Below are positions 1 through 64,000 of a DNA stretch of 64,000 bases, in pieces. The notes under the pieces were generated by a model. It made no database searches. It had not been told where the DNA came from and worked only from the letters and a program-made list of their open reading frames with translations. Source of the DNA: Chromatiales bacterium. Its GTDB lineage: Bacteria; Pseudomonadota; Gammaproteobacteria; JAGRCI01. How positions within the stretch are numbered: position 1 is the stretch's first letter; each line of letters starts with the position of its first letter. The stretch lies in assembly GCA_020445565.1 (NCBI GenBank), contig JAGRGI010000031.1:19419-83418 (forward strand), given 5' to 3'. The translations under genes were made by a program, and so were the position numbers.

Positions 1-457
1 GTTGGAGCAATCGCGGGTGGTCGGCCGCCAGCAAGGTCTTGCCCTGATGCCGCAAGGCATAGGGTATCCAGGCTGGCAGCTTCTCCTTCGAGGAATCCGT
101 TAACTTCGTATCGGTCAGTTTCAACTGGCGCGGATACCCGTCGCAGGTAATCACTACGGGGGGAAACTGCGGAAAGGAGAGCAGCAGAAGGTGAGGATCG
201 TCGCCAAAACTACGGCCCAATACGATGCGATGCATATCCACCACGGGCAGCAGATCGCCGCGCAGGCTGGTCAGCCCCGCACACCAATGGGGCGCGAAGG
301 GAATGGCATAGATCTTTCGCGATGTCAGCACCTCTGCCGGTACGCCCGTTTCGATGAGGATCGAATGCGGACCGATCTGGTAGGTGAAGCGACTTGCTGC
401 TGAATTCAGCACCGCCGCTTCGCCTGAAAACGAATCGTTTTTCGCTTGCTGGTTCAT
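1..457 (-). CDS. CheW-like coupling protein (PilI-like); C-terminus runs off the window
   Basis: Open frame absent from the ORF track because it reaches the window edge. My translation from ATG 457 reads MNQQAKNDSFSGEAAVLNSAASRFTYQIGPHSILIETGVPAEVL...HWCAGLTSLRGDLLPVVDMHRIV, the CheW-type 'G.xNLRGxxxPVxD' core. GGAGG lies 6 nt upstream. It directly follows a CheY-like gene. Confidence 0.6.
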   Translation of the reverse strand, partial: MNQQAKNDSFSGEAAVLNSAASRFTYQIGPHSILIETGVPAEVLTSRKIYAIPFAPHWCAGLTSLRGDLLPVVDMHRIVLGRSFGDDPHLLLLSFPQFPPVVITCDGYPRQLKLTDTKLTDSSKEKLPAWIPYALRHQGKTLLAADHPRLLQ

Positions 458-507
458 ACCGCCCTCCTGGCCGGGAAGAAACCTGGTGGACTAGATCGAT
501 GGACGAT

Positions 508-906
508 TCACAGTGAGCGAATCTGTCCAAGTATTTCTTCGTCGGTATAGGGTTTTACGACGTAGCCGTTGGCACCAAGTTTCTTTGCCCAATCCTTGTC
601 CACCGGGTTCGATTTGCTGGAAATCATTACCACCGGAATCGAGTGGGTAACTTGATTGCGGCGAATGGCCCTGCAGGCATGATAACCGTCCCCGTCGTCC
701 ATGATGATGTCGAGCAAAATCGCATCCGGTTTCTCCTTTTCGGCGAGCACTTTGGCCTCGTTTCCGGATTGGGCACCCACTACCGTGTAGCCCGCCCCCT
801 CAAGAATCCGAGTCAGGTTCAAACGCTCGGTTACCGAATCGTCCGCAATCAAAATCTTGCGAATTGCCGGCGAAGTTCCCGCTAAGTTGGCCATGTTATC
901 CCCCAC
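508..906 (-). CDS. Single-domain CheY-like response regulator (PilG/PilH-like)
   Basis: 132 aa. Receiver signature ILIADDS...ILLDIIMDDGDG...VVMISSK...GYVVKP (acidic pocket, phospho-Asp, T/S, K-P). An alternative start lies at MANLAG (894). Confidence 0.85.
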   Translation of the reverse strand: MGDNMANLAGTSPAIRKILIADDSVTERLNLTRILEGAGYTVVGAQSGNEAKVLAEKEKPDAILLDIIMDDGDGYHACRAIRRNQVTHSIPVVMISSKSNPVDKDWAKKLGANGYVVKPYTDEEILGQIRSL

Positions 907-1097
907 TGAGTACTGCTTGGTCTAAAATCAGTGATCGTTTCTGTCTACGCGCGTCGTTTAACCGCATGCTCTTCCGCAACATCCGCACAAGGCACATGGC
1001 TCAGCAGAACCGATTCGGGCACGAGGGCCGCATGTGCAGCACCGCGCCCGGATCGGGACGGCTCAAGCCAGCCCCGAGTCCGGGGAGATACCACGGA

Positions 1098-1460
1098 CTA
1101 GATCAGCTTCGCGATATTCTGCGCCGCACGCTTTACGTCCAGGAAAACCAAACCCAGTTTGGCTGTCGGTTTGGCAAGCACGGACACCACGGCCTCATCG
1201 CCGGCATGAGTCATCAACACGTAGCCGTCGCTGCCTTTGATGAGAACCTGCTCCAGGTCGCCGCGACCCAGTTCCTGCGCGGTTCTGTCACCCAGAGACA
1301 GCATTGCCGCGCTCATGGCACCGACCCGGTCCTCGTCCATGTTCGCCGGCAGCATGGCGGCCATCATCAAGCCGTCCGTCGAGATGATGGCGGAGGCTTC
1401 AATATCCGCCGAAGAACCGTTCAGGTCACTGAGAATCGATGCCAACATGTCTTGGCGCAT
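1098..1460 (-). CDS. Roadblock/LC7 (MglB-like) domain protein
   Basis: Reads MRQDMLASILSDLNGSSADIEASAIISTDGLMMAAMLPANMDEDRVGAMSAAMLSLGDRTAQEL..GYVLMTHAGDEAVVSVL. This is the typical Roadblock pattern (x-vxGvxga.lvs.DGl.ia...d.d..aa...a). AGGAG lies 7 nt upstream of ATG 1460. The ORF-track start at 1490 is less likely. Confidence 0.75.
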   Translation of the reverse strand: MRQDMLASILSDLNGSSADIEASAIISTDGLMMAAMLPANMDEDRVGAMSAAMLSLGDRTAQELGRGDLEQVLIKGSDGYVLMTHAGDEAVVSVLAKPTAKLGLVFLDVKRAAQNIAKLI

Positions 1461-1824
1461 TTTTCTGCTCCTGATTGCACAATGAAACATGCCGCTGAAA
1501 TCCCACCCCCGGTGGTTGCCATCGGCATGTACTACTCACACCCGTCGGGTATGCTTGCGAGCCGAAGCCCCGCTTCGAGTCGCAAAAGCAATCCCGGCGG
1601 AATCACCTGGCGCCGGACAGGTTCCTGGATCGGGTCGAGCCTTGGGGCGATTTCCCTCAATCGCCTGATCAGAGTGTCCCGCGCCACCCCCGATTCGGTC
1701 CTTTATTGACCTTTATTTGATTTGTCGAGCTGCCACGGCATGCGCCCTCTCGCATACCGGATGGCTCTAAAACTTCACTTCTGCCACTCAGGCTATGCCG
1801 GTAATCGCGATGTCGTCCCGCAGA

Positions 1825-2469
1825 TCACCAACTATTGTCTACGGCATATCGGCGCGCCAACAGCCCAACCAATTCCAGGTAAGCCTTCTGGTTGAATCTG
1901 GGCCGCCCTTCGATAGCCAGAGTCAGTCGCAACCGACCAATGTAAAGGGGCCAGAATCCAAGCTGGCTGTTGCCGCTGGACTCCACCAACCCCCAGGCTT
2001 GTTCCTGCAAACCCAGACTGTTTCGCAGCACGCGCTTGTGTCTGTCATATAAGCTGCCCAGATCGGCGCTTACCGCAGAAATCGACTCGGCCACCTCATG
2101 GGCAAACCCATGAGTGCCAAGATAGAGCCCTTGCGCATCGGCCAGCAGCACATTGCCATCCTCGGAGAGTTCGGCCAGCAACTGCGGCATTCGCCCCTCC
2201 ATCGTCCCATGCTCGGCAATATACGGTTGCTCCAGACCAATGACCCACTCCAGGGATTGCATGCGTTGGAGCAATCGCAAGGTATCGTCCTCGGACAACC
2301 CGCACCACGCTGCCATACTGCCTAGCTCCGCGGACGGACTGCTCTCGCGGCAAAGCACTTCCAGAAGCAATCGCCGCGCAGGTTCCGGATGATCGTCGCG
2401 GGCCATGTAATAGGCGCCCATGGACGTCGCGCCCAGATACAGGCTGGCGTTCAGCCGCAAATCCGCCAT
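1825..2469 (-). CDS. Hypothetical protein, C-terminal half Roadblock-like
   Basis: ATG at 2469 (MADLRLNASLY...) lies 1 nt after the GTPase stop (2471-2473). The segment NVLLADAQGLYLGTHGFAHEVAESISAVSADLGSLYDR resembles a Roadblock core. The function call is inference. Confidence 0.55.
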   Translation of the reverse strand: MADLRLNASLYLGATSMGAYYMARDDHPEPARRLLLEVLCRESSPSAELGSMAAWCGLSEDDTLRLLQRMQSLEWVIGLEQPYIAEHGTMEGRMPQLLAELSEDGNVLLADAQGLYLGTHGFAHEVAESISAVSADLGSLYDRHKRVLRNSLGLQEQAWGLVESSGNSQLGFWPLYIGRLRLTLAIEGRPRFNQKAYLELVGLLARRYAVDNSW

Positions 2470-2470
2470 A

Positions 2471-3007
2471 TCAGTCGCTGATGCCAGGATCCAGGCAATA
2501 CAACAGACACTGAACCAGCTGGACCACGTCATCACGCCGATGGGCATCGACCTCCATCACCGGCAGCCGCCTCCCCGCACGTTCGATCTCCGCCTGATAT
2601 TGCATCAACGTCGGCTTATCCTTCTCGTCCATGTGAGTGACACCGATCACCACCGCGGTTCGGTCGATGAACGGACCGAAGGCCCGCAGAAAGAAATGCA
2701 AATCGCGAAAGGGCTCGATCCGGCTGTTGTCCACCAGCAACACCAGTCCGAGACCGCCTTCGGTGAGGATGTCCCACATGAAGTCAAAGCGCTCCTGTCC
2801 GGGTGTGCCGTACAGGTGTACCCGCTCGCCTTCGCGCAGCTTCATCACCCCGTAGTCCATCGCTACGGTGGTATGCGACTTGAATTGGGCCGTCATGTCG
2901 GTGGCCCGCTCGTCGGTGGAGACGATGGGCGTATCCGAGATTGCCGTGATCGCCGTCGTCTTACCTGCCCCCACCGGACCGGTGAAAATGATCTTGTAGT
3001 TGCCCAT
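2471..3007 (-). CDS. Small Ras-like GTPase, COG2229 / CvnD / MglA-like
   Basis: 178 aa. P-loop GPVGAGKTT, switch region TTVAMDYGVMKL...LYGTPGQERF, then LVLLVD and GVTHMD (an NKxD-like position). This matches the conservon CvnD-type GTPase pattern. Confidence 0.85.
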   Translation of the reverse strand: MGNYKIIFTGPVGAGKTTAITAISDTPIVSTDERATDMTAQFKSHTTVAMDYGVMKLREGERVHLYGTPGQERFDFMWDILTEGGLGLVLLVDNSRIEPFRDLHFFLRAFGPFIDRTAVVIGVTHMDEKDKPTLMQYQAEIERAGRRLPVMEVDAHRRDDVVQLVQCLLYCLDPGISD

Positions 3008-3026
3008 GGCATTCTTGTTCTGTTTC

Positions 3027-4235
3027 CTAACGACCGCTCAAGTGTCGCAAAATTCGCCCCAGCAAGCCACGCTTTGCACTCGGTTTCGGCTGCTCCACCA
3101 GCTCCACGGTCTGTGGACGGGTGCTGGCGACCAGGTCCAGAGCCAGACAGGCACTGTAGAAAGCCCCGACAAATCGGCTCTCCATCCCCAGCACCCTTGA
3201 GGTATCGCGCAGAGATACATCCTGGTGCAACCAAAGGGCGGCAATACGCGCGAACTGCGGCACGGTCAGCAGACGCGTCAGGTTCGGCCACCTTTTAAGG
3301 TGGACCACCTCATCCAGGCGGGTACCCGCCGGCACTCGTCCGCGGGCACTCCACAAGGCCAACTTCCACATCACCTGATCGATGCTGGTCATGGTCTGCC
3401 CGTCGGCATAGGACAGATGGAATTCGGGAATTGCCAGCATTTCTCCCCAGACACCGGCGGCGTCCCGACGCACGATGCTCAGTGAGCGCAGCATATTGTC
3501 CGACACATCCGTAGCGATGACTTTCGAACGAGGCAGTACGCTGAGGGTTTTCCCCCCCGTCAATTGCAGCCGTACAGGCATTTTTTCCCTGTCGGCGTCG
3601 CGTAGCGCCCGCGCCACCACCCCTTGCAGCAGTTCTGCCGGCTGGTAGAACGTCCTCGGGTCGCTTTCGTCGAGCGCCGAATTGCCGGGAGCACCGCAAC
3701 ACTCATGCGACTGCCGAATGGACAGCTCTTCGGCCTGAGAGATCTTGGTCCGTACGCGATCGAAACCGCCGAGCTTGGGCACCTTGCGCGGCCTGGGCAT
3801 CTCCGCCGTGGTTATCGGCGCAGGTGCAGGAGCGGGCGCGGGCGGCATGGGGTTGGCGATAGGCGCAGGCTTGGAAATCGCCGCAGGCACCACTATCGGC
3901 TGTTCAGCCCTGGGCGCCATGAATCTGGCGCCGAGATTGCGTCGGCAGCCGTCCAGCGCATCCAGCAAAGGCTGACAGCGTACCGGCTTGCGCAGCACCT
4001 GAACGCCCTCCATATGCTCTTCCATCACCGACAGGGCGATAATGGGTTTCCCCGGATGGCGCTGGCGGAACTCGGTGAGTAACTCCGGCCCCCACACCGA
4101 GTCCATGTCCACCACAGCGATGTCACCGTCGCCATTGGGGCTTTCCTTGTACTGGCCGCTGGCCTGACGGCCAAAAAACATGCTCATGATCGCGCGATCG
4201 CGATCAGTGAACCCAACCAATGTCACGTTAAGCAT
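3027..4235 (-). CDS. Receiver-like domain protein with Pro/Ala linker and C-terminal domain of unknown function
   Basis: 402 aa. The N-terminus VTLVGFTDRD...IAVVDMD...IIALSV...LRKPV looks like a REC fold with the K-P retained but a non-canonical acidic pocket. A PAPAPAPAP linker follows. The roughly 220-aa C-terminal domain is not recognised. Confidence 0.6.
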   Translation of the reverse strand: MLNVTLVGFTDRDRAIMSMFFGRQASGQYKESPNGDGDIAVVDMDSVWGPELLTEFRQRHPGKPIIALSVMEEHMEGVQVLRKPVRCQPLLDALDGCRRNLGARFMAPRAEQPIVVPAAISKPAPIANPMPPAPAPAPAPITTAEMPRPRKVPKLGGFDRVRTKISQAEELSIRQSHECCGAPGNSALDESDPRTFYQPAELLQGVVARALRDADREKMPVRLQLTGGKTLSVLPRSKVIATDVSDNMLRSLSIVRRDAAGVWGEMLAIPEFHLSYADGQTMTSIDQVMWKLALWSARGRVPAGTRLDEVVHLKRWPNLTRLLTVPQFARIAALWLHQDVSLRDTSRVLGMESRFVGAFYSACLALDLVASTRPQTVELVEQPKPSAKRGLLGRILRHLSGR

Positions 4236-4246
4236 ACCGCAGCTCC

Positions 4247-5020
4247 TCAGGCGCTAGCCCGCGCTTCAAGTTCGGATTCCAGATGCTCCCATGCGTCGGG
4301 AAGGGTCTCGCCTGCCCGCTGGAGACGTCTCTTGGTGCTGCGCAGTTCGTCCACCTCCCGGGTGTGACGAAAGATCTCCAAAATCTCTTCGTGCAGTTCG
4401 AGACGCTCCGGCTGCAACAGAATCGCGTTTTCGAGAACCTCGCGGGCCTCATCGATTTGCCCGCTATCCAGCCATTCGCGCGACTCTTCAAGTGCGTCCG
4501 ACGTCACCAGCGGCTGGAACTCCGCCTTTTCCACGGCCTCGACCAGACGGGCGCTGCCCCAGGCGAAGTTGCCAAGAACATTGTGGCGCCCATTGACGCG
4601 CAGGTAGGTGGAATCGCCGAAATGGTCGTCGTCACTTGCCAGATGAGCGATCTCTTGTTCGCTGAGCAGATAACGTGCCTTGTGCAGTAGACGATTGCGC
4701 AGACTGCTCCCCTGGCGACCGAGCACACGTTGGAGATCGATCAATGCATCGATCACGGCATCGCGCTCGGCGAGCTGAATATGGGTGAGAATGCGGCGGG
4801 TATGGGCGAGAAGATCCTTAGGGTGCCGCCCTACAGCAAAGGCTGCCAGACGGGCAAAACGCTCCGGGCGCATGCCGCTGGGCGGATTGAGGCCGCGGTA
4901 ATTTTCCACCAACAGCCCATCCAGCGTATCGTCGATGGGCGCGAGGCGTGTCGTGCCGGATGAGGCAACCAATAGCGCCTGCTTACCCTTTTCGGTCTCG
5001 CTGTTCTGAAACGTTCCCAT
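4247..5020 (-). CDS. Hypothetical protein (first gene of the GTPase/Roadblock/Che operon)
   Basis: 257-aa ORF with ordinary composition. Its stop lies 11 nt before the next start. The helical, TPR-like C-terminus reads EESREWLDSGQIDEAREVLENAILLQPERLELHEEILEIF. Confidence 0.55.
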   Translation of the reverse strand: MGTFQNSETEKGKQALLVASSGTTRLAPIDDTLDGLLVENYRGLNPPSGMRPERFARLAAFAVGRHPKDLLAHTRRILTHIQLAERDAVIDALIDLQRVLGRQGSSLRNRLLHKARYLLSEQEIAHLASDDDHFGDSTYLRVNGRHNVLGNFAWGSARLVEAVEKAEFQPLVTSDALEESREWLDSGQIDEAREVLENAILLQPERLELHEEILEIFRHTREVDELRSTKRRLQRAGETLPDAWEHLESELEARASA

Positions 5021-6655
5021 AGCGGATCCTGTGTTCTAATGACTTTTCATTTCCGCGAGCTTCATGCGGCTTGTCTCTGGCAGCTCTGCGAACGGCCAGT
5101 GTCGTATGGAGACCCGGGAACCGCTATACCCCTGGCAATCTCCTCATCTGCGAGTTTTCGTCATCGCCCCGACCGTGAAACGAAAACCCGGAGCTCCTTC
5201 AGAACGACCGATCCTTCCGTCGCCCGGCGGCACCCCACTCTCGAAACAACGGGAGGGTGGCGCCATAAGAAGAGCACTCCAGCGGGCACGCACAACCAAA
5301 TTTCAGGGTAAAACTCACCTGTGGCGCGAAATACTTGCCTGTCGCACCTCTGAACCCGAATTTGTTTGGTGTTTTCTTTTTGACTAGGCTGCCCTCATCG
5401 CATACCGCATCGCGACAGCCTGTAAGATCGTGAAATTATTGATGTTTTGAATAAACACCAAGATATTCCACTTCTCCCGCTAGGGATTAGAGTAACATAA
5501 TGGACTGCCTAAGCAAGCTTATTTTTCCAAAACTTCAATAGGGGAAAACCCGAAGCCTAAAACGGGTTTACCCGCAATCGTGGCTGGGATTACCCCAATT
5601 CAACAAAAACACAGAAAGATCACTCTGTTTTTGAGATTTCGGCGTCCAATTCCGTCGTCACAGACTTGCCCGTTGTTCGCTGCAGGGTGTCGAGAGGGGG
5701 AGCGGCAAGATGCCGCCTCATTGGCAGGAGGGGGTCTGGAATCAAGTAAAACACATCGAATAAGGCGCCACGCACAAATGACGCCCGGACCGCAAACCGG
5801 AATCATGAGTCGACCGCTGGCCGGCTAACGCAGGCGCACTGAACCGGTACCGGTCCTCGGTTTCTCACCTTGGTCTGGGGAAACCCGTGATAGTCGGGCT
5901 GCTTTGCGCTGCTGCTGCACCTGCCCCTCACGACTGGCCACACTGCCAAGCCCGGCGGACAGCCTATCCGCCGATTGCGGCGGCCGGTGCATGAGCGCGG
6001 GGGTGTGGAAAGGATACAGTGGCGATTCGAGCGGGTCCTGCGCCCACAGCGTCGGCGATACGCTCTGAGGGAAGATCGGGTGGATCTCTTCCAGCGGGCC
6101 ACTGTCGCCCACAACCAGGTCAAAGACACCGAGAGCCCCGGCTCGGACCTGAGGATTTGTCCGAAACGACTCCTGACCACCACCGTTTTGGGCGGACCGC
6201 CCCACTCCGAACGGTTGTGGCAGATGGCGAGAACGATCGCTCATAGCGTGTCACCCCACTTCAGCAAACCGGTTACAAGCCTGGTTGGTAAGGCAATCAA
6301 CCACGATTGGGGGGCTCTTGCACGCTGGCAGACTGCTGGCCCACAGCGGGACAACAGCAGTAGCGCTACCGAAGCGCAGCCGAGGTCGCCTCCCAAAGGC
6401 GGTTTCGCGCTCAAAAAAGCACGCCGCCCCCGTTCGACGGACCCCGAGTCGTCTTTCCATCCTCTCAATCGCCCGAACCCTACCGGTTCGGCAAGCTGTT
6501 TTCATTGTCACCGCCTCTGTAGGGCGGCGTGTTTCGAGTCTTTCGCCAGATTGACAATACGCCGATTGCGTTGCGAAGCGGCTGATTCAAATCAAATACC
6601 ACTGGGCCGTGTATGTGCTGGATGCCTGATTCCTTGCCTGTGGCTACTCTAGCAG

Positions 6656-6659
6656 CTAA
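6656..6659. repeat. Target-site duplication CTAA (left copy)
   Basis: Identical CTAA immediately outside both IS ends. IS5-group elements duplicate a 4-bp YTAR target. Confidence 0.8.
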
Positions 6660-7960
6660 CAGGCTGTTGAAATTCGCCCACCAGAGTCGACAATAGCGGT
6701 AACTCCCGGGCAGGATAGAAAACACGATGCGCGGCCCGGACCTTCAACAAGACACCCTGTTCAGCACGGCGAGCCCGGAGTCTCGGGTTCCCAAGGATCA
6801 TCCGCTGCGTCCGATTCGAGCCATGGTCGATCAGGCCCTGCGGGAACTCGATTCCCAGTTCGATGCGCTGTACTCGGTATATGGCCGAGATTCGATACCG
6901 CCGGAGAAACTGCTGCGCGCCCAGCTAGTGATGGCGCTGTATACGATTCGCAGCGAGCGGCAACTGGTCGAGCAGATCAACTACAACCTGTTGTTCCGCT
7001 GGTTCGTCGGGTTCTCGATCGATGATGAGGTCTGGAACCACTCGACGTTCACGAAGAATCGCGATCGGCTGTTGGGCGGCGACGTGGCTCGTCAGTTCTT
7101 CTCCCGGGTCCTCGGGCAGGCCGATCGGGCCGGGCTGCTCTCGAAGGAACACTTCAGCGTCGATGGCACGCTGATCGAGGCCCTGGCCTCGCACAAGAGC
7201 TACCACCCCAAGGATGAGGAGGGACCGCCGCCAGGCACCGGCGGACGCAACCCCTCGGTGGACTTCCGCGGCAAGCGGCGCAAACGTGACACCCACGAAT
7301 CAAAGACCGACAAAGATGCGCTGCTGTACACCAAGAGCAAGGGTCAGACCGCCAAACTCAGCTACCTGGGCCATCTGCTGATGGAGAACCGCCACGGGCT
7401 GGTGGTCGATACCCGCGTTACCCAGACCACGGGCACGGCCGAACGCGAGGCCGCCATCGCCATGGCCCGTGCGCTCAAGGTCGGACGACGGGTGACCCTG
7501 GGCGCGGACAAAAACTACGATACCCGAAACTTCGTCGCCGACTTGCGCCACGCCAACGTGACCCCTCATGTCGCGCAGAACACCACCAACCGCGCGTCGG
7601 CAATCGACGCCCGCACCACCCGACATCGCGGCTACGCCACGAGTCAGCGTTTTCGCAAGCGCATCGAAGAATGCTTCTGCTGGGCCAAGACCATCGGCGG
7701 GATGCGCAAAAGCCGCTTTGTCGGCCGCCAGAAACTGGACTTCTCATTCGTCCTGACCATGGCGGCCTCCAACCTGGTGCGCATGCGCAATCTGGGGGTG
7801 GCGTCATGCTGAGAGCGGCAGGTCCGTGGGAGTGGTCCGCCTACAAAGCGGAAAACTCGGACCAAGTTGCCAATTCAGGCGCTACAACCTTCATTGCTCT
7901 CGATCCCAGCTGCCCGCCGCGGCATGTGGCGGCTCAAGAACAGTACATTTCAACGGCCTG
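6660..7960 (+). mobile_element. IS5-family insertion sequence, intact (1301 bp)
   Basis: Terminal inverted repeats are CAGGCTGTTGAAAT (6660-6673) and the reverse complement of 7947-7960, CAGGCCGTTGAAAT (13/14 match). A direct 4-bp CTAA duplication flanks it at 6656-6659 and 7961-7964. It holds a single DDE transposase ORF. Confidence 0.9.
6727..7812 (+). CDS. IS5-family DDE transposase
   Basis: 361 aa. The N-terminal DUF772-type block reads HPLRPIRAMVDQAL..LYS..GRDSIPPEKLLRAQLVMALYTIRSERQLVEQINYNLLFRWFVG. The DDE triad context is FSVDGTLIEA, LGADKNYD and RIEECFCWAKT..GMRKSRFVG. Confidence 0.92.
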   Translation: MRGPDLQQDTLFSTASPESRVPKDHPLRPIRAMVDQALRELDSQFDALYSVYGRDSIPPEKLLRAQLVMALYTIRSERQLVEQINYNLLFRWFVGFSIDDEVWNHSTFTKNRDRLLGGDVARQFFSRVLGQADRAGLLSKEHFSVDGTLIEALASHKSYHPKDEEGPPPGTGGRNPSVDFRGKRRKRDTHESKTDKDALLYTKSKGQTAKLSYLGHLLMENRHGLVVDTRVTQTTGTAEREAAIAMARALKVGRRVTLGADKNYDTRNFVADLRHANVTPHVAQNTTNRASAIDARTTRHRGYATSQRFRKRIEECFCWAKTIGGMRKSRFVGRQKLDFSFVLTMAASNLVRMRNLGVASC

Positions 7961-7964
7961 CTAA
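7961..7964. repeat. Target-site duplication CTAA (right copy)
   Basis: See the left copy. Confidence 0.8.
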
Positions 7965-8283
7965 TGCTCTGGCGGGCGGCTTCTCGGCATATGGACGCAC
8001 ATTGTTGCAGTGTTACAGTGAATCGGTAGCCCAACCCAACCGTTGGCCTGAATTGCGCTGGTCCACATCTTATTCTGGCCCGATACCCGAGCCCCTTATG
8101 CAGACACAGCCAGCACACAACGCACGAAGTTAATACCTCCACAGGTTCGACACACGACCTCTGCCAGGGCTCTCAAGTTCCGACCATCAGCGCCTTGTCT
8201 GAGCCCGAAGCACTGTCGTATGCTCAGGCCATAGAAGATCTTTAAGCAGTCTTGGCGTCACACCATTCCACGAAACAGCACTC

Positions 8284-8868
8284 ATGGGCAGTCCGCTACC
8301 GAATGGGGGAAGTCGCAGCACACCGCGCCGCTGGAGCCGTAGTACGTGGCTAGCTGTAAGCTTCGTCTCCGTTTTGGCCGTTATAGCCTTGTCGGGTCCG
8401 GACTCGCCCCCCCCACCAGTCCAGACTCCTCCTGCAACAACGGTCACAGCACAAACGCTTCCGACAATCACGTCACAACCCCAGGCGGCCAGTCAAACAC
8501 ACATCGCCTGCCCGAATCTCGATCTGAATGGTCATTGGCAGGGACAGTTCGTCAATACACGCCGGGCAAGTCCCGAGTCCTACTCGATGCAGATGCACGT
8601 GGCAGGTATGCAGGCGGGACAGATGCGTGGCTCATTGCACTGGCCCGACATCAAAGATGTGTACACAGAGATGGTCGGTACGGCCGCCGGTTGCAAGGTG
8701 CTATTCACCGAGACCCGGGTCATCCGCGGGCCGTCCAGAAGCGTAGTACTGAACGGCCGTTATCAGGGAGTGTACGATCCGACGGGCGACACCATCACAG
8801 GGAAATGGCTGGAGCCGCGAGGTTTGCGCGAAGGCGGTCAGTTTCAAATCAAAAGGGTATCGCTATGA
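8284..8868 (+). CDS. Membrane-anchored hypothetical protein (N-in, one TM, Pro/Thr linker, beta-rich domain)
   Basis: 194 aa. TM segment WLAVSFVSVLAVIAL, then the linker PPPPVQTPPATTVTAQT. The overlapping 8346..8903 frame is Arg-rich and looks like an off-frame artefact. Confidence 0.65.
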   Translation: MGSPLPNGGSRSTPRRWSRSTWLAVSFVSVLAVIALSGPDSPPPPVQTPPATTVTAQTLPTITSQPQAASQTHIACPNLDLNGHWQGQFVNTRRASPESYSMQMHVAGMQAGQMRGSLHWPDIKDVYTEMVGTAAGCKVLFTETRVIRGPSRSVVLNGRYQGVYDPTGDTITGKWLEPRGLREGGQFQIKRVSL

Positions 8869-8914
8869 CGGCGATCGCGACATTCGGCCCTCTCCACTTC
8901 TGACAGGAATCCAA

Positions 8915-9655
8915 ATGACTGAACCGCTCCGCCCACAGCCAAAGCCCGTGAAGTCGACATCGCGCCCCCAATCAGGCTCATCGGGCAAGTCAGGTGCCGT
9001 GACGCGCAATGTCGGCACTTCGAATGCAGGCAATTCCGACTCGTCCGCCACGGCTGGTCCGCCCGCAAGTACCACCCTACCCACACCTCGCTGGCTGATC
9101 GCCGCGGTCGCAACGGCCGCCGTTGCCTTGGGGGCATACTTGCTCCTGCCGGGTGCCGGAACCTGGAACGGTGCGGAGAATCAGGCACCGCAATATCAAC
9201 ATCACCTTCCTCTTGCGGCGCTGAGCACGATCCCGCCGGTGCTGGTTTCCGATGACGACATCGATCATGAGACCACCCAGGTGGCGGTGGCCGCCGCGAA
9301 ATCCGGCACCACCGCCAAAGGACTGACACCGATGTCACCTCAAATGAACCAGGAACTGATTCAAGGCGATATCGATTTCTATTCCATGCATTTCTACGAC
9401 ACCTGCGCGGAAGACGGGGATATCGTCAGCGTGTCGCTGGACAACGGCACGACTTACGGTCCGATACCCATCACCCATCGCGGTACGACGATCAGCATTC
9501 CAGTGAACAAGAGCAAGCCGCCCCGTATCACCCTGCACGCGCTAAAGGACGGTGACGGCGGTGTTACCGTGGGCGTGAAGACCAGCGACGGCGTGTGGTA
9601 CAGCGCGGTGCTGCCCGAGGGTGCCACTCAACCCATTCCCATGAAATTCAACTGA
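8915..9655 (+). CDS. Membrane-anchored hypothetical protein
   Basis: 246 aa. Ser/Gly/Thr-rich N-terminal tail, TM segment WLIAAVATAAVALGAYLLL, and a C-terminal beta-rich domain (GDIVSVSLDNGTTYGPIPITHRGTTISIPV). Confidence 0.65.
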   Translation: MTEPLRPQPKPVKSTSRPQSGSSGKSGAVTRNVGTSNAGNSDSSATAGPPASTTLPTPRWLIAAVATAAVALGAYLLLPGAGTWNGAENQAPQYQHHLPLAALSTIPPVLVSDDDIDHETTQVAVAAAKSGTTAKGLTPMSPQMNQELIQGDIDFYSMHFYDTCAEDGDIVSVSLDNGTTYGPIPITHRGTTISIPVNKSKPPRITLHALKDGDGGVTVGVKTSDGVWYSAVLPEGATQPIPMKFN

Positions 9656-9659
9656 CACC

Positions 9660-9758
9660 ATGCAGCAACAGTTTCTCGCCCTCTGGAACAAGTCGGTTCA
9701 CTTTCGGGTGGCCGTAGCGCTGACCCTGATGGGCCTGGCAATTCTGTTGGTTCATTGA
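9660..9758 (+). CDS. Candidate 32-aa membrane micro-protein
   Basis: Not in the ORF track (too short). ATG 9660, TGA 9756-9758. Reads MQQQFLALWNKSVHFRVAVALTLMGLAILLVH. It exactly fills the gap between two genes, 4 nt after the previous stop and 6 nt before the next start. Confidence 0.35.
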   Translation: MQQQFLALWNKSVHFRVAVALTLMGLAILLVH

Positions 9759-9764
9759 TTCGCG

Positions 9765-10931
9765 ATGCTCAATAACCCCTTGATTAAGACACTGTTGCTG
9801 TTCGTCGGCGCGTGGTTCCTGCTGACGCTCCTGAAAGGGCTGTGGCCACCGCTGCTGTGGATCGCCGTGATCCTGTCGACGGCGCTGGCTGCAACGCTAT
9901 GGATACTGGAGTATCAACGCGATTTGGCCTTTCGCCTGTACATGGACAATCCGGTGATTGGTCCGTTCATCGAGGGCGTCTGCAAGTTGACCGGAAGGCA
10001 GGTTCCCATCCAGGGCGGCCAGAGCGAACCGGTTCCGCCGGCTGCTCAGACCACCGCGGACCTTCAGGACCAGCGCCTCGCCCCTCCCACCAAACTGACG
10101 AATGACCAGGACTTCATCGGCGCCAGCCAATACCTGAAAAAAGAAGTTCGCGGTTGTGACGACGTCATAGATTCCCTGCTCGATGGCCTGCGCAACGCCA
10201 TCCGCTTGCGCGGCCGCGTGGGCAGAGACCTTACCCTGCCGCCCCTGGCAAGTTTCCTGCTCGCTGGCCGCGAGGGTCTGGGAAAACGCTATCTGGCCGA
10301 GCGGGTCGCGGCCATGCTCTATGATCAGGGTCCGGTCACGGAGATCGACCTGCGCGATCGCTACGACCACCTGCAGGAGTTGGTCTCGGCCGCCAAACGC
10401 CAGCCCAATCAAACTCTGGTGATCGAAAACATCGACGCTGCCGACGAACGGTTCATCGACAAACTGGCCAACCTGCTGGCCGGCCAAGAACTGATGGACG
10501 CAGAATCCGGTACGCCGGTGAGTTTCCGCAACACCGTGATCTTTCTGGTCTCCCACCGGCCGGCCGACGGATTCGAAAACGTGACCAACAGCCAGCGAAC
10601 CATGATGGCCGGGATGGTCTCCGAGACGCTTGGACTGCCCCCGGTGCTGGTGAACTACCTGCACGGCTACTACGGATTCACCTTGCCTGCGATGATGGAA
10701 CAGGCGCAGGTGGTCACCCTGCTCATCGAGCGAGAATGTGCCAAATACGATCTGACGGTGCAACGCATAGACGCGGAGATCCTAGCTCGCGAGGTCAAGG
10801 CCATCAGCGACCATGGCGCCTTCGACATCGCACCGGGGCGCATCGCCCAACGCCTCAAGAGCGTAATTTCCGATGCCATTGGTGATCAAACACATTCGGT
10901 ATCGGTCACCCAGGACAACTACGGACGCTAA
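9765..10931 (+). CDS. Membrane-anchored, catalytically degenerate ClpB-D2-like AAA+ paralogue
   Basis: 388 aa with two N-terminal TM helices. It is collinear with the next gene, but the motifs are eroded. Walker A reads LLAGREGLGKRYLAE where the neighbour has FLGPTGTGKTELAK. Walker B reads TLVIENIDAA where the neighbour has LILFDEIEKA. The Arg-finger block reads LVNYLHGYYGF where the neighbour has IVGRIDRVYVF. Confidence 0.6.
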   Translation: MLNNPLIKTLLLFVGAWFLLTLLKGLWPPLLWIAVILSTALAATLWILEYQRDLAFRLYMDNPVIGPFIEGVCKLTGRQVPIQGGQSEPVPPAAQTTADLQDQRLAPPTKLTNDQDFIGASQYLKKEVRGCDDVIDSLLDGLRNAIRLRGRVGRDLTLPPLASFLLAGREGLGKRYLAERVAAMLYDQGPVTEIDLRDRYDHLQELVSAAKRQPNQTLVIENIDAADERFIDKLANLLAGQELMDAESGTPVSFRNTVIFLVSHRPADGFENVTNSQRTMMAGMVSETLGLPPVLVNYLHGYYGFTLPAMMEQAQVVTLLIERECAKYDLTVQRIDAEILAREVKAISDHGAFDIAPGRIAQRLKSVISDAIGDQTHSVSVTQDNYGR

Positions 10932-10934
10932 GCC

Positions 10935-11924
10935 ATGCCTGACCTCAGCGATCTCACCGATCTGGCAAAACTCACCGCCCTGCTCAATGCCCAGGAGTCG
11001 GGCAAGCGCCGAGCCATCGACGAGGCCGAGATGGCCAAGGCCCTGCGCGGCCGTGTCAAGGGACAGGACCATGTGGTGGACGACGTGTCACGCCTGATCC
11101 GCCTGCAATGGGGCAAGGAAGAGCGCAAGCGGCCAATAGCGAACCTGCTGTTTCTCGGCCCCACCGGCACGGGCAAGACCGAACTGGCCAAGGCCATGGC
11201 GGAGTACCTCTACGAAGACGAAAAGAACATGCTGCGCTTCGACTGCAGCGAGTTCTCCGGCCCGGAGGCGAAATCGCGCTTGGCTGGCGTGCCCAGCGGC
11301 TATGTCAGCGCCGACAAAGGTGGCCAGTTGACGCGCCCGGTGCTCAACAACCCCAAACGCCTGATCCTTTTCGACGAGATCGAGAAGGCCTATTCGGAAG
11401 TCTTTGACCTGTTCCTGCAATTGATGGGCGATGCGCGGCTCACCGAGCAGGGTTCGGGAAAGGTGGCCGACTTCACGCAGTCCATCATCGTGCTCACCAG
11501 CAACGCCGAGGCGGATGCTATTGGCAAGCTCCAGGCGGAGATTTCGGACTACCACGAGATGGTGAATGCCGTGAAATCGCACCTGGCGGATACCAAGGTC
11601 TTCCGGCCCGAGATCGTCGGTCGAATCGACCGCGTTTACGTCTTCAAGCCGTTAGAGGGTATGGTCATCGCCGAAATCGTCGTGCTGAAGATGAGTTCAC
11701 TGGCAAAGGAGTACGGGCTGGAACTGGCCTATGTTGACCCGCACCTGATCATCGACGCCATGGGTAAGGGCAACAAACTGGCGCGTTTCGGTGTCCGCGA
11801 ATTGGACCGCGTAATCAACGAGGACTTCGGCGAGGCCATGTACGAGGCCCGTCAGGCCGGCGGCAAACGGGTACGGCTCGATCAGGACGACGACGGCGGC
11901 CTGCGCATCAGCCCGGCTAACTGA
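10935..11924 (+). CDS. Stand-alone ClpA/ClpB D2-type AAA+ ATPase (single ring module)
   Basis: 329 aa. Nearly motif-for-motif ClpB NBD2: GQDHVVDDVSRLI, FLGPTGTGKTELAKAMA, GVPSGYVSADKGGQLT, LILFDEIEKAYSEVFDLFLQLMGDARLT, IIVLTSN, FRPEIVGRIDRVYVFKPL and FGVRELDRVI (sensor 2). Confidence 0.85.
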   Translation: MPDLSDLTDLAKLTALLNAQESGKRRAIDEAEMAKALRGRVKGQDHVVDDVSRLIRLQWGKEERKRPIANLLFLGPTGTGKTELAKAMAEYLYEDEKNMLRFDCSEFSGPEAKSRLAGVPSGYVSADKGGQLTRPVLNNPKRLILFDEIEKAYSEVFDLFLQLMGDARLTEQGSGKVADFTQSIIVLTSNAEADAIGKLQAEISDYHEMVNAVKSHLADTKVFRPEIVGRIDRVYVFKPLEGMVIAEIVVLKMSSLAKEYGLELAYVDPHLIIDAMGKGNKLARFGVRELDRVINEDFGEAMYEARQAGGKRVRLDQDDDGGLRISPAN

Positions 11925-11937
11925 AGGGAATGCGCCC

Positions 11938-13857
11938 GTGAGCGCGGAAGTCGCCAAGGCCAAGCAGGAATTCTGGCGGATTCCGTCGATCACCATCGCG
12001 GTGCTGATGGTGATCCACCTGCTGCCAAAGGCACAGATGCAAGCCAATCTGCGCCTGCTGCTGACGCTGGCCCTGTTCGCTGCACTTTTCATCCTGTTGT
12101 GGAGCATGACGGCGCCACGAGAGCGTTACATGGAACGGCTCTACGCGTGGCGCTATGAGGACGCAGGGCCGGCCTTGGAAAAGTCCTGGCGCCTCTACCT
12201 GCATTCGCTCACCCGTGTGATCCGAATCGTCGCGGTGATTCTGGCGACCTTCCTGGCCACCACCGCACTCAAGACGCTCAGCCTTTGGCCAAGCTTTTCG
12301 TCGTTTTCTCTCCTGGCCCCCGTGTACCAGGGGCTCTGGTGGCTATCCGTGGCGGCCCTGGGCCTGTTTCCCTTCGTTGCCGGCGGCCTGGTGGCCGAAG
12401 CCATGCAGCGGGGACGCTTGTTGCGCGAACAGGTGGCGACGTCAGACTTCGAGCCCCGCAAAGACCTGCCGACCAACGAGGAGGCGGCGGCCCAGTCCGC
12501 TCGCGCCCCTGTGGAGGCCGTGAACGATAGCCGCTTCCTCGCCGGCAACTTCGAATGGTCCTGGGAAGACTTCTACAAGAACTGCATCGTCTTCGGACAG
12601 GCCGGAACCGGCAAGACGGTCTGTGTGCTCAATGCCCTCCTGGACGGACTGCTGCTTTCGAGCCAACTGTCCAGCCATCAACCCAGTTGCCTGATGCTGG
12701 ACCCCAAGGGGGATTTCCACGCCAAAATCCAGAACCTGACGCGACTGCGTGGACGCGAGGCAGACCTGCTTCGTTTGGACCCCACGGACCTGGAACACAG
12801 CATTCGCTGGAACCCGCTGGACAGCGACGACGATGAACTGGAACTGGCCGGCCGTTTCGCGGCTGTCATGGAGGCCCTGGGAATGAAGTCCGACAACGAT
12901 TCCTTTTGGGTGGACTCGGCAAAGAAATTCATTCGCCACGCCATTGCCCTGATCCGTCTCACCAATCCGCCGGGGGAACCCCCCTCCTTCGAACAGATCA
13001 ACGCCATGGCGTCCAGTTTCGGCCCAATCTCGGAACGGGCGGACCGTCTGGCCGACGATGACCCGAGAGGCGACCGATGTCTGGCCTATTTCGCCGACGA
13101 GTGGGCCAATCTCGCCGACGAGACCCGCTCCAGCATCCAGGCCAACATCACCAACATGATCGACCCCTTCCTGCTGGCGCCCTACGATACCTTGTTCTCG
13201 GGACGTTCCACCGTGCGTATCGCCGACGTAGTGGACCGGGGAAAGCTGCTCTACGTCTATATGCCCATTGCCGACAAGGAGGTCATGGCGCGCATGGTCT
13301 GCACCTTCATCAAGATGGAGTATTACCGCGAGGTGCTCAAACGCCCGGACAAGAAACGACCCAGTTTCTTCTTCTGTGACGAGTTCCAATCATTCTTCAC
13401 GGTCAGCCAGGGCAAGGGCGACGCCGATTTCTTTGAACGTTCGCGCCAGAGCCGCCACGCCAATATCATCGCCACGCAGAACCTCAATGCCCTCACCAAG
13501 CAGACCCGCGAAAAGGATCCGGTGTTCAACCTGCTGGGCAACTGTGCCGTGAAGATCTTCCTGCGCAATACCGACCGGGACACCAACGAGTACGCCTCCA
13601 ATCTGTTCGGCGAACAACTGGTTGCCATGCTGAGCCAGAGCCTCAGCAGCCACGGAAAGGGTCTGGGCGGCGGCGGTGGGGGCGGCAGCCAGGGCGCCAA
13701 CCTGCAGTATGATGCCAAGGTGCGGAAGGAGGTGTTTACCGAGTTGGCCGTACCCTCGCGGGACGACGGCACCGACTATTGTGAAACCGTCATTCACTTG
13801 GCTTCACGGGGTCGGGTGGCGAAGCTGAAGCAACGTTGGCGGGTATATCCGCTATGA
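11938..13857 (+). CDS. Membrane-anchored type IV coupling protein-like ATPase (TraD/TraG/VirD4 family, FtsK-HerA superfamily)
   Basis: 639 aa, GTG start, about 4-5 N-terminal TM helices. Walker A is IVFGQAGTGKT. The sequence continues LMLDPKGDF, WNPLD and Walker B FFFCDEFQSFF. The T4CP C-terminal block reads SRHANIIATQNLNALTKQT...NCAVKIFLRNTDRDTNEYASNLFGE. The tail is Gly-rich. Confidence 0.8.
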   Translation: MSAEVAKAKQEFWRIPSITIAVLMVIHLLPKAQMQANLRLLLTLALFAALFILLWSMTAPRERYMERLYAWRYEDAGPALEKSWRLYLHSLTRVIRIVAVILATFLATTALKTLSLWPSFSSFSLLAPVYQGLWWLSVAALGLFPFVAGGLVAEAMQRGRLLREQVATSDFEPRKDLPTNEEAAAQSARAPVEAVNDSRFLAGNFEWSWEDFYKNCIVFGQAGTGKTVCVLNALLDGLLLSSQLSSHQPSCLMLDPKGDFHAKIQNLTRLRGREADLLRLDPTDLEHSIRWNPLDSDDDELELAGRFAAVMEALGMKSDNDSFWVDSAKKFIRHAIALIRLTNPPGEPPSFEQINAMASSFGPISERADRLADDDPRGDRCLAYFADEWANLADETRSSIQANITNMIDPFLLAPYDTLFSGRSTVRIADVVDRGKLLYVYMPIADKEVMARMVCTFIKMEYYREVLKRPDKKRPSFFFCDEFQSFFTVSQGKGDADFFERSRQSRHANIIATQNLNALTKQTREKDPVFNLLGNCAVKIFLRNTDRDTNEYASNLFGEQLVAMLSQSLSSHGKGLGGGGGGGSQGANLQYDAKVRKEVFTELAVPSRDDGTDYCETVIHLASRGRVAKLKQRWRVYPL

Positions 13858-13878
13858 TTCGGTAAAACCCATCTCGCC

Positions 13879-14001
13879 ATGTTTCGCTTCGGATTCGTGT
13901 TCAAGGTCGTTGTCGTCATCTTCGTGCTCCTTTGGCTCACAGACTTTGGAGAGCAGCTCATGAATGACGTGCTTGCCTACTATTCCTGGATGCGCCCGTG
14001 A
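13879..14001 (+). CDS. Candidate 40-aa membrane micro-protein
   Basis: Not in the ORF track. Reads MFRFGFVFKVVVVIFVLLWLTDFGEQLMNDVLAYYSWMRP. Its TGA (13999-14001) overlaps the GTG start (13998) of the next ORF as GTGA. Confidence 0.4.
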   Translation: MFRFGFVFKVVVVIFVLLWLTDFGEQLMNDVLAYYSWMRP

Positions 14002-14312
14002 GTGCCACCGACAAAGATCGCCGCCAGGTCCGGCTGAGCGGATTTGGGCAGGCCCAACCCGAAGCCACCGTGGACCCCCCCTCCACGAGCGAAGCAGCCG
14101 ACAGTGCCCCCCGTTTCCGGGTCGAAGGTTTTGCTGCTCCGAAGGCTTATCTGGAGATTACCGGGCCGAAACATGCCGAGGCATCGGTCAGCGCCACCAC
14201 TGACACCGACACCGAACGTCAGGCGCGCCGCCGGACCTGGAAGGCCAAACTGCGGGAAAAGGCCGGACGGAACGCCCAGAGCAAAACTCACCAACCCGAA
14301 GTATCGCCATGA
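13998..14312 (+). CDS. Small hypothetical protein carrying RLSGF-type motifs
   Basis: 104 aa, GTG start. The stop overlaps the next ATG (ATGA at 14309-14312). The N-terminus RRQVRLSGFGQAQPEATV resembles the N-terminus of the next protein, and a second copy reads RFRVEGFAAP. Confidence 0.5.
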   Translation: MSATDKDRRQVRLSGFGQAQPEATVDPPSTSEAADSAPRFRVEGFAAPKAYLEITGPKHAEASVSATTDTDTERQARRRTWKAKLREKAGRNAQSKTHQPEVSP

Positions 14313-15187
14313 CCACCAAGAAATTTCGCCTATCCGGGTTCGATGCTACGGAACCGGAAACATCCGGCCAGGTATGGATACTCACTGGCGAAAGCCGGCC
14401 CTATCCTTTACACATCCGGGCCATGGGGGCGGACCAGGAAAGCCGTCACACCTGGCCAGGCGACCTTTCGCTGGGGCAATTGGGACTGAGCCGTGATGGC
14501 AGCCTGGCAACCGCCACCGTCAATCAGACCGGCACAACCAGCCTGTGGACCCTTGGCGTTGAAGGCGGAGAACCGCAGCAGGTCAAGGAGACCGGCAGGT
14601 CCGCAATCTATCTTCCCAGGCTTTCTCCCTCCGGCGAGTACCTGGCCTATCTGGAAACACCGGGACAGGGCTACCCGCCGCGGCGTGGGGCGATAGCGCA
14701 GCTGGTCATCCTGAAACGCGCAGGCAAACAATGGACAGAACAGACTGCTGAGTTCGAATGTCTGCTGTCTCCCTGGGATTGGGGGCAGGACGACAGCACC
14801 CTGGTACTGACCCGCGCCGATGGATCACTGGAAATGGTGCGTCGCAGTGACGGCGGCACCGATTCCGTCATCGCCGAGCAGGGAAGTCATCCGCGTTTTT
14901 CGCCAGACGGCACCGCACTCGTTTACGCCGGTGACGCCGATCTGATGGTGGTACGCGGTGGGAAGTCAGACGCACTCGGCGCAATCACCAATACCCGCGG
15001 ACTCGCCTGGACTCCCGACGGTTTCGGTGTCGTGCTTGCACAGGAACTGAGCAACTGGAACTTCGCTGTTTCACACCGCACTCTGGATGGCGGAGCCGAA
15101 CGCGAGCTGTTTTCGCGTCCACGCCTCAGTACCTTGGACGTGTTGCCCCGAAAGCCGGATTGGCCCAGCGATGAAACGGTAGGTTGA
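14309..15187 (+). CDS. PD40/TolB-like beta-propeller repeat protein
   Basis: 292 aa. Repeated xSPDG/SRDG blades: LSRDGSLATAT, LSPSGEYLAYLE, FSPDGTALVYAG, WTPDGFGVVLAQ. No signal peptide. The N-terminus reads KKFRLSGFDATEPETSG. Confidence 0.7.
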   Translation: MTTKKFRLSGFDATEPETSGQVWILTGESRPYPLHIRAMGADQESRHTWPGDLSLGQLGLSRDGSLATATVNQTGTTSLWTLGVEGGEPQQVKETGRSAIYLPRLSPSGEYLAYLETPGQGYPPRRGAIAQLVILKRAGKQWTEQTAEFECLLSPWDWGQDDSTLVLTRADGSLEMVRRSDGGTDSVIAEQGSHPRFSPDGTALVYAGDADLMVVRGGKSDALGAITNTRGLAWTPDGFGVVLAQELSNWNFAVSHRTLDGGAERELFSRPRLSTLDVLPRKPDWPSDETVG

Positions 15188-15192
15188 CGACC

Positions 15193-15825
15193 ATGGCCAA
15201 CGACACACCTCCGCCCGGAGCGGGCAATGCGAACGAGCAAGCCCGCGACCATACGATGTCCGTCTATTCGGCCCGATCCAGCGCCGGCTGCCCGACCGGG
15301 CATGTGTGGTATTCGGTGCAGGATCCCCAGGGCAAACAGGAGTTTGTCCACTACGGACCGCGCGACGGCATGGACATTCGTGCGGCGACCTCCGGCTGTC
15401 CGGGCTATGTCAGCGATGCGGACGACGTACCCTATGATTCCCGCACCGATATCCCGATTAACAAAGAGCAATACGACAAACTGCGTGAGTTCCCTCAGTC
15501 ACAAACCAAAGACGGGCAGATGCACGGCGAGTCCAAGGGTGATTACCAGGTCTTTGCGCATCTCACCAAACAGGAGAACCAGAACAACTGCGTCTCGTTT
15601 ACCTTCAACGCCGCTGACCACGCCCATGTGGAAGAGGCGCGTCAATACCAGGGCCTGACGCCGAACGACGTGGCCAACAAACTCGACCGCAACCCCTCGC
15701 AACAGGAACAGCAGGTCGCACAGCAGGACTTCTTCGCTAAGGACCGGGCGGAGCCTGCCAGGGAACTCGGCCAGGCCAAGGAGCAGGGCCCACCGAAAGA
15801 GACGCACAAGCCCAAGGCGAAGTAG
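15193..15825 (+). CDS. Hypothetical protein with LRAT/H-REV107-like (permuted NlpC/P60) His-His-Cys signature
   Basis: Reads GHVWYSVQDPQGKQEFVHYGP, then about 80 aa, then NNCVSFTFNAADH. This mirrors the LRAT-family pattern HxxIYxG..(V/I)xH...NCEHF. The start could be ATG 15193 or TTG 15184, which overlaps the previous stop. The domain call is inference. Confidence 0.45.
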   Translation: MANDTPPPGAGNANEQARDHTMSVYSARSSAGCPTGHVWYSVQDPQGKQEFVHYGPRDGMDIRAATSGCPGYVSDADDVPYDSRTDIPINKEQYDKLREFPQSQTKDGQMHGESKGDYQVFAHLTKQENQNNCVSFTFNAADHAHVEEARQYQGLTPNDVANKLDRNPSQQEQQVAQQDFFAKDRAEPARELGQAKEQGPPKETHKPKAK

Positions 15826-16746
15826 ATGTCCGAGAAGCTATTCACCGACACCGGTTTGGACTGGGCTCAGATGACCGCGGCGTCGGACCAACGCGCCGGG
15901 GCATTATTCGAACTGGGGCAACTCGATTCCCTACCGGATACGTCGGAAATCCGTCGGCGCAAGGACACCCTGTGCGGGCAGATCGGCCTTGCCGAGGGCG
16001 GCAACGAGCCCGGACTGGGCTGGGAAGAACGGGTGCTGGCACGAACCATTCCTGCCACGTCTCGGCGCGCTGCCGCACCCAAGGCAACGATAGCGCTGGC
16101 CCAACCTGGGGCAGGCGGTGGTACCCTGCTGGAAGGTTTGCGGCGTACCCAAACCGGGCTAACCTGCCTGGACAGCGCCGAGATGGTATTGATTCACCCT
16201 GGTTTCTCCAAGGCACTGGCCAGCAGCGGGGAAGCGGACCTGCAACGCATCGACGGCGATGCTGACCGCCTTGCCGGTCTGATCCTGCAACAAGCAATCG
16301 AACTGGGATTGCATCTGGCCATACCGGCAAGCTTTCAAAACGCCGATGCCGCGCGGGGGCTGCTGACAGCCTTGCGCGACAACGGCTACCAGGTGGAGAT
16401 CCTGTTCGCCTGCGTGGCGGAAACCACCAGTCACGCCGTGATCCAGCGTTGGCCGCCTTGGCGGACAAGGGCCTGTCTTGGTACAAGCACCGTTGTCCGG
16501 TCGTCCCACGCGACGACCTGCGAGATGCTCCGACGCACGCTGGCGACGCTGGAAGCATCCGGGTTGGCGGACCGAATCACCACGGTTACTGCCGATGGCT
16601 TGTTACTCCGACCTGTTGACGGCGAGACACTGACGATCTGCGAATCCCACCTTCGTAGTATCCCCATTTCGGCCGAGGCTGCGTCGGACCGAGTCGACTG
16701 GCGCACCCATGCGAAAGTCCGACTCCGTGAACGCGCGCAACGTTGA
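15826..16746 (+). CDS. Zeta-toxin/AAA_33-like fold with degenerate P-loop
   Basis: 306 aa. The ATG abuts the previous TAG. The Walker-A position reads LAQPGAGGGT (Lys replaced by Gly). It is followed by zeta-like blocks: LIHPGFSKAL, DRLAGLILQQAIELGLHLAIPASF and LRDNGYQVEILFACVAE. Confidence 0.45.
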   Translation: MSEKLFTDTGLDWAQMTAASDQRAGALFELGQLDSLPDTSEIRRRKDTLCGQIGLAEGGNEPGLGWEERVLARTIPATSRRAAAPKATIALAQPGAGGGTLLEGLRRTQTGLTCLDSAEMVLIHPGFSKALASSGEADLQRIDGDADRLAGLILQQAIELGLHLAIPASFQNADAARGLLTALRDNGYQVEILFACVAETTSHAVIQRWPPWRTRACLGTSTVVRSSHATTCEMLRRTLATLEASGLADRITTVTADGLLLRPVDGETLTICESHLRSIPISAEAASDRVDWRTHAKVRLRERAQR

Positions 16747-16767
16747 TTCCCAAAATCTGGAACAGGA

Positions 16768-17613
16768 ATGATGTTATTTACACGAACAACCGCTTTGCTC
16801 ATGCTTCTTTTTACTTGCTTCGCGTCATTGCCATCTCTGGCACAGGATTCGGCCCCCGTGTCCGTTACGGTTGACCTGTTTCTGAGCGACGGAAGCAATC
16901 TCACGCAGCGGGAGCTGCTGGGAATAGACAGCGGAATGCTGCTGGTAAAAGGCAAATACGGCAACCAGCAGATTCCGCTCACCGATGTACGTCAAATCGT
17001 CATGGCTGGCGGCAGCCAGGGCCGCAAGGGCGTACAGCTTCGATTCGGACAGATCGGCGCAACGGTCAAGGAGATGAAGAACGGGCGTTGGTTTTTCGAG
17101 CTACAGGACGAAGCCGGCACGCTTGCCGTCATGGACGCCTCCCAGGTCCTTTCCGTCAACGTTACCGAACCTCGCATCAATAGCGAGAACCTCGACGTAC
17201 GGTCGATCAATGTTCTGCAGTGGATCAGCGATCACAAGCCCTTCGGCAAGGAGGGTAACTGGGACATGGACGTGCGCGAAGTGAATATCGCCGAAAACAT
17301 GATCGTCGTGAGCGCGGACGTGTGGAGCGACGACCAGGGGATCCTGAATTCGCGAGGCTGCTTCCTGGCCTGCCGCATCCAGGACAACCAGGGCCGGATA
17401 TCCGAACTGGTATGGACGGAGATTTTCAAGGTGCCACCCAAGGTGGACACCTATCGCCTGCAGATACGCTGCCCGGTCCCCCCCGCCAGCGCCCGCTCCG
17501 CTTCGATTCAGCTACGTACCGGCGATGACGGCGATTACGCGGGCCGCAGGGAAGATAGGTGTACGGGCAATCAGTGGCGGTCGCTCCCCGCCATAAATAT
17601 GAACCTGCTTTGA
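16768..17613 (+). CDS. Secreted hypothetical protein, paralogue 1 (281 aa)
   Basis: Signal peptide MMLFTRTTALLMLLFTCFASLPSLAQD. Collinear similarity to the next gene. Confidence 0.7.
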   Translation: MMLFTRTTALLMLLFTCFASLPSLAQDSAPVSVTVDLFLSDGSNLTQRELLGIDSGMLLVKGKYGNQQIPLTDVRQIVMAGGSQGRKGVQLRFGQIGATVKEMKNGRWFFELQDEAGTLAVMDASQVLSVNVTEPRINSENLDVRSINVLQWISDHKPFGKEGNWDMDVREVNIAENMIVVSADVWSDDQGILNSRGCFLACRIQDNQGRISELVWTEIFKVPPKVDTYRLQIRCPVPPASARSASIQLRTGDDGDYAGRREDRCTGNQWRSLPAINMNLL

Positions 17614-17707
17614 GAGCCTGTCACGCATGTGACAACAGGTCGTACGGTTCAATCGGCGATGTATGTTTGAAGCTGGGTCTCCCGACCCCCGACGAGGTAA
17701 ATGACAA

Positions 17708-18553
17708 GTGCATATCCAACTCAAAAAGATAATGACTATCCCATGCCTTACCCTGAGCCTGTTTGCCACCCCGTGGGCCACCGCGGACAACACGCCGGTC
17801 ACCGCCACGATCAATCTGCGCTCGGGCGATGCTATCAATGACGTAGAGATCCGTGCCATCAGCAACGGCGTAGCGCTGCTCAAGGGGCCCTATGGCACCT
17901 TGCAGGTTCCACTACAGGATGTCGCCAATGTCGTCTTTCCTGGCGGCGACGCTTCACAGCCGGGCGTGGTGCTGGATACGGGTGGTTACAACGCAGAACT
18001 CAAGGAGATGAAAAACGACAACTGGTCGTTTTCCCTGCGGGATGTGGATGGTGGCTTCACCTTGCCGAGTGCCGCGCGCCTGCGATCGATCAATCTGGAG
18101 AAGGCAGGCGCATCCAGCACCGCTGCCTCTTCCACCCCGCTGAGCTCGAAAGGATGCAACGTCAAGGAATGGACTTACGCCTACGAACCCTTCGGCAACA
18201 GCAACTGGAACTTCAAGATTGAAAAACTCGCCGCCATAGGGCCCGAGCTTGTGCTTCAGGCCCAAGGCAGCAGCCGTGACGGTAGAGTACGACGCGCAGG
18301 CTGCGTCATCACCTGCAAAACTGTTGACGAAAAGGGCCGGGAAAGCACGGAACTGGTCAACGACAGAGCCCGAGTAGACATCAAGCCGGCGGGCATCAAC
18401 GTGCGCTGTCCTTTACCGGCTGACGATACCCAGTCCTTCACCCTCTATCTGCGCACCGGCGAGGCCGGCAACAAGGAATCCGGCGACTACTGCGAAGGCG
18501 ACGACTGGAGGCCACTGCCCACGATCAACACCCAACTGCTTTCCAGTCAGTGA
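17708..18553 (+). CDS. Secreted hypothetical protein, paralogue 2 (281 aa from GTG 17708; ATG alternative at 17732)
   Basis: Signal peptide MTIPCLTLSLFATPWATADN. Blocks shared with paralogue 1: V(T/S)xxxxLxxG, LLKGPYGTLQVPLQDV matching LLVKGKYGNQQIPLTDV, AELKEMKNDNWSF matching ATVKEMKNGRWFF, and C-terminal DDWRPLPTINTQLL matching NQWRSLPAINMNLL. Confidence 0.7.
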   Translation: MHIQLKKIMTIPCLTLSLFATPWATADNTPVTATINLRSGDAINDVEIRAISNGVALLKGPYGTLQVPLQDVANVVFPGGDASQPGVVLDTGGYNAELKEMKNDNWSFSLRDVDGGFTLPSAARLRSINLEKAGASSTAASSTPLSSKGCNVKEWTYAYEPFGNSNWNFKIEKLAAIGPELVLQAQGSSRDGRVRRAGCVITCKTVDEKGRESTELVNDRARVDIKPAGINVRCPLPADDTQSFTLYLRTGEAGNKESGDYCEGDDWRPLPTINTQLLSSQ

Positions 18554-18558
18554 TAAGG

Positions 18559-18603
18559 TTCCGGAAAAGCCGACTGTTGTACGACGTCGGCACCGATCCG
18601 GAA
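18559..18603. terminator. Possible bidirectional hairpin between convergent genes
   Basis: TTCCGGA (18559-18565) pairs with TCCGGAA (18597-18603). An inner GCCGAC/GTCGGC stem is also present. There is no U-tract, so this is weak. Confidence 0.25.
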
Positions 18604-18612
18604 ACTTCATTG

Positions 18613-21510
18613 CTACAGACAACTTCCTTCGCGAATCTTGATCTCGACCGCCGGACCGGCCTGCTTGCCGGCGTTCACTACGCTGATTCGCAGGTCGCCG
18701 TCCTTGCCGCCGGGCAGATCCACAGACCACCAGGTGCGGTCGGTCAGTCCCGCCTGGGTCCACTTTCCCGCGCGCTGCGCCTCGATTCGATAAGCGGAAA
18801 AATCACAGGATTCCAAGGCCGACCAGTCCAGAAACGCCTGACCTCCGAAGACCTTACACTGGACCCCTTGTACGGGTCCCAACAGTCCAAAAATTCGGGC
18901 ACCGACGATTTTCGACAACTGGCCTGCCCGATCATCGCCGTCCAGGGCACGTATGCTGTAATAGTTGGTCTTGCACGGCAGCGGTTGCGCATCGACCCAC
19001 TCGCCGCCCTGCACCACTGCCACGCGCTGCGTCTCGTCCGGCGTCAGTTCCAGGTCGGAGCGATAGACTGCGAAGCGTGCATCGGTATTTTCCGCAACGC
19101 CCCAACGCAGCGTAACGGATTTATCGCCGGGCGTGGCCCGCAGGCTACCGACCGCCGCCGGTGGCATTTGATAATTTACGTCCGGAGAGATCGCCTCGCC
19201 ACCGCCGTCCACCTTCGCGACGATCCGGTAGCGGTAGCGATGTCCATATTGCAAGCCACGATCGACAAATCGCGTTTCCTGCTGTTCGGCGATCTTGCGG
19301 GCTTCAGCACCGTCGTCGGAGCGCAGGATGTCATAGCCTCGCAACAGCTTGCGACTACCCTCCACCGACCAGCTCAGACTGACCTCGCCCGGTGACATCC
19401 AGGCCGGTTCAGCCTTGGGGGCGCTGACCACGACCTTCGGCGCGGGAAGTAAGAACCGCGCAGACGGACTGGATTTGTCCTCCCTGCCGTCGACCAAGGT
19501 CGGAATCACCTTGTATTCGTAGTCGGCGGCAAACTTCACCGTGTCATCCATGTAGACAAAGCCATTGCCGGTCTCTACCCGGTCCCTGCTCAAACGGATC
19601 TTGCGCGGTGCCTGTCCGTCTTCACTGCGGATCACGGTAAAAAAATCCACTGCTTGCGGATTACCCTTGCCGTTCCACTTCACCACGGCAGTGCGGGTGT
19701 TTTCATCGAGGGGGCTGGTCTGGAGTTCGCTCAAGGCAAAGCTCGGCGCCTCGAGTTTCAGCTTGGCGAGCGGACTGAAGTCGCCGAGTTTGTCGTTCAA
19801 TTGAACGGCGGCGACACGGTAGGTGTACGCCACGCCGTAGTCCGCGTCCTTGTCCACGTAGACGGTCCCATTGGGGACCGACGCAATGCGCTTCTCCTTG
19901 CCATTCTCCTGGGTGCGAAAAATGGAAAATGACTTGACCGCCCTCGGGTCGCCGCGCCCCTGCCAGGCGAGTTGTACCTCCTTGGCGAAACGGGGCCCCG
20001 CCGTGGCCGTCAGCGAGGTGACCGGAAACAGCGGCACTGGCAGGCTGGCGGCGACCGGAATGCTGGACACCTCATCCTGCCCGACCCTAGCCGTGACCCG
20101 GTAGCGATATGCGACGCCATACTCTGCCGAGGAATCGGTGTATCGCTGGTCGCGAGTGGTCGCGATGGGCTTGAAGGCGCCTCCATCCGACCGTTCGACC
20201 ACATATTCGCCTCGAAAACCGTTGTTCAAGGACTGCCAGCCGAGTTCCACGACCTTTCGCGCCGACTGCACTTCCGCCTGCAGGACAGGCGGTATTAGCA
20301 CTACCGTGGGCAACGGACGCGACGCTACGGGAGGAATCGGATTAGGCGCCGCGGGTACTGGCGGCGTTGCCGGCACCGGGTTGGCGCTGGGCGTCGTGGC
20401 AGATGCGGACGTTTGGGTCTGTGTCGGAGGCGTGGACTGGACAGTAATGGGAACATTCGTTTGTCCGTCATCGCGGCTGACAAAATAAACGCCCGCTGCC
20501 AGAAGGACTCCGATCAATCCCCAGGTGGTTGCGGAATAGCGCTTGCGGACAGCACCACCCTGTTCGGCTCCCCCCTGACGCTGAGAATAGGATTCGGAGC
20601 CTACCGCTGCTCCGCCCTGAGACTCGGTACCAACGTCTGCCGTGGTCGGGCCGGATGACCAAGCCCCCAAAGTGTCACCTCCCCCGCCCAGGTGTCGGGA
20701 AAGTTCGGCCGCGGTGGGGCGCCGCTCGGGATCGGGGTTGAGCATACGCTCCAGATCGACGGCGATTTCACGATCCAGGCGGGGTGGGATCTGCGGAATC
20801 ACTTCCCGTGAACGAACCAGATCATAGAGGCTGGAGGGCATGAGATTGGCTGGATCGTTCGGATCCTCGGCACAGTTGAGCAGCACCAGACCGAGACTGT
20901 AGATGTCCGACTTCTCGCCGATCACTGCCTCGCTACGCAATTGTTCCGGCGAGGCAAAGGCTGCCTTGAGCGGCCGGCCGGCCTCCACGAACACGGTCTT
21001 TTGATCGACCCGTAACTGTGTGGCGATTCCAAAATCGATGAGTTTCGCCTGCGCCGGATCTCCATCGGGCAGAATGATGTTGTCGGGTGCGATATCCCGG
21101 TGCACCACGCCTTTGGCGTGGCAGGCACTAAGCCCGCTGAGCAGGCGCCGCTCCAGCACGGCGATGGAATCGTTGGAAAGCGGCCCCTGTTCCAGAAGTC
21201 CCGACAACGGTACTCCCTGGACATAGTCCATTACCAGGCAATAGCTGTTGAGGGCCTCATCGCGTTTGTACTGATAGAACGCCACCACGGCGTCGTGGCG
21301 CACCGCCAGCAGGGCCTGGGCCTCGCGCTTGAACTGGGCAGCGAAACGCGGATCGCCGCCATAATTCGCGGCCACCACCTTGACGGCGAACTGTCTATCG
21401 TCCAACTCCGGGTCACTCACCAGATAGACGACGCCCATCCCGCCACGGCCGAGTTCGCGCACCACCGAATAGTGACCGAGCAGTCGGGTACCCGGACGTA
21501 TCGCCACCAT
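18613..21510 (-). CDS. Hanks-type Ser/Thr protein kinase with TM helix and six Fn3-like extracytoplasmic repeats
   Basis: The likely start is MVAIRPG (ATG 21510), not the ORF-track start at 21684. Kinase motifs: GRGGMGVVY, FAVKV, HRDIAPDNIIL, DFGIA, SPEQ. TM segment WGLIGVLLAAGVYFV, then a Pro/Thr linker. Six roughly 90-aa repeats each end in a YxYRV/YKV-type strand (YGVAYRYRVTA, YGVAYTYRVAA, ADYEYKVIP, YGHRYRYRIVA, NYYSIRAL, LRISVVNA). Confidence 0.85.
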   Translation of the reverse strand: MVAIRPGTRLLGHYSVVRELGRGGMGVVYLVSDPELDDRQFAVKVVAANYGGDPRFAAQFKREAQALLAVRHDAVVAFYQYKRDEALNSYCLVMDYVQGVPLSGLLEQGPLSNDSIAVLERRLLSGLSACHAKGVVHRDIAPDNIILPDGDPAQAKLIDFGIATQLRVDQKTVFVEAGRPLKAAFASPEQLRSEAVIGEKSDIYSLGLVLLNCAEDPNDPANLMPSSLYDLVRSREVIPQIPPRLDREIAVDLERMLNPDPERRPTAAELSRHLGGGGDTLGAWSSGPTTADVGTESQGGAAVGSESYSQRQGGAEQGGAVRKRYSATTWGLIGVLLAAGVYFVSRDDGQTNVPITVQSTPPTQTQTSASATTPSANPVPATPPVPAAPNPIPPVASRPLPTVVLIPPVLQAEVQSARKVVELGWQSLNNGFRGEYVVERSDGGAFKPIATTRDQRYTDSSAEYGVAYRYRVTARVGQDEVSSIPVAASLPVPLFPVTSLTATAGPRFAKEVQLAWQGRGDPRAVKSFSIFRTQENGKEKRIASVPNGTVYVDKDADYGVAYTYRVAAVQLNDKLGDFSPLAKLKLEAPSFALSELQTSPLDENTRTAVVKWNGKGNPQAVDFFTVIRSEDGQAPRKIRLSRDRVETGNGFVYMDDTVKFAADYEYKVIPTLVDGREDKSSPSARFLLPAPKVVVSAPKAEPAWMSPGEVSLSWSVEGSRKLLRGYDILRSDDGAEARKIAEQQETRFVDRGLQYGHRYRYRIVAKVDGGGEAISPDVNYQMPPAAVGSLRATPGDKSVTLRWGVAENTDARFAVYRSDLELTPDETQRVAVVQGGEWVDAQPLPCKTNYYSIRALDGDDRAGQLSKIVGARIFGLLGPVQGVQCKVFGGQAFLDWSALESCDFSAYRIEAQRAGKWTQAGLTDRTWWSVDLPGGKDGDLRISVVNAGKQAGPAVEIKIREGSCL

Positions 21511-21766
21511 CGAAACGTCAGTAGTCAATGCAACCTCAAGAGCGCTGGATCGGATCGAAGTGCAGACCCCACGAATCTGCTCGCTTGACGCGCGCAAACC
21601 AGGGCGTTTCGGAGGTAGATTAGGTACTCTCCGACAGGGATGCAACCGCCTCGAAATTGGTTCTGCTCCGACACCACCTGTCACTGATTACGGTCGACAG
21701 TGACTCGTTCGTTCTCGGCAAATGCCAGCAGCTGCTGACAAGCAATAGGTATATGCATCCATCCAC

Positions 21767-22957
21767 CTACGGACTTTCCCTGGCAGTCTCCTCGATATCC
21801 AGCCGAACTCGCGGACCGGTGAGGAAGTTGTTTCTGATGAGCTCCGGGTCCGCCAGTGCGGAATAGGCGAATTCCAGGCCGTGACAATCCAGGCACACGC
21901 CTTGCCCCATGCGCCGAGTCGGGCGCAGGTTGGCGCTTTGGTTGTGCTCGACATGGCCGTCTCGACGATGCGGCAGATGACAGCTTGCGCAGGTGACGGG
22001 AGGTTTTGCCTTGGCGTGGGGTGACTCGGCCCAGGCCAGGGTATGGGCGTCGTTGTGGCAGCGGGTACAAGTTTGCGTGCCTCGGTCCGGCGGTTCCTGA
22101 TGCGCGCCGTGACAGGCAGCGCAATCGGGATGGCGCTCGGCTTCGTCCGCGCGGAAATCGCCCCTACCCTCGCCCACAGTAATCGCCTCTGCCCTTACCA
22201 AAGTGGCCATGCCGTGACGTCCGTTTTGCCAGCCTTCCTGGGCATCGGCGTGGCAACCACCACAAGTCGACCAAGGTTTCTCTCCAGAGACATGGCAGCG
22301 TTCGCAAACCAGCTCGGCGTGTGGCCCGTTCTGCCAGGCCGCGACTATCGGCTCCGGCGCATCGGGCGGTGGCGGCAAGGAATGTTTCGTTGCAAGCTGC
22401 GGTGCCACATCAGGGGCACGCTTGTCGATCAGATCCGGTTCGCCGAGGTGCGCGCGCAGAAACTCGCCGCTGCCGGGGCGATTGTCGTGGTAGGCATGAC
22501 ATTCGACGCAGCGAAAAAAATCCCGCCCGGTGTGGCTGGGACGATCGCTGCCCACGTCACGGTGGCAGAGTATGCAGAAATCGCCTGGACGGCTGAGTCC
22601 GCCGGCGTCGGTGTGCTCGGCACGATGCTCGCGATGGCAGTCGTCACAGTCACCGGCGAGCGCTAACTGTCCGGCCTTCTTCAACACCTCAGCGGCGTGG
22701 CTGTCCTTGGCTTGGACCAGGAACTCGCCATGGCAGCCCAGACAGGCATCAGTGGTGCCGCCGAAGGGGCGATGACAAAGCCCGCAGCGGTCGATGATCT
22801 GGTGATGACCATCGCTGGCCGGGCCGGCCGTCCAGAAACCTGGCAAGGCGCGAATTCCCATCCATAGCAACAAGGCCGCCACGAGTATGGCGCTCGAGAC
22901 CAAGCCGATGGCACGGGCGTGGGTCCACAGCCACAACCAGAGTCGGTCGATGTTCAC
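21767..22957 (-). CDS. Membrane-anchored multihaem cytochrome c (11 CxxCH)
   Basis: Haem motifs: CGLCH, CLGCH, CDDCH, CILCH, CVECH, CERCH, CGGCH, CAACH, CTRCH, CASCH, CLDCH. N-terminal TM IGLVSSAILVAALLLW. The proposed GTG start at 22957 overlaps the upstream TGA (22954-22956) as GTGA. The ORF-track start at 23056 lies inside the upstream gene. Confidence 0.85.
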   Translation of the reverse strand: MNIDRLWLWLWTHARAIGLVSSAILVAALLLWMGIRALPGFWTAGPASDGHHQIIDRCGLCHRPFGGTTDACLGCHGEFLVQAKDSHAAEVLKKAGQLALAGDCDDCHREHRAEHTDAGGLSRPGDFCILCHRDVGSDRPSHTGRDFFRCVECHAYHDNRPGSGEFLRAHLGEPDLIDKRAPDVAPQLATKHSLPPPPDAPEPIVAAWQNGPHAELVCERCHVSGEKPWSTCGGCHADAQEGWQNGRHGMATLVRAEAITVGEGRGDFRADEAERHPDCAACHGAHQEPPDRGTQTCTRCHNDAHTLAWAESPHAKAKPPVTCASCHLPHRRDGHVEHNQSANLRPTRRMGQGVCLDCHGLEFAYSALADPELIRNNFLTGPRVRLDIEETARESP

Positions 22958-25476
22958 GAGAAGTAGTAGACGCTGGCCACATGGGACATCAGCAACACCG
23001 CGAAGGGCCAGCTCAGCAAGGCATGCAAGCGGCGCAGATGCTCCCTGGGAAGCCAATCAACTGCGGCGACGGCCCCGCTGACCACCAGCAGATACAACGC
23101 CCCCGAAAGCAGTGTTGTCATGGGAGCACCGAGCGAAAGCCCGCCATGGACGGCCAGCAGCAGCAATGCCGCCGTTCCTATGATCAGGTGTACATCGGTC
23201 CAGCGCGCCAAACTCCCAGGCGTGGGCCAGCCCAGGCGTTTTTTGGCCGATAACAACTGCCCCACCAACAGCAGGGCCAACAAGAGATAACCGCTCGATT
23301 GCTTGCCATCCGGGTCGGTCCACAACCAGGACAATGAGCCTCCCGGCTCCGTCTGCGCCGGCCAGGACCAGGCGGGCGCCAGGGCGATCCAGGCCAGCAG
23401 CAAGACCGCGAGCCCCGACAGACCCCATTGCCAAGGCGTGACGGTTTGCCTATGCAACCGGCCCTGCGCCGGGGTAAAGGCCTCCACGTGCACTCTGGCT
23501 GGATCTACGCCCGCCAGACTCAAGGCTTCGCACACCTGGGTCTGATAAGCGGCCGGTCCGCAGACCAGGATCTCCGCGTCAGGGCAGGCCTGGAGCAGAG
23601 ACTCGATACCCTGTGAGTCCAGGCGACCCTGACGTGACACCTCGCGGATCTCGACATGAACCCCAGGCCGCGCCGATGCCGCCCGCAGCTCCTCGGCACA
23701 AACGATGTCTGCCGATTGGCGAACCGAGTAGTCCAGATAAAACCGACGCCGTTCGGACCAATCTCCCGTGCGTAGCAAGGCCAGGGCCGGTGTCACGCCG
23801 ATTCCCGCCACCAGGCAGAGCCAAGAGCGTTGCCCTGCGGGCAGTTTGAAGCCACCCCTGGGCACGGATACGCGAACGGCATCACCAACGCGGGCCTGAT
23901 CATGAACCCAGGCGGAAAACCGCCCGCCCTGCTCGCGCTTGACCATGATCTCGTAGCCAGTGTCGCTGCCAGCCGTGAGGGTGTAACTACGCTCCAGCCG
24001 TTCCCCATCGACATGGGCCGCCACGCGAATATGCTGCCCCGGCTCGAAGGCGTTGGCGGAGCCGTCGATGGGCATGAGTCCCACTCGCCGAACCTCGGCG
24101 GTGAGCGGTTCCAAGGCATGAATACGGCAGAACTCGCGATCCGCTGGTCCGGCCAACTCTTCGAGCAAGGGGGTGCAACCGCCGCAGATCAGGGAGGCGC
24201 CGCTACGGTCCACCAGGCACTCCAGATCCCTGCATTCACTCTCTAATAGTTCAAGCAACTGGCCACGACTGCGACCGGTGCACTGGCAGACTATCGCTGC
24301 CATGCCGGAACCGACCTCGCGACGGTGCAACCTTAACTCCCCTCGGAGGCGAAACAGGGCACGCTGCCAGGGCCAGAGTCGCCGTTCTTGAATAACGGCA
24401 GAGAAGGCAAATCCCAGGTCCCGCCACGGTCCTGCCACGGCAAGTCCCACGAGACGGCCGCCGACAAGATGCAAGCTGCGCCGGAAACCGCCATCCCCAC
24501 TGAAAGTCTCTTGCTGGGCGACAGACCTGGACTCGACGTTCAGACGGGCAAGGTTGAAAATCGCCTCATCCGGAATTCGAGAGGCGGCAAATCGGCGACC
24601 ATCGGCCAGCACATAAAGGGCGGTAATCGTGTCCTTGCCGTCGATCCGGCCCTTGTGCAGGCTGACGGTTGCCTGATCGGACAGCGCATAGAAGGCGCTG
24701 AGCTGTTCCACCAGGTCCCGCAGACCCGGATTGGATTGGTAGGCTTGCAGGAATCTGCCGCCATCGATTACCAGCAGCTGCAATTCCGATTCGGCAATCA
24801 CGCTGGCGGCGCGGGGTTCGGTACGGATCAGGGCCCGCTCCCCAAAGAAACTTCCGGCACTCAAACGGCCCAGCACCTGTTTTTGGCCGCCGTTCGCGCG
24901 TTCCACCCGCGCCATTCCGGCCAACACCAGAAAGACATCCGAGCCCGTTTCGCCCTGGGTGATGACCGTCTCGCCATCCACGTAGCTGCGCTGTTCGGGA
25001 AGCTGCAAGGCTTCGCCCATGTTGCTCAGCAGCACGGACTGACGCCAGAGTCGTTCTTGAGCCTGGCTGTTGGCACGCTCGTCCAAGACCTCGTTCAGAG
25101 CAGGCATGGCGGCAAGCAAGCCGTGAAAGGCGGCGGCGGGGATCTCCGCGACACCGACCTCGGTCAGGGCGCGGACGCTGGCGTTGCGGCGATTGGCACG
25201 GCCCGGAATCAGGGCCTGTTCGCCAAAGACACGGCCCGGCCCCAGTCGAGCGACTTCTGTCTCACCGCCAACCGGGTCGGTAACGAATACCGAGACCGTG
25301 CCGCTCAGCATCACAAAACACGATTCTCCGGAATCGCCCTCGCGCAGGATCTTCTGGCGCGGCAGGTAATCCACCCGCCGTGCCGATGCGGCCAGACGCG
25401 CCAACTCGCCCCTGGCCGCCCCCTTGAACAAGGAAACCCCGCGCAGCACCTCCAGCAGATCGCCGTTGGCCGCCAC
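22954..25476 (-). CDS. Fusion protein: 2x cNMP-binding + uncharacterised middle region + BFD-like [2Fe-2S] + FNR-like FAD/NAD(P) module + C-terminal dihaem-type membrane domain
   Basis: 840 aa, GTG start. Phosphate-binding cassettes: FGEQALIPGRANRRNASVRA and FFGERALIRTEPRAASVIA. The Cys cluster is CQCTGRSRGQL...LICGGCTPLL. FNR motifs: RSYTL, GGRFS, VAGIGVTPALA, LVCGP. Five predicted C-terminal TM helices follow. Confidence 0.8.
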   Translation of the reverse strand: MAANGDLLEVLRGVSLFKGAARGELARLAASARRVDYLPRQKILREGDSGESCFVMLSGTVSVFVTDPVGGETEVARLGPGRVFGEQALIPGRANRRNASVRALTEVGVAEIPAAAFHGLLAAMPALNEVLDERANSQAQERLWRQSVLLSNMGEALQLPEQRSYVDGETVITQGETGSDVFLVLAGMARVERANGGQKQVLGRLSAGSFFGERALIRTEPRAASVIAESELQLLVIDGGRFLQAYQSNPGLRDLVEQLSAFYALSDQATVSLHKGRIDGKDTITALYVLADGRRFAASRIPDEAIFNLARLNVESRSVAQQETFSGDGGFRRSLHLVGGRLVGLAVAGPWRDLGFAFSAVIQERRLWPWQRALFRLRGELRLHRREVGSGMAAIVCQCTGRSRGQLLELLESECRDLECLVDRSGASLICGGCTPLLEELAGPADREFCRIHALEPLTAEVRRVGLMPIDGSANAFEPGQHIRVAAHVDGERLERSYTLTAGSDTGYEIMVKREQGGRFSAWVHDQARVGDAVRVSVPRGGFKLPAGQRSWLCLVAGIGVTPALALLRTGDWSERRRFYLDYSVRQSADIVCAEELRAASARPGVHVEIREVSRQGRLDSQGIESLLQACPDAEILVCGPAAYQTQVCEALSLAGVDPARVHVEAFTPAQGRLHRQTVTPWQWGLSGLAVLLLAWIALAPAWSWPAQTEPGGSLSWLWTDPDGKQSSGYLLLALLLVGQLLSAKKRLGWPTPGSLARWTDVHLIIGTAALLLLAVHGGLSLGAPMTTLLSGALYLLVVSGAVAAVDWLPREHLRRLHALLSWPFAVLLMSHVASVYYFS
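22981..23190 (-). other. Two transmembrane helices each carrying an H-x13-H pair (bis-His haem b ligand pattern)
   Basis: VHLIIGTAALLLLAVH (His codons at 23188-23190 and 23146-23148) and LHALLSWPFAVLLMSH (His codons at 23023-23025 and 22981-22983). I checked these codons directly in the DNA. Confidence 0.6.
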
Positions 25477-25488
25477 GGGGAGGCTCGC

Positions 25489-27531
25489 CTAATCTTCGTC
25501 CTTGGCGACGTAACGTTGCATCAATTCCCGCTGCACGTTGGGCGGAGCCGGTTCGTAATGGTCGAACTGCATGGAATAGGACCCGGCTCCACCGGTAAAG
25601 GACTTGAGCCGTGCCGCGAAATTTTCCAGTTCAGCCAATGGCGCTTCGGCGCCTATGACCATCTGACCGGCGGCATTGGTGTCGGTCTGGTTGATACGGC
25701 CTCGGCGCTGGGACAGATCGCCTGTGATGTCGCCCACGGCGGAATCCGGCGCATTCACTTCCATGCGCACGATGGGCTCCAGCAGTGCCGCGCCGGCATT
25801 GGCGATGGCATCCATGAAAGCCTTGCGGCCGGCCACCACAAAGGCGATCTCCTTGGAATCGACCGAGTGGTGCTTGCCGTCGGTGACCACCACGCGCAGA
25901 TCCACCAACGGATAACCCGCCACGGCGCCGGTCTCCAGCAACTGGCGGATGCCTTTCTCCACCGCAGGGATGAACTGGCCGGGTATGGCGCCGCCGGTGA
26001 CCCTGTCCACGAACTCGAAACCGCCGCCACGTTCCATCGGCTCGACCTTGAGGAAGACCTCGCCAAACTGGCCGGCACCGCCGGTCTGTTTCTTGTGCCG
26101 GTAATGACCCTCCGCCGGGCGGGTGATGGTCTCGCGGTAGGGAATGCTCGGTGGATGCGTGGCGACACGCACGTGGTAGCGGTCATCCATCTTCTCCAGT
26201 GCCACGCGCAGATGAAAATCGCCCAGGCCGCGCAACACCGTCTCGTTGGCGGCGATATCGTGCTCGATGCGCAGGCAGGGGTCCTCGGCGACGATCTTGT
26301 GCAGTACGTCGGAGACCTTCTGCTCGTCGCCCCGGCTTTCGGCCTCCAGGGCCACACCCACCAAAGGCGTGGGATACTCCATGGGCTCGGCACGCAGATC
26401 GTCTTCGTCATGGTTGCCGTGCAGGATGGCGTCCTGGTGCAGATCCTCGACCTTGGCCACGGCACAGATGTCACCGGGTATGGCCTTGTTCATCTCGTAG
26501 TGTTCCTTGCCCTGGATGCGAAACAGATGGGCCACCTTGAAGGAGTGGGCGCCGTCGTCGATCAACAACTGGCTGCCCTTGTTCACCACACCACGGTGCA
26601 CACGCATCAGGCCCATCTTGCCGACGAAGGGGTCGTATTCCACCTTGAAGACATGGGCCAGTACCGGCTTGTCCTCATCCGGCGTCGCCAGCAGGCGCTC
26701 GGCCTTGTCGCCCTTGCCGCGCACGAACACATGAGGCGTACCCTCCAGCGGATTCGGCGCGAGATTTGAAAAGACCTCCAGCAACTCCTGCACGCCGGCG
26801 CCTGAAGCGGCGGAGACGAAACAGACCGGAATCAGATGCCCTTCGCGCAGGGCCTGTTCAAAAGGGGCGTGCAGCTGGCGAGGGTCTACATCGCCCTCAT
26901 CCAGATACTTTTCCATCAAGTCCTCGTCGACCTCCACCACTTGATCCATCAACGCGGTATGCGCATCGCCGACCGAGGAAAAATCCGCCTCGCCGCTGTC
27001 CTTGGCGAAACAATCCAGCACCTGGGTGGCCTTCCCTGCCGGCAGGTTCACCGGCAGACACTCGCCGCCGAAGTGGGATTGAAGGTCCAGAAGCACGCTC
27101 TCCAGGCCGGCAACATTGGCATCGATGTGGTTGACGATGAGCATACAGGCCATGCCATGGTCGCGAACCACTTGCATCATACGGCGGGTAACGGTCTCGA
27201 TGCCGGACTGGGCGTTGACGACGATGGCGACAGTCTCCACCGCCGGCAGGGCCGCCAGGGCACGACCGATGAAATCCGGGTCTCCGGGAGTATCCACCAA
27301 GTTGATGTGGCAGTCCTTCAGGTCAATGCTCTCCACCGTGGCATTGAGGGAATGCAGATAGCGTTTTTCCAGGGGGTCGAAGTCTGAAACGGTATCGCCC
27401 TTCTCCACCGAACCGGCATTGGGAAGACTGCCGGAGGCGTAGAGCAGGGCCTCCACCAGGGTCGTCTTGCCGCTACCGGACTGACCTACCAGGGCGATAT
27501 TGCGAATATCCGCGGTGCTGTAGCTGGGCAT
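25489..27531 (-). CDS. Divergent EF-G-like translational GTPase paralogue
   Basis: 680 aa with EF-G domain order. The G motifs deviate: G1 is GQSGSGKTT where the canonical motif is AHxDxGKTT, G3 is DTPGDPDF where it is DTPGHVDF, and G4 is NHID where it is NKxD. The stop lies 12 nt before the next gene. Confidence 0.8.
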   Translation of the reverse strand: MPSYSTADIRNIALVGQSGSGKTTLVEALLYASGSLPNAGSVEKGDTVSDFDPLEKRYLHSLNATVESIDLKDCHINLVDTPGDPDFIGRALAALPAVETVAIVVNAQSGIETVTRRMMQVVRDHGMACMLIVNHIDANVAGLESVLLDLQSHFGGECLPVNLPAGKATQVLDCFAKDSGEADFSSVGDAHTALMDQVVEVDEDLMEKYLDEGDVDPRQLHAPFEQALREGHLIPVCFVSAASGAGVQELLEVFSNLAPNPLEGTPHVFVRGKGDKAERLLATPDEDKPVLAHVFKVEYDPFVGKMGLMRVHRGVVNKGSQLLIDDGAHSFKVAHLFRIQGKEHYEMNKAIPGDICAVAKVEDLHQDAILHGNHDEDDLRAEPMEYPTPLVGVALEAESRGDEQKVSDVLHKIVAEDPCLRIEHDIAANETVLRGLGDFHLRVALEKMDDRYHVRVATHPPSIPYRETITRPAEGHYRHKKQTGGAGQFGEVFLKVEPMERGGGFEFVDRVTGGAIPGQFIPAVEKGIRQLLETGAVAGYPLVDLRVVVTDGKHHSVDSKEIAFVVAGRKAFMDAIANAGAALLEPIVRMEVNAPDSAVGDITGDLSQRRGRINQTDTNAAGQMVIGAEAPLAELENFAARLKSFTGGAGSYSMQFDHYEPAPPNVQRELMQRYVAKDED

Positions 27532-27647
27532 GGGTCCTCACAGGGGGCAGGAGAAGAAAAAAGCGGTTGCGAGGTAGTGTAGGATCAATTGGCCGGAGCT
27601 GGGGGGAACCGGGATCAAATTCGGCGATGCTTGCGCCTCTTTGCCAC

Positions 27648-28937
27648 TTAGCATCCGTGCACGCGGTTTCTGCCTTCGACCTTGGCCCGATAGAGCGCCT
27701 GATCGGCATTGCGTATCATCTCGTGCAGATCCGAATGCCAATTCATGCACACGCCGATACTACAGGTCACCCGAATCTGTTCACCGCGAAAGTGGATACT
27801 CTGGCGTTCAATGCGGGCACGGACCCGGTTGAACACCTTGATGGCGCGTTCGCCCTGCAGATTCGGCGACAACACGCAGAATTCCTCTCCACCCATACGG
27901 GCAACGATATCCGCTTCGCGAAACGACTGCTGCAGAACCATGGCCACGTGTTGCAGGACCTGGTCTCCTCCATCGTGACCGTAGCGGTCGTTGATACCCT
28001 TGAAATGGTCCAGATCCAGGACCGCCGCGCTCAGGCCGATATTGCCCCGCCGGGCATTGGCGAGCAGCGTCTTGCCCACCTCGAACAGGTAGCGACGGTT
28101 GTATAGCCGGGTGAGGTAGTCCCGATTCGCGCTGTCCCGTATGGTCTGGATCTGCTCCAACAAATCAATGTTCTGATTGATTCGGCAAATGAATTCCTCG
28201 GCCTCGAAGGGTTTGGCGAGAAAGTCGTTCGCCCCCGCCTTTAACAATTGCACGGAGAGCTGCTTGCCATCTTCGCCGGACAGGCCGATCACCGCCAGAT
28301 CATTGCGGCCGCGTTTCTTGCGTATGGCGAAGGTCAGTTCCTGACCATTCATGTGCGGCATGTGGTAATCGGTCACCACGATGCGGATGGACGGATGGAT
28401 GTCCAGAATCTCCAGGGCCTTTTGGCCATTCTCGGCTTCGTAGACGCGGTAGCCCTGTATTTCCAGCAAGCGACGCAGATAACCTCTGGCGGAGGCGGCG
28501 TCGTCCACCACCAATACCCCGATGGTACCGGCGTGGTAGCGCCTGGTAATGGCACGAACCACGTAGTCCAGCTCAGAGGCATTGTGTTTGATGACGTAGT
28601 CCAGCACCGGCTTGGCAAGCACCTGCTCGCGCGCACGGTCGCTCAGATTACCGGTCACCACCAGGACGGGAATCCCCAGGTCCAACACATGATCTACCAC
28701 CTCGCCATCCGGGGCATCGGGGAGATTGAGATCGAGAACGGCGCAAAAGACTTCGTCCCGCTCCTGCGCCAGAATGACCCTTGCCTTCGCCAACGTGTCG
28801 GCGCTGATGACGCGAAAATCGCTTTCTTCAAGGATCTTGGCGGTCAGCAGGTCGACGATGGCACGATTGTCGTCAACCAACAGTACGGCATCGTTCCGAG
28901 CTTCGCTCCTGGCAATGGAAGAAACCGTAGCCTGCAT
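27648..28937 (-). CDS. PleD-like diguanylate cyclase (REC-REC-GGDEF)
   Basis: The likely start is MQATVSS (ATG 28937). There are two receiver domains (VLLVDDN...VLDLNLPD; VLVVDDA...VTDYHMP), active site GGEEF, and I-site READ five residues upstream. Confidence 0.85.
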   Translation of the reverse strand: MQATVSSIARSEARNDAVLLVDDNRAIVDLLTAKILEESDFRVISADTLAKARVILAQERDEVFCAVLDLNLPDAPDGEVVDHVLDLGIPVLVVTGNLSDRAREQVLAKPVLDYVIKHNASELDYVVRAITRRYHAGTIGVLVVDDAASARGYLRRLLEIQGYRVYEAENGQKALEILDIHPSIRIVVTDYHMPHMNGQELTFAIRKKRGRNDLAVIGLSGEDGKQLSVQLLKAGANDFLAKPFEAEEFICRINQNIDLLEQIQTIRDSANRDYLTRLYNRRYLFEVGKTLLANARRGNIGLSAAVLDLDHFKGINDRYGHDGGDQVLQHVAMVLQQSFREADIVARMGGEEFCVLSPNLQGERAIKVFNRVRARIERQSIHFRGEQIRVTCSIGVCMNWHSDLHEMIRNADQALYRAKVEGRNRVHGC

Positions 28938-29035
28938 AGCACACTCTCGATGATGGACGGGTATTGCAAAGACAGGCAGGAACGCAACACTACACCGGCC
29001 TCCCTGGGTCGGTATCGGAGATAAGTCGCGAAACT

Positions 29036-30280
29036 TTACTTTTGCCCATTGACGTCCTCGAAGTGCTCGTCGCCGGTCGGTTCGTAATGCGGAACCTGGT
29101 TCTTGTCGTGACGCAGCTTGGACAAGGCCCAGTACATCTGTCTGCGGGCACGACCCTGATTGCCCAGCGGGCGGTGCTCTGGAATGCAATGCCAGGGGTT
29201 GTAGGAAAGCCGGCGGGCAAAGGCGATCTGCGCCGAGGTGTCGAAGTTTTGCTTAGGGATACGCAAGGTCGCTACCGAAACCCGCGGCGACAGACGCTCG
29301 GGCCAGAGCACCGCGGCATTCTCGATGGGCATGAGGTGCGGGTCGGTCTGGAGCTGGATGCGGAAATCCAAATCCACGTCACCGTGATTCAGCGCGCCAA
29401 CCATGGCCTGGCGCAGATAGTCATCCGGCGGACGGCGAGGCAGGCGCGGAATCGGCGTCTTCCGCTTCGAGGTCGGCCAGATGGAGTACTGCATCGCCTG
29501 CCCCTCGCCCAGCAGATAGGGCACGCAACTAAAATAAGGCGCCTCGAAAGGGCTGGACTGGGTCTTGGTCCACAGACCCTGCATGATCCCATCCAAAAGG
29601 TGTGAATTGCGGAAGTTGAGGAAGTGGAAGATCTGGGCGTTCTTCTGACTCCATTTCTGCAAGTTCGCATTGGCGCGGGTATCCGGCGTGACGAAGGTGG
29701 GAGTGGAGACGCCAAAGAAGTCCTGGGTGTGTTTCTCTTCGTCCATCAACTTGGGGCCAGGCACCCCCATGAGCTTGATGCTGATACTCATGAAGCCCAC
29801 ATCGTCGATATCCGGCGTCACGTAGGGACCTGGGCCGGAAAAACGCACCCAGGCGCGATAGCGGCGCGGTTCGGCGAAGATGCCGTGGCGAAACTCGGGC
29901 GGCAGGTCGTCGTGGACGATGAACTCGGCGCGCACCATGCCCTGCGTCTTGGTATTGCCGCCACGCTCGTAGCCGCCGGGTTTCCAGAGCTGACCCATCT
30001 GCGTGGTGAAGCTGTCGATGATGGATTGCAGCCAGACCTCTTCGTCCGGGATCGGGCGCTCCTCTGCCAGACTCAGACCTTCGTTCGGCCGTCGCCGGTT
30101 GATCAGGTAGGTAACCAGACGGGCGATGGGATCGCGCAGCACCGCATCGAAAGCCGGACGGATGAAGGGGTCGATGCGCCGCTCCAGTTGGATGGACTTG
30201 AGCAAGGTATCGGAGATCCAGTCCAACAGGGCATTGCCGGTGCTGGCGCGGGGTACGGGGCGGCTGGTGTTGGAGTCCAT
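29036..30280 (-). CDS. Catalase-related haem protein (non-canonical)
   Basis: 414 aa. Catalase-core-like blocks: GMVRAEFIVHDDLPPEFRHGIFAEPRRYRAWVRFSG and a proximal-Tyr-like RARRQMYWALSKLR. The stretch where I would expect a distal His reads GGNTKTQG. Confidence 0.55.
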   Translation of the reverse strand: MDSNTSRPVPRASTGNALLDWISDTLLKSIQLERRIDPFIRPAFDAVLRDPIARLVTYLINRRRPNEGLSLAEERPIPDEEVWLQSIIDSFTTQMGQLWKPGGYERGGNTKTQGMVRAEFIVHDDLPPEFRHGIFAEPRRYRAWVRFSGPGPYVTPDIDDVGFMSISIKLMGVPGPKLMDEEKHTQDFFGVSTPTFVTPDTRANANLQKWSQKNAQIFHFLNFRNSHLLDGIMQGLWTKTQSSPFEAPYFSCVPYLLGEGQAMQYSIWPTSKRKTPIPRLPRRPPDDYLRQAMVGALNHGDVDLDFRIQLQTDPHLMPIENAAVLWPERLSPRVSVATLRIPKQNFDTSAQIAFARRLSYNPWHCIPEHRPLGNQGRARRQMYWALSKLRHDKNQVPHYEPTGDEHFEDVNGQK

Positions 30281-30289
30281 GGTCTCACC

Positions 30290-31771
30290 TCAGCGCGTTG
30301 ACGATCCGGCCAGGTAACGCAAGGCACGGATACCCGGCAGAAAGAAATAGGCACCGCCTTTCACCTCGACGAACCGGGGCAGCGCGCAGAGTCGCTCGGC
30401 TGGGCCGTCGGGGCGCGGTAGGGAGAAACAATCGCTGGGCGTCCCGTCCGACCCAGGCTGTCGATCGCCCAACAGCGGGTCGGCCTCGCCCGGCAGGCCG
30501 GCGAAGCGGGTGCCATTGATCCAGGCGTTCTGCACAAACTCGAACTGGCGCCCGATATTCGCCGCCAGACAGACGAAATGCAGACCGGCTGGGGTCTGCG
30601 GCGCTTCCCCGGCCAGCATCCCATCCAGCGATTGCGGCTCTCCGTAACTGCGGCCCCGACGTAGCAGGCGGTGAAACCGGGTGGAGGCGATCAGATCCAG
30701 GGGCCGGGCCTGGGCGTCGAAGCCCAGGAACCGGCGCAGACGCGTCAACAGGCCACGGGTACCGGGCGGATAGTCGCCATTGCGTGGGTTGGCGCGGCGA
30801 ATATGGGCACCGATGGGGCACACCTGGCCCTGGGGATCTTCGTCGTAGGTGAAGTCGTTACCGCACGCCTCAGCGTGAACCAGTGGCTTCCCATCCACAC
30901 TCCGGCCCACCATGGATTCCGCCCAACGAAGGGCCAGATCGCGGTCGCCATCGGCCCGCCCCAGGAGCCAGCCCCAGAATCCACCTATGTCCTGATGTAA
31001 TTGGCGCAACACCAGATAACTGCCGTTGCGCCCCAGGTCGGCGCGCTCGGGCCAGTCCTCGGCGCGGAGCAACAGGCCGTTGGGGTCCCGGTCCGGCTCC
31101 AGCAGCGGCCGATCGGTATACAGGCCGTATTCGTTGGGATAGCCGAGCAGAAACTCGCCCAGGCAGCTCAGATTGTCGTAGTGCAGCCGGTCACGGTCTT
31201 CCACCGGGCGACGACGCTCCCAATCCAGCTCCGGCTGGGATAGACCATCGCGAAAGCCGAAGGGCTCACGCCCGCCGCTGTCGGTGCTGTCCAGAACCGC
31301 GAGGAGGGAAAAGCCCCCGTCAAGCTGCGCCTCCAATTCCGCGCGCCAGACGTCCAAGTGTCCGGGCATGGCATAGAGCATGAGCAGCACATCGGGCACG
31401 CCAACACCGCTGCCCCACTCCCAATGGGAGGGATGGCTGTTGCCCTGGTCGCCCAGGCGGCGCGAACGGTCTTCGTCGGTGGCCATGCCGGCCACAAACT
31501 CCTCGGCAAATCCCGCCACCACCTGCCCCGGCACGCCCAGGGCAGTCATCCCCGCACTGCTGAGCGCCACCTGAAGCACGGTGACCGGCGGCGAGTCGCT
31601 GAATTGCGCGTCGGCCACGCTCACCTGGGAAAGGAATGCCCGGGCGGCATCGGCGTCCTCGACCTTCAACAACAGAAAACAGGCTTCGGTATGGCGCTTG
31701 TAACCGAACCGCAGCAAACCCTGCACATCGTCCAGTTCCACCGCCCGCGGTCTCATCGAAAGGGTATTCAT
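30290..31771 (-). CDS. DyP-type peroxidase family protein
   Basis: 493 aa. The N-terminus reads DDVQGLLRFGYKRHTEACFLLLKV. The GxxDG motif is PFGFRDGLSQP. The C-terminus reads GLHFVCLAANIGRQFEFVQNAW. Its ATG overlaps the upstream stop (ATGA). Confidence 0.75.
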   Translation of the reverse strand: MNTLSMRPRAVELDDVQGLLRFGYKRHTEACFLLLKVEDADAARAFLSQVSVADAQFSDSPPVTVLQVALSSAGMTALGVPGQVVAGFAEEFVAGMATDEDRSRRLGDQGNSHPSHWEWGSGVGVPDVLLMLYAMPGHLDVWRAELEAQLDGGFSLLAVLDSTDSGGREPFGFRDGLSQPELDWERRRPVEDRDRLHYDNLSCLGEFLLGYPNEYGLYTDRPLLEPDRDPNGLLLRAEDWPERADLGRNGSYLVLRQLHQDIGGFWGWLLGRADGDRDLALRWAESMVGRSVDGKPLVHAEACGNDFTYDEDPQGQVCPIGAHIRRANPRNGDYPPGTRGLLTRLRRFLGFDAQARPLDLIASTRFHRLLRRGRSYGEPQSLDGMLAGEAPQTPAGLHFVCLAANIGRQFEFVQNAWINGTRFAGLPGEADPLLGDRQPGSDGTPSDCFSLPRPDGPAERLCALPRFVEVKGGAYFFLPGIRALRYLAGSSTR

Positions 31772-33060
31772 AGCAGCCTCAACCAGGCAAGCGCCTCGTC
31801 GTCGTCCACCGCAGTCCGCTCCAGGCCCTCGCGGATCCGGCTGTTGCGTTGCATATCGCTGAGCGTGACGCCGGGGTAGGCCATATACCAGACCTGAGAC
31901 GGGACCTGGTGGGCACGCTGATATTTCTTGAAACAGCCTTCTCGCCGGGCACCGCGGGCCACCAGCCAGCGGGTCCGTGGCCAGCCGACCCCGTTGCTGA
32001 AGATCAGGTTCAGCCCCCAGGCCACCTTGTTGATGAAATCGTCCATATAAGCTTCATGGCTGCCGTCGTAGTTGCTGGCGAACAAGACGCGGGTACCGCC
32101 GTCCAGCACCACCCAACGGGCGAAATGGATGGTCTGCACCCTGGCCAGATGACCACGATTGAAGATGTGCCGACAGCCGTAGTCGATGGCCAGCAGCAAC
32201 ACCCGCACCAGCGCCGCGCGGAACCGCCCCGGCTTGACCGGACCCACGGCAGTGAACTGGTTGCTCAGACCATGATCCTCCAGTTCACGCAGACGACGCA
32301 GGTGTTCGGCGTCGGGGTGCGGGCAGTATTCGGGATCGCTGCGTTCTGCTTTTCGTAGCCGCCAAAGCAGCCAGGGCGAGGCCAGCAGCACTACCGGCAA
32401 AAGCAGCAAAGCCAGCAAAGGCACGCCGGCAGCGTGTGCCAGATTCGCCAACCACCAGGCCAAGGGGGTGGGTTCGGGCGGGCTGAGGGACAAACGACCG
32501 CCACGAATCTCCGCCTGGACCTGGGCGAGCAGGTCGCTACGGACCTCTTGTGCCCCGGTCGTCAGGCCCTCCCGCACGACCTTTGCCGACAAAAACCGTT
32601 GCAGGGCGCGTTCCTCGCGTACCTGGCGGGCCGTTCGACCACGGTAGTTGACGTAGTTGGCCTGGGTGGGCACCGAGTGCTTACGCAGCCAGGCGCGCAG
32701 ATCGGTGTCTTGATCGAAGTCTTCGCAATGACCGAACAGCAGACGCATCCCGTCCCCGGCCAGCTCGGCGAATTCGTCCAGCTGTCGCCGCGCCGGTCCG
32801 TCGCAATCGCCCAGCAAGACCAGACGCAGCCCCAGACGCGGCGGCGGCACGCGATAGAGCGACAGGTCCGCCATGCCGGTCTCGTCGAGCACCACCAAGC
32901 GCACGAAATGCAATCGCTCGAAGCGTCCGAAGGGCAGCAGCGGGTTGTCCGGGTTCGCCACCCCTGGCTCCCGGTTCATGGTCTCCAGCAAGGCGCGCAG
33001 CGCGGCCTCGCGGCCCGCGGCCACGGCGCCGATCACCAAAAACGCCGATTGCGGGGTCAT
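31768..33060 (-). CDS. Hypothetical membrane protein
   Basis: 430 aa. Central TM helices (WWLANLAHAAGVPLLALLLLPVVLLASPWLLW). A conserved-looking block reads IHFARWVVLDGGTRVLFASNYDGSHEAYMDDF. Function unknown. Confidence 0.6.
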   Translation of the reverse strand: MTPQSAFLVIGAVAAGREAALRALLETMNREPGVANPDNPLLPFGRFERLHFVRLVVLDETGMADLSLYRVPPPRLGLRLVLLGDCDGPARRQLDEFAELAGDGMRLLFGHCEDFDQDTDLRAWLRKHSVPTQANYVNYRGRTARQVREERALQRFLSAKVVREGLTTGAQEVRSDLLAQVQAEIRGGRLSLSPPEPTPLAWWLANLAHAAGVPLLALLLLPVVLLASPWLLWRLRKAERSDPEYCPHPDAEHLRRLRELEDHGLSNQFTAVGPVKPGRFRAALVRVLLLAIDYGCRHIFNRGHLARVQTIHFARWVVLDGGTRVLFASNYDGSHEAYMDDFINKVAWGLNLIFSNGVGWPRTRWLVARGARREGCFKKYQRAHQVPSQVWYMAYPGVTLSDMQRNSRIREGLERTAVDDDEALAWLRLL

Positions 33061-33064
33061 GGCA

Positions 33065-33496
33065 TCAGAACTTCAGGCAGAAGTCGATCAGCCGGTCGTT
33101 GTCCCAATAGACCTTGCCCAGATAGAAGCCGGGGCCGATGAGACGGATCTCGTCGCGTATGCGGCTGGCGACGATGGAGGTGTCGGAGTAGTCGAGGACG
33201 ATACACTCCTTGCCATCCAGCCAGCTCGCGTCCTTGTAGACCTTGGCGACGATGGCCTCAATGCCGAACAGGGATATGCGGTTCTTCAGCAACCCCTTCT
33301 TGCCATCGAAGACCTTGCCCTGCCAGGCAAAGTGGTTGACCACCTTGGCGATGATCTCGGAATAGCGGGTACCCGGCGCGATAATGGCGGTGCCTTCCGC
33401 CTCGCCGTCGGGGATATCGCCCGCCGGGCTGGCCTTGAAGAGGTCGTCAAGCTGTTCCTGGGTCATGCCCAGCAGGGTTTCTACGTCGTATTCCAT
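33065..33496 (-). CDS. Small hypothetical protein (possibly GXWXG/DUF4334-like)
   Basis: The preferred start is MEYDV (ATG 33496), with GGAGGAG upstream. The ORF-track start at 33556 would overlap the GMC gene. The family call is from memory only. Confidence 0.55.
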   Translation of the reverse strand: MEYDVETLLGMTQEQLDDLFKASPAGDIPDGEAEGTAIIAPGTRYSEIIAKVVNHFAWQGKVFDGKKGLLKNRISLFGIEAIVAKVYKDASWLDGKECIVLDYSDTSIVASRIRDEIRLIGPGFYLGKVYWDNDRLIDFCLKF

Positions 33497-33542
33497 TTTG
33501 CTCTCCTCCGGTGTGTGGCCCCAATCTCGGGCCTGGTGTTGT

Positions 33543-35387
33543 CTAATGTCGGGCATCCGCCAGAATCACGTCTGCCGCCTTTTCGCCGATCATGTACACG
33601 GCGCTGACCAGGAAGAATCCGGGTATCTGCGGAAACGCCGAGGCGTCCACCACGCGCAGCCCACGAACGCCGTGCACCCGAAAGGCGCTGTCCAGCACCC
33701 CACCCTCGTCCGGCTTTCCGATCGGGCAGGAGCAGGAGGCGTGATGGCCCCAGGCGGTGTCGCGCACGTAGCGGGCCAGGGCCTCGTCATCCTGTACCTG
33801 GTGGCCAGGCATCATCTCCTCGGCGATCACGCCTTTTTCGATCAGGGGGGCGGTCATGCGCCGCACATAGCGGATGGCATCCACCAGGGCGGCCAGATCC
33901 TTGCCATCAGCGTCGTCACGTTGGTCGAAATAGCGGAAATCCACCGCCGGGGTATCGCGGGGATCGGCGGAACGCAGCCGTACCCAGCCGGCACGGTTAC
34001 GGGTGTGGCCCTTGAGCACCGCCCAGGTAAGCACGTCTTGGTGGTCTCGAATCAGCTTGGAGAAGCCATCGAAATAGCCCTCGAAGCGGGCCAGCAGGGC
34101 CATGCAATAAATATCCGGCTCGGCCTCGGCCTGAGGTGAGCGGCGCACCAGGGAGATGGCCGCGCCGTTGCTGCCGTAGAGCCCGCCGCCGTCCCGGTTC
34201 CAGCGCTGCCAAAGGGGATCGCCGGGGGCGAATTCGGCACCGTTCAACACTTCCCAGGGCTTGCGCATACGGTGGGTGATGGCGATCTCGTAGCGGTCTT
34301 GCAGATTGGCGCCGACGCCGGGCAGGTCGCAGCGCACCCCGATGCCGTGCTCGCGCAGGTGCTCCGCCGGACCCAGCCCGGACAGCATCAGAAGCTGTGG
34401 GGTGTTGAAGGCACCGCCACACAGCACCACCTCGCGACGGGCCAGCGCCTCGCGTCGCTCGCCAGCCTGGTTGGTGGGCGTCACATGGGCACGATAGAGG
34501 CGTTCTCCCTTGAGATATTCCACGCCCCGCGCACGCCCCTGATCGTCGAACAACACGCGGGTCGCCAGGGCATCGAGTTCCAGGTACAGCCGGTCCGGGT
34601 GTTTGGTGGCCACTTGCAACAGGCGTTCCCTGGAGCCGATGCGGATGTGCTTGCGGGTGGAAACCGGCGTGAAACACAGCCCTTCGAAACTGCGACGCAA
34701 CCAAGTCCGGCTGTTGGGATCGCCACGCCGGCGCAGCCAGGAGAGCATGGCCGTCAGCGGCCGCGACTTGCTGCGCACCTGGGCACGGGCGGTGCCGATG
34801 ACGGTTTCCACCAGGTCGTCATCGGCCATGGCCTCTGCCGGAATGGGTATTTCGGTATCCAACCAGCCATCCCAGCCGTGGCCGGTGGGGTCGATGCCCA
34901 GTCGGCGCAAGGCCCGCCACAGGGGCCGGTGGTGACAAGCCTCCAGACGCCGGGCGTAACGGCGCATGTTGGCGGCCGACCAGGAGGCGTCGCCCGTGAG
35001 TCGTGCGATGCGGTTCCAGTCCGATTCGTGGGGCAGCATGAAGATCATGGCGTTGTGCGCGGTGCAGCCGCCCAGGGCCGCGGCGCGAGGGTAGAACACC
35101 CCCTCCCCCGCCTGATACTTCGGATCCCTGGCCTGCTGACCCTCGTCGGCATAGTGCCGCACCTTGAACCCCCAGCTCATCGCCGGGTTCTCGCAGGCGA
35201 AGGCATGGAAGGCGGGGACCGTGTAGTCGTCCGGCATTCGCTCGGCCGTTCCGGTGACCGGGTCGCCACCGGCCTCCAGCAGGCAGACCCGCATACCCGC
35301 CTCCGCCAGGCGGGCGGCCAGGGTGCCGCCGCCCGCGCCGGAGCCGACGATGACGTAGTCCCACTCGTTTGTGGCGTTGCCGGTCAT
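33543..35387 (-). CDS. GMC-family flavin oxidoreductase (choline dehydrogenase/aryl-alcohol oxidase-like)
   Basis: 614 aa. N-terminal FAD fold WDYVIVGSGAGGGTLAARLAE. GMC signatures GGCTAHNAM and a C-terminal HHASCSCPIG...VVDASAFP. Confidence 0.85.
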   Translation of the reverse strand: MTGNATNEWDYVIVGSGAGGGTLAARLAEAGMRVCLLEAGGDPVTGTAERMPDDYTVPAFHAFACENPAMSWGFKVRHYADEGQQARDPKYQAGEGVFYPRAAALGGCTAHNAMIFMLPHESDWNRIARLTGDASWSAANMRRYARRLEACHHRPLWRALRRLGIDPTGHGWDGWLDTEIPIPAEAMADDDLVETVIGTARAQVRSKSRPLTAMLSWLRRRGDPNSRTWLRRSFEGLCFTPVSTRKHIRIGSRERLLQVATKHPDRLYLELDALATRVLFDDQGRARGVEYLKGERLYRAHVTPTNQAGERREALARREVVLCGGAFNTPQLLMLSGLGPAEHLREHGIGVRCDLPGVGANLQDRYEIAITHRMRKPWEVLNGAEFAPGDPLWQRWNRDGGGLYGSNGAAISLVRRSPQAEAEPDIYCMALLARFEGYFDGFSKLIRDHQDVLTWAVLKGHTRNRAGWVRLRSADPRDTPAVDFRYFDQRDDADGKDLAALVDAIRYVRRMTAPLIEKGVIAEEMMPGHQVQDDEALARYVRDTAWGHHASCSCPIGKPDEGGVLDSAFRVHGVRGLRVVDASAFPQIPGFFLVSAVYMIGEKAADVILADARH

Positions 35388-35400
35388 CGCGGTGCCTGCC

Positions 35401-37917
35401 TCAGAAGGTCTTGAGGAAGGCGACCAGGGCGCGACGATCCTCGTCGCTCAACTCCGGCTCCGTGCCGAAGGCCCGCTCGTCGGCGCTCAGACCATCCTGC
35501 CGGTTGAACTCCGTGGTACCGAAGTAGTGACCACGATTCACCACCAGGTCCGGGCACTTGCTCAGTCGCAGCATGGGCTCCTTGAGGGCGGCAAAGTGCT
35601 TGCGCAGTTCCTCGTCCGTGGCATCGTCGGGTGACGAGGCCAGCGCCAGTTTCAGTTTGAGCAGAAACTCGCCCATGTTCTTCACCTGAGCCACCACCGC
35701 CTTCGGGTCCTTGGACTCGGCCCGCAGGCGCAAGTTGGACAACAGGCCCACCGGCGTACCCTTGGGTATCGGCCCCAGCTCCACGTCACCGCCCGAAGAA
35801 ATCAGCCAGGGCAGCAGGCGATGCATAGTGCCCTGCAAGGGCTGCATCACCTCCGGCACATAGCCCTCGGGAATGGTGACGCTGCTGCGTGCGGTGGTGC
35901 GATCGATGGTGCCAGGCACCTTGTCGCCCAACACGGAATCACGCTCGCGCTTCTCGGGCCACAGCATCTTCTCGATGGACTCATCGAACACCTGCATACG
36001 GGCGGCAACGGAGGGATCAGTATCGAAGCTGCCGACCGTGTTGTTGAGCAGATAAGGGCCGGACGACCACAGCGAGATCAGCGACGGCACCCGGGTGTAA
36101 CCGCGACCACCGGCCGGCATCTCGTAGGGCATGGGCTCGCCGGTGAAGGGGTCGCTCAGGGTGACCGTACCCACCGAGGGCAGTTGCTTGTAGGACTGCG
36201 ACGAGAAGTTGTCCCAGATATTGCCCTCCAGGGCGTTGGTCGCCAGCGGGCTGCACACATTGGTACGCAACAGGGTCGCCGGGATGCGCTGGTCGGTGGA
36301 CAGGTAATTGCCCGTCAGGAAATCCGGCGCATGGACGATCTCGCGCATCGCCTGTTTGTAGTCGTCGGTCTGGGTCCACTTCCAGTAGCGTTTGAAGCAA
36401 TCCAGGTAACCGGCGCCCTTGCATTGCATCGGGTCCAGGTCCGCCGGCAGGGGCGGCGCCTTGCTGGAGTGGCAGCGGGCACAGGTATCGGCGAACACGT
36501 CCTTGCCATGCGCCAATACCGCGGCATCGGTATCCAGATAGTCCTGCCCGCCAGGGGCGTCCTTCAAACGATCGGGTTGAGCGGCCTTGAGAAAGAAGCG
36601 CGCGGTGTCCAGATTGCCCTGCTCCGTGGCCTGCCAGTAAACCGAGTTCTTCTGCGCCGTGGCGATGGGGATGGGAGTGATGGTCTTGCCGCCCACCACC
36701 GGTTTGAAGTGCAACAGCCACTCCTCGCTGAACAGACCGATGTTCAGATAGACGCGATTGAGTGCCCCCAACAGGCCGACGGCGTCCGACCCGTCCTTGA
36801 GCACCCGCGGCGTACGCACGATGCCGGTCTTGGGATCAAAGAAGTCTGTCAGCGGACCTTCCTTGACGAAGTCGTTGAACTGCTTGTTGTCCAGCTCGCC
36901 ACCGGTTAACTGCGAATGGCCCAGTTCGTGGGCCAGCCCCATGCGCGCCACGAAGTCGTAAACCGAGTTCATGGTGCGCGGATTATTGATGTAATCGGTG
37001 GAGATCAGCGAGGTGTCCATGCTCCCCGGACGGAAGGTATGGGCCAACTGATACATGAAATTGGTCTGACCTTCGGGCTTGTTCGAGTTATGGATGAACA
37101 AACGATCCACCCACATATACTGGGCGCCCACCGATGAACTCAGATCGGCGTAACGGGGGTTCTCCGGGTCCTTGGGCGGATGGATGGGGCTGGGGCCGAT
37201 ATGGCAGAAACCGCAGGACATGCCTACCCGGTAGGGGCGCACCAGATCCTTGCGGTTGTAGTAATCGGGATCGGTGTAATAGCGATCCGGGTCCCACGCC
37301 TTGGCCGCTTCGGCATCGAAGGCCGGATTGGGGAACAGCCGCAAACCGAGAACACCGCTGGCGTAGCCATAATAGGAACCCACCGGATGGGTCTTGCCCT
37401 CACCCAGGGACTTGCCCCTGGCGCCGATGGCGACACCGGGGTATTTGCTCTCGTTCTCGAAGGGATCGGCCTCGCAACCCTTGCCGCGCACGTCCAGCCA
37501 CAGGCCATAGCGATCCTTGCGCGGCGCCTTGGGCTGTTCGAAGCAGGGTTCGTTCACCAGGCCGAGATAGGTCCAGCGGTTGGCGCGGGAATAGCCCTGG
37601 TCGGGGTGATTGCTGATGATCTTGAGCAGATCGAAGGCACCATAGGTGTAATCGCTCATCAGATCCCAGAGCCGATCGTTGCCGCCGCTCCACACGTTCC
37701 ACATATTGCGGCCCCTGACCTCTTCCGGCGTCAAGGCGATGCCGTTGTCCATGTCGTGGAACCAGTCTTCATCGGCCTGGGGAAACGAATCGGCGGTGCG
37801 GCCCGCCAGTTTGGCCTCGTCAAAAACCTTGCCAGGTTCCGGGCCCTTGTCGCAGGCCGCCAGGGTCAGTGCGCCACAGAACAGTGGCAGCAGGAATCCA
37901 GTGCGTATACCGGACAT
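35401..37917 (-). CDS. Large lipoprotein with two c-type haem motifs
   Basis: 838 aa. Lipobox LTLAAC. Haem motifs CGFCH and CARCH. No further family recognised. Confidence 0.7.
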   Translation of the reverse strand: MSGIRTGFLLPLFCGALTLAACDKGPEPGKVFDEAKLAGRTADSFPQADEDWFHDMDNGIALTPEEVRGRNMWNVWSGGNDRLWDLMSDYTYGAFDLLKIISNHPDQGYSRANRWTYLGLVNEPCFEQPKAPRKDRYGLWLDVRGKGCEADPFENESKYPGVAIGARGKSLGEGKTHPVGSYYGYASGVLGLRLFPNPAFDAEAAKAWDPDRYYTDPDYYNRKDLVRPYRVGMSCGFCHIGPSPIHPPKDPENPRYADLSSSVGAQYMWVDRLFIHNSNKPEGQTNFMYQLAHTFRPGSMDTSLISTDYINNPRTMNSVYDFVARMGLAHELGHSQLTGGELDNKQFNDFVKEGPLTDFFDPKTGIVRTPRVLKDGSDAVGLLGALNRVYLNIGLFSEEWLLHFKPVVGGKTITPIPIATAQKNSVYWQATEQGNLDTARFFLKAAQPDRLKDAPGGQDYLDTDAAVLAHGKDVFADTCARCHSSKAPPLPADLDPMQCKGAGYLDCFKRYWKWTQTDDYKQAMREIVHAPDFLTGNYLSTDQRIPATLLRTNVCSPLATNALEGNIWDNFSSQSYKQLPSVGTVTLSDPFTGEPMPYEMPAGGRGYTRVPSLISLWSSGPYLLNNTVGSFDTDPSVAARMQVFDESIEKMLWPEKRERDSVLGDKVPGTIDRTTARSSVTIPEGYVPEVMQPLQGTMHRLLPWLISSGGDVELGPIPKGTPVGLLSNLRLRAESKDPKAVVAQVKNMGEFLLKLKLALASSPDDATDEELRKHFAALKEPMLRLSKCPDLVVNRGHYFGTTEFNRQDGLSADERAFGTEPELSDEDRRALVAFLKTF

Positions 37918-38241
37918 GAATCACTCCTCCTTTGCTTGTTTTCCGAATCGTTCTAGCGTCGAAACCAGGCCAAGTGCCGGCTTCGGGATGCGGTTCGATC
38001 AGGACAAGGCAGGGACTCAACGTAGGTCCGGTGCAAGTCAATTCCGACCGACGGAACCGTGCCCGGAATAACGCTGTTGTGTCGCGTTCCCTTGCCCGTC
38101 CTGTTTCACCGTTGTTACGAATCCCATAAATGCGTGGATGCAAATTCCCGACGAACGGTTGCCTCGCCAAGTACGCCGGCAACATTCGACCTCAGAGTTC
38201 TGCGCTACTATTTCCGTGAAATCGCTATGGGAGTACGTTCC

Positions 38242-40617
38242 ATGACAGGTCAAGCGGACAAGCCCGTCGGACGCAATATTGTTTTGTGCATGGACGGAAC
38301 CGGAAACGCTGGCGGTGTCGGCGATCAGACCAACGTCTGGCGTCTGCTCCAAGCCATCGATCGCACCCCCCCTGTTGAGGGAGACCCCGACCAGCTCACC
38401 TACTATGACGACGGGGTCGGAACCGCAGCATTCAGCCCGGCCCGCATTGCGGGACTGGTCTTCGGCTGGGGCTTGAGCAAGAACATCCGTGATACCTATA
38501 CCTTCCTGGTGTCACACTACCGGCCCGGCGACCGTATCTTCCTGGTGGGTTTCAGCCGGGGGGCGTTTACCGCCCGCAGTGTGGCGCAATTGATCGCCCA
38601 GTTCGGCGTCATCAGGGCCAGGGACACAGAGGCCGAAACCCATCGCGATGTCGTGGAGACCTTTCGGGCTTACCGGTTCGCGCATTGGAAGGGTCTTCAA
38701 AATACTACCGGGGAGCATGAGCTTCCTTTCCGGCAAGACGAAAAATTTGCTGACGCCGCTATCGGCTATCGGTCTTCCTGGCGGGTACCCAGGGAAGAAG
38801 GTTCAGATGACACACGTGTTCCGGTCGAATGCCTGGCAATCTGGGACACCGTCGGTGCGGTAGCGATGCCCATATACGAAATGCGTCGCGCGTTGGAGTG
38901 GATACTGAAGGGTGCCGCCAGGCTCCCCGGCATGGCAAAGCGGACACCCGTCGTGAATCATATCGACGGCAGACCACCCGCAAACATTCAGCATGGCTTT
39001 CATGCCCTGGCCATCGACGACAGGCGCTTTGCCTTCTGGCCGACGCTTTGGACGAAAACCGGCAATGACGCCTTCGATGCGAGGTTCGAACAGGTCTGGT
39101 TCGCCGGTATGCACGCCGACGTGGGAGGCGGCTATCCAAAGCACAGCCTGTCACTGGTGTCCCTCAACTGGATGTTGAACCGACTCGAAACCCTGGGATT
39201 GCGGTTTCTCGCCAGCGATCGCGAACACTATCGGCAGCACGCCAATGCGCTGGGGACCATGAACGACTCCCGAGGCGGTGTTGGCATGTATTATCGATAC
39301 AATCCGCGGGACATCCCGATGCTTTGGCAAGAAGCCAACGAGAAGGCCAAAGACCCACCCCCGCTGGCGGTGCATGAGAGTGTGCTTGCCCGTATTCAGG
39401 ATAAGGCGCAAGACTACGCCCCGTATAATCTCCCTGCCCAGTTCGAGGTCGTCGGCGACGATGGCAGGCGGCACTCCTGGCCAAGTGATGCCAATGCCTA
39501 CGATGCCGACCCCAAGCGCGCCGCAAGTGCCGGGGCACGCAACGACCATGCGGATGGCCCTGGCTGTCTGGTCTGCAATCGCCGCCTGCTGTATCTGATC
39601 TTCGTCGCCACAACGCTGGCATTCCTTATCGTTCTTCTGGGCCTGAATCCGGCGCCGGAGGACTATACCGCCGTACCGGGCGAAACGTCGTGGCTGTTGG
39701 ATAAATTCGGCTCCGTCCGCGATGGCCTGGGTTGGCTGTTCGGCATCCTGCTGCCGGACGCCCTGCGCGACAAGTTCGCCGTATTGACAGATTTCAAGTA
39801 TCCATTCTGGACTTTCGTTATTTTATCCCTGCTCCTTTGGGCCTGGCATGTTCGTCTCAAGGGCAAAAGCGACAGACTGTCACAGAAAATCTGGAACCAC
39901 GCCTTTCACGGATCGCAACTGCCGGAAGGCCGGGGTGGAAAGGCGATCCGTTGGTCGAGGGAGTGCTGGATCAAGGTGTATATTTTCCCCGTGTTCCTGC
40001 TATTCGGCATCGGCGCTCTGCTCACGGTACGGTGGATCAATGTAGAACAGGAGTCGACCTACTTCGGTGTCACAAAACCGAACTGCGAGGCGAACGGAAA
40101 AAGCGGTTGGATCACCTTCGACGCACGTTGTCCGAGTTTCGATACCGGTATCGACCTGGAAAAGGGCAAGCAATACAAAATCGTTCTGGATACCATGCCC
40201 CAGTGGTTCGACAAGTGCGTTCCCGCCTCCCCCCGTGGCTTTGGCTGGGTGAAGGATGAGATCCCGCCCCTGATCCGCCATCGCTGTCCCGATTTGAAAA
40301 TGATACCCAGGACACAGATCGATTCCTTCCCACGCAAGGAGAGAGCCAAGGATCAGGAAAGTCGCTTGATCTTTCGTATCACCGAAGGTTTTCGCGCCGT
40401 ACCGGGCGAACCACGCTGGTTTGCCCTGATGGCAAAGGCCGGCAGTGGCGCGTCACATGCCTGGCCCGACAAACCGGATGGCACGGAGATGCTCATCACT
40501 GGCGATGGACGCCTGAAACTGTTCGTGAACGATATACCCCGGTTCCTGTTTTGGGACCTCTACGCCAACAACTACGGAACGGCCAGGGTTCGGATTTACG
40601 CGGACGAGGGAAAATGA
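38242..40617 (+). CDS. DUF2235 / Tle1-like alpha/beta hydrolase fused to three TM helices and a C-terminal beta-rich domain
   Basis: The N-terminus reads IVLCMDGTGN...VWRL...YYDDGVGT, with nucleophile elbow GFSRGAFTAR and GMHADVGGGY. TM helices: LLYLIFVATTLAFLIVLLGL, FWTFVILSLLLWAW, VYIFPVFLLFGIGALL. The C-terminus reads GRLKLFVNDIP...YANNYGTARVRIY. The start is ATG 38242 (GGGAG upstream) or 38227. The ORF-track start at 38059 is unlikely. Confidence 0.7.
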   Translation: MTGQADKPVGRNIVLCMDGTGNAGGVGDQTNVWRLLQAIDRTPPVEGDPDQLTYYDDGVGTAAFSPARIAGLVFGWGLSKNIRDTYTFLVSHYRPGDRIFLVGFSRGAFTARSVAQLIAQFGVIRARDTEAETHRDVVETFRAYRFAHWKGLQNTTGEHELPFRQDEKFADAAIGYRSSWRVPREEGSDDTRVPVECLAIWDTVGAVAMPIYEMRRALEWILKGAARLPGMAKRTPVVNHIDGRPPANIQHGFHALAIDDRRFAFWPTLWTKTGNDAFDARFEQVWFAGMHADVGGGYPKHSLSLVSLNWMLNRLETLGLRFLASDREHYRQHANALGTMNDSRGGVGMYYRYNPRDIPMLWQEANEKAKDPPPLAVHESVLARIQDKAQDYAPYNLPAQFEVVGDDGRRHSWPSDANAYDADPKRAASAGARNDHADGPGCLVCNRRLLYLIFVATTLAFLIVLLGLNPAPEDYTAVPGETSWLLDKFGSVRDGLGWLFGILLPDALRDKFAVLTDFKYPFWTFVILSLLLWAWHVRLKGKSDRLSQKIWNHAFHGSQLPEGRGGKAIRWSRECWIKVYIFPVFLLFGIGALLTVRWINVEQESTYFGVTKPNCEANGKSGWITFDARCPSFDTGIDLEKGKQYKIVLDTMPQWFDKCVPASPRGFGWVKDEIPPLIRHRCPDLKMIPRTQIDSFPRKERAKDQESRLIFRITEGFRAVPGEPRWFALMAKAGSGASHAWPDKPDGTEMLITGDGRLKLFVNDIPRFLFWDLYANNYGTARVRIYADEGK

Positions 40618-40624
40618 CAGGATA

Positions 40625-41032
40625 TCAGTCCCCATTCACCGCCCTGTCCTCCCGGTCGCTAGCATGCATCCGGTGGATCAGTTCGGCTTCGGAGCGGGTC
40701 AGATTGCAGTTGGTGATCAGGTCTTCCACGCTGGCCCCGCCTTGCACCATACGGATGGCCGGACCGTAGGGCTGAGTGGCGTCGCTGACCTGTGTGAGGC
40801 GATCCTGCCCGTCGCGCAGTTCGCGCAGATGGGTTTCCATGCGTACCACCCGGCCGCCCATGTTCATGCTGCCGTTGGTGAGGCCGGACAGAGCCTGTTC
40901 GAGATGGGCGAGACGTCGATTGAGGGCAAGATTGCCGTTTTCGAGACTGCGAATCCGTTTGCGCCAATGCCTGGCCATCACTGCGAACACAGCGGCAAGG
41001 AGCACAAGTGCAATGGCCAGGGCAATCGTCAT
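40625..41032 (-). CDS. DUF2802-like small membrane protein (flagellar/che cluster associated)
   Basis: 135 aa from ATG 41032 (MTIALAIALVLLAAVFAV...). It occupies the position downstream of cheW, as in Pseudomonas-type clusters. The 281-aa ORF-track version overlaps cheW. Confidence 0.6.
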   Translation of the reverse strand: MTIALAIALVLLAAVFAVMARHWRKRIRSLENGNLALNRRLAHLEQALSGLTNGSMNMGGRVVRMETHLRELRDGQDRLTQVSDATQPYGPAIRMVQGGASVEDLITNCNLTRSEAELIHRMHASDREDRAVNGD

Positions 41033-41034
41033 TC

Positions 41035-41511
41035 CTAGAACATACTCATTTCGCCCCACTCGTCTTCGGTGAGGAGCTTGTTCAGATCCACGAGAATCAG
41101 CAGTTGGTTTTTCTGACTGCTGACACCCTGAATATAGCGCGAGCTTTCTTCGTTGCCGACATTCGGCGTAGTCTCGATCTGAGAGCTGGGCAGCTCCTGC
41201 ACCTCGGCAACACTGTCCACCAGGATACCGATGACCTGTTGATCGGACTCGATGATGACGATACGGCTGGAATCGTCCACATCCCTTGGCGGCAGACCGA
41301 AGCGGCTGCGGGTGTCGATCACGGTGACCACGTTGCCGCGCAGATTGATGATGCCCAGTACATAAGCCGGCGCGCCGGGCACCGGCGCGATCTCCGTGAC
41401 CCGCAACACCTCCTGCACCTGCATCACGTTGATACCGTAGGTCTCGTCGTCCAGGCGAAAGGTTACCCATTGGCTGATGGGGTCGTTGGCCGCTTCTACC
41501 TTTGCACTCAT
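41035..41511 (-). CDS. cheW: Chemotaxis coupling protein CheW
   Basis: 158 aa. Reads QWVTFRLDDETYGINVMQVQEVLR...GIINLRGNVVTVID. Confidence 0.9.
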   Translation of the reverse strand: MSAKVEAANDPISQWVTFRLDDETYGINVMQVQEVLRVTEIAPVPGAPAYVLGIINLRGNVVTVIDTRSRFGLPPRDVDDSSRIVIIESDQQVIGILVDSVAEVQELPSSQIETTPNVGNEESSRYIQGVSSQKNQLLILVDLNKLLTEDEWGEMSMF

Positions 41512-42269
41512 CGCTTCACCCTGTTGTGGTCGCCCTTGGCCTGACCGCCTGCCGGACCCTTGCCCGGACGCGGCGCCTTACGCTGTGTTTCGACCAATTG
41601 CACCAATTCCTTTACATCGATCAGCGCGCACATTTCCTGGATCAGGGTTCCCGCCAGCCACGGGCGTTTGCCTCGGGCAGTGCGCCAGTTGACCGCGTCG
41701 GCCTCCAGCCGCAGCACCCGGCCGATGGCATCACAGCCCAGTCCCCAGCGGCCGTCGTCGATGAACAGGATGTGTGCCGGTTCCATGCGCTCGGCGCGAT
41801 CCACGCCGCCCAATTTCTCCGGCATGATCAGGCGGGCGGTATCGACGATGCCCACCTGCCGGCCGCGGTATTCTTTCAGCCCCAGGTACCAGAGGGGCTG
41901 ACCCGGAACCGACGTGATATCGTCCTCTCCCTTGGCGATACCGGCCAGATCGTTGAGGGCCACGGCCAACTTCAGACCATTGACGTGAAACACCAGGGTT
42001 TGAAACTGTCCCTTGGCCCATTCCGGCCGGGCCGGTTTTTCCTCCGCCGGCGGGGCGGAAACTGGCACCGGCGGCGGGACCGGTTTGGCAACCGGCTTGG
42101 CCACTTCCACCAGACTCACGACCGGTGCCCGCTCGGCCACCGGAGCGGGTTTGGGCTCCTCTGCCGCGGCCGCCAGCACCTCCACGTCGCGCAGCAGGGA
42201 TTGCAGGTAGTCGTCCACCACCACCTGTTCGGCTGTCTGTTGCGGTTTGCGGTGGGGCGGCTCGCTCAT
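41508..42269 (-). CDS. CheW-domain protein (second, longer)
   Basis: 253 aa. The C-terminal CheW-like domain reads FQTLVFHVNGLKLAVALNDL...WYLGLKEYRGRQVGIVD. ATGA overlaps occur at both ends. Confidence 0.75.
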   Translation of the reverse strand: MSEPPHRKPQQTAEQVVVDDYLQSLLRDVEVLAAAAEEPKPAPVAERAPVVSLVEVAKPVAKPVPPPVPVSAPPAEEKPARPEWAKGQFQTLVFHVNGLKLAVALNDLAGIAKGEDDITSVPGQPLWYLGLKEYRGRQVGIVDTARLIMPEKLGGVDRAERMEPAHILFIDDGRWGLGCDAIGRVLRLEADAVNWRTARGKRPWLAGTLIQEMCALIDVKELVQLVETQRKAPRPGKGPAGGQAKGDHNRVKR

Positions 42270-43078
42270 TGCGCGGATACCTTCTTGGGCAATTCCTGAT
42301 TCGCTGTTTGTTCGTCTTGAAGCAGGTCGTGCAGCAACTCGGTATAGGCACGCACACCGCGGCCGTTGGGGCTGTGGACCGGCGGCGGCAGGCCGAGCTT
42401 GCTGGCCTCGCGGAACTGGGTGTCCACGGGAATAACCGAGGACCAGATCTTATCCGGATAGCTCTCGCGCAACTGCCGCAGGGTGTCCACAGAGGCACGG
42501 GTACGCTGGTCGTAGAGGGTCGGCAGAATGGTGCAACGCAGGCTCGAACCGCGGGCGCGTAGAATCATTTGCAGGGTATGCAGCATGCGCTCCAGCCCTT
42601 TCATGGCCAGAAACTCGGTCTGCACCGGCACGATCAGTTGATCGCAGGCGGCCAGGGCGTTGACCATGAGCACCCCCAGCATGGGCGGACAATCCACCAG
42701 CACGTGGTCGTAACGTTTCTCCAGACGTTTGAGCGTTCGGGCCAAAACCAGCCCCATGCCGTCGCGCATACCGGCCTGGCGTTCCAGGGTGGCCAGGGCG
42801 GTGGAAGACGGCAGCAGATCCAGATATTCGGTTTCGGTCGGGCGTACCAGTGGCAGGGGATCGGACTCCTTGCCCTTGGAGGCGCGCGAAAATACCGTGA
42901 AGATACTGTGCTGAATGGTGTCGGGGTCGAAGCCGAAGTAGCTCGTCAGGGAACCGTGGGGATCCAGGTCCACCAGCAGGGTGGGCCGACTCCAGCTCGC
43001 CAGCAGACCGGCAAGGCTGACGGTGGTGGTGGTCTTGCCCACCCCGCCTTTCTGATTGGCAACGGCCCAGACCTTCAC
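42266..43078 (-). CDS. ParA/MinD-like ATPase of the che/mot cluster
   Basis: The GTG start at 43078 overlaps the motB stop (GTGA). The deviant Walker A reads VWAVANQKGGVGKTTT. Confidence 0.8.
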   Translation of the reverse strand: MKVWAVANQKGGVGKTTTTVSLAGLLASWSRPTLLVDLDPHGSLTSYFGFDPDTIQHSIFTVFSRASKGKESDPLPLVRPTETEYLDLLPSSTALATLERQAGMRDGMGLVLARTLKRLEKRYDHVLVDCPPMLGVLMVNALAACDQLIVPVQTEFLAMKGLERMLHTLQMILRARGSSLRCTILPTLYDQRTRASVDTLRQLRESYPDKIWSSVIPVDTQFREASKLGLPPPVHSPNGRGVRAYTELLHDLLQDEQTANQELPKKVSAQ

Positions 43079-43884
43079 GATCGCCCTCCCCCCGGCGGCA
43101 GGGCGACGCGGCGCTTCTCCTCTTCTGCCAATATCACCAGCAAAACCCGGCGATTCTTGTTGCGGCCCGAGTCCGTGGTATTGCTGGCAATGGGGCGGAA
43201 CTCGCCAAAACCGGTCGCGGACAGGCGGCGCGGGTCCAGACCGTATTGAGTGAGAAGGTGAACGACGCTGGCGGCACGTGCCGCGGACAGCTCCCAATTG
43301 GAGGGAAAGGCAGAGGTGTTGATGGGAATGTTGTCGGTGAAACCCTCCACCCGAATGGGATTGGGCAGGGGCTTGAGTATCGCCGCGATGGGTTTGAGGG
43401 CCGATACCGCCCCCCTGGCGATGCGGGCACTGCCGCTCTCGAACAGCAGGCTGCTTTTGAGTTCCACCTCCACCCAGGTCTCGCCACGGGTGACATTGAC
43501 CATCTCGTCGTCCATATAGGTGGACAGGGTACGTTCGATCTCTCCCATCATGAATTGCATGGAATCGCCCTGCTCCGCATCCTCGCTGCGATCCACCGGG
43601 CCGGCCGGGCGCCCCTCCCAGGGACCGCTGACGATACTGCTGCCACCCTCCAGTATGCCCTCTCCACCCCGCGCCTCGTTCCCCAGTGGGACGTTTTCGG
43701 TACGCGATGCGCTCTTGAACGCCTCCACCAGGGATTCTGACAGCACCCGGTACTTGCCCTCGTTCACCGAGGACACGGCGTACATCACCACGAAAAAGGC
43801 GAACAGCAGGGTGATGAAGTCCGCGTAGGACACCAACCAGCGTTCGTGATTTTCGTGTTCTTCGTGACGTTTCTTGCGGGCCAT
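43075..43884 (-). CDS. motB: Flagellar stator protein MotB (MotD-type)
   Basis: Reads MARKKRHEEHENHERWLVSYADFITLLFAFFVVMYA, with a C-terminal OmpA-like domain (NWELSAARAASV). Confidence 0.88.
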   Translation of the reverse strand: MARKKRHEEHENHERWLVSYADFITLLFAFFVVMYAVSSVNEGKYRVLSESLVEAFKSASRTENVPLGNEARGGEGILEGGSSIVSGPWEGRPAGPVDRSEDAEQGDSMQFMMGEIERTLSTYMDDEMVNVTRGETWVEVELKSSLLFESGSARIARGAVSALKPIAAILKPLPNPIRVEGFTDNIPINTSAFPSNWELSAARAASVVHLLTQYGLDPRRLSATGFGEFRPIASNTTDSGRNKNRRVLLVILAEEEKRRVALPPGGGRS

Positions 43885-43907
43885 AACGGCATCCCCGGCA
43901 ATGCCGG

Positions 43908-44648
43908 TCAATCAAGGTAACCTTGCAGCTTGGTTTCGATATAGCGGGGGTTGTCTCCTTCGGCGATGGAGATCAGCCCCTCCAACACCAGTTCGCGATA
44001 GCGGCTGCCGGCGGTCGCCACCGCCTTGAGTTTGCTCCCCAAGGGCAGAAACAGAAGGTTGGCCAATCCGACACCATAGATGGTGGCGACGAAGGCGGTA
44101 GCGATACCGCCCCCCAGTTTGCTGGGGTCGGAAAGATTCTGCATGACGTGTATCAGACCCATGACGGCACCGATGATGCCGATGGTGGGGCTGTACCCCC
44201 CCATGCCTTCAAACACCTTGGCGGCGGCCACGTCGTTTTGCTCACGGACATCGATTTCCACCTCCAGAACCTTACGCAATATGTCCGGCTCGCTACCGTC
44301 CACCAGCAGTTGCAGACCCTTGCGGGTAAACCCGTCCTGCTCGGATTCCGCCGGCCCTTCCAAGCCCAACAAGCCCTCCCGGCGGGCCAGTTGCGACCAA
44401 TCGACGATCTTGCGGATGGCCGCCTCAGGATCGTAGGCTGGCGGGCGAACGACACCGGCAATATTGCGCATCGCGCGGACGAAGATTGCCGGAGGCGTCT
44501 GCAACAGAATGGCCCCCACCGTACCGCCAAACACGATCACCAGGGCCGGGCCATTGAGCAATGAGCCTATGTGACCGCCTTCCAGAGCGTTTCCGCCGAT
44601 GATAGCGGCCAATCCCAGGATGACGCCGATGATACTGAGAAAATCCAT
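43908..44648 (-). CDS. motA: Flagellar stator protein MotA (MotC-type)
   Basis: 246 aa, MotA/TolQ/ExbB-type. Reads IGGNALEGGHIGSLLN...MGGYSPTIGIIGAVMGLI. Confidence 0.88.
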   Translation of the reverse strand: MDFLSIIGVILGLAAIIGGNALEGGHIGSLLNGPALVIVFGGTVGAILLQTPPAIFVRAMRNIAGVVRPPAYDPEAAIRKIVDWSQLARREGLLGLEGPAESEQDGFTRKGLQLLVDGSEPDILRKVLEVEIDVREQNDVAAAKVFEGMGGYSPTIGIIGAVMGLIHVMQNLSDPSKLGGGIATAFVATIYGVGLANLLFLPLGSKLKAVATAGSRYRELVLEGLISIAEGDNPRYIETKLQGYLD

Positions 44649-44650
44649 GC

Positions 44651-45667
44651 TCAGACCGTGCCAATCAAGGCATCGGCGATGCCGTCCAAGGGCAGGACCC
44701 GGTCACTCAAGCCCGCCTTGGCCACCGCCATGGGCATCCCATAGACCACGCAACTGGCCTCGTCCTGGCTCCAGACCGTCGAACCGCTCTTCTTCAGGGC
44801 CACCGCCCCCTCCTTGCCGTCGCTGCCCATGCCGGTGAGCACCAGGGCCAGGACTTTTCCCGGTAACACATGGGCCGCTGCACTGAAGCTGAGGTCCACA
44901 CAAGGCCGATAGCGGTCCTGGCTTGTGGCGTCCTGTAGTCGCACGCTCAGACCATTGCCGTTTTCCCGCGGAAGACATTGACGCCCGCCGGGCGCGATGA
45001 GAATGGTTCCCGGCGTCAGCGCCGCGCCATCCGTGGCCTCTCTGACCGACAACGTGCACAAGCCGTCCAGGCGCTCGGCGAAGGGGCCGGTGAAATCCGC
45101 GGGCATGTGCTGAATCACCAGCACGGGCAGAGGAAAACCGGCCGGCAGCCTGGTGAGGATCTTTTGCAGGGCGATGGGACCGCCGGTGGAGGAACCGATG
45201 ATGAGTAGCCGAAAGTGGCCGCGCCGGCGGCGATAGACCGGCGCAGCTTTGGGTTCGCTGACCGGCGTTGGCACCCGCTTGCCGGCCAGGGCACGAATCT
45301 GTTCGCGCAGACGCATACCGCCACCATCGTCTGCCAGATCGCCGTAATTCTTGGTGACGAAATCCACCGCACCGGCATCCAGTGCCTCCAGAGTGGCCTT
45401 GGCACCCTCGCGGGTCAGGGCGGAGACCATGAGGATGGGCATGGGTGTATTGTTCATGATCTTGCGCACGGCGGTGATGCCGTCCATGACCGGCATACTC
45501 ACGTCCATGGTGACCACATCTGGCCGCAAGCGGCCGGCCAGCTCCACGGCTCGGGCGCCGTCATCGGCCTCGCCGGCGACACGAATGTCACCGTCTTTCT
45601 CCAGCACCTCTCGCAAACGGCGACGAAAGAAACCGGAATCGTCGACGATCAGGGCGCGAATCGTCAT
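44651..45667 (-). CDS. cheB: Chemotaxis methylesterase CheB
   Basis: The start is MTIRALIVDDS (ATG 45667). It has a REC domain plus an esterase domain (IGSSTGGP, HMP, GMGSDG). Confidence 0.9.
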   Translation of the reverse strand: MTIRALIVDDSGFFRRRLREVLEKDGDIRVAGEADDGARAVELAGRLRPDVVTMDVSMPVMDGITAVRKIMNNTPMPILMVSALTREGAKATLEALDAGAVDFVTKNYGDLADDGGGMRLREQIRALAGKRVPTPVSEPKAAPVYRRRRGHFRLLIIGSSTGGPIALQKILTRLPAGFPLPVLVIQHMPADFTGPFAERLDGLCTLSVREATDGAALTPGTILIAPGGRQCLPRENGNGLSVRLQDATSQDRYRPCVDLSFSAAAHVLPGKVLALVLTGMGSDGKEGAVALKKSGSTVWSQDEASCVVYGMPMAVAKAGLSDRVLPLDGIADALIGTV

Positions 45668-45744
45668 TTTTTTCAGTGCTCCGGTAGGGGGGGTCGGCAG
45701 GTGTGCGCTGGCGTTCACGCGGTACTTTCCCTGGGCAACCGGCC

Positions 45745-47811
45745 TCAACGGGCGTATTTCTTCATCATGCCGGGAATGTCGAGGATCAGGGCGATCTTGC
45801 CATCGCCGGTGATGGTGGCCCCGGCAAGCCCGGCAATGCCTTGCAACAGGGCGCCCAGCGGTTTGATCACCACCTCTTCCTGGCCGATCAGATGGTCTAC
45901 CACGAATCCGACATGAGTGCGTCCGGCCTGCACCACTACCACGTGGCCGGCGTTCTTGTCCGCTCCGAACATCCCCTCGCGAGTGAGCCATTCGCGCAGA
46001 TAGAACAAGGGAAGCGCCTTCTCCCGTACCAGAATCACCTTCTGGCCATCCACCACGTTGGTGTGGCGCAGATCCAGATTGAAGATCTCCACCACGGAGG
46101 CCAGGGGCAGGGCAAATACCTGAGAGGAGAGTTTCACCATCAGGGTCGGCATGATGGCAAGAGTCAGGGGCACCTTGATGACGATGCGCGAGCCCTGGCC
46201 GTATTCCGATTCCACCTCCACAGTACCGTTCATCTGCACGATACGGGTCTTGACCACGTCCATGCCGACGCCACGGCCGGACACGTCGGAAATTTCCGTC
46301 TTGGTTGAAAAGCCTGGGGCGAAGATCAGATTGAACGCCTCGTGGTCGTCCAGGCGGGAGGCGGCCTCCTCATCCATCATGCCCTTTTCCACCGCTTTGC
46401 GACGTAGCACATTGGCATCCATACCCTTGCCGTCGTCCTCGATGGACAACATGATGTGATCGCCCTCCTGACGTGCCGCCAGGACCACCTTGCCCTTGCG
46501 AGGCTTACCCGCCGCCTCGCGCACATCGGGACCTTCCACGCCATGATCCACGGCATTGCGCACCAGATGCACCAGGGGATCGGCCAGGGCCTCCACCAGG
46601 TTCTTGTCCAGATCGGTATCCTCGCCCTGCATCTCCAGATCCACTTCCTTATTGAGGCTGCGGGCCAGGTCGCGAACCACCCGGGGAAAACGGCCGAAGA
46701 CCTTCTTGATGGCCTGCATACGCGTCTTCATGGCGGCCAATTGCAGGTCTGAGGTGACCACATCCAGGTTGGCGACCGCCTTGGCCGCCTCCTCGTCCTG
46801 CATGGTGGCCTTGAGGGTGTGCAGACGATTACGGGCCAGTACCAGTTCGCCCACCAGATTCATGATGTCGTCCAAGACCTTGGTATCCACCCGCACCGTG
46901 GTTTCCGCCACCGCCTTCGGTACCGCTGGCGCGGCGGCGGCCGGGGCCTGAGACGGCTGCTTGGCTACCGGAACCGGCGGTTTCGGGGGTTGCGGAGGCG
47001 GTGACTTTGCCACCGGCTTTTCTGGCGGCGGGGGCGGTGGCGCGGCCGCTGGCGGTTCCGTGTTTACGGAGCCGCTGAACTGGCCCTTGCCATGCAATTG
47101 GTCGAGCAGGTCCTCGAACTCGTCGTCGGTGATCTCGTCCGAGGAATTGCCCGGCTCCGGTACGGCACTGGCGTCCGCCCCCTGGAACTTGCCCTTTCCA
47201 TGCAGTTCGTCCAGCAGGTTCTCGAACTCTTCATCGGTAATCAGATCGCCACCGGATGGCGCCTTTGCCAGGGTTTGCGGCGCTTGCTCCTCGACCGCGT
47301 CCAGCAGGGCCTCGAATTCCTGATCGGTGATGTCTCCCTCGGCATCGGGCTCTTGCGCCTCCTGCACCGCTTCGCGCTCTGACGACGGCGGGGCGGCGGC
47401 TTCGGCCACGGGCTCGGCATCCTGGGCTTGGGCCAGTTCTTCCAGTTCGCTCAACAGACTGGGGTCGGCGGGGTCTGGCGCCTGACCGGAGCGCACTTGG
47501 TCGAACATGACGTTGACCACGTCCAGCACTTGCAGAACCGCATCCATCAGACGGGCATCGACCCGGCGCTGCCCCTGACGCAGCACGTTGAAAACGTCCT
47601 CCGCCCGGTGGCAGACATGGACCAGGGGATCGATGGCCAGGAAACCGGCTCCGCCTTTGACGGTATGGAAGGAGCGGAAGACGGCATTGAGCAGATCCTG
47701 ATCGTCTGGCCGTTGCTCCAGATCCACCAATTGCTCGCCCAATTGCTCCAGGATTTCGCCTGCCTCTATGAGGAAGTCCTGCAGAATTTCGTCGTCGACG
47801 TTGATGTTCAT
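45745..47811 (-). CDS. cheA: Chemotaxis histidine kinase CheA
   Basis: 688 aa. Hpt FRSFHTVKGGAGF, repeated acidic (D/E)EFExLLDxLHGKG segments, an HATPase domain and a C-terminal CheW-like domain. Confidence 0.92.
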   Translation of the reverse strand: MNINVDDEILQDFLIEAGEILEQLGEQLVDLEQRPDDQDLLNAVFRSFHTVKGGAGFLAIDPLVHVCHRAEDVFNVLRQGQRRVDARLMDAVLQVLDVVNVMFDQVRSGQAPDPADPSLLSELEELAQAQDAEPVAEAAAPPSSEREAVQEAQEPDAEGDITDQEFEALLDAVEEQAPQTLAKAPSGGDLITDEEFENLLDELHGKGKFQGADASAVPEPGNSSDEITDDEFEDLLDQLHGKGQFSGSVNTEPPAAAPPPPPPEKPVAKSPPPQPPKPPVPVAKQPSQAPAAAAPAVPKAVAETTVRVDTKVLDDIMNLVGELVLARNRLHTLKATMQDEEAAKAVANLDVVTSDLQLAAMKTRMQAIKKVFGRFPRVVRDLARSLNKEVDLEMQGEDTDLDKNLVEALADPLVHLVRNAVDHGVEGPDVREAAGKPRKGKVVLAARQEGDHIMLSIEDDGKGMDANVLRRKAVEKGMMDEEAASRLDDHEAFNLIFAPGFSTKTEISDVSGRGVGMDVVKTRIVQMNGTVEVESEYGQGSRIVIKVPLTLAIMPTLMVKLSSQVFALPLASVVEIFNLDLRHTNVVDGQKVILVREKALPLFYLREWLTREGMFGADKNAGHVVVVQAGRTHVGFVVDHLIGQEEVVIKPLGALLQGIAGLAGATITGDGKIALILDIPGMMKKYAR

Positions 47812-47844
47812 GGGTTACGGTCCGCTCGTGATCCGCCTCGGGGT

Positions 47845-48594
47845 TCAGAAGCCAAGGCTGGAGAGTAGGTCGTCCACCTCGTCCTGATTATTCAAGGTGT
47901 CCGCGTCCGCCAATCCCGGCACCGCCGGGCCTTGAAGCTCGTCTCGAGGTTCGTGCTTTTTCGCCTTTGCTTTCGCTTGTTCGGCCTTGCCGGAGAGGCG
48001 AATCATCTCCACGAGTCCGTGTTCCACGTCCTGCACCAGGTCGATCACCCGACGAATGATCTGGCCGGTGAGGTCCTGATAGCCCTGGGCAACCACCACG
48101 TCGGTGAGCCGACTGCGCAGTTTTCCCGAGTTCGCGTGAATTGTGTGAAGGAATTCGTCGATCGAGCGGGAAAGTTCGCGAAATTCGTCTACGTTCATTT
48201 GGCGCTCGCGAAACCGAAGCCACTCGGTTTTCAGTTCCTCGGCCCTGTCCTCCATCTCCTGGGACAGGGGAATGCCTTCCTCGGCGGCGGCCAGGGTGGT
48301 GTTGGCGGACTGCTCGGTCATGGAAATGACGTAGTTCAGCCGCTCTCTGGCATCGACGAAATCCTTCTCCGCCAATTCGGACACCTTGGAGTCGACACGA
48401 AAGTTGCTCAAGGCATCGTGCAACTCCCGGGTGAGTTTTCCAAGTTCCACGAACAGACGGCTCTCGCGGATTTCGGCCAAGTCCTGCATGAGACTGTGGA
48501 CCCTGTCGTCCTCCCCCGCCTCCAGGGCCTGCACCAATTGTTTGGCCAACTGCAACTGGCCCACATCCTCTGATTTGTTGGTTGCTGGCTGCAT
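47845..48594 (-). CDS. cheZ: CheY-P phosphatase CheZ
   Basis: 249 aa. Reads QDLTGQIIRRVIDLV, with the C-terminal CheY-binding tail DEVDDLLSSLGF. Confidence 0.88.
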   Translation of the reverse strand: MQPATNKSEDVGQLQLAKQLVQALEAGEDDRVHSLMQDLAEIRESRLFVELGKLTRELHDALSNFRVDSKVSELAEKDFVDARERLNYVISMTEQSANTTLAAAEEGIPLSQEMEDRAEELKTEWLRFRERQMNVDEFRELSRSIDEFLHTIHANSGKLRSRLTDVVVAQGYQDLTGQIIRRVIDLVQDVEHGLVEMIRLSGKAEQAKAKAKKHEPRDELQGPAVPGLADADTLNNQDEVDDLLSSLGF

Positions 48595-48613
48595 CGTTTC
48601 GCTCCGGTGGAGA

Positions 48614-48988
48614 TCAGTGGTTGAGGCGTTCGAAGATCTTCTCGATCTTTTCCTTCAGGGTCTGGGCCGTAAACGGCTTGACCACATAACCGTTCACACC
48701 GGCCTGAGCGGCCTCGATGATCTGGTCCTTCTTCGCCTCTGCGGTCACCATAAGAACTGGCAGCTTTGCCAGCTTCGGGTCCGCGCGCACATTTCGGAGC
48801 AGGTCGATGCCCGTCATGCCGGGCATATTCCAGTCGGTGACGAGAAAATCGATGTTGCCCCCCTGCAATATCGGCAGGGCGGTATTGCCGTCGTCGGCCT
48901 CGGTGGTGTTGTTGAAGCCGAGATCGCGCAGCAGATTCTTGATGATGCGCCGCATCGTGGAAAAATCGTCCACGATCAGGATCTTCAT
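48614..48988 (-). CDS. cheY: Chemotaxis response regulator CheY
   Basis: The start is [20 protein letters not shown] (ATG 48988). Reads [12 protein letters not shown]...VTAEAKK...GYVVKPF. Confidence 0.92.
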
Positions 48989-49120
48989 GTTCTTGTCCAA
49001 TGTTGCCTCCTCTAGCCAGGCCAATCGGGTCACCACGACCGTCCTACCTGTCCCTAGAGCAATGTCAGACCGAAGAATGGCGGGCACAGGAACGAATTGC
49101 CCACGCCCTTGCTGGTGGTG

Positions 49121-49147
49121 TTTTCGGCAAGGACGCGGGAATCTTTA
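49121..49147 (-). promoter_or_regulatory. Sigma28 (FliA)-type promoter upstream of cheY
   Basis: The minus strand reads TAAA-gattcccgcgtcctt-GCCGAAAA, that is TAAA-N15-GCCGAAAA. The consensus is TAAA-N15-GCCGATAA. Confidence 0.6.
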
Positions 49148-49169
49148 CGGTCGGCGGGACGATTCCTTT

Positions 49170-49793
49170 TCAGCCGTGCCTGAAGCGTCCGTTGGTCAGG
49201 AAGGCGGCGGTCTGTTGCGCTACTTCGCGGGAAAAAAGCAAACCCATGTGGTTGACCGGCAAAGTCAGGTGATCGGCCAATCCGTCTACGCGTGTTTCCT
49301 CCACACTCACGGTTCCGTCCGAGGGACTGGGCATGGCAGACCACAGCCGGCCGATGCCCATGGGCCAGTCTCCGGCGATCATCCCCACCTCCCGGTTCGG
49401 CGGCAGGCGGGAAAAACCCTCCACCAGAGGCTCCGCCGCCCGCCCCAGAAACAAACGGCCCGGCAGATGCCCGGCGAATTGACCGGCTACCCAGGAGCCG
49501 TGCAAGGGAGAACCCAGGGTGACGATTCGACCCGGCCGGCTGATGGCGAAGCGATCGAACATCTTTAGAATCACCAGGCCACCCATGCTATGGCCGACAA
49601 AATGCACCACGGCCGCCTCGAGCTTCTCCTGAAAGCCGGCCAGTGCCGCCACCGACTCATCGGTCGGGCGACCCACGGAGCGGTAGTGAAACTGCCGCGG
49701 CGCAAAACCCATGACGGCGAGATGATGACGAACAAAACCCATTTCGGCGCCGGGCATCCAGACACCGTGCACCAATATCACTGCCTCCTTCAT
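49170..49793 (-). CDS. Alpha/beta hydrolase (lipase/esterase-like)
   Basis: 207 aa. Reads VILVHG and GHSMGG. Its ATG overlaps the upstream stop (ATGA). Confidence 0.7.
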   Translation of the reverse strand: MKEAVILVHGVWMPGAEMGFVRHHLAVMGFAPRQFHYRSVGRPTDESVAALAGFQEKLEAAVVHFVGHSMGGLVILKMFDRFAISRPGRIVTLGSPLHGSWVAGQFAGHLPGRLFLGRAAEPLVEGFSRLPPNREVGMIAGDWPMGIGRLWSAMPSPSDGTVSVEETRVDGLADHLTLPVNHMGLLFSREVAQQTAAFLTNGRFRHG

Positions 49794-50170
49794 GAACGCA
49801 GTCGCACCAGATGCCGGTCCAGGAGTGGCAGTAACGTGAGGTGTTTTGCGGTTTTCAGTCCGACGCCCACGCCTGCCACGTCGGCAGCGAAATCCAACAA
49901 ATCGAAGGTCCGATAACCGCTCAGCCCCTGAATCAGCTCCAGTGTCAGCCCCATGGCCACCAGCCCCATGCCCACATTACATTCGTTGCGACTGCCGAAC
50001 GCCTGCACCGACCACCAGGCCAGCAGCCCATAGGCAAGGAAATGGCCCCAGAGGTCGCCGCGCGGAACCAACTCCAGATCCGGCGGCCGGGGAGTGAGGG
50101 AAAGATAGACGGTGGCCGCCACGCCCAGCCAGGCGAGCGATTTCCAAATGCGCGGGTAGTGCAGTTCCAT
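49790..50170 (-). CDS. VanZ-like small membrane protein
   Basis: The start is MELHYPRIW (ATG 50170), with four hydrophobic helices. The family call is tentative. Confidence 0.5.
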
Positions 50171-50392
50171 CCCCCCAGTGTAGACCCGCTTCCGGTGGCG
50201 CAAACCTCGATATTCGTGCGTGGGACTGGCTGCCTTAACTGGCCCCTGAGTCGCGCTTTGGCTATACTCGCCGCGTTCCTTTCGCCATCGCACGTTAGGG
50301 TACTGTGGTTGGGGGTGCCCGTACGCCGGTTACCGGGCCGGTCGCCGCTGAGTCTCGCTTCGACCCATAGCCTATGGGGCACTGATTTTTTG

Positions 50393-50908
50393 ATGCAACA
50401 AAAAAGCGCTTACGACTACAACGAACTGATCGCTTGCGCCAAGGGGGAGATGTTTGGCCCCGGCAACGCCCAGTTACCCATGCCGCCGATGCTGATGTTG
50501 GACCGCATTACACATATATCCAGCGAGGGCGGCGCTTATGGCAAAGGCCAACTGATTGCCGAATTGGACATCAAACCCGACCTTTGGTTCTTCGATTGCC
50601 ATTTTCCGGGCGACCCGGTCATGCCCGGATGCCTGGGTCTGGACGCCATGTGGCAGTTGGTCGGTTTCTTCCTGGGCTGGAGCGGCGGTCCTGGACACGG
50701 TAGGGCCCTGGGAGCGGGCGAGGTCAAATTTACCGGCCAGGTGACACCACAACGCAAGCTGGTCACCTACCGTATCGACATGAAACGCGTCATCATGCGC
50801 AAACTGGTCATGGGTATTGGCGACGGGGTTGTGGAGGTGGACGGCCGCGAAATCTACACCGCCAAGGACCTGCGTGTCGGCCTGTTCACGTCCACCGAGG
50901 GGTTCTAG
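50393..50908 (+). CDS. fabA: 3-hydroxydecanoyl-ACP dehydratase/isomerase FabA
   Basis: 171 aa. Reads [11 protein letters not shown]...[34 protein letters not shown]. Confidence 0.93.
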
Positions 50909-50918
50909 GTCCATCGCC

Positions 50919-52139
50919 ATGCGCCGTGTCGTCATTACCGGTATCGGTATCGTATCCAGCATCGGAAACAATAGGGCCGAGGTGTCCGAGTCCCTGCGCG
51001 CGGGCCGCTCCGGTATCGTGCATTGTCAGGAATACGCCGACCTCAAGATGCGCTCCCAAGTGCATGGCGAGGTGAAGCTTGCCCCGAAGGATCACATCGA
51101 TCGCAAATTGCTGCGCTTCATGGGCGATGCGGCGGCCTACAACTACCTGGCCATGCGCGAAGCCATCGAAGACTCGGGCTTGAGCGAGGCCGACATTTCC
51201 AACCCGCGCACCGGCCTGATCACCGGCTCTGGGGGCTCGTCCACCGAAAACATCGTCGCCGCCGCCGACATCCTGCGCGATCGTGGCGTGCGTAAGATCG
51301 GACCCTATATGGTGCCCCGCACCATGGGCAGCACCACCTCCGCCTGCCTGTCCACGGCCTTCAAGATCAAGGGCGTCAACTACTCGATCAGTTCCGCCTG
51401 TGCCACCAGCGCCCACTGCATCGGCAACGGCATGGAGCAGATCCAGCTCAATCGTCAGGACATCGTCTTTGCTGGCGGCGGTGAGGAGCTGCACTGGACC
51501 ATGACCTGCCTGTTCGACGCCATGGGCGCCCTGTCCTGCAAGTACAACGAGACGCCGGACAAGGCCTCGCGCACTTTCGACCGGGACCGCGACGGCTTTG
51601 TTATCGCCGGCGGCGGCGGCTGCGTGGTACTGGAGGAACTGGAACACGCCAAGGCCCGCGGCGCAAAAATTTACGCCGAAGTGGTCGGCTATGGCGCCAC
51701 CTCCGATGGCTACGATATGGTGGCCCCTTCCGGTGAGGGAGCGGTGCGCTGTATGCGCCAGGCCCTGGAGACCAGCGGTGGACGCCGCATCGACTACATC
51801 AATGCCCACGGCACCAGCACACCGGTGGGAGACATCAAAGAACTGGAAGCCATCCGCGAGGTATTCGGCGCGGATACACCCCACCTGGCCTCCACCAAGT
51901 CCTTGACGGGCCATGCCCTGGGTGCTGCCGGTGTCAATGAGGCGATTTACTCGCTGATCATGCTTGAAGAGGATTTCGTCGCCGCCTCGGCCAATATCGA
52001 CAATCTCGACCCGCAGGCCGAAGGCATGAACATCGTCCGCCAGCGCATCGACAACGCCGGCCTGAAGACCGTGATGAGCAACAGCTTCGGTTTCGGCGGT
52101 ACCAACTGTTGCCTGGTGATGACTCGCTTCGAGGAATGA
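50919..52139 (+). CDS. fabB: Beta-ketoacyl-ACP synthase I FabB
   Basis: 406 aa. Reads [18 protein letters not shown], active-site [13 protein letters not shown], plus HGTSTP and GHALGAAG. Confidence 0.93.
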
Positions 52140-52162
52140 AACGCAAGAGCGGTAGCGGCGCG

Positions 52163-53491
52163 CTATGCGTTTGTTTGGCGAAAAGGCCCGTCGAAAGGCA
52201 ACAACGTCCGCAAGCCATCCGACGGAACCCAGGTCGGCGCCATCTCACTAGCAGTCGTTCCGCAACCACCCAGCCCGCAGATATAGACCAACTCATTGCC
52301 TACGTACAGCAAGGGGATACGGTCTCTGATCCAGGGCACGACGCCAGCCGTTTGCAATTTACGTTTCAGATCGGAGGTACCGCCGGGATGCCGCGACGCG
52401 CATCGCTCGCCCCCCCGGCGGAATCTGACCTCCAGATTCACGGCCGGCAGATCCGTCAAGCGACCGCACCCTTCGCCCAGATCCAGGTTCCGCACGCCCG
52501 CGGTACGAACCACAGCAGAGGCGTCGTGATACGGTAAGGGCCGGTGAGCATGAATTTCGGCGCGATAGCGCCGCACCTCCACGCCGGGCCATTCCACCAG
52601 CGGTATGTGGTCACTCCTGGCCGCCAGCAACTCCGTGCAGATCCGTTCCAGCCGCGTGCTGTCCGGTGGCGGCAGATTCAAGCGATCGAACCAGGAGCGC
52701 AGCAGATTGCAACGCCGGGCGTGATGAAGCGCAGCAAGCGCGACGGTATTCAGACGACGCCCGCCGTCCACACCAACCAGCGCCAAATCCTCATCGGCCC
52801 GTTCCTCCAGCAGACAACGGGCCTCGGCAAAATGTCTGGCGCTGCGCGCCAGCGCCTTTACGACCCCACCCCGATGCCCGGCAAGACGCGGAACGATTTC
52901 TTTGCGCAGGAAATTCCGTTCCAGGGCCTCGTCCTGGTTACTCTCGTCCTCCACCCAGGAAAGCCCCAGGCTGCGGGCGTACTCACGCAATTCCGCCCTA
53001 CCCCAGCCCAGTAAGGGCCGGCACATCCAACCTGGACCGAATACCTGGATCGTGGGCATGGCAGCGGCGCCTCGCACGCCGCTGCCACGCAGCAGTTGTA
53101 GCAGCAGCGTCTCCGCCTGATCGTCGGCGTGGTGGCCCAACAGCAGCGCCTCACGGGGAATCATCGCCTGCTCGAACGCCGCCAGACGGACTTCGCGGGC
53201 CGCCGCCTCCAAGCCCAAAGCCTTGCGGTGCCCGACCTGTACCCGCACCACATCCAACGGCACACCCAGCCGGGCGCAGATCCGCGTGCAATGCATGGCC
53301 CAATCGTCGGCATGGGGGCTCAGGCCGTGATTGATGTGCAAGGCGTGTAGCGGGACGGGAAGTTGGTCGCGCAGCTCTGCCAGAGAATGAAGCAGGACGT
53401 GAGAATCACAGCCCCCACTGTAGGCCACCCGCAGGCGTGATGCGGAAGCGACTGCCCTCAGGGGCTCTAGGAGAAGCGGGGGTTGGTACAC
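52163..53491 (-). CDS. tilS: tRNA(Ile)-lysidine synthetase TilS
   Basis: 442 aa, GTG start. The PP-loop reads VAYSGGCDSHVLL. It is downstream of accA, as is usual. Confidence 0.85.
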   Translation of the reverse strand: MYQPPLLLEPLRAVASASRLRVAYSGGCDSHVLLHSLAELRDQLPVPLHALHINHGLSPHADDWAMHCTRICARLGVPLDVVRVQVGHRKALGLEAAAREVRLAAFEQAMIPREALLLGHHADDQAETLLLQLLRGSGVRGAAAMPTIQVFGPGWMCRPLLGWGRAELREYARSLGLSWVEDESNQDEALERNFLRKEIVPRLAGHRGGVVKALARSARHFAEARCLLEERADEDLALVGVDGGRRLNTVALAALHHARRCNLLRSWFDRLNLPPPDSTRLERICTELLAARSDHIPLVEWPGVEVRRYRAEIHAHRPLPYHDASAVVRTAGVRNLDLGEGCGRLTDLPAVNLEVRFRRGGERCASRHPGGTSDLKRKLQTAGVVPWIRDRIPLLYVGNELVYICGLGGCGTTASEMAPTWVPSDGLRTLLPFDGPFRQTNA

Positions 53492-53504
53492 GAAGCGAGA
53501 GGAA

Positions 53505-54461
53505 CTACTCCGCGTGACGGCCGTAGGACATCAGACGTTCGTAGCGCTGCTTGACCAAGTCGTCCACATTGATCTTGCGTAAACGGTCCAGATTTTCGAC
53601 CAGCGCTTGCTTTAGCCTCTCGGCCATGACGTCGGGATCACGGTGGGCACCGCCCAAAGGCTCGGAAATCACCTGATCGATCAAACCCAGTTCCTTGAGC
53701 CTGCCGGAGGTAATGCCCATGGCCTCGGCCGCCACCGGCGCCTTGTCGGCGTTCTTCCAAAGAATCGAGGCGCACCCCTCCGGCGAAATCACCGAATAGG
53801 TACTGTATTGCAGCAACATCAGGTGATCACCGACGCCGATGGCCAGCGCGCCACCGGAACCGCCCTCGCCGATGACCGTGCAAAGAATCGGTGTGCGCAA
53901 CTCGGCCATTACGAACAGGTTGCGGGCAATGGCCTCGCTCTGCCCCCGTTCCTCGGCCCCTACGCCCGGATAGGCGCCTGGGGTATCGATAAAGGTCAGA
54001 ATCGGCAGGCGGAAGCGTTCGGCGGTTTTCATCAACCTCAGCGCCTTTCGGTAACCCTCCGGCTGAGGCATGCCAAAGTTGCGACGAATCTTCTCCTTGG
54101 TATCCCTGCCCTTTTGCTGGCCGATCACCATCACCGGCTGGCCATCCAGACGCGCGACACCGCCGACGATCGCCGGATCATCCCGAAAGGCACGATCACC
54201 GTGCAGTTCTTCGAAATCGGTGAAAGCCCGTTCCAGGTAGTCCAGGGTATAGGGCCGCAGCGGGTGACGGGAGAGCTGAGAAATCTGCCAAGGGCTGAGG
54301 TTGCTGAACAGCTCCTGGGTCAACGCCTTGCTCTTTTCGCACAAACGGGCAATTTCGTCTTGGATATTGATCTCAGCGCTGTCGCCGACCCGGCGCAATT
54401 CGTCGATCTTCGCCTCCAGTTCGGCGATAGGCTGCTCAAAATCCAGAAAATTCAGGTTCAT
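53505..54461 (-). CDS. accA: Acetyl-CoA carboxylase carboxyltransferase alpha subunit AccA
   Basis: The start is [23 protein letters not shown] (ATG 54461). Reads [23 protein letters not shown]. Confidence 0.93.
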
Positions 54462-54713
54462 AGCGGTTTGCGAACGGGCCGAGCGGAAAAACCGCAAGTG
54501 TAGTCGATTCCGCCCCCGACTGCATCTGGCCAGGTACAGCGGTTCCCGGCAAGTTCCGGCCAGGCCGGTAAATATCCGCCGAACCGGCAACTATCTCCAC
54601 CATGGATGAGTTCGCTCAACACCTCGACGTATAACCACCTTGCCGACGCGCGTCTCGTAACCTATTCCCATATCAGCAAGTACAGCGACTTGCACAACCT
54701 CAGGAGTACACCG

Positions 54714-55616
54714 ATGAGCGACCAGGACAGCGGGGCGACGGCTCGCGGAAGTGTGGCACGACGTTTCAATCTGGCATTGGCCGGGCTATACCTGCTCGCC
54801 ATCCTGATCAGCGCACCGGCCATCTACTGGTTTACACAGCGGCAGGTAGAGGCCCAGGCCCGAACCGAGCTGGAAATGCTCGTCGACATGGTCGCCTCCA
54901 TCAAGGGATACGTCGCCGCGGACCTGCGGCCCTATTTCCTTAAAAATGGCCTGTTTCACACACCCGGATTTTCCGGCATCGTGGCTACCGCCAAGGTGGC
55001 GAAGAATTTTCACGACAAACAGCCGCGCTACACCATTCGTAGCGTATCGGACAACCCGTTGAACCCCGCCAATCTTCCAAAACCTGCGGAACGGGAGCTG
55101 CTTTCGCGCTTTCAAGCCAATCCAGCGCTAACCGGCCTTACCGAGGCGGTCACCCTGGATGACCAGGGCGTGCTGGTTTCGGCCGAACCCATGGTCAGCA
55201 AACCAGGCTGCCTGCGCTGCCACGGCGACCCGGATCAGGTGCCCACGGAGATTACCAGCGAGTACGGGCGGAATTCCGGTTATCTCTACCGCGTCGGCGA
55301 TACCGTGGGCATGAGCGTCATCGGGGTACCCCTGGCTGACGTGAAACAACTGGCTCTGGAACGCAGCCTTTACGGCATCGGATTTCTCACCCTGCTGTTC
55401 GCGCTGATATTTGCCACCATCAACCAGCTGGTACGGCGTTACCTGATTGCCCCGCTGCTGACCATCACCGACTTCGCCAAAAGCATCGCCAAAGGCAAGC
55501 TCGATCAAGCCCTGGTACTTCAACGCGATGACGAGATCGGCGCCCTGGCAAGATCCGTGGAATTACTGCGGCGCAGTTTCGCTCAATTGATGAAGAGAAT
55601 GGGCAAAAGCAGCTAG
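54714..55616 (+). CDS. Membrane sensor-like protein: DUF3365/Tll0287-like c-haem domain + HAMP, no output domain
   Basis: The start is MSDQDSG (AGGAG upstream). It has a TM helix, CLRCHG, a second TM helix, and HAMP (ITDFAKSIAKGKLDQ...DEIGALARSVELL). It stops about 15 aa later. Confidence 0.6.
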   Translation: MSDQDSGATARGSVARRFNLALAGLYLLAILISAPAIYWFTQRQVEAQARTELEMLVDMVASIKGYVAADLRPYFLKNGLFHTPGFSGIVATAKVAKNFHDKQPRYTIRSVSDNPLNPANLPKPAERELLSRFQANPALTGLTEAVTLDDQGVLVSAEPMVSKPGCLRCHGDPDQVPTEITSEYGRNSGYLYRVGDTVGMSVIGVPLADVKQLALERSLYGIGFLTLLFALIFATINQLVRRYLIAPLLTITDFAKSIAKGKLDQALVLQRDDEIGALARSVELLRRSFAQLMKRMGKSS

Positions 55617-56212
55617 CCGCCGGGTTTCAGCCGCTGGCGAGCCAATTGCTGGAACTGCCCCGCCTCCTGCTCGTCGTCGATTTCCTCGGCCAACTCCCGA
55701 ACGGCCAGATCGACGGCGGCGGGCGAGACCGTCGGTCCCAACGCAGCCATTTTTTCGTCGCAAATGATCGGTGCCGCCGGCCCCAGGTAGTCCGTAAGCA
55801 GTTCACACAAAACACTTCGAACTTCGGCGGTATTCAGCCCCCCGACGCCGGCCGAAGCGGAAACCGCAACGGCTGACCGCAAGCTGGCCAGAATCTCGTC
55901 GGTTGGCGGCAAGGGCTTGTTTCCGTAAGCAATGGCGTTCGGGTCAACGCGCACCTCGGCATGCCCCATCTGTTTGACCAGGCCGATCGCGTCCGCACCC
56001 CGTTTGGGGCCGTGGGCCAAGGATACAATGGCACCGTCACGTACCACAGCCACGACCAGATGATTGTCGTCGGTCTTGGCGAAAAGCGTGCCGGTCTCTT
56101 TTTCCCTGACCAAGCCTTCCAATTTGGCCAGGTAGCCAGGATAGTCGAGCCGTTCTGTCATTCTTGTTGGATCCTCCGCCATCGATTCCGGCTCCGCAAC
56201 CCCAAAGGCCAA
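55613..56212 (-). CDS. Hypothetical protein (DUF4388-like N-terminal half)
   Basis: 199 aa. Reads TGTLFAKTDDNHLVVAVVRDGAIVSLAHGPKRGADAIGLV. The start is uncertain (an MTERLDY alternative lies at 56161). Its stop overlaps the convergent upstream gene's stop by 4 nt. Confidence 0.5.
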   Translation of the reverse strand: MAFGVAEPESMAEDPTRMTERLDYPGYLAKLEGLVREKETGTLFAKTDDNHLVVAVVRDGAIVSLAHGPKRGADAIGLVKQMGHAEVRVDPNAIAYGNKPLPPTDEILASLRSAVAVSASAGVGGLNTAEVRSVLCELLTDYLGPAAPIICDEKMAALGPTVSPAAVDLAVRELAEEIDDEQEAGQFQQLARQRLKPGG

Positions 56213-56638
56213 GGACGCCTAGGGTCATAATAGCCGCTGCACGTTCCCGCAACCGCTTAGGGGTTACCTCAGATCAAGAATCGAGCGTTTTCGCATTGTG
56301 CGCCATCACACATTGATGCCCTCCCCACCAGGCGAACGGAGATGCATCCAAAGGCCCGGCCCCTTCGTATGATCAGGCATACGACCTGTGTTCAGTCGTT
56401 CGTGGGTAAGGATCATCTCGATGCCGAGTCAGGGAGTTTCCGTATCAGGATGGACAGCGCCACGTTTCCACGGAAAAGCGATAGGGCCGATGTCGGCGGC
56501 TCCGGTTGGCTGCCAAGCAGTGCCAACCCGGCCGTCGGGCCACCCTCGCCCCCGGGCGCGTACCGACGGACCTTTGCACCGCCATACCGGTTCGGATAAC
56601 CTTTGCGGTCCGTGTATCACCCCGGCGCGAGGAACGGA

Positions 56639-57712
56639 ATGCAGCCTCGACTGTTGGCCGCCATCACTGCTCATGGCTACGGCCATGCGGCACAAACCGC
56701 CGAAGTAGTCGCCGCGCTTCGGCGCCATAGGCCCAATCTTGACCTGTTGCTGCTGACGGACCTCCCCGTCGCATACTTACGCACTCGATTCGAGACACCG
56801 TTCGAACATCGGCCCTACCGCTGTGACGTGGGCATGGTGATGCATTCCGCCCTGGCCGTGGACGCAGACCGCAGCCGCGAAGCCTATGTGGACTATCATC
56901 GCGACTGGAACGGGCGTATCGCCGAGCAACGCGAACTGCTCAGACAGTGGAAACCGGATCTCATCCTGGCCAACGTTCCCTACACCCTTCTTCTCGCGGC
57001 AAAGGCCGAAGGCATTCCAGCCGTAGCGATGTGCTCACTGAACTGGGCAGACGTCTACGAACACTATTGCGTCACTGATCAGGCAAGTCGCGAGATACAC
57101 TCCGGCATCCTGGACGCCTATCGCACTGCCCACGCCTTTCTTCGACTGACGCCGGGCATGCCGATGGAGAATTTACACAACCGGTTCATCGTCGGCCCGG
57201 TAGCACGCAAGGGCCGGAACAGGAGCCAAAACCTTCGACGCCGATTCCGTGTCGCGGAAAACAAGCGCCTGCTGCTCGCCGCGTTGGGGGGATTCGATAC
57301 GTCCGTCCGGGTCAAACCGATGAGCGAATCCGATGACATCGTCTGGCTCGCGCCGGCAAACTGGCGCTTGGACGCCGCAGCGCATATCACCATCGAAGAA
57401 ACCGGCATGGCATTCATCGACCTGCTGGCCAGTTGCGATGCGGTACTCAGCAAGCCAGGCTACGGCACCTATACGGAAGCTACCTGCCACGCCAAACCCC
57501 TTTGCCACCTGCCGCGCAACGACTGGCCCGAAAGTCCCTTCCTGAACGAATGGCTGCACGCACACACACGGGCCGCAGGGCTGCCGGCGAAGGGTCTTGA
57601 GATTGAAGACGTTAAAAATTGTGTTGCAAACCTGCTACAGCGCCCAAAACCGAATGCGCCTCTGCCCACCGGTGCGGAGCAGGCGGCCCGCTTCCTGAAT
57701 ACTTTCTTCTAG
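56639..57712 (+). CDS. GT-B-fold glycosyltransferase-like protein
   Basis: The start is MQPRLLAAITAHGYGHAAQ (GAGGA upstream). The C-terminus reads VLSKPGYGTYTEATCHAKPL. The family call is tentative. Confidence 0.45.
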   Translation: MQPRLLAAITAHGYGHAAQTAEVVAALRRHRPNLDLLLLTDLPVAYLRTRFETPFEHRPYRCDVGMVMHSALAVDADRSREAYVDYHRDWNGRIAEQRELLRQWKPDLILANVPYTLLLAAKAEGIPAVAMCSLNWADVYEHYCVTDQASREIHSGILDAYRTAHAFLRLTPGMPMENLHNRFIVGPVARKGRNRSQNLRRRFRVAENKRLLLAALGGFDTSVRVKPMSESDDIVWLAPANWRLDAAAHITIEETGMAFIDLLASCDAVLSKPGYGTYTEATCHAKPLCHLPRNDWPESPFLNEWLHAHTRAAGLPAKGLEIEDVKNCVANLLQRPKPNAPLPTGAEQAARFLNTFF

Positions 57713-57874
57713 CCCTCAGAACAATGAGTTGCCCGCAACGACCACAGCCACCTGTAGGCGCAAAAGAATGTCAACTCGGCCACTCAACCAGTTGCATTTT
57801 AGTCACGAAAGTCCGAGAATCGCATTATCTCCGACACACCATGTTGCCGTAGCACAACAAAAGGAAACTGCACG

Positions 57875-59068
57875 ATGAACAAGACTCTTCTGGCAGCCGG
57901 CTTGGGCGCCGCGTTGCTACTCCCCACGATTTCACAGGCCGATGGCGCCAACCTGCCGGACTGGTATCTGGCGCCTTCCCTGAAATTCATTTTCGACGAC
58001 GCCGACCGCGGTAACGATCACGGCTTCGGTGTGGGCTTGGCTTTGGGTAAGGAATTGAACGAGTGGTTCAATACCGAACTCGAACTGACCTTCGACCGGC
58101 TTGACGCCAAAGAAAATCCGGAGGTGAAGCAGGCCGGGGCTGCCCTGAACGGGCTGTTTTTCTTCAGCCGCGACCCGAGCTTCTCGCCCTTCGTACTCGC
58201 CGGTGTCGGCCGTCAAAGCAACGACAATGGCGCCTCTGACAGCACCAGCACCATCTACAACCTGGGCGTGGGTTTCATCCAGGAGCTGGTGAAGGACTCT
58301 GCCTACCTGCGCGCCGACGTACGTGCCCGCTTCGACGATGACAACGACACCGTCGCAGGCGAGGATGATTTTACCGACTATATGGTCTCCCTGGGCGTGC
58401 AAGTGCCCCTGGGCAAGCCCCCGGCTCCGCCTGCCCCCGTGGTGGCCGCGCCTGCCGATAGCGATGGCGACGGCGTCACCGACGATCTGGACGCCTGCCC
58501 CGGCACACCTCCCGGCCAACCCGTGGATGCCCGTGGCTGTGAACTGGATAGCGATGGCGACGGCGTGATCGATCGCCTGGACCGCTGCCCCGGAACCCCG
58601 GCCGGCGCACCTGTGGATGCCAACGGTTGTGAGCTCGACAGTGACGGAGACGGTGTCGTGGATCGCCTGGACGATTGCCCGAATACGCCGGCCGGCACCC
58701 GTGTCGATATCCATGGCTGCCCGATCCCCGAGAAGATCGTGCTGCGCGGCGTGCACTTCGAATACAACTCCGCCAAGCTTACCGCTGCGTCCGAAGCCAT
58801 CCTGGACGATATGGCTGCCACGTTGCGCAAGCATCCGGACCTGTCCGTACGTGTTGAAGGTCACACCGATAGCGTCGGTTCCGACAAGTTCAACCTGGGC
58901 CTGTCCGAGCGCCGCGCCGCCACGGTGATGAAGTACCTCGTCGCGCAGGGGGCGAACGCCGACAAACTGACCGCGATCGGCTATGGCGAATCTCAGCCAG
59001 TCTCCTCAAACGACACCGACGCGGGTCGCGCGGAAAACCGTCGAGTGGAATTGCAGATCGACGAATAA
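57875..59068 (+). CDS. OmpA-family outer membrane protein with thrombospondin type-3 repeats
   Basis: It has a signal peptide ending SQADG and an N-terminal barrel-like region. DSDGDGVxDxLDxCPxTPxG is repeated. The C-terminal OmpA domain reads FEYNSAKL...GHTDSVGSDKFNLGLSERRA...NRRVEL. Confidence 0.85.
   Translation: MNKTLLAAGLGAALLLPTISQADGANLPDWYLAPSLKFIFDDADRGNDHGFGVGLALGKELNEWFNTELELTFDRLDAKENPEVKQAGAALNGLFFFSRDPSFSPFVLAGVGRQSNDNGASDSTSTIYNLGVGFIQELVKDSAYLRADVRARFDDDNDTVAGEDDFTDYMVSLGVQVPLGKPPAPPAPVVAAPADSDGDGVTDDLDACPGTPPGQPVDARGCELDSDGDGVIDRLDRCPGTPAGAPVDANGCELDSDGDGVVDRLDDCPNTPAGTRVDIHGCPIPEKIVLRGVHFEYNSAKLTAASEAILDDMAATLRKHPDLSVRVEGHTDSVGSDKFNLGLSERRAATVMKYLVAQGANADKLTAIGYGESQPVSSNDTDAGRAENRRVELQIDE
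58450..58725 (+). repeat. Tandem coding repeats (TSP3-type calcium-binding motifs)
   Basis: There are three to four copies of roughly 93 nt, each encoding CPGTPxGxPVDAxGCELDSDGDGVxDRLD. Confidence 0.7.
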
Positions 59069-59096
59069 ACACCCGACTTCAGGGATGATACGAAAA

Positions 59097-59126
59097 GCCC
59101 CGAAGGTTTCGCCTTCGGGGCTTTTT
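59097..59126. terminator. Rho-independent terminator, usable in both directions
   Basis: GCCCCGAAGG-tttcg-CCTTCGGGGC followed by TTTTT and preceded by AAAA. It lies between convergent genes. Confidence 0.85.
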
Positions 59127-59170
59127 CTTGATCGGTGGTTTGGCGGGCCCGGTTATCCTTGCGATCCGAA

Positions 59171-60265
59171 TCAGAAAAGTTCCACTTCCCCATCGTGCTC
59201 GCCATCGCTTCGGCCATCGTCCATATCGTGGAAACTGATCACCTGGTTGCGGCCGTTGTTTTTGGCGAAATAGAGGGCACGGTCGGCCTCATCGAGAAAC
59301 CGGTCTGGCAGCTTGCCGGTTTCCAGGCGCACGCAACCAATGCTGACGGTCACCTGTCCAACGGTGGGAAAGACGAACGCTTCTACAGACTGTCGAAACC
59401 GCTCCAATATCGCCGCGCCGACCCCGTCCGGAACCTCGGTCAGAATCACCACGAATTCCTCGCCGCCGTAGCGAAACAGAAAATCGGTGTAGCGAAACGA
59501 GCGCTGCATCAGCCGTGCGAACAGCAATAAAACCTCATCACCATACAAATGACCGTAGGTGTCGTTGACGCGCTTGAAGTGATCGATATCGAGCAGGGCC
59601 AGCCAGGCCCCCGTATCGGTCTTCCCCACTCCCGACAGGACTCGCATGATCCGGTCTTCGAAGGTGTGCCGGTTCATCAGGCCGGTGAGCAGGTCCCTGT
59701 CCTTTCGGTCCAAAACCAACAGGTGATTGCGATAAACCGCCAGGACATTGCCAATCCAATCAAGTTGTTCCCTGGAAAGCGGCACCCCGTCGACAACCAG
59801 CAGACGCTTGATGGCGCTGTCTCCGGGTATCGGAAAATACTGGCGCTCCATCCGCCCCACCAGCTCACTGGTTCGGCATTTCTCCGCAAGGGCCTCCGAT
59901 AGCGCGGTCGTGTACTCAATGCGTTGTTTGCGGCCGTCCTCCGGCTCCCCAACCTCCCGCAACATCCGGGCCGATCCGGATTCCCCGTCGAACACCTCGA
60001 ACAGGCGAATACCCTCGATTTCCGGCTGGAGCAACAGAATCTCGGACAGCGCGTTTGCCAACGCAAAGCAGTCTGGCTGAGCCGTGAGCTTCAGTACGGT
60101 GGAGAAACAGCCCTGGGTCACGTCATCCTCACCTTGACGTTGGAAAGCGCGCGTACACGGCGCGATGTCTTGCCTGGAGACCCGGACTATCCAAGCCGGA
60201 GCCTTACAGGGGCTTAGCGGCAGGTGAAGGAAAACCTTCAGTAGAGTGTGAATCGGCCGCGACAT
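59171..60265 (-). CDS. GGDEF-domain diguanylate cyclase with uncharacterised N-terminal domain
   Basis: The likely start is MSRPIHTLL (ATG 60265). The ORF-track start overlaps mscS. Reads LTGLMNRHTFEDR, GGEEF and I-site RYTD. Confidence 0.75.
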   Translation of the reverse strand: MSRPIHTLLKVFLHLPLSPCKAPAWIVRVSRQDIAPCTRAFQRQGEDDVTQGCFSTVLKLTAQPDCFALANALSEILLLQPEIEGIRLFEVFDGESGSARMLREVGEPEDGRKQRIEYTTALSEALAEKCRTSELVGRMERQYFPIPGDSAIKRLLVVDGVPLSREQLDWIGNVLAVYRNHLLVLDRKDRDLLTGLMNRHTFEDRIMRVLSGVGKTDTGAWLALLDIDHFKRVNDTYGHLYGDEVLLLFARLMQRSFRYTDFLFRYGGEEFVVILTEVPDGVGAAILERFRQSVEAFVFPTVGQVTVSIGCVRLETGKLPDRFLDEADRALYFAKNNGRNQVISFHDMDDGRSDGEHDGEVELF

Positions 60266-60290
60266 CCGCCGCGGCCGGGTGGGCAACGCA

Positions 60291-61106
60291 TCAGGCAGCC
60301 TGATTGCTGACGACGTGGATATCGGTCTGCGGGTAGGGAATGGAGATGCCTTCCTGGTCGAAGCGCAGCTTGACCGCCTCGGTAGTACCGAAATACACAC
60401 CCCAGTAGTCACTGCTCTTGACCCACAGGCGCACGGTGAAATTGACACTGCTGTCGGCCAGCTCGGACACCGCAACCAGCGGAGCCGGATCCTTCAGTAC
60501 ACGGGATTCCGCCGAGATAATGTCCATCAGCACCGCTTTTACCTTCTTGATGTCATCCTCGTAGGAAACACCCACGGTGAGATCCACCCGACGCGTCTCC
60601 TGGGCCGAGTAGTTGATGATGTTACCGCCGGTCAGGGAGCTGTTGGGGATGATGATGGTCTTGTTGTCGCCAGTTCGCAACGTGGTGGTAAAGATTTCGA
60701 TCTTGTCGACGACGCCGGAGGTACCGGCCCCCTCGATGAAATCCCCTACCTTGAAGGGGCGGAAAATGATCAACAGGAAACCCGCGGCGAAATTCGACAA
60801 GGAGCCCTGCAAGGCCAGGCCGATGGCCAGGCCGGCGGCGCCGAGAACCGCGATAAACGACGTAGTCTGGATACCCAGCTGGCCCAGGGCCGCCAGCACC
60901 ACAAACACCATGGCACCGACATAGGCAAGATTGGCGACGAAAGACTGTATGGTCGTATCGACCTGGCCCTTCTCCATCATGCGAAGGATCACCCTGCGAA
61001 TGAGCTTGGCCACCCACTTGCCGATGATGAAAATCGCAATGGCGGCCACGAGCTTGAGGCCATAAGTGGCCAGCAGCACCTGGCCCTTCTCAAGAATATC
61101 TTCCAT
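60291..61106 (-). CDS. mscS: Small-conductance mechanosensitive channel (MscS family)
   Basis: 271 aa. Reads LGAAGLAIGLALQGSLSNFAAGFLLIIFRPFKVGDFIE. Confidence 0.88.
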   Translation of the reverse strand: MEDILEKGQVLLATYGLKLVAAIAIFIIGKWVAKLIRRVILRMMEKGQVDTTIQSFVANLAYVGAMVFVVLAALGQLGIQTTSFIAVLGAAGLAIGLALQGSLSNFAAGFLLIIFRPFKVGDFIEGAGTSGVVDKIEIFTTTLRTGDNKTIIIPNSSLTGGNIINYSAQETRRVDLTVGVSYEDDIKKVKAVLMDIISAESRVLKDPAPLVAVSELADSSVNFTVRLWVKSSDYWGVYFGTTEAVKLRFDQEGISIPYPQTDIHVVSNQAA

Positions 61107-61216
61107 ACCGTACTACCCCGCTGTTGAAAGGTTTGATGGGATCAAATATTAGAATCCCATCATATTCTACATTACATTCGAGCAGGGGGTTGTTACGAAG
61201 CGTCAACGCATGGCGC

Positions 61217-62650
61217 TCATCCGTCGAGGCGTTTCTTCAATATCTCGTTCACCTGGCCGGGGTTGGCTTTGCCTTGGGTCACTTTCATTACCTGACCGAC
61301 GAAGAAGCCCAGCATCTTGGTTTTGCCGGCCCGGTATTGCTCGATCTGGGAGGGGTTGGCCGCAAGAATTTCGTCGATGACGGCCTCTATGGCCCCGCTG
61401 TCCGTGATCTGCACAAGACCCTTGGCCTCGATCACCGCATCGGCATCGGTCTCACCGGCCCACAGCGCCTCGAAGACCTGCTTGGCAATCTTGCCCGAGA
61501 TGGTGTTATCGGCGATGCGCCGCAACATTCCGCCCAGGCTGTCCGCACTCACGGGCGAGGCGGTAATATCCAGCCCTGCCTTGTTCAGCGCTCCGGAAAG
61601 ATCGCCCATCACCCAGTTGGCGGCCAGCTTCGCATCCGAGGCGTTTGCAACGACGGATTCAAAATAATCGGCCAATTCCCGGCTGGCGGTGAGCACGGCG
61701 GCATCGTAGTCGGACAAGCCATATTCGGCACCGAAACGTTCGCGCTTGGCGTCGGGCAGCTCCGGCAGGGAAGCCCGGCCCGATTGCAGCAATTCGGCGG
61801 TGATTTCCACCGGCAACAGGTCCGGGTCGGGAAAATAGCGGTAATCGTTGGCCTCTTCCTTGGAGCGCATGGAGCGGGTCTCGTTCTTGGCCGAGTCATA
61901 CAGGCGGGTCTCCTGCACCACCTCGCCGCCGCCTTCGATGACATCGATCTGACGTTCCACCTCGAATAGGATGGCCCGCTCCAGAAAGCGAAACGAGTTG
62001 ATGTTCTTCAGCTCCGCACGGGTGCCGAGGGCCGCTTGGCCCTTGGGGCGAATGGAGACATTGGCATCGCAGCGGAACGAACCCTCCTGCATGTTACCGT
62101 CACAGATCTCCAGATAGCGAACCAGGGAGTGCATCTTCTTGGCGTAGGCCACCGCCTCTGCCGCCGAACGCATATCCGGCTCCGAGACGATCTCGAGCAA
62201 AGGCGTGCCGGCCCGGTTGAGGTCGATACCGGTAAGGCCGTGGTAGTCCTCGTGCAGGGACTTGCCGGCGTCTTCCTCCAAGTGGGCGCGGGTGATGCCG
62301 ACTTCCTTGCCGGTACCGTCCTCCAGGTCGATACGCAGCCGGCCCTTGCCGACGATGGGCAGTTCGTACTGGCTGATCTGATAACCCTTGGGCAAATCCG
62401 GGTAGAAGTAGTTCTTGCGGGCAAACACCGATCGGGGAGCGATCTCGGCATTGACGGCCAGACCAAACTTCACCGCCATGGCGACCGCCTCGGCGTTGAG
62501 CACGGGCAATACCCCCGGCAAGCCCAGATCCACTGCGCAGGCCTGCCGGTTGGGCTCGGCCCCGTAGGCAGTGGAAGCGCCGGAAAAGATCTTGCTACGG
62601 GTGGCGAGCTGGGCGTGAATCTCCAACCCGATGACGACTTCCCACTGCAT
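61217..62650 (-). CDS. gatB: Asp/Glu-tRNA amidotransferase subunit B
   Basis: 477 aa. Reads [15 protein letters not shown]...[15 protein letters not shown]...[10 protein letters not shown]. Confidence 0.93.
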
Positions 62651-62722
62651 GTGGCATGCCTCGACTTGCGGAAAAGCGGTGATTATATACGGATCGCCGC
62701 AGACGCTCGAACCCTGCCGGTT

Positions 62723-63880
62723 TCAGGCCGAATAGAAAACCGCGAGCCACACGGTATCTTCGTCCATCGGCGTGTATGTAACCCGATGGCGGCAATGGGC
62801 GGGCAGTAGCAAGGCGTCGCCGGGGCGCAGATGACGATCGCTCACCTCACCCTCAATGCGCAAACCGGCCTCCCCTTGCAGCAGAATCACGTACTCGTGC
62901 TCATCCTGGTCGTACCAGAAGCCCTCGGGTGAAACCTGGCCGCGGGACAGGATGCGCTCGATGCGAACGCCGGGCGCGCTTGCCAGCAGTGTCGTCACCT
63001 CATCCGGCAGAGCGCAAGGCAGATCGTGAAAGAGATTATGGGTGGGCTCGACGGGGCGGTGGAGCGACGGGTCCACAATCCAGCCCTCCGTCGGGTCTGC
63101 ATCCTGAGGAAACCCGAAACCCTGCCCGCGATGCCCCCAGGCCCAGGCGGCGGGCAGGGTACAGAGCAAGGCGTCGAGGCTGTCGGCCGTCGGATCGTCC
63201 AGCAGGCGTTCATGCAGCCGCTTCGGCAGTTCCACGGACAGTTCAAAATCCTCGTGCGGTTTCATTGTCAATACGCCGTTCAGGATCGCCTCTCTCGCCC
63301 CACGCTGCTGCGCGGACTGCTTGGCAGGCCGGTCATTTTTATAGCTCCGGGAACCCACGAAACGTCTGGCGACAAGTGCCGGATAGGCTTCTATCACAAC
63401 GCGTGGATCATCGTTTGGTCGCAGCAGAGGAATATTGACGCCGGAGCGCAGCAACCGGGTAGCGCCCTCGTAGAACATTTTAGCAACGGGAACGCCGTAG
63501 AGCTTTTGCGGACTGATGGAACGCGCCAGCATATCGGTCTTGCGGCGATGCTCCCTGTCTCCAGCCGGACGGTTGGACTTGTACTGCTCCAGCAGGGCAA
63601 CGAAGTCATTGCGGGAAAGTGCCGCAAATCTCCTCACATAGTCCGGCCAGTCAAGAGGCCACCCCAACCCCTTGAGCAGGATGCGGGATTGGGCAAACGG
63701 AAAATCCATGCCGGCGATCCAGGGGCCTTGCTGCTGCAACAGGACATCGAACGCCTGAAACGACGTCAACTCGGTCAGCGAGGACACCCGCAGGATACCT
63801 TGAGACCGCTCAGCAACGCATACAGTGATCGGCTTGGATTTTCGGGGCGCGCTGGTGAAATCGACACCGATGATTTTCAT
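62723..63880 (-). CDS. DUF429-like domain fused to a C-terminal cupin domain
   Basis: 385 aa. The N-terminus reads MKIIGVDFTSAPRKSKPITV...GMDFPFAQ. The C-terminal cupin reads DEHEYVILLQGEAGLRIEG...LRPGDALLLPAHCRHRV. Confidence 0.55.
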   Translation of the reverse strand: MKIIGVDFTSAPRKSKPITVCVAERSQGILRVSSLTELTSFQAFDVLLQQQGPWIAGMDFPFAQSRILLKGLGWPLDWPDYVRRFAALSRNDFVALLEQYKSNRPAGDREHRRKTDMLARSISPQKLYGVPVAKMFYEGATRLLRSGVNIPLLRPNDDPRVVIEAYPALVARRFVGSRSYKNDRPAKQSAQQRGAREAILNGVLTMKPHEDFELSVELPKRLHERLLDDPTADSLDALLCTLPAAWAWGHRGQGFGFPQDADPTEGWIVDPSLHRPVEPTHNLFHDLPCALPDEVTTLLASAPGVRIERILSRGQVSPEGFWYDQDEHEYVILLQGEAGLRIEGEVSDRHLRPGDALLLPAHCRHRVTYTPMDEDTVWLAVFYSA

Positions 63881-64000
63881 GGAGATTCAGCCCCCAACGC
63901 GACGGTCGGTGTGACGACCGACAGTTCCAACAATCCGACGTAACAACGAAACGGATACCCTGCCGCGCTGCACCGATTCGGCGCGCGAACCATCCTATGC

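Follow-up and report, generated by a model that had tools for sequence, protein, structure and literature searches.

In Myxococcus, the Frz chemosensory system is established to act on MglA/MglB through FrzX and FrzZ. The mglBA and frz genes are unlinked in this organism (PMC4316618). Group 3 MglA systems were catalogued in 2015 by Wuichet and Sogaard-Andersen in Genome Biology and Evolution (PMC4316618). They combine an MglA homologue and one or two MglB homologues with a protein of unknown function, in which a variable linker joins a REC-like N-terminus to a conserved C-terminus. A winged helix-turn-helix (wHTH) was predicted in the C-terminal region of the latter protein and a transcriptional output was proposed (PMC4316618). 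Experimental hints on Group 3 MglA come from Snodgrassella only, in which mglB-1 is distant, mglB-2 is adjacent and an orphan mglB-3 is nearer to mglB-2 (PMC11112851).

The locus described here lies at the left end of the window, that is the whole 64,000-nt stretch of DNA analysed, from a Chromatiales bacterium. It joins a GTPase module (cassette A, g01 to g05) to a chemosensory gene set (cassette B, opened by g06); each cassette is conserved separately elsewhere and the junction between them is unique. ORF calling recovered all seven genes that the initial annotation had described as co-directional, at the same places, on the minus strand and with the same identities. From g01 to g07 they are separated by 11, 19, 1, 364, 191-203 and 50 nt, which makes four short junctions and two long ones. 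The gaps of 1, 11, 19, about 50 and about 360 nt had been sized correctly, but the count of five short junctions out of six had overlooked a gap of about 200 nt, which falls exactly where the GTPase block gives way to the che block. An IS5 element (transposase) is located 1.7 kb upstream of g01, so the region is regarded as prone to rearrangement. Neither the two long gaps nor the DNA upstream of g01 contained gene remnants or similarity to contig C196 or to other loci carrying cassette B.

The first gene of the module, g01 (4247..5020, minus strand), is conserved and encodes a helical protein of 257 aa without any Pfam match at 0.01. Its C-terminus is weakly TPR-like (TPR_16/TPR_2, E 0.013-0.18), and in 65 of 80 loci an orthologue of g01 stands ahead of g02. 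The next gene, g02 (3027..4235, minus strand), encodes 402 aa in three parts: the N-terminus is REC-like, the linker is Pro-rich and variable, and the C-terminal domain is conserved. In the AlphaFold2 model (pLDDT 86.7), the N-terminus adopts a REC fold that Foldseek matched to the receivers of RssB, CheY and PmrA. It is followed by a low-confidence linker (residues 107-157) and a C-terminal domain that is modelled well and closes with three helices and a strand (residues 326-372). All 31 orthologues aligned keep D45 and K83-P84, and the middle section of the alignment is variable. No structural match to a wHTH was obtained, as Foldseek returned REC matches only, and PATAN/DUF4388 and DUF742 were absent from g02, g04 and g11 (Pfam, E up to 10). 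Within Group 3 MglA systems, the g02 product corresponds to the 'conserved protein of unknown function', whose description it fits (PMC4316618, section 18).

The GTPase itself is encoded by g03 (2471..3007, minus strand, 178 aa), a small MglA-family protein of Group 3 type. It matches Pfam PF03029 (2e-12), while Roc and Ras score under their cut-offs. The alignment shows a G1 motif GPVGAGKT, a switch I TTVAMDYG, a G3 motif YGTPGQE with its Gln and, at the G4 position, THMD, which is TRMD or TQMD in relatives. The g03 profile gave a full-length match to Thermus MglA (3-161 against 14-179, E 4e-6) and a partial one to Rab/Sec4. More than 6900 homologues were found, with 60-72% identity across Gammaproteobacteria, and in a class-wide sample of 400 genomes, 54 carried the GTPase (about 13%).

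Two Roadblock proteins follow. The 214-aa product of g04 (1825..2469, minus strand), which starts 1 nt past the g03 stop, is a long MglB (mglB-1 type). It has no Pfam match, and its AlphaFold2 model (pLDDT 89.9, pTM 0.86) comprises an N-terminal helical/winged extension and a Roadblock/LC7 fold in the C-terminal half. The top 50 Foldseek matches in the PDB were Roadblock, MglB, p14-MP1 and Ragulator chains at probability 1.0, in agreement with the Roadblock-like half proposed in the initial annotation. An internal gap of 364 nt (1461..1824, minus strand) separates it from g05; it contains no ORF, and blastx and blastn of the gap detected no gene remnant. In relatives this gap usually measures 30-100 nt or houses a protoglobin or PhnD-like gene. 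The canonical Roadblock/LC7 protein annotated next is indeed one (Robl_LC7, 2.7e-16): g05 (1098..1460, minus strand, 120 aa) is a short MglB (mglB-2 type) whose start is likely the ATG at 1460, preceded by AGGAG. It is 70-86% identical to in-module orthologues and 74% identical to a second MglB copy on contig C196. A poorly resolved Roadblock tree (120 columns) shows no more than that the two copies of the genome are not sister sequences. As g05, with in-module copies, and g03 each group with Sedimenticolaceae, the native module appears to have retained g05 and lost only its tail.

Cassette A is the core of a Group 3 MglA system. Its GTPase belongs to the MglA-family small Ras-like GTPases by its PF03029 and Thermus MglA matches and its G1 and G3 motifs; g02 is the adjacent protein with REC-like, linker and C-terminal parts, although its wHTH-like region lacks a structural match; and g05 and g04 are the adjacent MglB proteins, by Robl_LC7 and by Roadblock fold, respectively. 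Membership is assigned by parts and distribution, the latter (Gammaproteobacteria and Zoogloea for g03) being consistent with the beta/gamma range stated for the group. The combination of GTPase, Roadblock and Che genes had seemed unfamiliar in the initial annotation, yet the module itself was already described (PMC4316618). The arrangement g01-g02-g03-g04-g05(+PAS+PhnD-like) is kept in 80 loci from other species of Methylococcales, Chromatiales, Halothiobacillaceae, Sedimenticolaceae, Competibacteraceae and Thiotrichaceae.

What follows this core elsewhere is informative. At about 135 other gammaproteobacterial loci, the core is followed by stand-alone sensor proteins and not by che genes. 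After the short MglB are found an Aer-type PAS protein (Aer PAS match 2e-32) with a PhnD-like protein, or a protoglobin, or a CZB protein. A gene for a PAS, PhnD-like, protoglobin or CZB protein lies no more than 1.5 kb from about 100 of 112 MglB-2-type Roadblock genes, and orphan Roadblock copies are likewise accompanied by one for a protoglobin, PAS or CZB protein. These sensors are of chemoreceptor type, the Aer-like PAS being FAD-type and the PhnD-like protein cytoplasmic. The present genome carries an MglB-PAS-PhnD trio on a separate contig (C196:9503-11146). Since the PAS/PhnD tail sits there behind the second MglB, the che cassette occupies the usual sensor slot of the module.

Cassette B begins after a junction of 191-203 nt (907..1097, minus strand). 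Its first gene, g06 (508..906, alternative start 894, minus strand), encodes a single-domain CheY-like response regulator (Response_reg, 4.4e-25) that shares 61-72% identity with the gene opening this cassette in Thiothrix and metagenomes, and 38-39% with the PilG/PilH-like genes of its own genome on contig C2. It is followed by g07 (1..457, minus strand), a divergent CheW of 162 aa in full (CheW, 6.5e-08 on the full protein) that exits the window at its left end. The operon had been expected to run on into a Pil-Chp-like MCP/CheA system, and extension along contig C117 bore this out. Left of the window, Pfam identified a periplasmic binding protein (Peripla_BP_6, C117 18098-19366), a PilJ-like MCP with HAMP and MCPsignal domains (16246-18078), a ChpA-like CheA-REC with Hpt-HATPase-CheW-REC order (13374-16238) and the response regulator g11 with an N-domain and a REC (12480-13352), which completes a six-gene cassette. 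The genes yceD/plsX/fabHDG lie past g11, and no CheR or CheB domain was found by Pfam between cheY and yceD.

The closest paralogue of cassette B is the genome's own Pil-Chp cluster on contig C2. Its MCP scored 169 bits against the C2 pilJ-like gene (other MCPs at most 93) and its CheA 333 bits against the C2 chpA-like gene (other CheAs at most 195). The MCP also aligned in full with PilJ-type genes of other families (35-41%). Seven ATPases of the PilB/PilT/GspE family are encoded in this genome. Profile-profile comparison paired the g11 N-terminal domain with the REC-like one of g02, a signal of moderate strength (probability 85.7%, E 5e-6); BLASTP between the N-termini of the two proteins was not significant (E 32). 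Elsewhere cassette B is portable, with neighbours that differ at every locus (dnaX, pgi, macB and others).

The linkage between the two cassettes was not conserved. None of the 80 long-type module loci from other species adjoined a che cluster (CheW, MCP or CheA), nor did any long-type locus within a class sample of 60 loci scanned directly for GTPase/che neighbours. At one locus, L028, a lone MCP and a REC gene lie upstream of g01. CheA matches near some long-type modules proved to be lone REC domains on inspection. Reciprocally, no module-A gene was found near cassette B at 4 genomic and 80 metagenomic loci; the informative ones number 36, made up of the 4 genomic loci and the 32 metagenomic ones with more than 1.5 kb of upstream DNA. 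No orthologue of the g07 CheW was present among 60 relatives, which share only the class. Strict cassette-B orthologues occurred in 2 of 400 genomes, both of one family, which leaves the test of co-occurrence with the GTPase powerless. A direct operon fusion of GTPase and Che genes, as the initial annotation proposed, is thus unsupported as a conserved feature. That annotation would have given up its idea if separate promoters or terminators divided the GTPase block from the che genes and the linkage was not conserved; half of this was observed, as the linkage is not conserved and the critical junction measures about 200 nt. Prediction on the minus strand of the junction revealed neither a terminator-like nor a sigma-70-like site, and the junction shows no similarity to the regions upstream of cassette B elsewhere. 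An internal promoter ahead of cassette B is likely, because cassette B begins its own transcription units at other loci.

A second adjacency was observed in three other GTDB families, in which a short g02-mglA-mglB module is divergent (head-to-head) from pilG-pilH-pilI-pilJ-chpA. These loci range from 46 to 68% GC and their GTPases form one clade (support 88/89). This adjacency is independent of the present junction, the exact arrangement of which is found in no other genome among those compared and therefore gives a hint of chemosensing feeding the switch rather than a conserved operon.

The best overall explanation, which we hold to be evenly balanced between right and wrong, is that two separately conserved cassettes were joined in this lineage and that the che cassette serves as a sensor for the switch. 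Functional coupling, with the che cassette working as a complex 'sensor' for the GTPase, is plausible if still tentative when taken by itself. A ligand-loaded binding protein would signal to the MCP and on to CheA, which would phosphorylate CheY (g06) and/or g11; these would act on MglB/MglA and so control the GTP state of g03, and with it type IV pilus polarity or motility, or a g02-dependent output. The sensor-slot position, the divergent pilGHIJ-chpA adjacency and the Frz precedent lend this indirect support and make it plausible. The profile match between g11 and g02 and the lack of a terminator-like site in the junction also count in its favour; the singularity and length of the junction, the IS5 element and the BLASTP result for g11 and g02 count against it. 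It seems rather unlikely that the short MglB (mglB-2 type) serves more generally as a docking adaptor, through which interchangeable sensors (Aer-type PAS, protoglobin, CZB) set the state of a Group 3 MglA GTPase and at which, in this lineage, a whole Pil-Chp-like phosphorelay would provide the input instead, via CheY~P.

A possible reading of real weight, somewhat doubtful as it is, takes the adjacency as accidental: a rearrangement would have removed the PAS/PhnD tail and placed behind g05 a Pil-Chp-like cassette that is autonomous and has its own promoter, without crosstalk between the systems save a possible shared relation to surface motility. The nearby IS5 transposase, the junction of about 200 nt, the portability of cassette B with its different neighbours at every locus and the singularity of the linkage among the genomes compared all speak for it. 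Moreover, roughly one che-cluster adjacency within 3 kb would be expected by chance among about 70 loci, a rough estimate of our own based on CheW-domain matches per genome (2-21 in 53 genomes, among the matches listed). On the contrary, chance accounts poorly for a cassette that landed co-directionally in the exact slot of the sensor genes, for displaced sensors that retained their own MglB copy, for an independent second MglA3/Pil-Chp adjacency kept over three families and for the pilus-type che class, not the flagellar classes, being involved in both adjacencies. Signal flow could also be reversed, with the GTPase module upstream: g02, with its REC-like domain and probable winged-helix C-terminus, would be a GTPase-controlled transcription factor, or g03-GTP a localisation factor, and would govern how the neighbouring che array is expressed or placed at the pole. 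The che cassette does lie directly downstream of the module, a wHTH and transcriptional output were proposed for the g02 family (PMC4316618), and the g02 model has three helices and a strand in its C-terminal region. However, the wHTH is unconfirmed by Foldseek, which matched REC only, and the roughly 135 other loci have no nearby che genes to regulate. The invariable companions of the module are sensors, which argues that it receives signals and does not send them to receptors, and we consider reversed flow improbable.

Should the adaptor reading be correct, the locus would be an independently evolved, single-locus gammaproteobacterial counterpart of the Myxococcus Frz to MglB/MglA circuit and a compact system in which to study chemosensing coupled to a G-protein polarity switch. 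If there is coupling, the Frz-Mgl principle would extend beyond Myxococcus; if there is none, two ordinary cassettes have simply been rearranged here. In either case the locus contributes a single observation on inputs, namely a whole pilus-type che cassette where redox, oxygen or zinc sensors normally sit. Taken together, the che cassette in the sensor slot and the second adjacency to pilGHIJ-chpA suggest that Group 3 GTPase switches may be part of type IV pilus control with chemoreceptor-style inputs.

Compared with described Group 3 MglA systems, cassette A has the same parts in the same order, and g04, g05 and the C196 copy fit the MglB pattern of Snodgrassella. The published systems are smaller, whereas the unit at this locus and in most relatives opens with an additional TPR-like gene and extends into a sensor tail, which is replaced by a six-gene che cassette here only. 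The actinobacterial conservon (CvnA-D, Group 2 MglA), a kinase-linked signalling cassette, resembles cassette A in its PF03029-type GTPase, the best Pfam family of g03, and its Roadblock partner. It differs in gene order and taxonomy, and by a CvnA-type histidine kinase and DUF742 (CvnC). Pfam found no HATPase, HisKA or DUF742 match in g01-g05, the sole nearby kinase being the CheA of the separate cassette, and conservon membership was rejected for lack of a kinase and DUF742. Cassette B shares with Pil-Chp of Pseudomonas and relatives a PilJ-type MCP and a ChpA-like hybrid CheA with Hpt and C-terminal REC. It lacks PilK/ChpB (CheR/CheB), has one CheY and a terminal regulator with an extra N-terminal domain instead of the PilG/PilH pair, inserts a Peripla_BP_6 protein between CheW and MCP and shows one detected Hpt; it is a second, paralogous cluster beside the canonical Pil-Chp-like one on contig C2. 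Finally, the locus resembles Frz/MglA/MglB/RomR of Myxococcus xanthus in several parts: in both, a che pathway has a hybrid CheA and outputs of single-domain CheY type, a Roadblock GAP accompanies the Ras-like GTPase, and a REC-containing partner carries a Pro-rich linker. Myxococcus MglA belongs to Group 1, and Frz has CheR and CheB homologues while cassette B has none. The logic proposed here, by which CheY~P would act on MglB/MglA to control pilus polarity, is likened to that of Frz.

Seven minus-strand genes lie at the left end of the window, which spans C117:19419-83418 of the source genome, and all of those listed in the initial annotation were found as open reading frames at their assigned places. 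The genes g01 (4247-5020), g02 (3027-4235) and g04 (1825-2469) have no Pfam match. The small GTPase g03 (2471-3007) matches PF03029 at 2e-12, with Roc and Ras below the cut-off, and is accompanied by the Roadblock/LC7 protein g05 (1098-1460), the receiver protein g06 (cheY, 508-906) and the CheW protein g07 (1-457), which is truncated by the left window end. From g01 to g07 the junctions measure 11, 19, 1, 364, 191-203 and 50 nt, the gap of 191-203 nt being where the GTPase block meets the che block. Short gaps had indeed been noted, but the five originally counted were one too many and the GTPase/che junction was overlooked. When the two long gaps were scanned on the minus strand, neither terminator-like nor sigma-70-like sites turned up, and only a weak TAGACA-17-TAGACC was seen by eye upstream of cheY. 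The 364 nt separating g04 from g05 contain neither an ORF nor a gene remnant. They carry two copies of the short direct repeat AATAAAGG, spaced by 10 nt, in a patch richer in AT (1700-1720, minus strand) that could be a candidate regulatory site or internal promoter. At a distance of 1.7 kb upstream of g01, the otherwise gene-poor stretch 5021-8283 also holds an intact IS5-family transposase ORF of 361 aa (6727-7812).

Group 3 MglA systems, which range over beta- and gamma-Proteobacteria, comprise an MglA homologue, one or two MglB homologues and an unknown conserved protein with a REC-like N-terminus, a variable linker and a wHTH-like C-terminus (Wuichet & Sogaard-Andersen, PMC4316618). Work on Snodgrassella (PMC11112851) reports that three mglB genes are usual in such systems, mglB-1 at a distance, mglB-2 adjacent and mglB-3 an orphan, and that mutation of an orphan mglB changed colonisation and soft-agar spreading. 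Taken together, the sequence features and predicted structures of g01-g05 match this description, with a REC-like/linker protein, an MglA-type GTPase and MglB partners in common. The module that had at first gone unrecognised is hence one already catalogued (PMC4316618), for which the proposed roles are essentially putative.

The AlphaFold2 model of g02 (pLDDT 86.7) starts with an N-terminal receiver fold matching RssB, CheY and PmrA, followed by a Pro-rich linker that is disordered and by a C-terminal domain, modelled well, that finishes with three helices and one strand, in line with the REC-like protein with an extra C-terminal domain first described. The alignment of its family shows no variation at the phospho-acceptor Asp position (D45) or at the Lys-Pro that follows strand 5 (K83-P84). 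The model of g04, built from 30 orthologues (pLDDT 89.9), has a helical N-terminal extension and a C-terminal Roadblock fold whose top PDB matches are all Roadblock, MglB, p14/MP1 or Ragulator chains, which supports the Roadblock-like half proposed earlier. The GTPase family is strongly conserved (60-72% identity), with the motifs GPVGAGKT (G1), TTVAMDYG and YGTPGQE, and with T(R/H/Q)MD where NKxD is expected.

The MCP and CheA anticipated to the left of the window, of Pil-Chp-like type, were borne out on the source contig (C117). There the minus strand continues with a Peripla_BP_6 binding protein of 423 aa, an MCP with HAMP of 611 aa, a hybrid CheA of 955 aa (Hpt-HATPase-CheW-REC) and g11, a terminal regulator of 291 aa composed of an unassigned N-terminal domain and a REC domain (C117:12480-13352; L003:7477-8352), beyond which lie yceD, plsX and fabHDG. 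The N-terminal domain of g11 aligned with the REC-like domain of g02 in a profile-profile comparison (hhalign probability 85.7%, E 5e-6), in which no match to g02 was listed for the canonical receiver of g11; BLASTP alone was not significant. Neither domain is scored as a normal receiver by Pfam, and their resemblance may be a weak further tie between the two cassettes. Another CheA-like gene, 34% identical to the cassette CheA over 332 residues, is found at 45754-46731 on the minus strand of the window and is part of a different che cluster. In metagenome loci (L177-L256), a Peripla_BP_6 protein is regular in many Pil-Chp-like clusters of the order REC-REC-CheW-PBP-MCP-CheA, and a periplasmic binding protein would seem to be a routine companion of this subgroup of PilJ-type receptors.

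With each species represented by one genome, at least 596 loci with relatives of the GTPase were detected, of which the best 80 were retrieved. Their common order is g01-g02-g03-g04-g05, and at none of these 80 does a che cluster (CheW, MCP or CheA) adjoin the module. Apparent CheA matches near other modules were rejected as lone receiver domains. One locus, from a Thiodiazotropha genome (L028:6067-7928), carries an isolated MCP gene together with a receiver gene directly upstream of g01. The cassette CheY-CheW-PBP-MCP-CheA/REC-regulator is in turn kept by itself elsewhere, for example in Thiothrix. The proteins of Thiothrix lacustris are 51-72% identical to those of the source genome and the proteins of other loci 38-67%, and the neighbours of the cassette differ at each locus compared. 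No gene of the GTPase module was present in 80 metagenomic loci found via the binding protein, of which 32 include over 1.5 kb of sequence ahead of the first che gene. Since the module occurs elsewhere without che neighbours and the cassette without module neighbours, the g05-cheY junction is unique among the data reached, which include no close relatives of the source genome. The reading given in the initial annotation was therefore half right: the gene types and the Pil-Chp-like continuation stand, but a direct operon fusion as a conserved feature does not, with the linkage in 0/80 GTPase loci and 0/32 metagenomic cassette loci of sufficient upstream length. The locus is a known Group 3 MglA core joined to a portable Pil-Chp-like cassette.

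In most of the best 80 loci, g05 is followed by two more genes. The first encodes a stand-alone PAS protein of 158 aa that matches the PAS of the aerotaxis receptor Aer (2e-32) and then the FAD-PAS proteins MmoS and NifL. The second encodes a PhnD-like protein (Phosphonate-bd) of 250 aa whose domain starts at residue 5-12; it has no evident signal peptide and is therefore probably cytoplasmic. A protoglobin or CZB protein fills this place at some loci. In the source genome, the Aer-type PAS gene (C196 10252-10758) and the PhnD-like gene (9503-10270) were found on another contig, together spanning 9503-10758 and immediately preceded by a second Roadblock gene (10784-11146) with 74% identity to g05. 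This displaced trio (within C196:5854-11146, L004) is convergent with a class I adenylate cyclase gene (6689-9496), just upstream of which lies a PAS-GGDEF gene (5854-6696); a Tex gene is located upstream of the trio. In trees, g05 and g03 both cluster with in-module copies of Sedimenticolaceae and the C196 Roadblock groups elsewhere, so that the two Roadblock genes are not recent duplicates. Gene order and phylogeny thus indicate a native module that retained g05 and lost its sensor tail, with the che cassette now in the tail position.

A PAS, PhnD-like, protoglobin or CZB gene lies within 1.5 kb of about 100 of 112 mglB-2-type Roadblock genes. The extra orphan Roadblock copies of other genomes almost invariably accompany protoglobin, with single cases of PAS or CZB; at nine loci (L103-L106, L109, L110, L112, L114 and L115), an orphan mglB-2-type gene and a stand-alone protoglobin gene (once PAS) stand apart from any GTPase gene. 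Partners of the PAS, protoglobin and CZB types are input domains typical of chemoreceptors, and the sensor proteins paired with Roadblock carry no signalling domain. These associations suggest the short MglB as the recipient of sensor input, and it is the input position beside it that the che cassette occupies here.

A second, independent adjacency was found in a class-wide sample of 400 genomes, 54 of which have the GTPase. At three of 60 fetched loci (L168, L171 and L172, in G300, G158 and G331, from three GTDB families with a locus GC of 51%, 68% and 46%), a short module of g02-like, GTPase and Roadblock genes faces, in divergent orientation, a pilG-pilH-pilI-pilJ-chpA cluster (REC-REC-CheW-MCP-CheA/REC). 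The GTPases of all three fall into a single clade (88/89 support) distant from that of the source genome, and Group 3-type modules have therefore come to adjoin pilus-type che clusters on two or more occasions. By our rough estimate for about 70 loci, chance would give immediate pilus-type adjacency at about 0.1 loci and any che cluster within 3 kb at about 1; the enrichment is rough, post hoc and hinges on how the question is framed.

In the best-supported reading, the che cassette would take over the role of the stand-alone sensors of the module. Its place beside the short MglB and the recurrence of pilus-type adjacency are consistent with functional coupling of the cassette to the GTPase switch, to which we give just under an even chance. 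The changing neighbours of the cassette and the uniqueness of the junction are what an accidental juxtaposition of the two blocks would look like, a serious possibility set against the same recurrence and somewhat below even. A reverse signal flow is improbable; it would share the adjacency with coupling, and the sensor proteins usually paired with Roadblock point to input.

The closest relatives of the cassette MCP and CheA in the genome belong to a canonical PilG/H/J-ChpA-like cluster on contig C2, and the cassette differs from Pil-Chp in that CheR and CheB are absent from it along its left continuation on C117. If the cassette is coupled to the switch, its CheY or the terminal regulator g11 might feed the GTPase, by analogy with Frz of Myxococcus, a chemosensory system that feeds a GTPase switch.

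Follow-up and report, generated by a model that had tools for sequence, protein, structure and literature searches.

Organisation of the operon and its genomic setting

Thirteen co-directional genes that combine a coupling-protein-like ATPase, a pair of AAA+ proteins and several small membrane proteins raise the question of whether they encode an export apparatus, and if so of what kind. They lie between 8284 and 18553 of the window, a 64,000-nucleotide stretch of DNA from a Chromatiales bacterium (Table 1). A sequence-only reading of this DNA had described a one-strand cassette with tiny or negative gaps, and the ORFs, their coordinates and their junctions were all found as described. Besides the GTGA overlap at 13998, the genes are coupled through an ATGA at 14309 and a TTGA at 15184, and the TAG of g10 abuts the ATG of g11 (15825/15826). 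The remaining intergenic gaps measure 3-46 nt, with 94 nt between g12 and g13. Neither terminator-like nor promoter-like sites were found on the plus strand between 7800 and 19000, which is weak evidence. The membrane nature ascribed to the micro-ORFs g3 and g7 and to the single-pass proteins g1 and g2 was borne out by a prediction of one TM segment each; two and four segments were predicted for g4 and g6, and signal-peptide-like N-termini for g12 and g13.

Table 1. Features of the operon and its immediate surroundings (window coordinates).
Feature	Position	Strand	Description
IS5-family insertion sequence	6657..7963	+	Context only, outside the system
g1	8284..8868	+	Single-pass membrane protein, 194 aa; locus-specific, outside the core
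g2	8915..9655	+	Core component
g3	9660..9758	+	Core membrane micro-protein, 32 aa; LWxxSxxFR motif followed by a TM helix
g4	9765..10931	+	Core component; degenerate AAA+ domain (ClpB-NBD2-like) preceded by two TM helices at the N-terminus
g5	10935..11924	+	Core component; soluble single-ring ClpB-NBD2-like AAA+ ATPase
g6	11938..13857	+	Core component; VirD4/TraD/TraG-family coupling-protein-like ATPase
g7	13879..14001	+	Core micro-protein, 40 aa; N-terminal TM helix, C-terminal YYSWMRP
g8	13998..14312	+	104 aa, low-complexity; GTGA overlap with g7
g9	14309..15187	+	292 aa; weak PD40/TolB-like beta-propeller similarity; no signal peptide
g10	15184..15825	+	Orphan, 213 aa; Lys-rich C-terminal tail, charge +2
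g11	15826..16746	+	Zeta-toxin-family protein
g12	16768..17613	+	281 aa, signal peptide; hydrophobic N-terminus, SLA/QD site
g13	17708..18553	+	281 aa, signal peptide; g12 paralogue
Ser/Thr protein kinase	18613..21684	-	Convergent to the operon; Pkinase (1.3e-36) and fn3

The window is chromosomal and carries genes for EF-G, GatB, TilS and chemotaxis proteins. The intact IS5 element reported about 320 bp upstream was confirmed: its transposase ORF (6727-7812) matches DUF772 and DDE_Tnp_1 in Pfam, the terminal inverted repeats (6657-6673 and 7947-7963) are identical at 15 of 17 positions with CTAA at both flanks, and the element ends 320 bp before g1. It shows a recent disruption of the DNA upstream of the operon.

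A six-gene core is conserved across phyla

Only six of the thirteen genes, g2-g7 (8915-14001), recur elsewhere. The proposed cassette stands for g2-g7, which co-occur in other genomes, but not for g1, g8, g9, g10, g12 and g13: about 135 related loci, even those nearest to this one (ATPases 59-66% identical), contain no relatives of these six. About 130 loci with the core were retrieved from at least seven phyla; the carrier lineages are Acidobacteriota, Planctomycetota, Gemmatimonadota, Binatota, Verrucomicrobiota, Desulfobacterota and Proteobacteria. The order of g2, the g4/g5 pair, g6 and g7 is the same across at least seven phyla. When counted in the 44 of 54 genome loci with at least 5 kb of upstream sequence, g2 was present in 39-40 and the AAA+ pair in 41-42.

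The Proteobacteria loci provide independent confirmation of the core architecture. They encode a homologue of g2, an AAA+ protein with two TM helices and the 'IEN' Walker B of g4, an intact AAA+ protein from another clade (AAA + AAA_lid_6), the ATPase and the g7 micro-ORF, together with a protein bearing the g3 motif and a TM anchor. Three signal-peptide proteins are transcribed divergently, and one of these is CsgG-like. Because this AAA+ pair is of the AAA + AAA_lid_6 (CbbX/EccA) type, the analogy to ESX is apt. No description of the six-gene module was found in the literature, and g2-g7 is apparently an undescribed membrane ATPase machine.

Core proteins

The claim of a T4CP-like ATPase held for g6, which has four TM segments in its N-terminal domain and, close to its C-terminus, a Gly-run insertion, and which matches the Pfam families T4SS-DNA_transf (1e-20), TrwB_AAD_bind (2e-18) and TraG-D_C, with a score under all NCBIfam T4CP cut-offs. 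Full-length relatives (n=260) share 44-66% identity, and in 28 family sequences the Walker A GxxGxGKT and the Walker B DE are invariant. The sole PDB relative is DotL/IcmO (4e-6). Encoded directly 3' of the coupling ATPase, g7 belongs to a family of micro-proteins ending in [YF]xWMxP. A hydrophobic ORF of 33-58 aa with this terminal motif follows the ATPase in nearly all loci of all phyla (by a strict regex, 44 or more of the 51 genome loci that could be assessed), and phmmer matched g7 itself in loci L061 and L062.

The ClpB-D2-like pair was likewise recovered as one degenerate, TM-anchored member and one intact member. When compared with the ClpB NBD2 in the PDB (E 1e-8), g4 shows a Walker A of GLGKR, a Walker B of VIEN, in which 'EN' replaces 'DE', and a deleted pore loop; such a protein could bind ATP yet probably does not hydrolyse it. 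Homologues of g4 were detected by phmmer in 31 loci, and the class B orthologue again carries an 'IEN' Walker B. In g5 (AAA_2 in Pfam, 3e-40; aligned to ClpB residues 561-851, E 3e-51) the Walker A, GYVS pore loop, Walker B, sensor 1, Arg finger and sensor 2 are all intact, and homologues occur in 38 loci. Its predicted role is that of an unfoldase or threading motor.

A Ser/Thr/Gly-rich N-terminal tail of g2, probably disordered, precedes one TM helix and a C-terminal helical and beta-sandwich domain with the motifs YDTCAEDGD and DGxGGVTVG; the tail is taken to be cytoplasmic and the C-terminal domain periplasmic. The AF2 model has pLDDT mostly above 90 over residues 90-246, and a Foldseek search with it against the PDB found no match at E <0.001. 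Homologues of g2 are present in 44 of 58 loci, and a profile of the family detects 910 clusters (50% identity) in a set of 1.84 billion representatives. Class A loci have micro-ORFs like g3 in the interval from g2 to g4, conserved in position and sequence. In proteobacterial versions a 590-620-aa protein is anchored at its N-terminus by the g3 motif and TM helix, and the motif is N-terminal in the class B and class C c10 proteins.

Absence of secretion, conjugation and phage genes

Known secretion machinery had been reported absent, and in the window Pfam found no VirB-type parts, relaxase, Hcp/VgrG or phage proteins among the operon products longer than the micro-ORFs (ten products, and g13, which gave no hit), the flanking ORFs and the ten largest other ORFs. 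Nor was an outer-membrane channel or a periplasm-spanning component identified in the window, and no integrase lies nearby. It had also been asked whether the ATPase normally sits inside a complete T4SS or integrative conjugative element. Eight loci with gene-by-gene Pfam tables contained no VirB4, VirB-type parts, relaxase or other T4SS genes, and the family had no match among 72,556 plasmids (E 1e-20) or 2.9 million viral contigs. By these contexts and searches, the module is not a conjugative element or phage.

The locus might alternatively be a decayed integrative conjugative element of which the coupling protein is the sole survivor. An IS5 element lies upstream and zeta toxins are common on mobile elements, in keeping with such an origin. 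Yet the six core genes, two of them micro-ORFs, are found intact and in the same arrangement in about 130 loci spread over many phyla, and their catalytic residues are invariant; the core genes carry a strong codon-position GC bias, and neither nearby integrase, relaxase and VirB genes nor plasmid relatives were found. We consider this origin exceedingly improbable, as the conservation data effectively refute it.

Another explanation is that g2-g7 form a coupling complex, likened to DotL-DotM-DotN-IcmSW, which passes toxins to an unlinked T4SS or other envelope channel in the same genome. It would agree with the T4CP character of g6, with DotL as its only PDB relative and with the lack of an outer-membrane part in this window, and T4CPs, where known, always work with a channel (PMC12857230). 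However, synteny is strict across phyla while VirB is absent within 10 kb of the module in the loci with Pfam tables, no relatives occur on the plasmids searched, and the module is carried by lineages such as Planctomycetota and Acidobacteriota, with others pairing it instead with CsgG-like lipoproteins or FHA-ABC exporters. Such a recruitment role thus appears improbable.

Toxin genes downstream of the core in related loci

The genes 3' of the core differ from locus to locus, with polymorphic-toxin domains predominating and immunity domains present. They encode zeta toxins, nucleases (including HNH), NADase, Ntox4, peptidoglycan hydrolase, glutamine deamidase, proteases, nSTAND NTPases and giant modular multi-toxin proteins. 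Among 80 downstream ORFs, Pfam identified Zeta_toxin (7), Peptidase_S8 (4), Endonuclea_NS_2 (3), Rib_hydrolase (3), VgrG3-like peptidoglycan hydrolase (2), Gln_amidase (2), Ntox4 (2), PG_binding (2) and Imm74 (1). Zeta is the commonest cargo family of the module; its homologues adjoin the ATPase, nearly always downstream, in about 23 loci, 10 of them from genomes and 12-13 from metagenomes.

Most cargo proteins have no Sec signal, though some must act outside the cytoplasm. Most carry a positively charged C-terminal tail like those of T4SS substrates: of 31 proteins from five unrelated toxin families, 27 had a net charge of +3 or more over the last 25 residues, versus 24% of 670 background ORFs, a comparison that ignores relatedness and takes its background from a crude ORF caller. 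The earlier likening to an export apparatus with effector/immunity genes draws independent support from the toxin and immunity cargo, the few Sec signals and the charged tails; export itself is what we infer from sequence comparison.

The same layout could point to anti-phage or anti-plasmid defence by abortive infection, in which the ATPase and AAA+ pair would sense or intercept incoming DNA or proteins and free toxins intracellularly. A constant ATPase module with swappable toxic effectors is typical of defence systems, and an IS element adjoins the locus. A PADLOC search, suggested earlier as a check of novelty, matched no complete system; g6 hit mad8 (2.4e-13) and g5 hit PDC-M37B and DolB, all of them matches of a generic kind. 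On the other hand, the peptidoglycan hydrolases, PG-binding giants and Imm74 immunity protein fit exported antibacterial toxins and not intracellular suicide effectors. The cargo proteins are separate, highly diverse and sometimes 1,000-2,000 aa long, Pfam-annotated contexts contain no restriction-modification, CRISPR or other defence neighbours, and defence gives the charged tails no role. We therefore give this explanation little credence.

It is also conceivable that the module translocates DNA or an envelope or surface component, with toxin genes nearby only because the site is a variable island. T4CPs derive from FtsK-like DNA pumps, and most cargo in this window is not recognisable as toxin. 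The module's association in Planctomycetota with an FHA-FHA-ABC2 exporter, PP2C and M48 peptidase suggests a role in envelope biogenesis or signalling; moreover, Streptomyces TraB functions without a T4SS (PMC12857230). Nevertheless, the toxin genes are co-directional with the g7 micro-ORF and often translationally coupled to it, toxin families (zeta above all) recur with the module in independent phyla and share the charged tail, and relaxase, oriT-type and DNA-processing genes are absent. A non-toxin substrate is accordingly improbable.

Locus-specific genes of the window

No homologue of g1 was found in 58 and 78 related loci, nor any family match above threshold. The coding status of g8 is uncertain because it is of low complexity and an antisense ORF of the same length overlaps it; with a C-terminal net charge of +4 and no homologues in the related loci searched, it is a possible cargo or adaptor. 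The naming of g9 as a PD40 propeller received weak support, from one repeat in Pfam (1.5e-5) and from TolB chains (E about 0.008), and no homologues appeared in related loci. The LRAT/NlpC-like assignment of g10 found no support: Pfam, NCBIfam, PADLOC and PDB gave no match, a search of 5.8 billion sequences returned g10 itself only, and its AF2 model is unusable (pLDDT 41).

The zeta-like assignment of g11 was upheld by Zeta_toxin (1.2e-13) and PDB 1gvn (9e-6), but P-loop alignment revealed a Walker A of GAGGGT in which the lysine is lost, and g11 is probably an inactive homologue. Its Arg-rich tail (KVRLRERAQR) has a charge of +3. The tandem secreted paralogues were also as described (34% identity, E 3e-44), g13 having four conserved Cys. 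No relatives of g12 were found in related loci, PDB or JGI metagenomes, and both proteins are candidate periplasmic immunity or accessory proteins. The cargo of this window is thus atypical, with a zeta-like protein lacking its P-loop lysine, four orphans (g9, g10, g12 and g13) and a perhaps non-coding g8.

A proposed mechanism of toxin export

That g2-g7 and their cargo constitute a new system for toxin export, with a coupling ATPase and an AAA+ pair at its centre, is, judged from the sequences, moderately probable; against it, the carrier genomes could have a T4SS encoded elsewhere. In this model g2-g7 would form an inner-membrane machine that works without a known secretion channel, and g8-g13 its locus-specific cargo. 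The 2-TM, hydrolysis-dead paralogue g4 would tether soluble g5 at the membrane, possibly in a mixed ring, and g5 would grip and unfold cytoplasmic substrates through its aromatic pore loop. A g6 hexamer would recognise the substrates, probably by their charged C-terminal tails as T4SS coupling proteins do, and drive or gate their passage across the inner membrane, although we know of no coupling protein that translocates substrates across a membrane alone. The periplasmic beta-sandwich of g2 and the micro-proteins g3 and g7 would complete the membrane assembly, and an outer-membrane route would follow. The substrates would be the Sec-independent toxins encoded just 3' of the core, with g11, g10 and g8 as candidates in the window and g12 and g13 possibly serving in the periplasm.

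A neighbouring protein kinase

The convergent kinase combines its kinase domain with a single TM helix and with FN3-like repeats that are extracytoplasmic. It is a possible regulator of the module by a weak link: 17 of 58 loci have a kinase no more than 10 kb from the module, and in Acidobacteriota and Gemmatimonadota it belongs to a mobile CsgG-x-kinase-c27 side module.

Operon structure and the conserved core

The thirteen ORFs (g1-g13) that the sequence-only reading placed on the + strand within 8284-18553 were recovered by ORF listing and translation, together with the junctions it described: GTGA at 13998, ATGA at 14309, TTGA at 15184 and the abutting TAG/ATG at 15825/15826. The remaining intergenic gaps measure 3-46 nt, except for 94 nt between g12 and g13. 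A search of the + strand of 7800-19000 for terminator-like or promoter-like sites revealed none, and this absence of internal sites weakly suggests one transcript for g1-g13. By hydropathy, g1, g2, g3 and g7 contain one TM segment each, g4 two and g6 four, while g12 and g13 start with signal-peptide-like N-termini. The latter two, the signal-peptide paralogues that had been proposed, are 34% identical. The intact IS5 element said to lie about 320 bp upstream was also found, the distance from the end of the IS5-family element to g1 being 320 bp. A 281-aa ORF overlaps the g13 stop codon by GTGA and equals g12 and g13 in length. It runs antisense to the FN3-like C-terminus of a kinase gene, bears no similarity to g12 or g13 and is most likely spurious.

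As many as 260 relatives of the coupling-type ATPase g6 were collected at E values up to 1e-5, and the best 120 of these are nearly all full-length, with 44-66% identity to g6. We fetched 54 genome and 78 metagenome loci and, in addition, used precomputed Pfam tables of eight loci. The hosts belong to Acidobacteriota (Bryobacterales), Binatota, Planctomycetota, Gemmatimonadota, Verrucomicrobiota, Desulfobacterota and Alpha- and Gammaproteobacteria, and the cultured carriers include Roseobacter sp. S98, Neorhizobium sp. LjRoot104, Seohaeicola saemankumensis and Methylosinus sp. Sm6. When the window proteins were compared with all ORFs of these loci, homologues of g2, g4, g5 and g6 were found together outside this genome with their order kept. 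In 44 genome loci the upstream sequence extends for 5 kb or more; g2 (a predicted periplasmic beta-sandwich membrane protein) is present in 39-40 of these and the AAA+ pair g4/g5 in 41-42. The ATPase is followed almost everywhere by a g7-like ORF of 33-58 aa, whose product has its TM helix at the N-terminus and ends in [YF]xWMxP; in the window this motif reads YYSWMRP. Outside the Proteobacteria, g2 and g4 are separated by a g3-like ORF of about 32 aa, which encodes an LWxxSxxFR motif and a TM helix. The g2-family profile matched 910 clusters at 50% identity among 1.84 billion representatives. The structure model of g2 is confident, and Foldseek returned only generic beta-sandwiches from the PDB, with no significant neighbour.

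The idea that all thirteen genes form one conserved cassette, however, had to be given up, as the unit of conservation is six genes (g2-g7, 8915-14001). Neither jackhmmer, phmmer nor HHalign detected relatives of g1, g8, g9, g10, g12 or g13 in 136 related loci, even where the ATPase is 59-66% identical to g6. No relative of the g6 family was found in 72,556 plasmids or in IMG/VR viral contigs.

The three core ATPases

The suggested ClpB-NBD2-like AAA+ protein is indeed intact. g5 (329 aa) aligns to ClpB residues 561-851 (E 3e-51) and keeps Walker A, a GYVS pore loop, Walker B, sensor 1, the arginine finger and sensor 2. It reaches 220 bits against the ClpB model (cut-off 1232) and, being aligned to 561-851 only, does not have the two AAA+ domains plus middle domain of ClpB/Hsp104. 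Its match to the ClpV1 model is likewise confined to positions 559-826 and scores 162 bits, the cut-off being 885. The protein described as a TM-anchored degenerate AAA+, g4, possesses a ClpB-NBD2 domain (E 1e-8) behind two TM helices, with a Walker A of GLGKR, a Walker B of 'EN' and a deleted pore loop. As the two TM helices precede a degenerate AAA+ domain, g4 is predicted to be a membrane-anchored pseudo-ATPase.

The assignment of g6 as a polytopic TraD/VirD4-like ATPase agrees with matches to T4SS-DNA_transf (1.4e-20) and TrwB_AAD_bind (2.2e-18), both above the Pfam cut-offs, and with a TraG-D_C region also found by Pfam. Walker motifs are invariant in 28 members of the family (GxxGxGKT and DE). 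Four TM helices are predicted within residues 12-153, and the same four recur in an orthologue from a class B locus, where the g3 motif sits at the N-terminus of another protein (c10). The best curated NCBIfam T4CP model, conju_CD1115, gave 101 bits against a cut-off of 250, and the TraD, TraG and VirD4 models scored far under their cut-offs. A PDB search with the family profile retrieved only DotL/IcmO (4e-6). Between the core and the C-terminal segment g6 contains a glycine run, GKGLGGGGGGGSQG (window 13640-13720, residues about 568-590), at a position where the family consensus is variable.

A proteobacterial version and its accessory modules

The proteobacterial loci retain g2, the ATPase and the g7 micro-ORF. 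Their 2-TM AAA+ protein shares with g4 the unusual 'IEN' Walker B, while their intact soluble AAA+ protein is of the AAA + AAA_lid_6 (CbbX/EccA) type, and the g3 motif with its TM helix forms the N-terminus of a 590-620-aa protein (c10). Judged from sequence, this second version confirms the predicted core design. The c10 protein (about 610 aa) was also considered as a diverged T4CP and rejected, because the HHalign probability was 0.1% and only the N-terminal anchor matches g3. A third architecture was seen in some Alphaproteobacteria and a Zoogloeaceae MAG (L046, L048, L052, L054 and L055 of the fetched loci). Here a 586-614-aa protein, which has a g3-type anchor and clusters with the ATPase family, is followed by one or two proteins of about 240 aa and then by a longer coupling ATPase (726-741 aa).

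Several modules accompany the core in a lineage-specific manner. Three signal-peptide proteins, one of them CsgG-like, are encoded divergently from the proteobacterial core set. In Acidobacteriota and Gemmatimonadota, a CsgG-x-kinase-c27 module (c27 being a protein family) lies beside the core at varying positions. In Planctomycetota, as in one close relative of the window's system, the core occurs together with an FHA-FHA-ABC exporter and a PP2C phosphatase, and the window itself encodes a convergent Ser/Thr kinase beside the operon. HMMs of the CsgG-like, c14, c15, c27 and FHA-ABC families found nothing in the window. That the core is a recruitment platform for an unlinked channel would suit this empty search of the window and sits poorly with the CsgG-like genes encoded beside the core elsewhere; we regard it as unlikely.

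In about 20 of 56 genome loci the module is adjoined by the fused FHA-FHA-ABC_tran-ABC2_membrane exporter (L002, L014, L015, L019-L025, L027, L037, L041, L043, L045 and L063), often along with genes for PP2C phosphatase, M48 peptidase and Ser/Thr kinase. The L063 copy belongs to the same operon, directly upstream of g2.

Variable genes downstream of the core

The genes after g7 vary from locus to locus. In a Pfam census of 80 ORFs downstream of the core we counted Zeta_toxin (7), Peptidase_S8 (4), Endonuclea_NS_2 and Rib_hydrolase (3 each), a VgrG3-like peptidoglycan hydrolase, Gln_amidase, Ntox4 and PG_binding_1 (2 each) and Imm74 (1). An NADase-like protein and an HNH nuclease, besides Ntox4, are further families of this putative cargo, and acidobacterial cargo proteins of 1,270-1,977 aa are shuffled multi-toxin proteins. 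Zeta homologues occur with the ATPase in about 23 loci; hence g11 belongs to the commonest cargo family.

Most cargo proteins have no Sec signal. Of the 31 members of five unrelated toxin families, 27 end in a hydrophilic tail whose net charge is +3 or more, against a background of 24% of 670 ORFs (p about 1e-10, uncorrected for relatedness). In the window, the tail charges are +4 for g8, +2 for g10 and +3 for g11. BLAST revealed no targeting domain shared among the cargo. In Agrobacterium, VirD4 classically recognises its substrates by the positive charge of their C-terminal tails, and the VirB/D4 substrates of that bacterium, which the cargo resembles in this respect, were reportedly described with such tails by Vergunst et al. 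in 2005.

The window's own cargo is largely orphan and partly degenerate. The zeta-like protein g11 has the expected fold (Zeta_toxin 51.5 bits against a cut-off of 22.3; PDB 1gvn, 8.9e-6), but its Walker A reads QPGAGGGT instead of the catalytic GxxGxGK[ST], whereas most zeta homologues beside other modules keep GAGKS or GSGKT. Degenerate P-loops were also seen in the zeta homologues of L021, L023 and L039, so loss of kinase activity appears to be recurrent in this family. For g9, the supposed PD40 propeller, similarity to PD40/TolB was detected and is weak. The LRAT/NlpC assignment of g10 is unsupported, since it has no match in Pfam or NCBIfam (E up to 0.1), PADLOC or the PDB (E up to 10), no homologues for a profile among 5.8 billion proteins, and a single-sequence AF2 model with a pLDDT of only 41. 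The low-complexity g8 may be non-coding. A pattern scan of JGI metagenomes yielded no relatives of g12/g13, and their identification with the kinase-adjacent 281-aa c27 protein of Acidobacteriota, of equal length, was discarded at an HHalign probability of 0.2%. The N-termini of g8 (RRQVRLSGFGQ, 13998-14060) and g9 (KKFRLSGFDA, 14309-14370) share a basic-x-RLSGF pattern, and a planctomycete cargo ORF (L015, 13177-13572) has a similar RRKIRLGSFAQ. With three cases only, the pattern may represent a short N-terminal signal or a coincidence.

If the core were a translocase for a non-toxin substrate, the orphan cargo of the window would be in line with it, and the toxin families found behind the core in other loci would not; such a role is improbable in our view. 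A toxin-export machine is the best-supported model of core and cargo, and on present sequence evidence we lean towards it.

Comparison with known systems

As had been proposed, no known secretion machinery is encoded here: VirB, relaxase, pilin, Hcp/VgrG, integrase and phage families are missing from the operon and its flanks, from the large ORFs of the 64-kb window and from the annotated related loci. The sole match to the VirB4 model TIGR00929 is g6 itself, a weak one (6.9e-6, 24.6 bits against a cut-off of 643). According to a recent T4SS review (PMC12857230), the VirB4 ATPase is the signature subunit of all T4SSs; as the window and the annotated relatives have no VirB4, the system is not a T4SS by that definition. 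A nucleotide-binding domain is named as the defining motif of T4CPs in the abstract of PMC7431656. g6 shares with VirD4, TraD, TrwB and DotL the nucleotide-binding domain typical of T4CPs, a membrane domain at the N-terminus and TraG-D_C. The nearest uses of a T4CP are the bacteria-killing T4SS of Xanthomonas/Stenotrophomonas and the Legionella DotL coupling complex. As in the bacteria-killing T4SS, antibacterial-type toxins and immunity proteins are encoded next to the module; the toxins of Xanthomonas/Stenotrophomonas, however, bear a VirD4-binding C-terminal domain, and no shared XVIPCD-like domain was detected in the cargo here. Unlike a T4SS, the window and the annotated related loci contain no VirB4, VirB6-11, pilin or relaxase. 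Unlike usual T4CPs, which have two TM helices, g6 has four, its family is without plasmid relatives, and its obligatory partners (the AAA+ pair, g2 and two micro-proteins) are unknown in T4SSs. Embedding of the T4CP-like gene in a T4SS or ICE was looked for in the eight annotated related loci; no such families appeared, and we consider decay from an ICE very improbable.

The analogy with ESX and the effector/immunity reading both hold up. Like ESX (EccC/EssC + EccA), the module combines a membrane FtsK/HerA-superfamily ATPase, a cytosolic AAA+ protein (EccA-like in its AAA + AAA_lid_6 architecture in the proteobacterial version) and small membrane proteins, with toxin/immunity genes downstream and FHA and Ser/Thr-kinase genes often adjacent. 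EccC/EssC contain three FtsK-like domains, g6 only one nucleotide-binding domain, which belongs to the T4CP clade, and the hosts, unlike those of ESX, are diderm Gram-negative phyla. Homologues of WXG100, EccB, EccD, EccE or EssA/EssB were not detected; WXG100 has no Pfam match in the operon products and is not among the commonest families of the 80 cargo ORFs.

g4 and g5 are homologous to the second nucleotide-binding domain of ClpB/ClpV/ClpA, and the kinase, FHA and PP2C genes near the module recall the T6SS threonine-phosphorylation pathway. In contrast to ClpV/TssH and ClpB/Hsp104, both proteins consist of a single AAA+ ring domain without N-domain, NBD1 or middle domain, and one copy (g4) is membrane-anchored and catalytically degenerate. 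TssB/C, Hcp, VgrG and PAAR are absent from the operon, and no sheath or spike families were found in the flanks or the scanned window ORFs. By analogy only, the pair resembles Torsin with LAP1/LULL1, in which an active soluble AAA+ protein works with a membrane-tethered degenerate AAA+-like partner. The Torsin Pfam match of g5 is weak (2.6e-5), g5 keeps its own arginine finger, unlike Torsin, and the two systems are unrelated in origin and location.

PADLOC-DB 2.0 gave no complete system, an outcome that the sequence-only reading had named as support for novelty: g5 and g6 have generic ATPase-domain matches only, g1 is marginal (E 0.0075), and g4, g9, g10, g11 and g12 have no match. A defence function would be compatible with these generic matches and less so with the peptidoglycan hydrolases and the Imm74 immunity protein encoded behind the core, and its probability appears low. 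No description of the module was found in the full-text literature searched. The assembly fits no defined secretion or defence system, as first suspected, and on comparative evidence we rate it as apparently new, with its parts coming from known superfamilies.

A model of toxin export

In the toxin-export model, the probably hydrolysis-dead g4 would tether its paralogue, the predicted AAA+ unfoldase g5; g5 would feed substrates to g6, which would form a coupling-protein-like hexamer in the inner membrane with g2, g3 and g7. We infer export, complex formation and an outer-membrane route from sequence. In its full form the proposal, tentative and somewhat short of probable, is that g2-g7 constitute an unrecognised diderm protein secretion system separate from T1SS-T11SS. 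It would export polymorphic toxins with positively charged C-terminal tails by means of a coupling-protein-like hexamer, an active/inactive membrane-tethered AAA+ pair and two micro-proteins, accompanied by outer components that differ between lineages (CsgG-like lipoproteins) and by control through Thr phosphorylation (kinase, PP2C, FHA-ABC).

Should the core prove to be an export machine, bacteria abundant in soil, freshwater and the sea would have a secretion pathway of a new kind. Among these bacteria are Acidobacteriota, Planctomycetota and roseobacters, and little is known about how they antagonise other bacteria. Such a machine would also mean that the T4SS coupling protein can be detached from its T4SS and rebuilt for another purpose, a point relevant to the old debate on whether coupling proteins themselves act as inner-membrane translocases. 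A large catalogue of new toxins and immunity proteins would follow, with a simple candidate export signal. At 32 and 40 residues, the two deeply conserved micro-proteins are of a size that gene callers often overlook.

Surroundings of the operon

The window is part of a chromosome and encodes EF-G, GatB and TilS; its chemotaxis cluster (CheA, CheB and a ParA/MinD-like ATPase) fits this context. Rfam and tRNA scans of the window were both empty. The genes upstream of the insertion sequence were considered as missing outer-membrane parts and rejected, because they are cytosolic (MglA-like GTPase, roadblock protein, response regulator). The GTPase gene is followed by genes for 402-aa and 257-aa proteins without a Pfam family match.

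Features of the window outside g1-g13
Feature	Position	Strand	Remark
Response regulator	508-906	-	read from translation
Roadblock/LC7-like protein	1098-1490	-	read from translation
Small Ras/MglA-like GTPase	2471-3007	-	read from translation
IS5-family terminal inverted repeats	6657-6673 and 7947-7963		CTAA on both flanks
IS5-family transposase ORF	6727-7812		
281-aa ORF	18550-19395	+	
Cytochrome c and 840-aa protein	21767-25476	-	
838-aa ORF	35401-37917	-	no Pfam match
Tle1-like protein, 852 aa	38059-40617	+	
Chemotaxis cluster	42266-47811	-	

The 852-aa protein contains a T6SS Tle1-like phospholipase domain (1.3e-69). Its gene is divergent from the 838-aa ORF, and no T6SS core genes were found among the window ORFs scanned. 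Directly past the kinase, one gene encodes a multihaem cytochrome c of 429 aa and another a protein of 840 aa, a fusion that combines two cNMP-binding domains with BFD-like [2Fe-2S], FAD and NAD oxidoreductase domains.

Follow-up and report, generated by a model that had tools for sequence, protein, structure and literature searches.

Two adjoining minus-strand genes, ORF A and ORF B, in a 64,000-nucleotide stretch of DNA from a Chromatiales bacterium (the window) raise the question of whether a second-messenger-controlled reductase could send electrons from cytoplasmic NAD(P)H across the inner membrane to a multihaem cytochrome. A preliminary description, made from the DNA alone, had listed the features behind such a reading, and each of them was found again in the same place. 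The parts of the two genes are as follows:

22954..25476, minus strand: ORF A, putative cNMP-regulated flavo-iron-sulfur-haem membrane reductase, 840 aa, GTG start (Pfam; six full-length homologues aligned)
25123..25398, minus strand: cNMP-binding domain 1, about residues 27-118, with a longer-than-usual phosphate-binding cassette loop (Pfam cNMP_binding)
24730..24990, minus strand: cNMP-binding domain 2, residues 163-249, canonical phosphate-binding cassette FGERAL...PRAASV (best Pfam stretch, full profile covered)
24307..24609, minus strand: beta-rich linker, about residues 290-390, homologous to a Rubredoxin_C-type domain (profile search)
24154..24294, minus strand: BFD-like [2Fe-2S] domain, residues 395-441, C397/C399/C431/C434 (Pfam Fer2_BFD; four Cys invariant)
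23467..24129, minus strand: FNR-type module, residues 450-670, comprising FAD_binding_6 (RSYTLT, GGRFS) and NAD_binding_1 (GIGVTP, CGP, terminal E-x-F667) (Pfam)
22957..23436, minus strand: C-terminal five-helix membrane domain, residues 681-840, putative dihaem b cytochrome (AF2 model)
23146..23190, minus strand: helix 3 His pair H763...H777 (H-x13-H; codons read; 100% conserved, n=151)
22981..23025, minus strand: helix 5 His pair H818...H832 (H-x13-H; codons read; 100% conserved, n=151)
22954..22957, minus strand: GTGA overlap of the ORF A stop and ORF B start (DNA read)
21767..22957, minus strand: ORF B, cytochrome c with a membrane anchor, 396 aa, GTG start at 22957, 11 CxxCH sites, 11 other invariant His
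22850..22918, minus strand: N-terminal hydrophobic stretch, ORF B residues 14-36 approximately, probable uncleaved signal anchor (read by eye from the sequence)

Results

The cytoplasmic modules of ORF A

The tandem cNMP pair is matched twice by Pfam cNMP_binding (E 1e-41) and aligns with PDB structures of the PKA regulatory subunit and PKG (E 1e-18 to 1e-24). Two canonical phosphate-binding cassettes had been claimed; that of domain 2 (FGERALIRTEPRAASV) is indeed canonical, but domain 1 (FGEQALIPGRANRRNASV) has a longer loop, with the Gly-Glu and Arg retained. Across relatives the sensor module consists of one to three cNMP domains or else of EF-hands, the latter variant known from one relative (P0192), and the regulatory module thus appears to be a swappable sensor. 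A scan of 25 neighbouring ORFs, covering part of the 64-kb window, turned up no nucleotide cyclase gene. The linker has a counterpart in Pyr_redox_2-type relatives, where a Rubredoxin_C-type domain is located before the BFD domain; residues 255-450 match the Rubredoxin_C and BFD region of those proteins in profile searches (E 1e-32 to 1e-41), and in relative P0141 Rubredoxin_C scores above the Pfam cut-off.

The Fer2_BFD score of ORF A (22-24.6 bits) lies slightly under the Pfam cut-off of 26, with homologues at 38-45 bits. The FNR module matches NCBIfam flavohaemoprotein and PaaE-type reductases, and its match to the PDB flavohaemoglobin 1gvh has an E value of 7e-22. The BFD Cys4 and FNR motifs pointed out earlier are present, and C397-x-C399...C431-x2-C434, RSYTLT, GIGxTP, CGP and F667 are invariant in the six full-length homologues (27-62% identity). 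The set of cofactor motifs in ORF A is thereby complete. The cNMP/EF-hand-BFD-FNR module is also fused to a NOS oxygenase (P0009), a tryptophan dioxygenase (P0007) and PF09995 (P0010) and, by analogy, would feed haem domains in other proteins.

A conserved four-histidine membrane domain

The His codons lie at 23190-23188, 23148-23146, 23025-23023 and 22983-22981, as had been reported. All four His are kept in the six close homologues, in all 63 aligned sequences and in all 151 domain sequences, which were drawn from 50%-identity cluster representatives. An AF2 model built with the 63-sequence alignment (pLDDT 92, pTM 0.86) contains five long helices. In this confident model helices 3 and 5 are parallel and run in-to-out, and their His lie at two levels that agree between the helices: in both pairs the first His comes 7 residues past the cytoplasmic helix start and the second 14 residues further. 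This predicted placement is what two stacked bis-His haems require. Lys/Arg-rich loops fall on the FNR side (LRKR is 95-97% conserved, and W-R stands ahead of the first His), consistent with the positive-inside rule. The domain order had been called permuted. The dehydrogenase does come first, but this is the rule in the membrane-domain family, where the domain occupies the extreme C-terminus in 158/158 proteins.

The label "NOX-like" could not be substantiated. The membrane domain falls under every Pfam cut-off, reaching 12 bits against 28 for Ferric_reduct and, slightly better, 14.5 against 26.7 for DUF4405. A profile search of PDB sequences returned no match, and Foldseek with the model returned no significant one; its best relevant matches were cytochrome b561 (TM 0.47) and a designed dihaem bundle (TM 0.66 on target), with no NOX structure among the best 50 matches listed. 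Subthreshold Pfam matches at E<=1 for the domain and its relatives (DUF4405 40/63, Ni_hydr_CYTB 21/63, Ferric_reduct 11/63, DUF4079 7/63) are dominated by dihaem-b families, the best DUF4405 match having an E value of 7e-7 and some relatives matching Ferric_reduct at E 2e-4. The likeness of the domain to DUF4405, prokaryotic cytochrome b561 and Ferric_reduct is only marginal, and membership of the NOX/FRD family is not demonstrable.

An eleven-haem cytochrome and its gene order

The CxxCH sites of ORF B number exactly 11, and its N-terminus includes a hydrophobic segment, in agreement with the preliminary description. The 20-residue hydrophobic stretch lacks a small-x-small cleavage motif and is probably an uncleaved signal anchor. 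Because the 11 invariant non-motif His equal the haems in number, an all-bis-His electron wire fits, and ORF B would accordingly be a wire and not an enzyme. The GTGA overlap was also confirmed: ORF A ends ...TTC TCG TGA, GTG AAC stands in the +1 frame, and 4 nt are common to both genes. An identical 4-nt overlap occurs at locus L001.

A homologous cytochrome gene follows the reductase gene in 14/14 loci with enough downstream sequence. An orthologous 11-haem cytochrome directly follows the reductase in the window and ten relative loci, and the same gene pair was reached from the cytochrome side alone at three. Intergenic distances range from -4 to +27 nt, with one of 194 nt. This order is shared by two reductase types and by taxa with the labels Thiomargarita, Methylomarinum, Polyangium and Bremerella; relatives also occur in Candidatus Parabeggiatoa and Chromatiales. 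At several relative loci chemotaxis, GGDEF/EAL and globin genes are neighbours. In the window an EF-G-like gene separates ORF A from an RR-GGDEF gene some 2 kb upstream, and a Ser/Thr kinase gene is immediately downstream.

The second reductase type belongs to a widespread cassette that encodes a Pyr_redox_2-BFD-dihaem membrane protein (putative), followed in order by an undecahaem cytochrome c and a Tll0287-like haem lipoprotein. Its reductase shares linker, BFD and membrane domains with ORF A, and its cytochrome and gene order are orthologous to those of ORF A/B. It has a NirB/rubredoxin-reductase-type flavoprotein in place of the cNMP domains and FNR module of ORF A, and no second-messenger sensor. 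The third gene, a Tll0287-like Cys/His haem-c lipoprotein in most relatives and nearly always present with the Pyr_redox_2 type, is absent at the window locus and L001. The Pyr_redox_2-type proteins are annotated only as "FAD-dependent oxidoreductase" (e.g., WP_281314415.1 of Polyangium, with cytochrome c3-family and Tll0287-like neighbours), and we found no publication on proteins of this domain composition. The ORF A/B locus therefore looks like a minority variant of the three-gene cassette, equipped with an FNR module and a cNMP sensor (EF-hands in one relative). The architecture had been thought to match no known system; it is not a one-off but a rare derivative of a widespread cassette, although our literature search found no published description of either the two-gene unit or the parent cassette.

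Discussion

We consider it likely, with some reserve, that ORF A and ORF B form a cNMP-switched inner-membrane exporter that carries electrons from NAD(P)H to the periplasm through two haems and the 11-haem cytochrome. Cytoplasmic NAD(P)H would reduce the FAD of the FNR module, from which single electrons would pass to the BFD-type [2Fe-2S] cluster, then to a haem b close to the cytoplasmic face (ligands H763 and H818), over a bilayer distance of about 20 A to another haem b on the periplasmic side (ligands H777 and H832), and finally to the 11 bis-His c haems of membrane-anchored ORF B. The quinone pool would be bypassed, and the two N-terminal cNMP-binding domains would gate the reductase allosterically. 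The electron path under cNMP control proposed earlier came through the checks on His conservation, on His depth in the model and on the adjoining cytochrome gene. The NOX/FRE label is not demonstrated, and the architecture is no one-off.

A rather unlikely alternative is that the pair is a redox-signalling device and not a bulk exporter, setting or reporting how reduced a periplasmic haem sensor is (Tll0287-like or another partner); periplasmic sensing would then be tied to second messengers and to the NAD(P)H status of the cytoplasm. The exchangeable N-terminal sensors, the chemotaxis, GGDEF/EAL and globin genes beside several loci, and the RR-GGDEF and kinase genes of the window would suit such a role, and the usual third gene comes from a family otherwise known as an input domain in kinases, MCPs and GGDEF proteins (PMC12889525). 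However, eleven c haems are a big investment for a signal, no component has a fused output domain, the Tll0287-like gene is missing altogether from the window and L001, and stand-alone Tll0287-like proteins acted as redox proteins, not gas sensors (PMC12889525).

The logic of ORF A invites comparison with NOX/FRE proteins (PF01794 + FAD_binding_8 + NAD_binding_6), in which a single polypeptide likewise oxidises cytosolic NAD(P)H and relays the electrons by way of FAD to a stack of two bis-His b haems (putative in ORF A), with His pairs on helices 3 and 5 at x13 spacing. NOX5 is controlled by Ca2+ through N-terminal EF-hands, and the ORF A family has its own EF-hand variant. By analogy ORF A/B would work like NOX, FRE and STEAP. 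STEAP proteins have an N-terminal NADPH-binding dehydrogenase followed by a C-terminal haem-containing membrane domain, so the dehydrogenase-first order has precedent; unlike ORF A/B, they are eukaryotic, have an F420-type oxidoreductase fold, a single haem and an FAD bridging the membrane face, and are not known to have an Fe-S centre or a cytochrome c partner. These likenesses, the Ferric_reduct matches of some relatives and the superoxide made from O2 by reduced Tll0287-like proteins (PMC12889525) would suit a regulated bacterial ROS generator resembling NOX5, in which periplasmic superoxide would be formed from O2 at the outer haem b or at the cytochrome. We regard this as quite improbable. 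The dedicated 11-haem partner at 14/14 loci argues for hand-off to a protein, where NOX/FRE enzymes use O2 or Fe(III). Besides failing the FRD cut-off and drawing no NOX structure among the listed matches, the membrane domain has five helices, not six, and is C-terminal where theirs is N-terminal; the dehydrogenase, of the FAD_binding_6/NAD_binding_1 type, comes from another FNR subfamily and has an extra [2Fe-2S] centre inserted.

DUF4405 (PF14358) cytochromes b, the most-matched Pfam family, also have four central, highly conserved His. Haem b binding has been shown for one member, which was proposed to move electrons across the cytoplasmic membrane, and the family has been grouped with the related FezC, MsrQ-like and PepSY-like cytochromes (PMC11334425). 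Those DUF4405 proteins that have been described stand alone, with six helices and a link to ApbE flavinylation and extracytosolic flavoproteins (PMC11334425), whereas the five-helix domain of ORF A forms one chain with a cytoplasmic NAD(P)H flavo-Fe-S reductase and has a cytochrome c as partner. The neighbourhood tables of the relative loci examined list no apbE gene. The subthreshold scores and the lack of a significant structural match would also fit a domain that merely anchors the protein or has a ligand other than haem, next to a functionally independent cytochrome. This is very unlikely, given four His that never vary among 151 sequences and are spaced, and in register, as in bis-His dihaem bundles, a gene order strictly kept over two reductase types and the taxon labels named above, and the translational coupling of ORF A and ORF B.

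The NOS of Sorangium cellulosum and Silicibacter has a homologous linker-BFD-FNR module, again N-terminal to the haem domain served. For the NOS fusion P0009, identity to ORF A is 37% along 41% of the ORF A length (E 4e-45); for three Sorangium loci it is 34-37%. According to Agapie et al. (2009), as cited in PMC4436077, these NOS proteins have an N-terminal [2Fe-2S], FAD and NAD(P)H reductase, and the Sorangium enzyme, with FAD and an Fe-S cluster, is catalytically self-sufficient. Their haem domain is a soluble NOS oxygenase, in contrast to the putative membrane dihaem domain of ORF A, which would pass electrons on. We regard it as very improbable that the periplasmic cytochrome takes electrons from an external or periplasmic donor for the flavoprotein to reduce NAD(P)+ or another cytoplasmic acceptor. 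FNR-type enzymes are reversible and relatives occur in sulfur oxidisers and methanotrophs, but haem reduction in the NOS fusions is driven by this very module, and on general bioenergetic grounds inward flow would oppose the membrane potential and run uphill from typical bis-His haems to NAD(P)+, with nothing visible that could serve for coupling, for example a quinone site or an ion channel.

If ORF A and ORF B are the cNMP-switched exporter that we favour, outward electron movement would dissipate the membrane potential, and the pair would therefore be a delivery or valve system and not an energy-conserving one. With the cNMP domains gating the reductase, cAMP or cGMP would decide when reducing power leaves the cytoplasm.

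A reductase gene overlapping a cytochrome gene

The two genes of interest are adjacent on the minus strand of the window, which has a GC content of about 61%.

22954-25476, minus strand: ORF A, 840 aa, GTG start, intact; reductase with two cNMP-binding domains, linker, BFD module, FNR module and C-terminal membrane domain
21767-22957, minus strand: ORF B, 396 aa counted from GTG, intact; membrane-anchored undecahaem cytochrome c

The GTGA overlap claimed in the preliminary description can be read directly in the DNA: ORF A ends ...TAC TTC TCG TGA and ORF B opens in the overlapping frame GTG AAC ATC, the four bases being shared.

The sensor region of ORF A consists of two cNMP-binding domains (Pfam PF00027, 141 bits in total) resembling the tandem domains of the PKA regulatory subunit and of PKG. 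Two intact canonical phosphate-binding cassettes had been described; both domains match the profile and the cassette of domain 2 (Gly-Glu ... Arg-Ala/Ser-Ser/Thr) is canonical, but domain 1 has a longer loop. The BFD-like four-cysteine motif stands, because the four Cys of the C-x-C ... C-x2-C ligand set are invariant across full-length homologues, although the Fer2_BFD (PF04324) score of this copy, 22-24.6 bits, is just under the cut-off of 26; relatives score 38-45 bits. The ferredoxin-NADP-reductase-type module stands equally, with Pfam matches to FAD_binding_6 and NAD_binding_1 and the complete motif set R-x-Y-T/S, G-x-x-S/T, G-x-G-x-x-P and C-G-P. In NCBIfam this FAD_binding_6/NAD_binding_1 part falls among flavohaemoprotein, PaaE and BenC-type reductases.

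The full architecture of ORF A is rare. Five other full-length homologues were found among 5.8 billion proteins, with identities to ORF A of 61, 34, 35, 33 and 28%, and invariant among them are the four BFD Cys, RSYTLT, GIGxTP, CGP, F667, H763, H777, H818 and H832. Further cNMP-type loci, bearing the labels Thiomargarita and Methylomarinum, came from scanning GTDB genomes and cluster representatives; these derive from metagenome-assembled genomes, and among the loci found no cNMP-type carrier is a cultured organism. Several of the homologous loci are short metagenomic contigs.

The C-terminal membrane domain

The four His codons on which the haem assignment turns lie exactly where the preliminary description placed them, forming the pairs H763-x13-H777 on helix 3 and H818-x13-H832 on helix 5. 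Lack of conservation had been named beforehand as grounds for abandoning the assignment; all four histidines are invariant in the full-length homologues and 100% conserved in 151 domain sequences. Conservation extends to an LRKR motif following helix 2, to W-R three residues ahead of the first His, to HTG behind the second, and to VYYF at the C-terminus.

An AlphaFold2 model of the domain, built from a 63-sequence alignment (pLDDT 92, pTM 0.86), consists of five long helices, with one short helix besides in the first outer loop. Since the FNR module must be cytoplasmic, helices 1, 3 and 5 cross the membrane outwards, and on that topology the basic loops of the domain lie inside. In the model register H763 and H818 each come 7 residues after the point where their helix begins on the cytoplasmic side, and H777 and H832 lie 14 residues, about 21 Å, farther out. 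Placement of the pairs at two membrane depths, which the preliminary description asked to have checked, agrees with the matching registers on helices 3 and 5 of a confident model. The register is that expected for two stacked bis-His haems, with the side-chain geometry inferred from the model.

Among 1.84 billion cluster representatives a profile of six membrane domains had 1070 protein matches at E ≤ 1e-3, of which 134 reached E ≤ 1e-30, and the last 170 residues of ORF A alone fall below every Pfam cut-off: DUF4405 (PF14358) gives E 0.05 (14.5 bits versus a cut-off of 26.7), Ferric_reduct (PF01794) E 0.22-0.31 (11.6-12 bits versus 28) and Ni_hydr_CYTB E 1.6. Scanning 63 members singly against Pfam gave the following counts.

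Pfam matches among 63 membrane-domain members scanned singly
DUF4405: 40/63 at E ≤ 1; 6/63 at E ≤ 1e-3; best E 7.4e-7
Ni_hydr_CYTB: 21/63 at E ≤ 1; 2/63 at E ≤ 1e-3
Ferric_reduct: 11/63 at E ≤ 1; 3/63 at E ≤ 1e-3
DUF4079: 7/63 at E ≤ 1; 1/63 at E ≤ 1e-3

Most of the families matched, including every recurrent one, are dihaem-b membrane cytochrome families, which we take to belong to a single Pfam clan, and the domain therefore appears to be a distinct branch of that superfamily with DUF4405 nearest. Structural comparison did not refine this placement. Foldseek, which discriminates all-helical membrane bundles poorly, gave no PDB match at E ≤ 0.001; its top matches were talin rod bundles, and no NOX entry was among the best 50. 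Cytochrome b561 came to TM 0.47; for a designed dihaem four-helix bundle the value on the target was TM 0.66. Because talin bundles led and no match was significant, we draw no family conclusion from it. The sequence profile of the 63-member alignment had zero matches among PDB sequences, and a word-indexed protein search with the alignment, using an index unsuited to a hydrophobic domain, returned only a fragment of ORF A.

The preliminary description called ORF A a NOX-like transmembrane reductase. The likeness holds for the way the protein would work and for the His pairs: NOX/FRE proteins likewise carry, on helices 3 and 5, two bis-His pairs at a spacing of 12-13 residues (x13 in ORF A). 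It does not extend to the profile score, the number of helices, the subfamily of the dehydrogenase or the order of the domains: NOX/FRE proteins have six helices followed by a C-terminal FAD_binding_8/NAD_binding_6 dehydrogenase, whereas ORF A has five helices and an N-terminal FAD_binding_6/NAD_binding_1 module. The likeness to DUF4405 lies in the four conserved central His, as in haem-b-binding DUF4405 proteins, for one of which haem b binding was demonstrated with the purified protein (PMC11334425); haem binding by ORF A is putative. Described DUF4405 proteins are six-helix, stand-alone and linked to ApbE flavinylation (PMC11334425), whereas the domain here has five helices and is always fused at the C-terminus of a reductase, and no apbE gene is listed around the loci whose neighbourhoods were tabulated. 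Fusion, helix number and the missing ApbE link argue that this is not a typical DUF4405 system.

The undecahaem cytochrome

ORF B has the 11 CxxCH sites and the hydrophobic N-terminus ascribed to it, the latter a 20-residue segment. Nine aligned cytochromes are orthologous across two types of partner reductase, the cNMP+FNR type of the window and a commoner Pyr_redox_2 type. All eleven haem sites align, the fifth being C-x4-CH in some Pyr_redox_2-type partners, and eleven further His are invariant, sufficient for all-bis-His ligation. Conserved motifs are CHNYHDN, GRHGM and VQHNQNxNLRP. The family comprises at least 519 clusters (90% identity) at E ≤ 1e-20, named in the sources only "cytochrome c3 family protein" or, occasionally, given automatic NrfA-type names.

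In its many CxxCH sites, each with a distal His to go with it, ORF B agrees with multihaem cytochromes c of the c3/c7 packing type. It matches Cytochrom_c3_2 at 47.8 bits, has weak Pfam/NCBIfam matches to DmsE-type decahaem, CctA and other families, and finds only short local haem-packing matches in the PDB. Weak local PDB and Pfam matches raise the alternative of an NrfA- or octahaem-reductase-type enzyme, which we reject: the matches are short haem-packing motifs, all 11 sites of ORF B are CxxCH and each has a candidate invariant distal His. A quinol dehydrogenase of the NapC/NirT/CymA kind is also rejected, there being no Pfam/NCBIfam match to that family and 11 haems rather than 4. We therefore read ORF B as a putative wire rather than an enzyme.

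A widespread reductase-cytochrome cassette

The co-occurrence of the reductase and cytochrome genes was assessed in a sample of loci. A homologous cytochrome gene directly follows the reductase gene in every locus with enough downstream sequence, namely the window, L001 (the locus of the closest relative), L002, L005, L006, L007, L009 and L087/L088, and, among Pyr_redox_2-type loci, L086, L089 and L090. The contigs of L003 and L004 stop after 40 codons of the next ORF, whose start encodes the same kind of anchor. Conversely, three cytochromes chosen for long contigs alone have a Pyr_redox_2-BFD gene immediately upstream in 3/3 cases and a Tll0287-like gene immediately downstream in 3/3. The adjacency on which the preliminary description relied is thus found in both directions, and the condition it had set for giving up the reading, a cytochrome gene lacking beside most homologues, does not hold in these loci.

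The third gene of the cassette, encoding a Tll0287-like haem protein with a lipoprotein-type signal sequence, is present in 9/12 loci extending far enough (counting L007, where the third ORF was assigned by its C-terminal motif and single CxxCH and not by profile search) and absent from the window, L001 and L087. A tblastn search near the window locus found no stand-alone Tll0287-like gene; its only match was a sensor about 30 kb away.

54606-55616, plus strand: 336 aa, Tll0287-like (haem-c Cache) domain (E 1e-29), HAMP, one CxxCH

This sensor is distant and not of the stand-alone type found in the cassettes, and we do not count it as a component of the system. A 2026 preprint on Tll0287-like domains links this signalling-type Tll0287-like+HAMP architecture to NO sensing (PMC12889525). 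In two Pyr_redox_2-type cassettes a small mono-haem cytochrome c (CBB3 type) and a globin follow the Tll0287-like gene (L086 10079-10800; L092 8143-9003), which hints at an O2- or NO-related role of the cassette.

Most carriers of the membrane domain are proteins of about 660-680 aa with the order Pyr_redox_2, Rubredoxin_C, Fer2_BFD and membrane domain, a type whose cultured carriers include Polyangium and Bremerella. The set examined held 76 full-length proteins of this type, 15 of the cNMP+FNR type and 1 with FNR and no cNMP domain, a count biased towards the cNMP type because the query profile was built from it. A dehydrogenase preceding the membrane domain, presented earlier as a permuted order, is confirmed but turns out to be usual among relatives, the membrane domain being at the extreme C-terminus in 158/158 proteins examined. 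Likewise, searching for the domain architecture together with multihaem cytochromes showed the cytochrome partner to be constant in the sampled loci with enough downstream sequence, but the architecture to be a variant of a widespread cassette and not an isolated one. The "linker" and BFD of ORF A (residues ~290-445) are homologous to Rubredoxin_C and BFD of the Pyr_redox_2 type (profile E 1e-32 to 1e-41), and on this homology the cNMP type looks derived: a NirB-like flavoprotein would have been swapped for sensor domains and an FNR module inserted between BFD and membrane domain. The sole FNR-type protein without cNMP domains, P0192 (951 aa), has EF-hands ahead of BFD, FNR and a four-His membrane domain and would be a Ca2+-sensing counterpart, reminiscent of NOX5.

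Two loci depart from this pattern. L012, on one MAG contig, encodes a cNMP-BFD-FNR module and a 5-CxxCH cytochrome segment in a single 932-aa ORF (700-3495), and a separate downstream 161-aa ORF (4297-4779) carries two H-x13-H pairs; possibly the same parts are connected differently here, or the arrangement is an artefact of assembly or of a frameshift. L027 (6950-10234) encodes a divergent 867-aa cNMP-BFD-FNR protein with two H-x13-H pairs in a C-terminal domain of different ending, and the gene after it encodes a short cytochrome of 5 haems in place of the undecahaem protein.

Other genes of the window

25489-27531, minus strand: 680-aa EF-G-like GTPase paralogue, ending 12 nt upstream of ORF A
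18613-21684, minus strand: 1023-aa Ser/Thr protein kinase with transmembrane segment and long C-terminal region, starting 82 nt downstream of ORF B
16768-17613 and 17708-18553, plus strand: tandem paralogous 281-aa ORFs, signal-peptide-like N-termini, no Pfam match
18550-19395: 281-aa ORF directly after the tandem pair, overlapping the kinase gene on the other strand, probably spurious
864-1709, 40625-41470 and 61124-61969: three further 281-aa ORFs, far from the tandem pair
29036-37917, minus strand: run of large ORFs on one strand, scarcely or not at all assigned to families
6727-7812, plus strand: DUF772 transposase
11938-13857, plus strand: TraG/VirD4-type coupling protein
38059-40617, plus strand: T6SS Tle1-like phospholipase effector

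The EF-G-like gene, on the same strand as ORF A, occurs likewise in L001 at 88% identity, versus 61% for ORF A and 63% for ORF B, and was not found beside more distant homologues. The kinase gene, also on that strand, is not conserved in the other loci; its C-terminal region, repetitive-looking by eye, has one fibronectin-III domain in Pfam. The block at 29036-37917 includes ORFs of 414 and 430 aa without match, one of 493 aa that matches DyP peroxidases weakly (E 3e-4, 3e-3), one for a GMC oxidoreductase and one of 838 aa with a CxxCH segment like that of cytochromes c; together they may form another, unrelated group of genes for oxidative or haem enzymes. With the transposase, the coupling protein and the T6SS effector in the window, some of this DNA may be mobile or have been gained by horizontal transfer. 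A promoter and terminator scan of 18400-27900 gave counts equal to the shuffled background.

Discussion

The arrangement of modules points to a path in which electrons would pass from NAD(P)H to FAD, a [2Fe-2S] cluster, an inner and then an outer haem b, the 11 c haems and finally an acceptor, with the cNMP domains as an allosteric gate on the flow. We consider this path and its gate somewhat probable, every cofactor and the direction of flow being deduced from sequence. Outward electron flow would dissipate membrane potential, and the system would accordingly be a delivery or valve device and not a coupling site, a role likened to that of NOX, FRE, STEAP and Fre-MsrQ.

Other fusions bear on the first half of the path. 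The linker-BFD-FNR module, headed by cNMP domains or EF-hands, is also fused to NOS oxygenase (P0009), tryptophan 2,3-dioxygenase (P0007) and PF09995 (P0010), all of which we take to be haem-dependent domains. The corresponding region of ORF A is homologous to that of P0009 (E 4e-45) and of Sorangium loci (E 1e-48 to 1e-53). In the Sorangium NOS, whose architecture is described in PMC4436077, a homologous linker-BFD-FNR likewise lies N-terminal to the haem domain; the same paper, citing Agapie et al. 2009, describes the enzyme as catalytically self-sufficient, with FAD and Fe-S in the reductase. Together, the haem-domain fusions and the self-sufficient NOS mark the module as an established supplier of electrons from NAD(P)H to haem.

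The window locus belongs to a widespread and apparently uncharacterised cassette. The preliminary description knew of no system with this architecture and our literature search likewise found none, nor any description of the cassette. The 2026 preprint proposes redox roles for stand-alone Tll0287-like members, and a term search of it turned up gene neighbourhood once and an adjacent oxidoreductase not at all (PMC12889525).

A broader proposal, which we advance tentatively and hold to be a little short of probable, is that these cassettes represent an undescribed, widespread class of bacterial transmembrane exporter delivering electrons from cytoplasmic NAD(P)H to a periplasmic undecahaem cytochrome without quinones. 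The cNMP and EF-hand variants would then be second-messenger-switched outputs, counterparts of the NOX5/DUOX-type regulated oxidases, and the N-terminal helix of ORF B might be the "missing" sixth helix of the dihaem bundle. To our knowledge, the characterised feeds to periplasmic multihaem cytochromes, among them the CymA, ImcH, CbcL and NapC/NrfH types, take their electrons from quinols; a feed running straight from NAD(P)H and independent of quinones would be a new entry point, and would act as a redox valve, expelling low-potential electrons at the cost of membrane potential.

Environmental bacteria commonly carry the cassette, the membrane domain being present in at least 1070 clusters at 50% identity, and its reductases are named in the sources only "FAD-dependent oxidoreductase", so that assigning a function would improve the annotation of many genes; the stand-alone Tll0287-like haem proteins would gain a partner as well. 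We found no literature report of second-messenger control of a bacterial membrane electron-transfer chain. If the proposal is correct, the version in the window adds direct cAMP/cGMP control of electron flow, its sister version having EF-hands, and the cNMP version makes the idea that a second messenger controls periplasmic redox directly testable.
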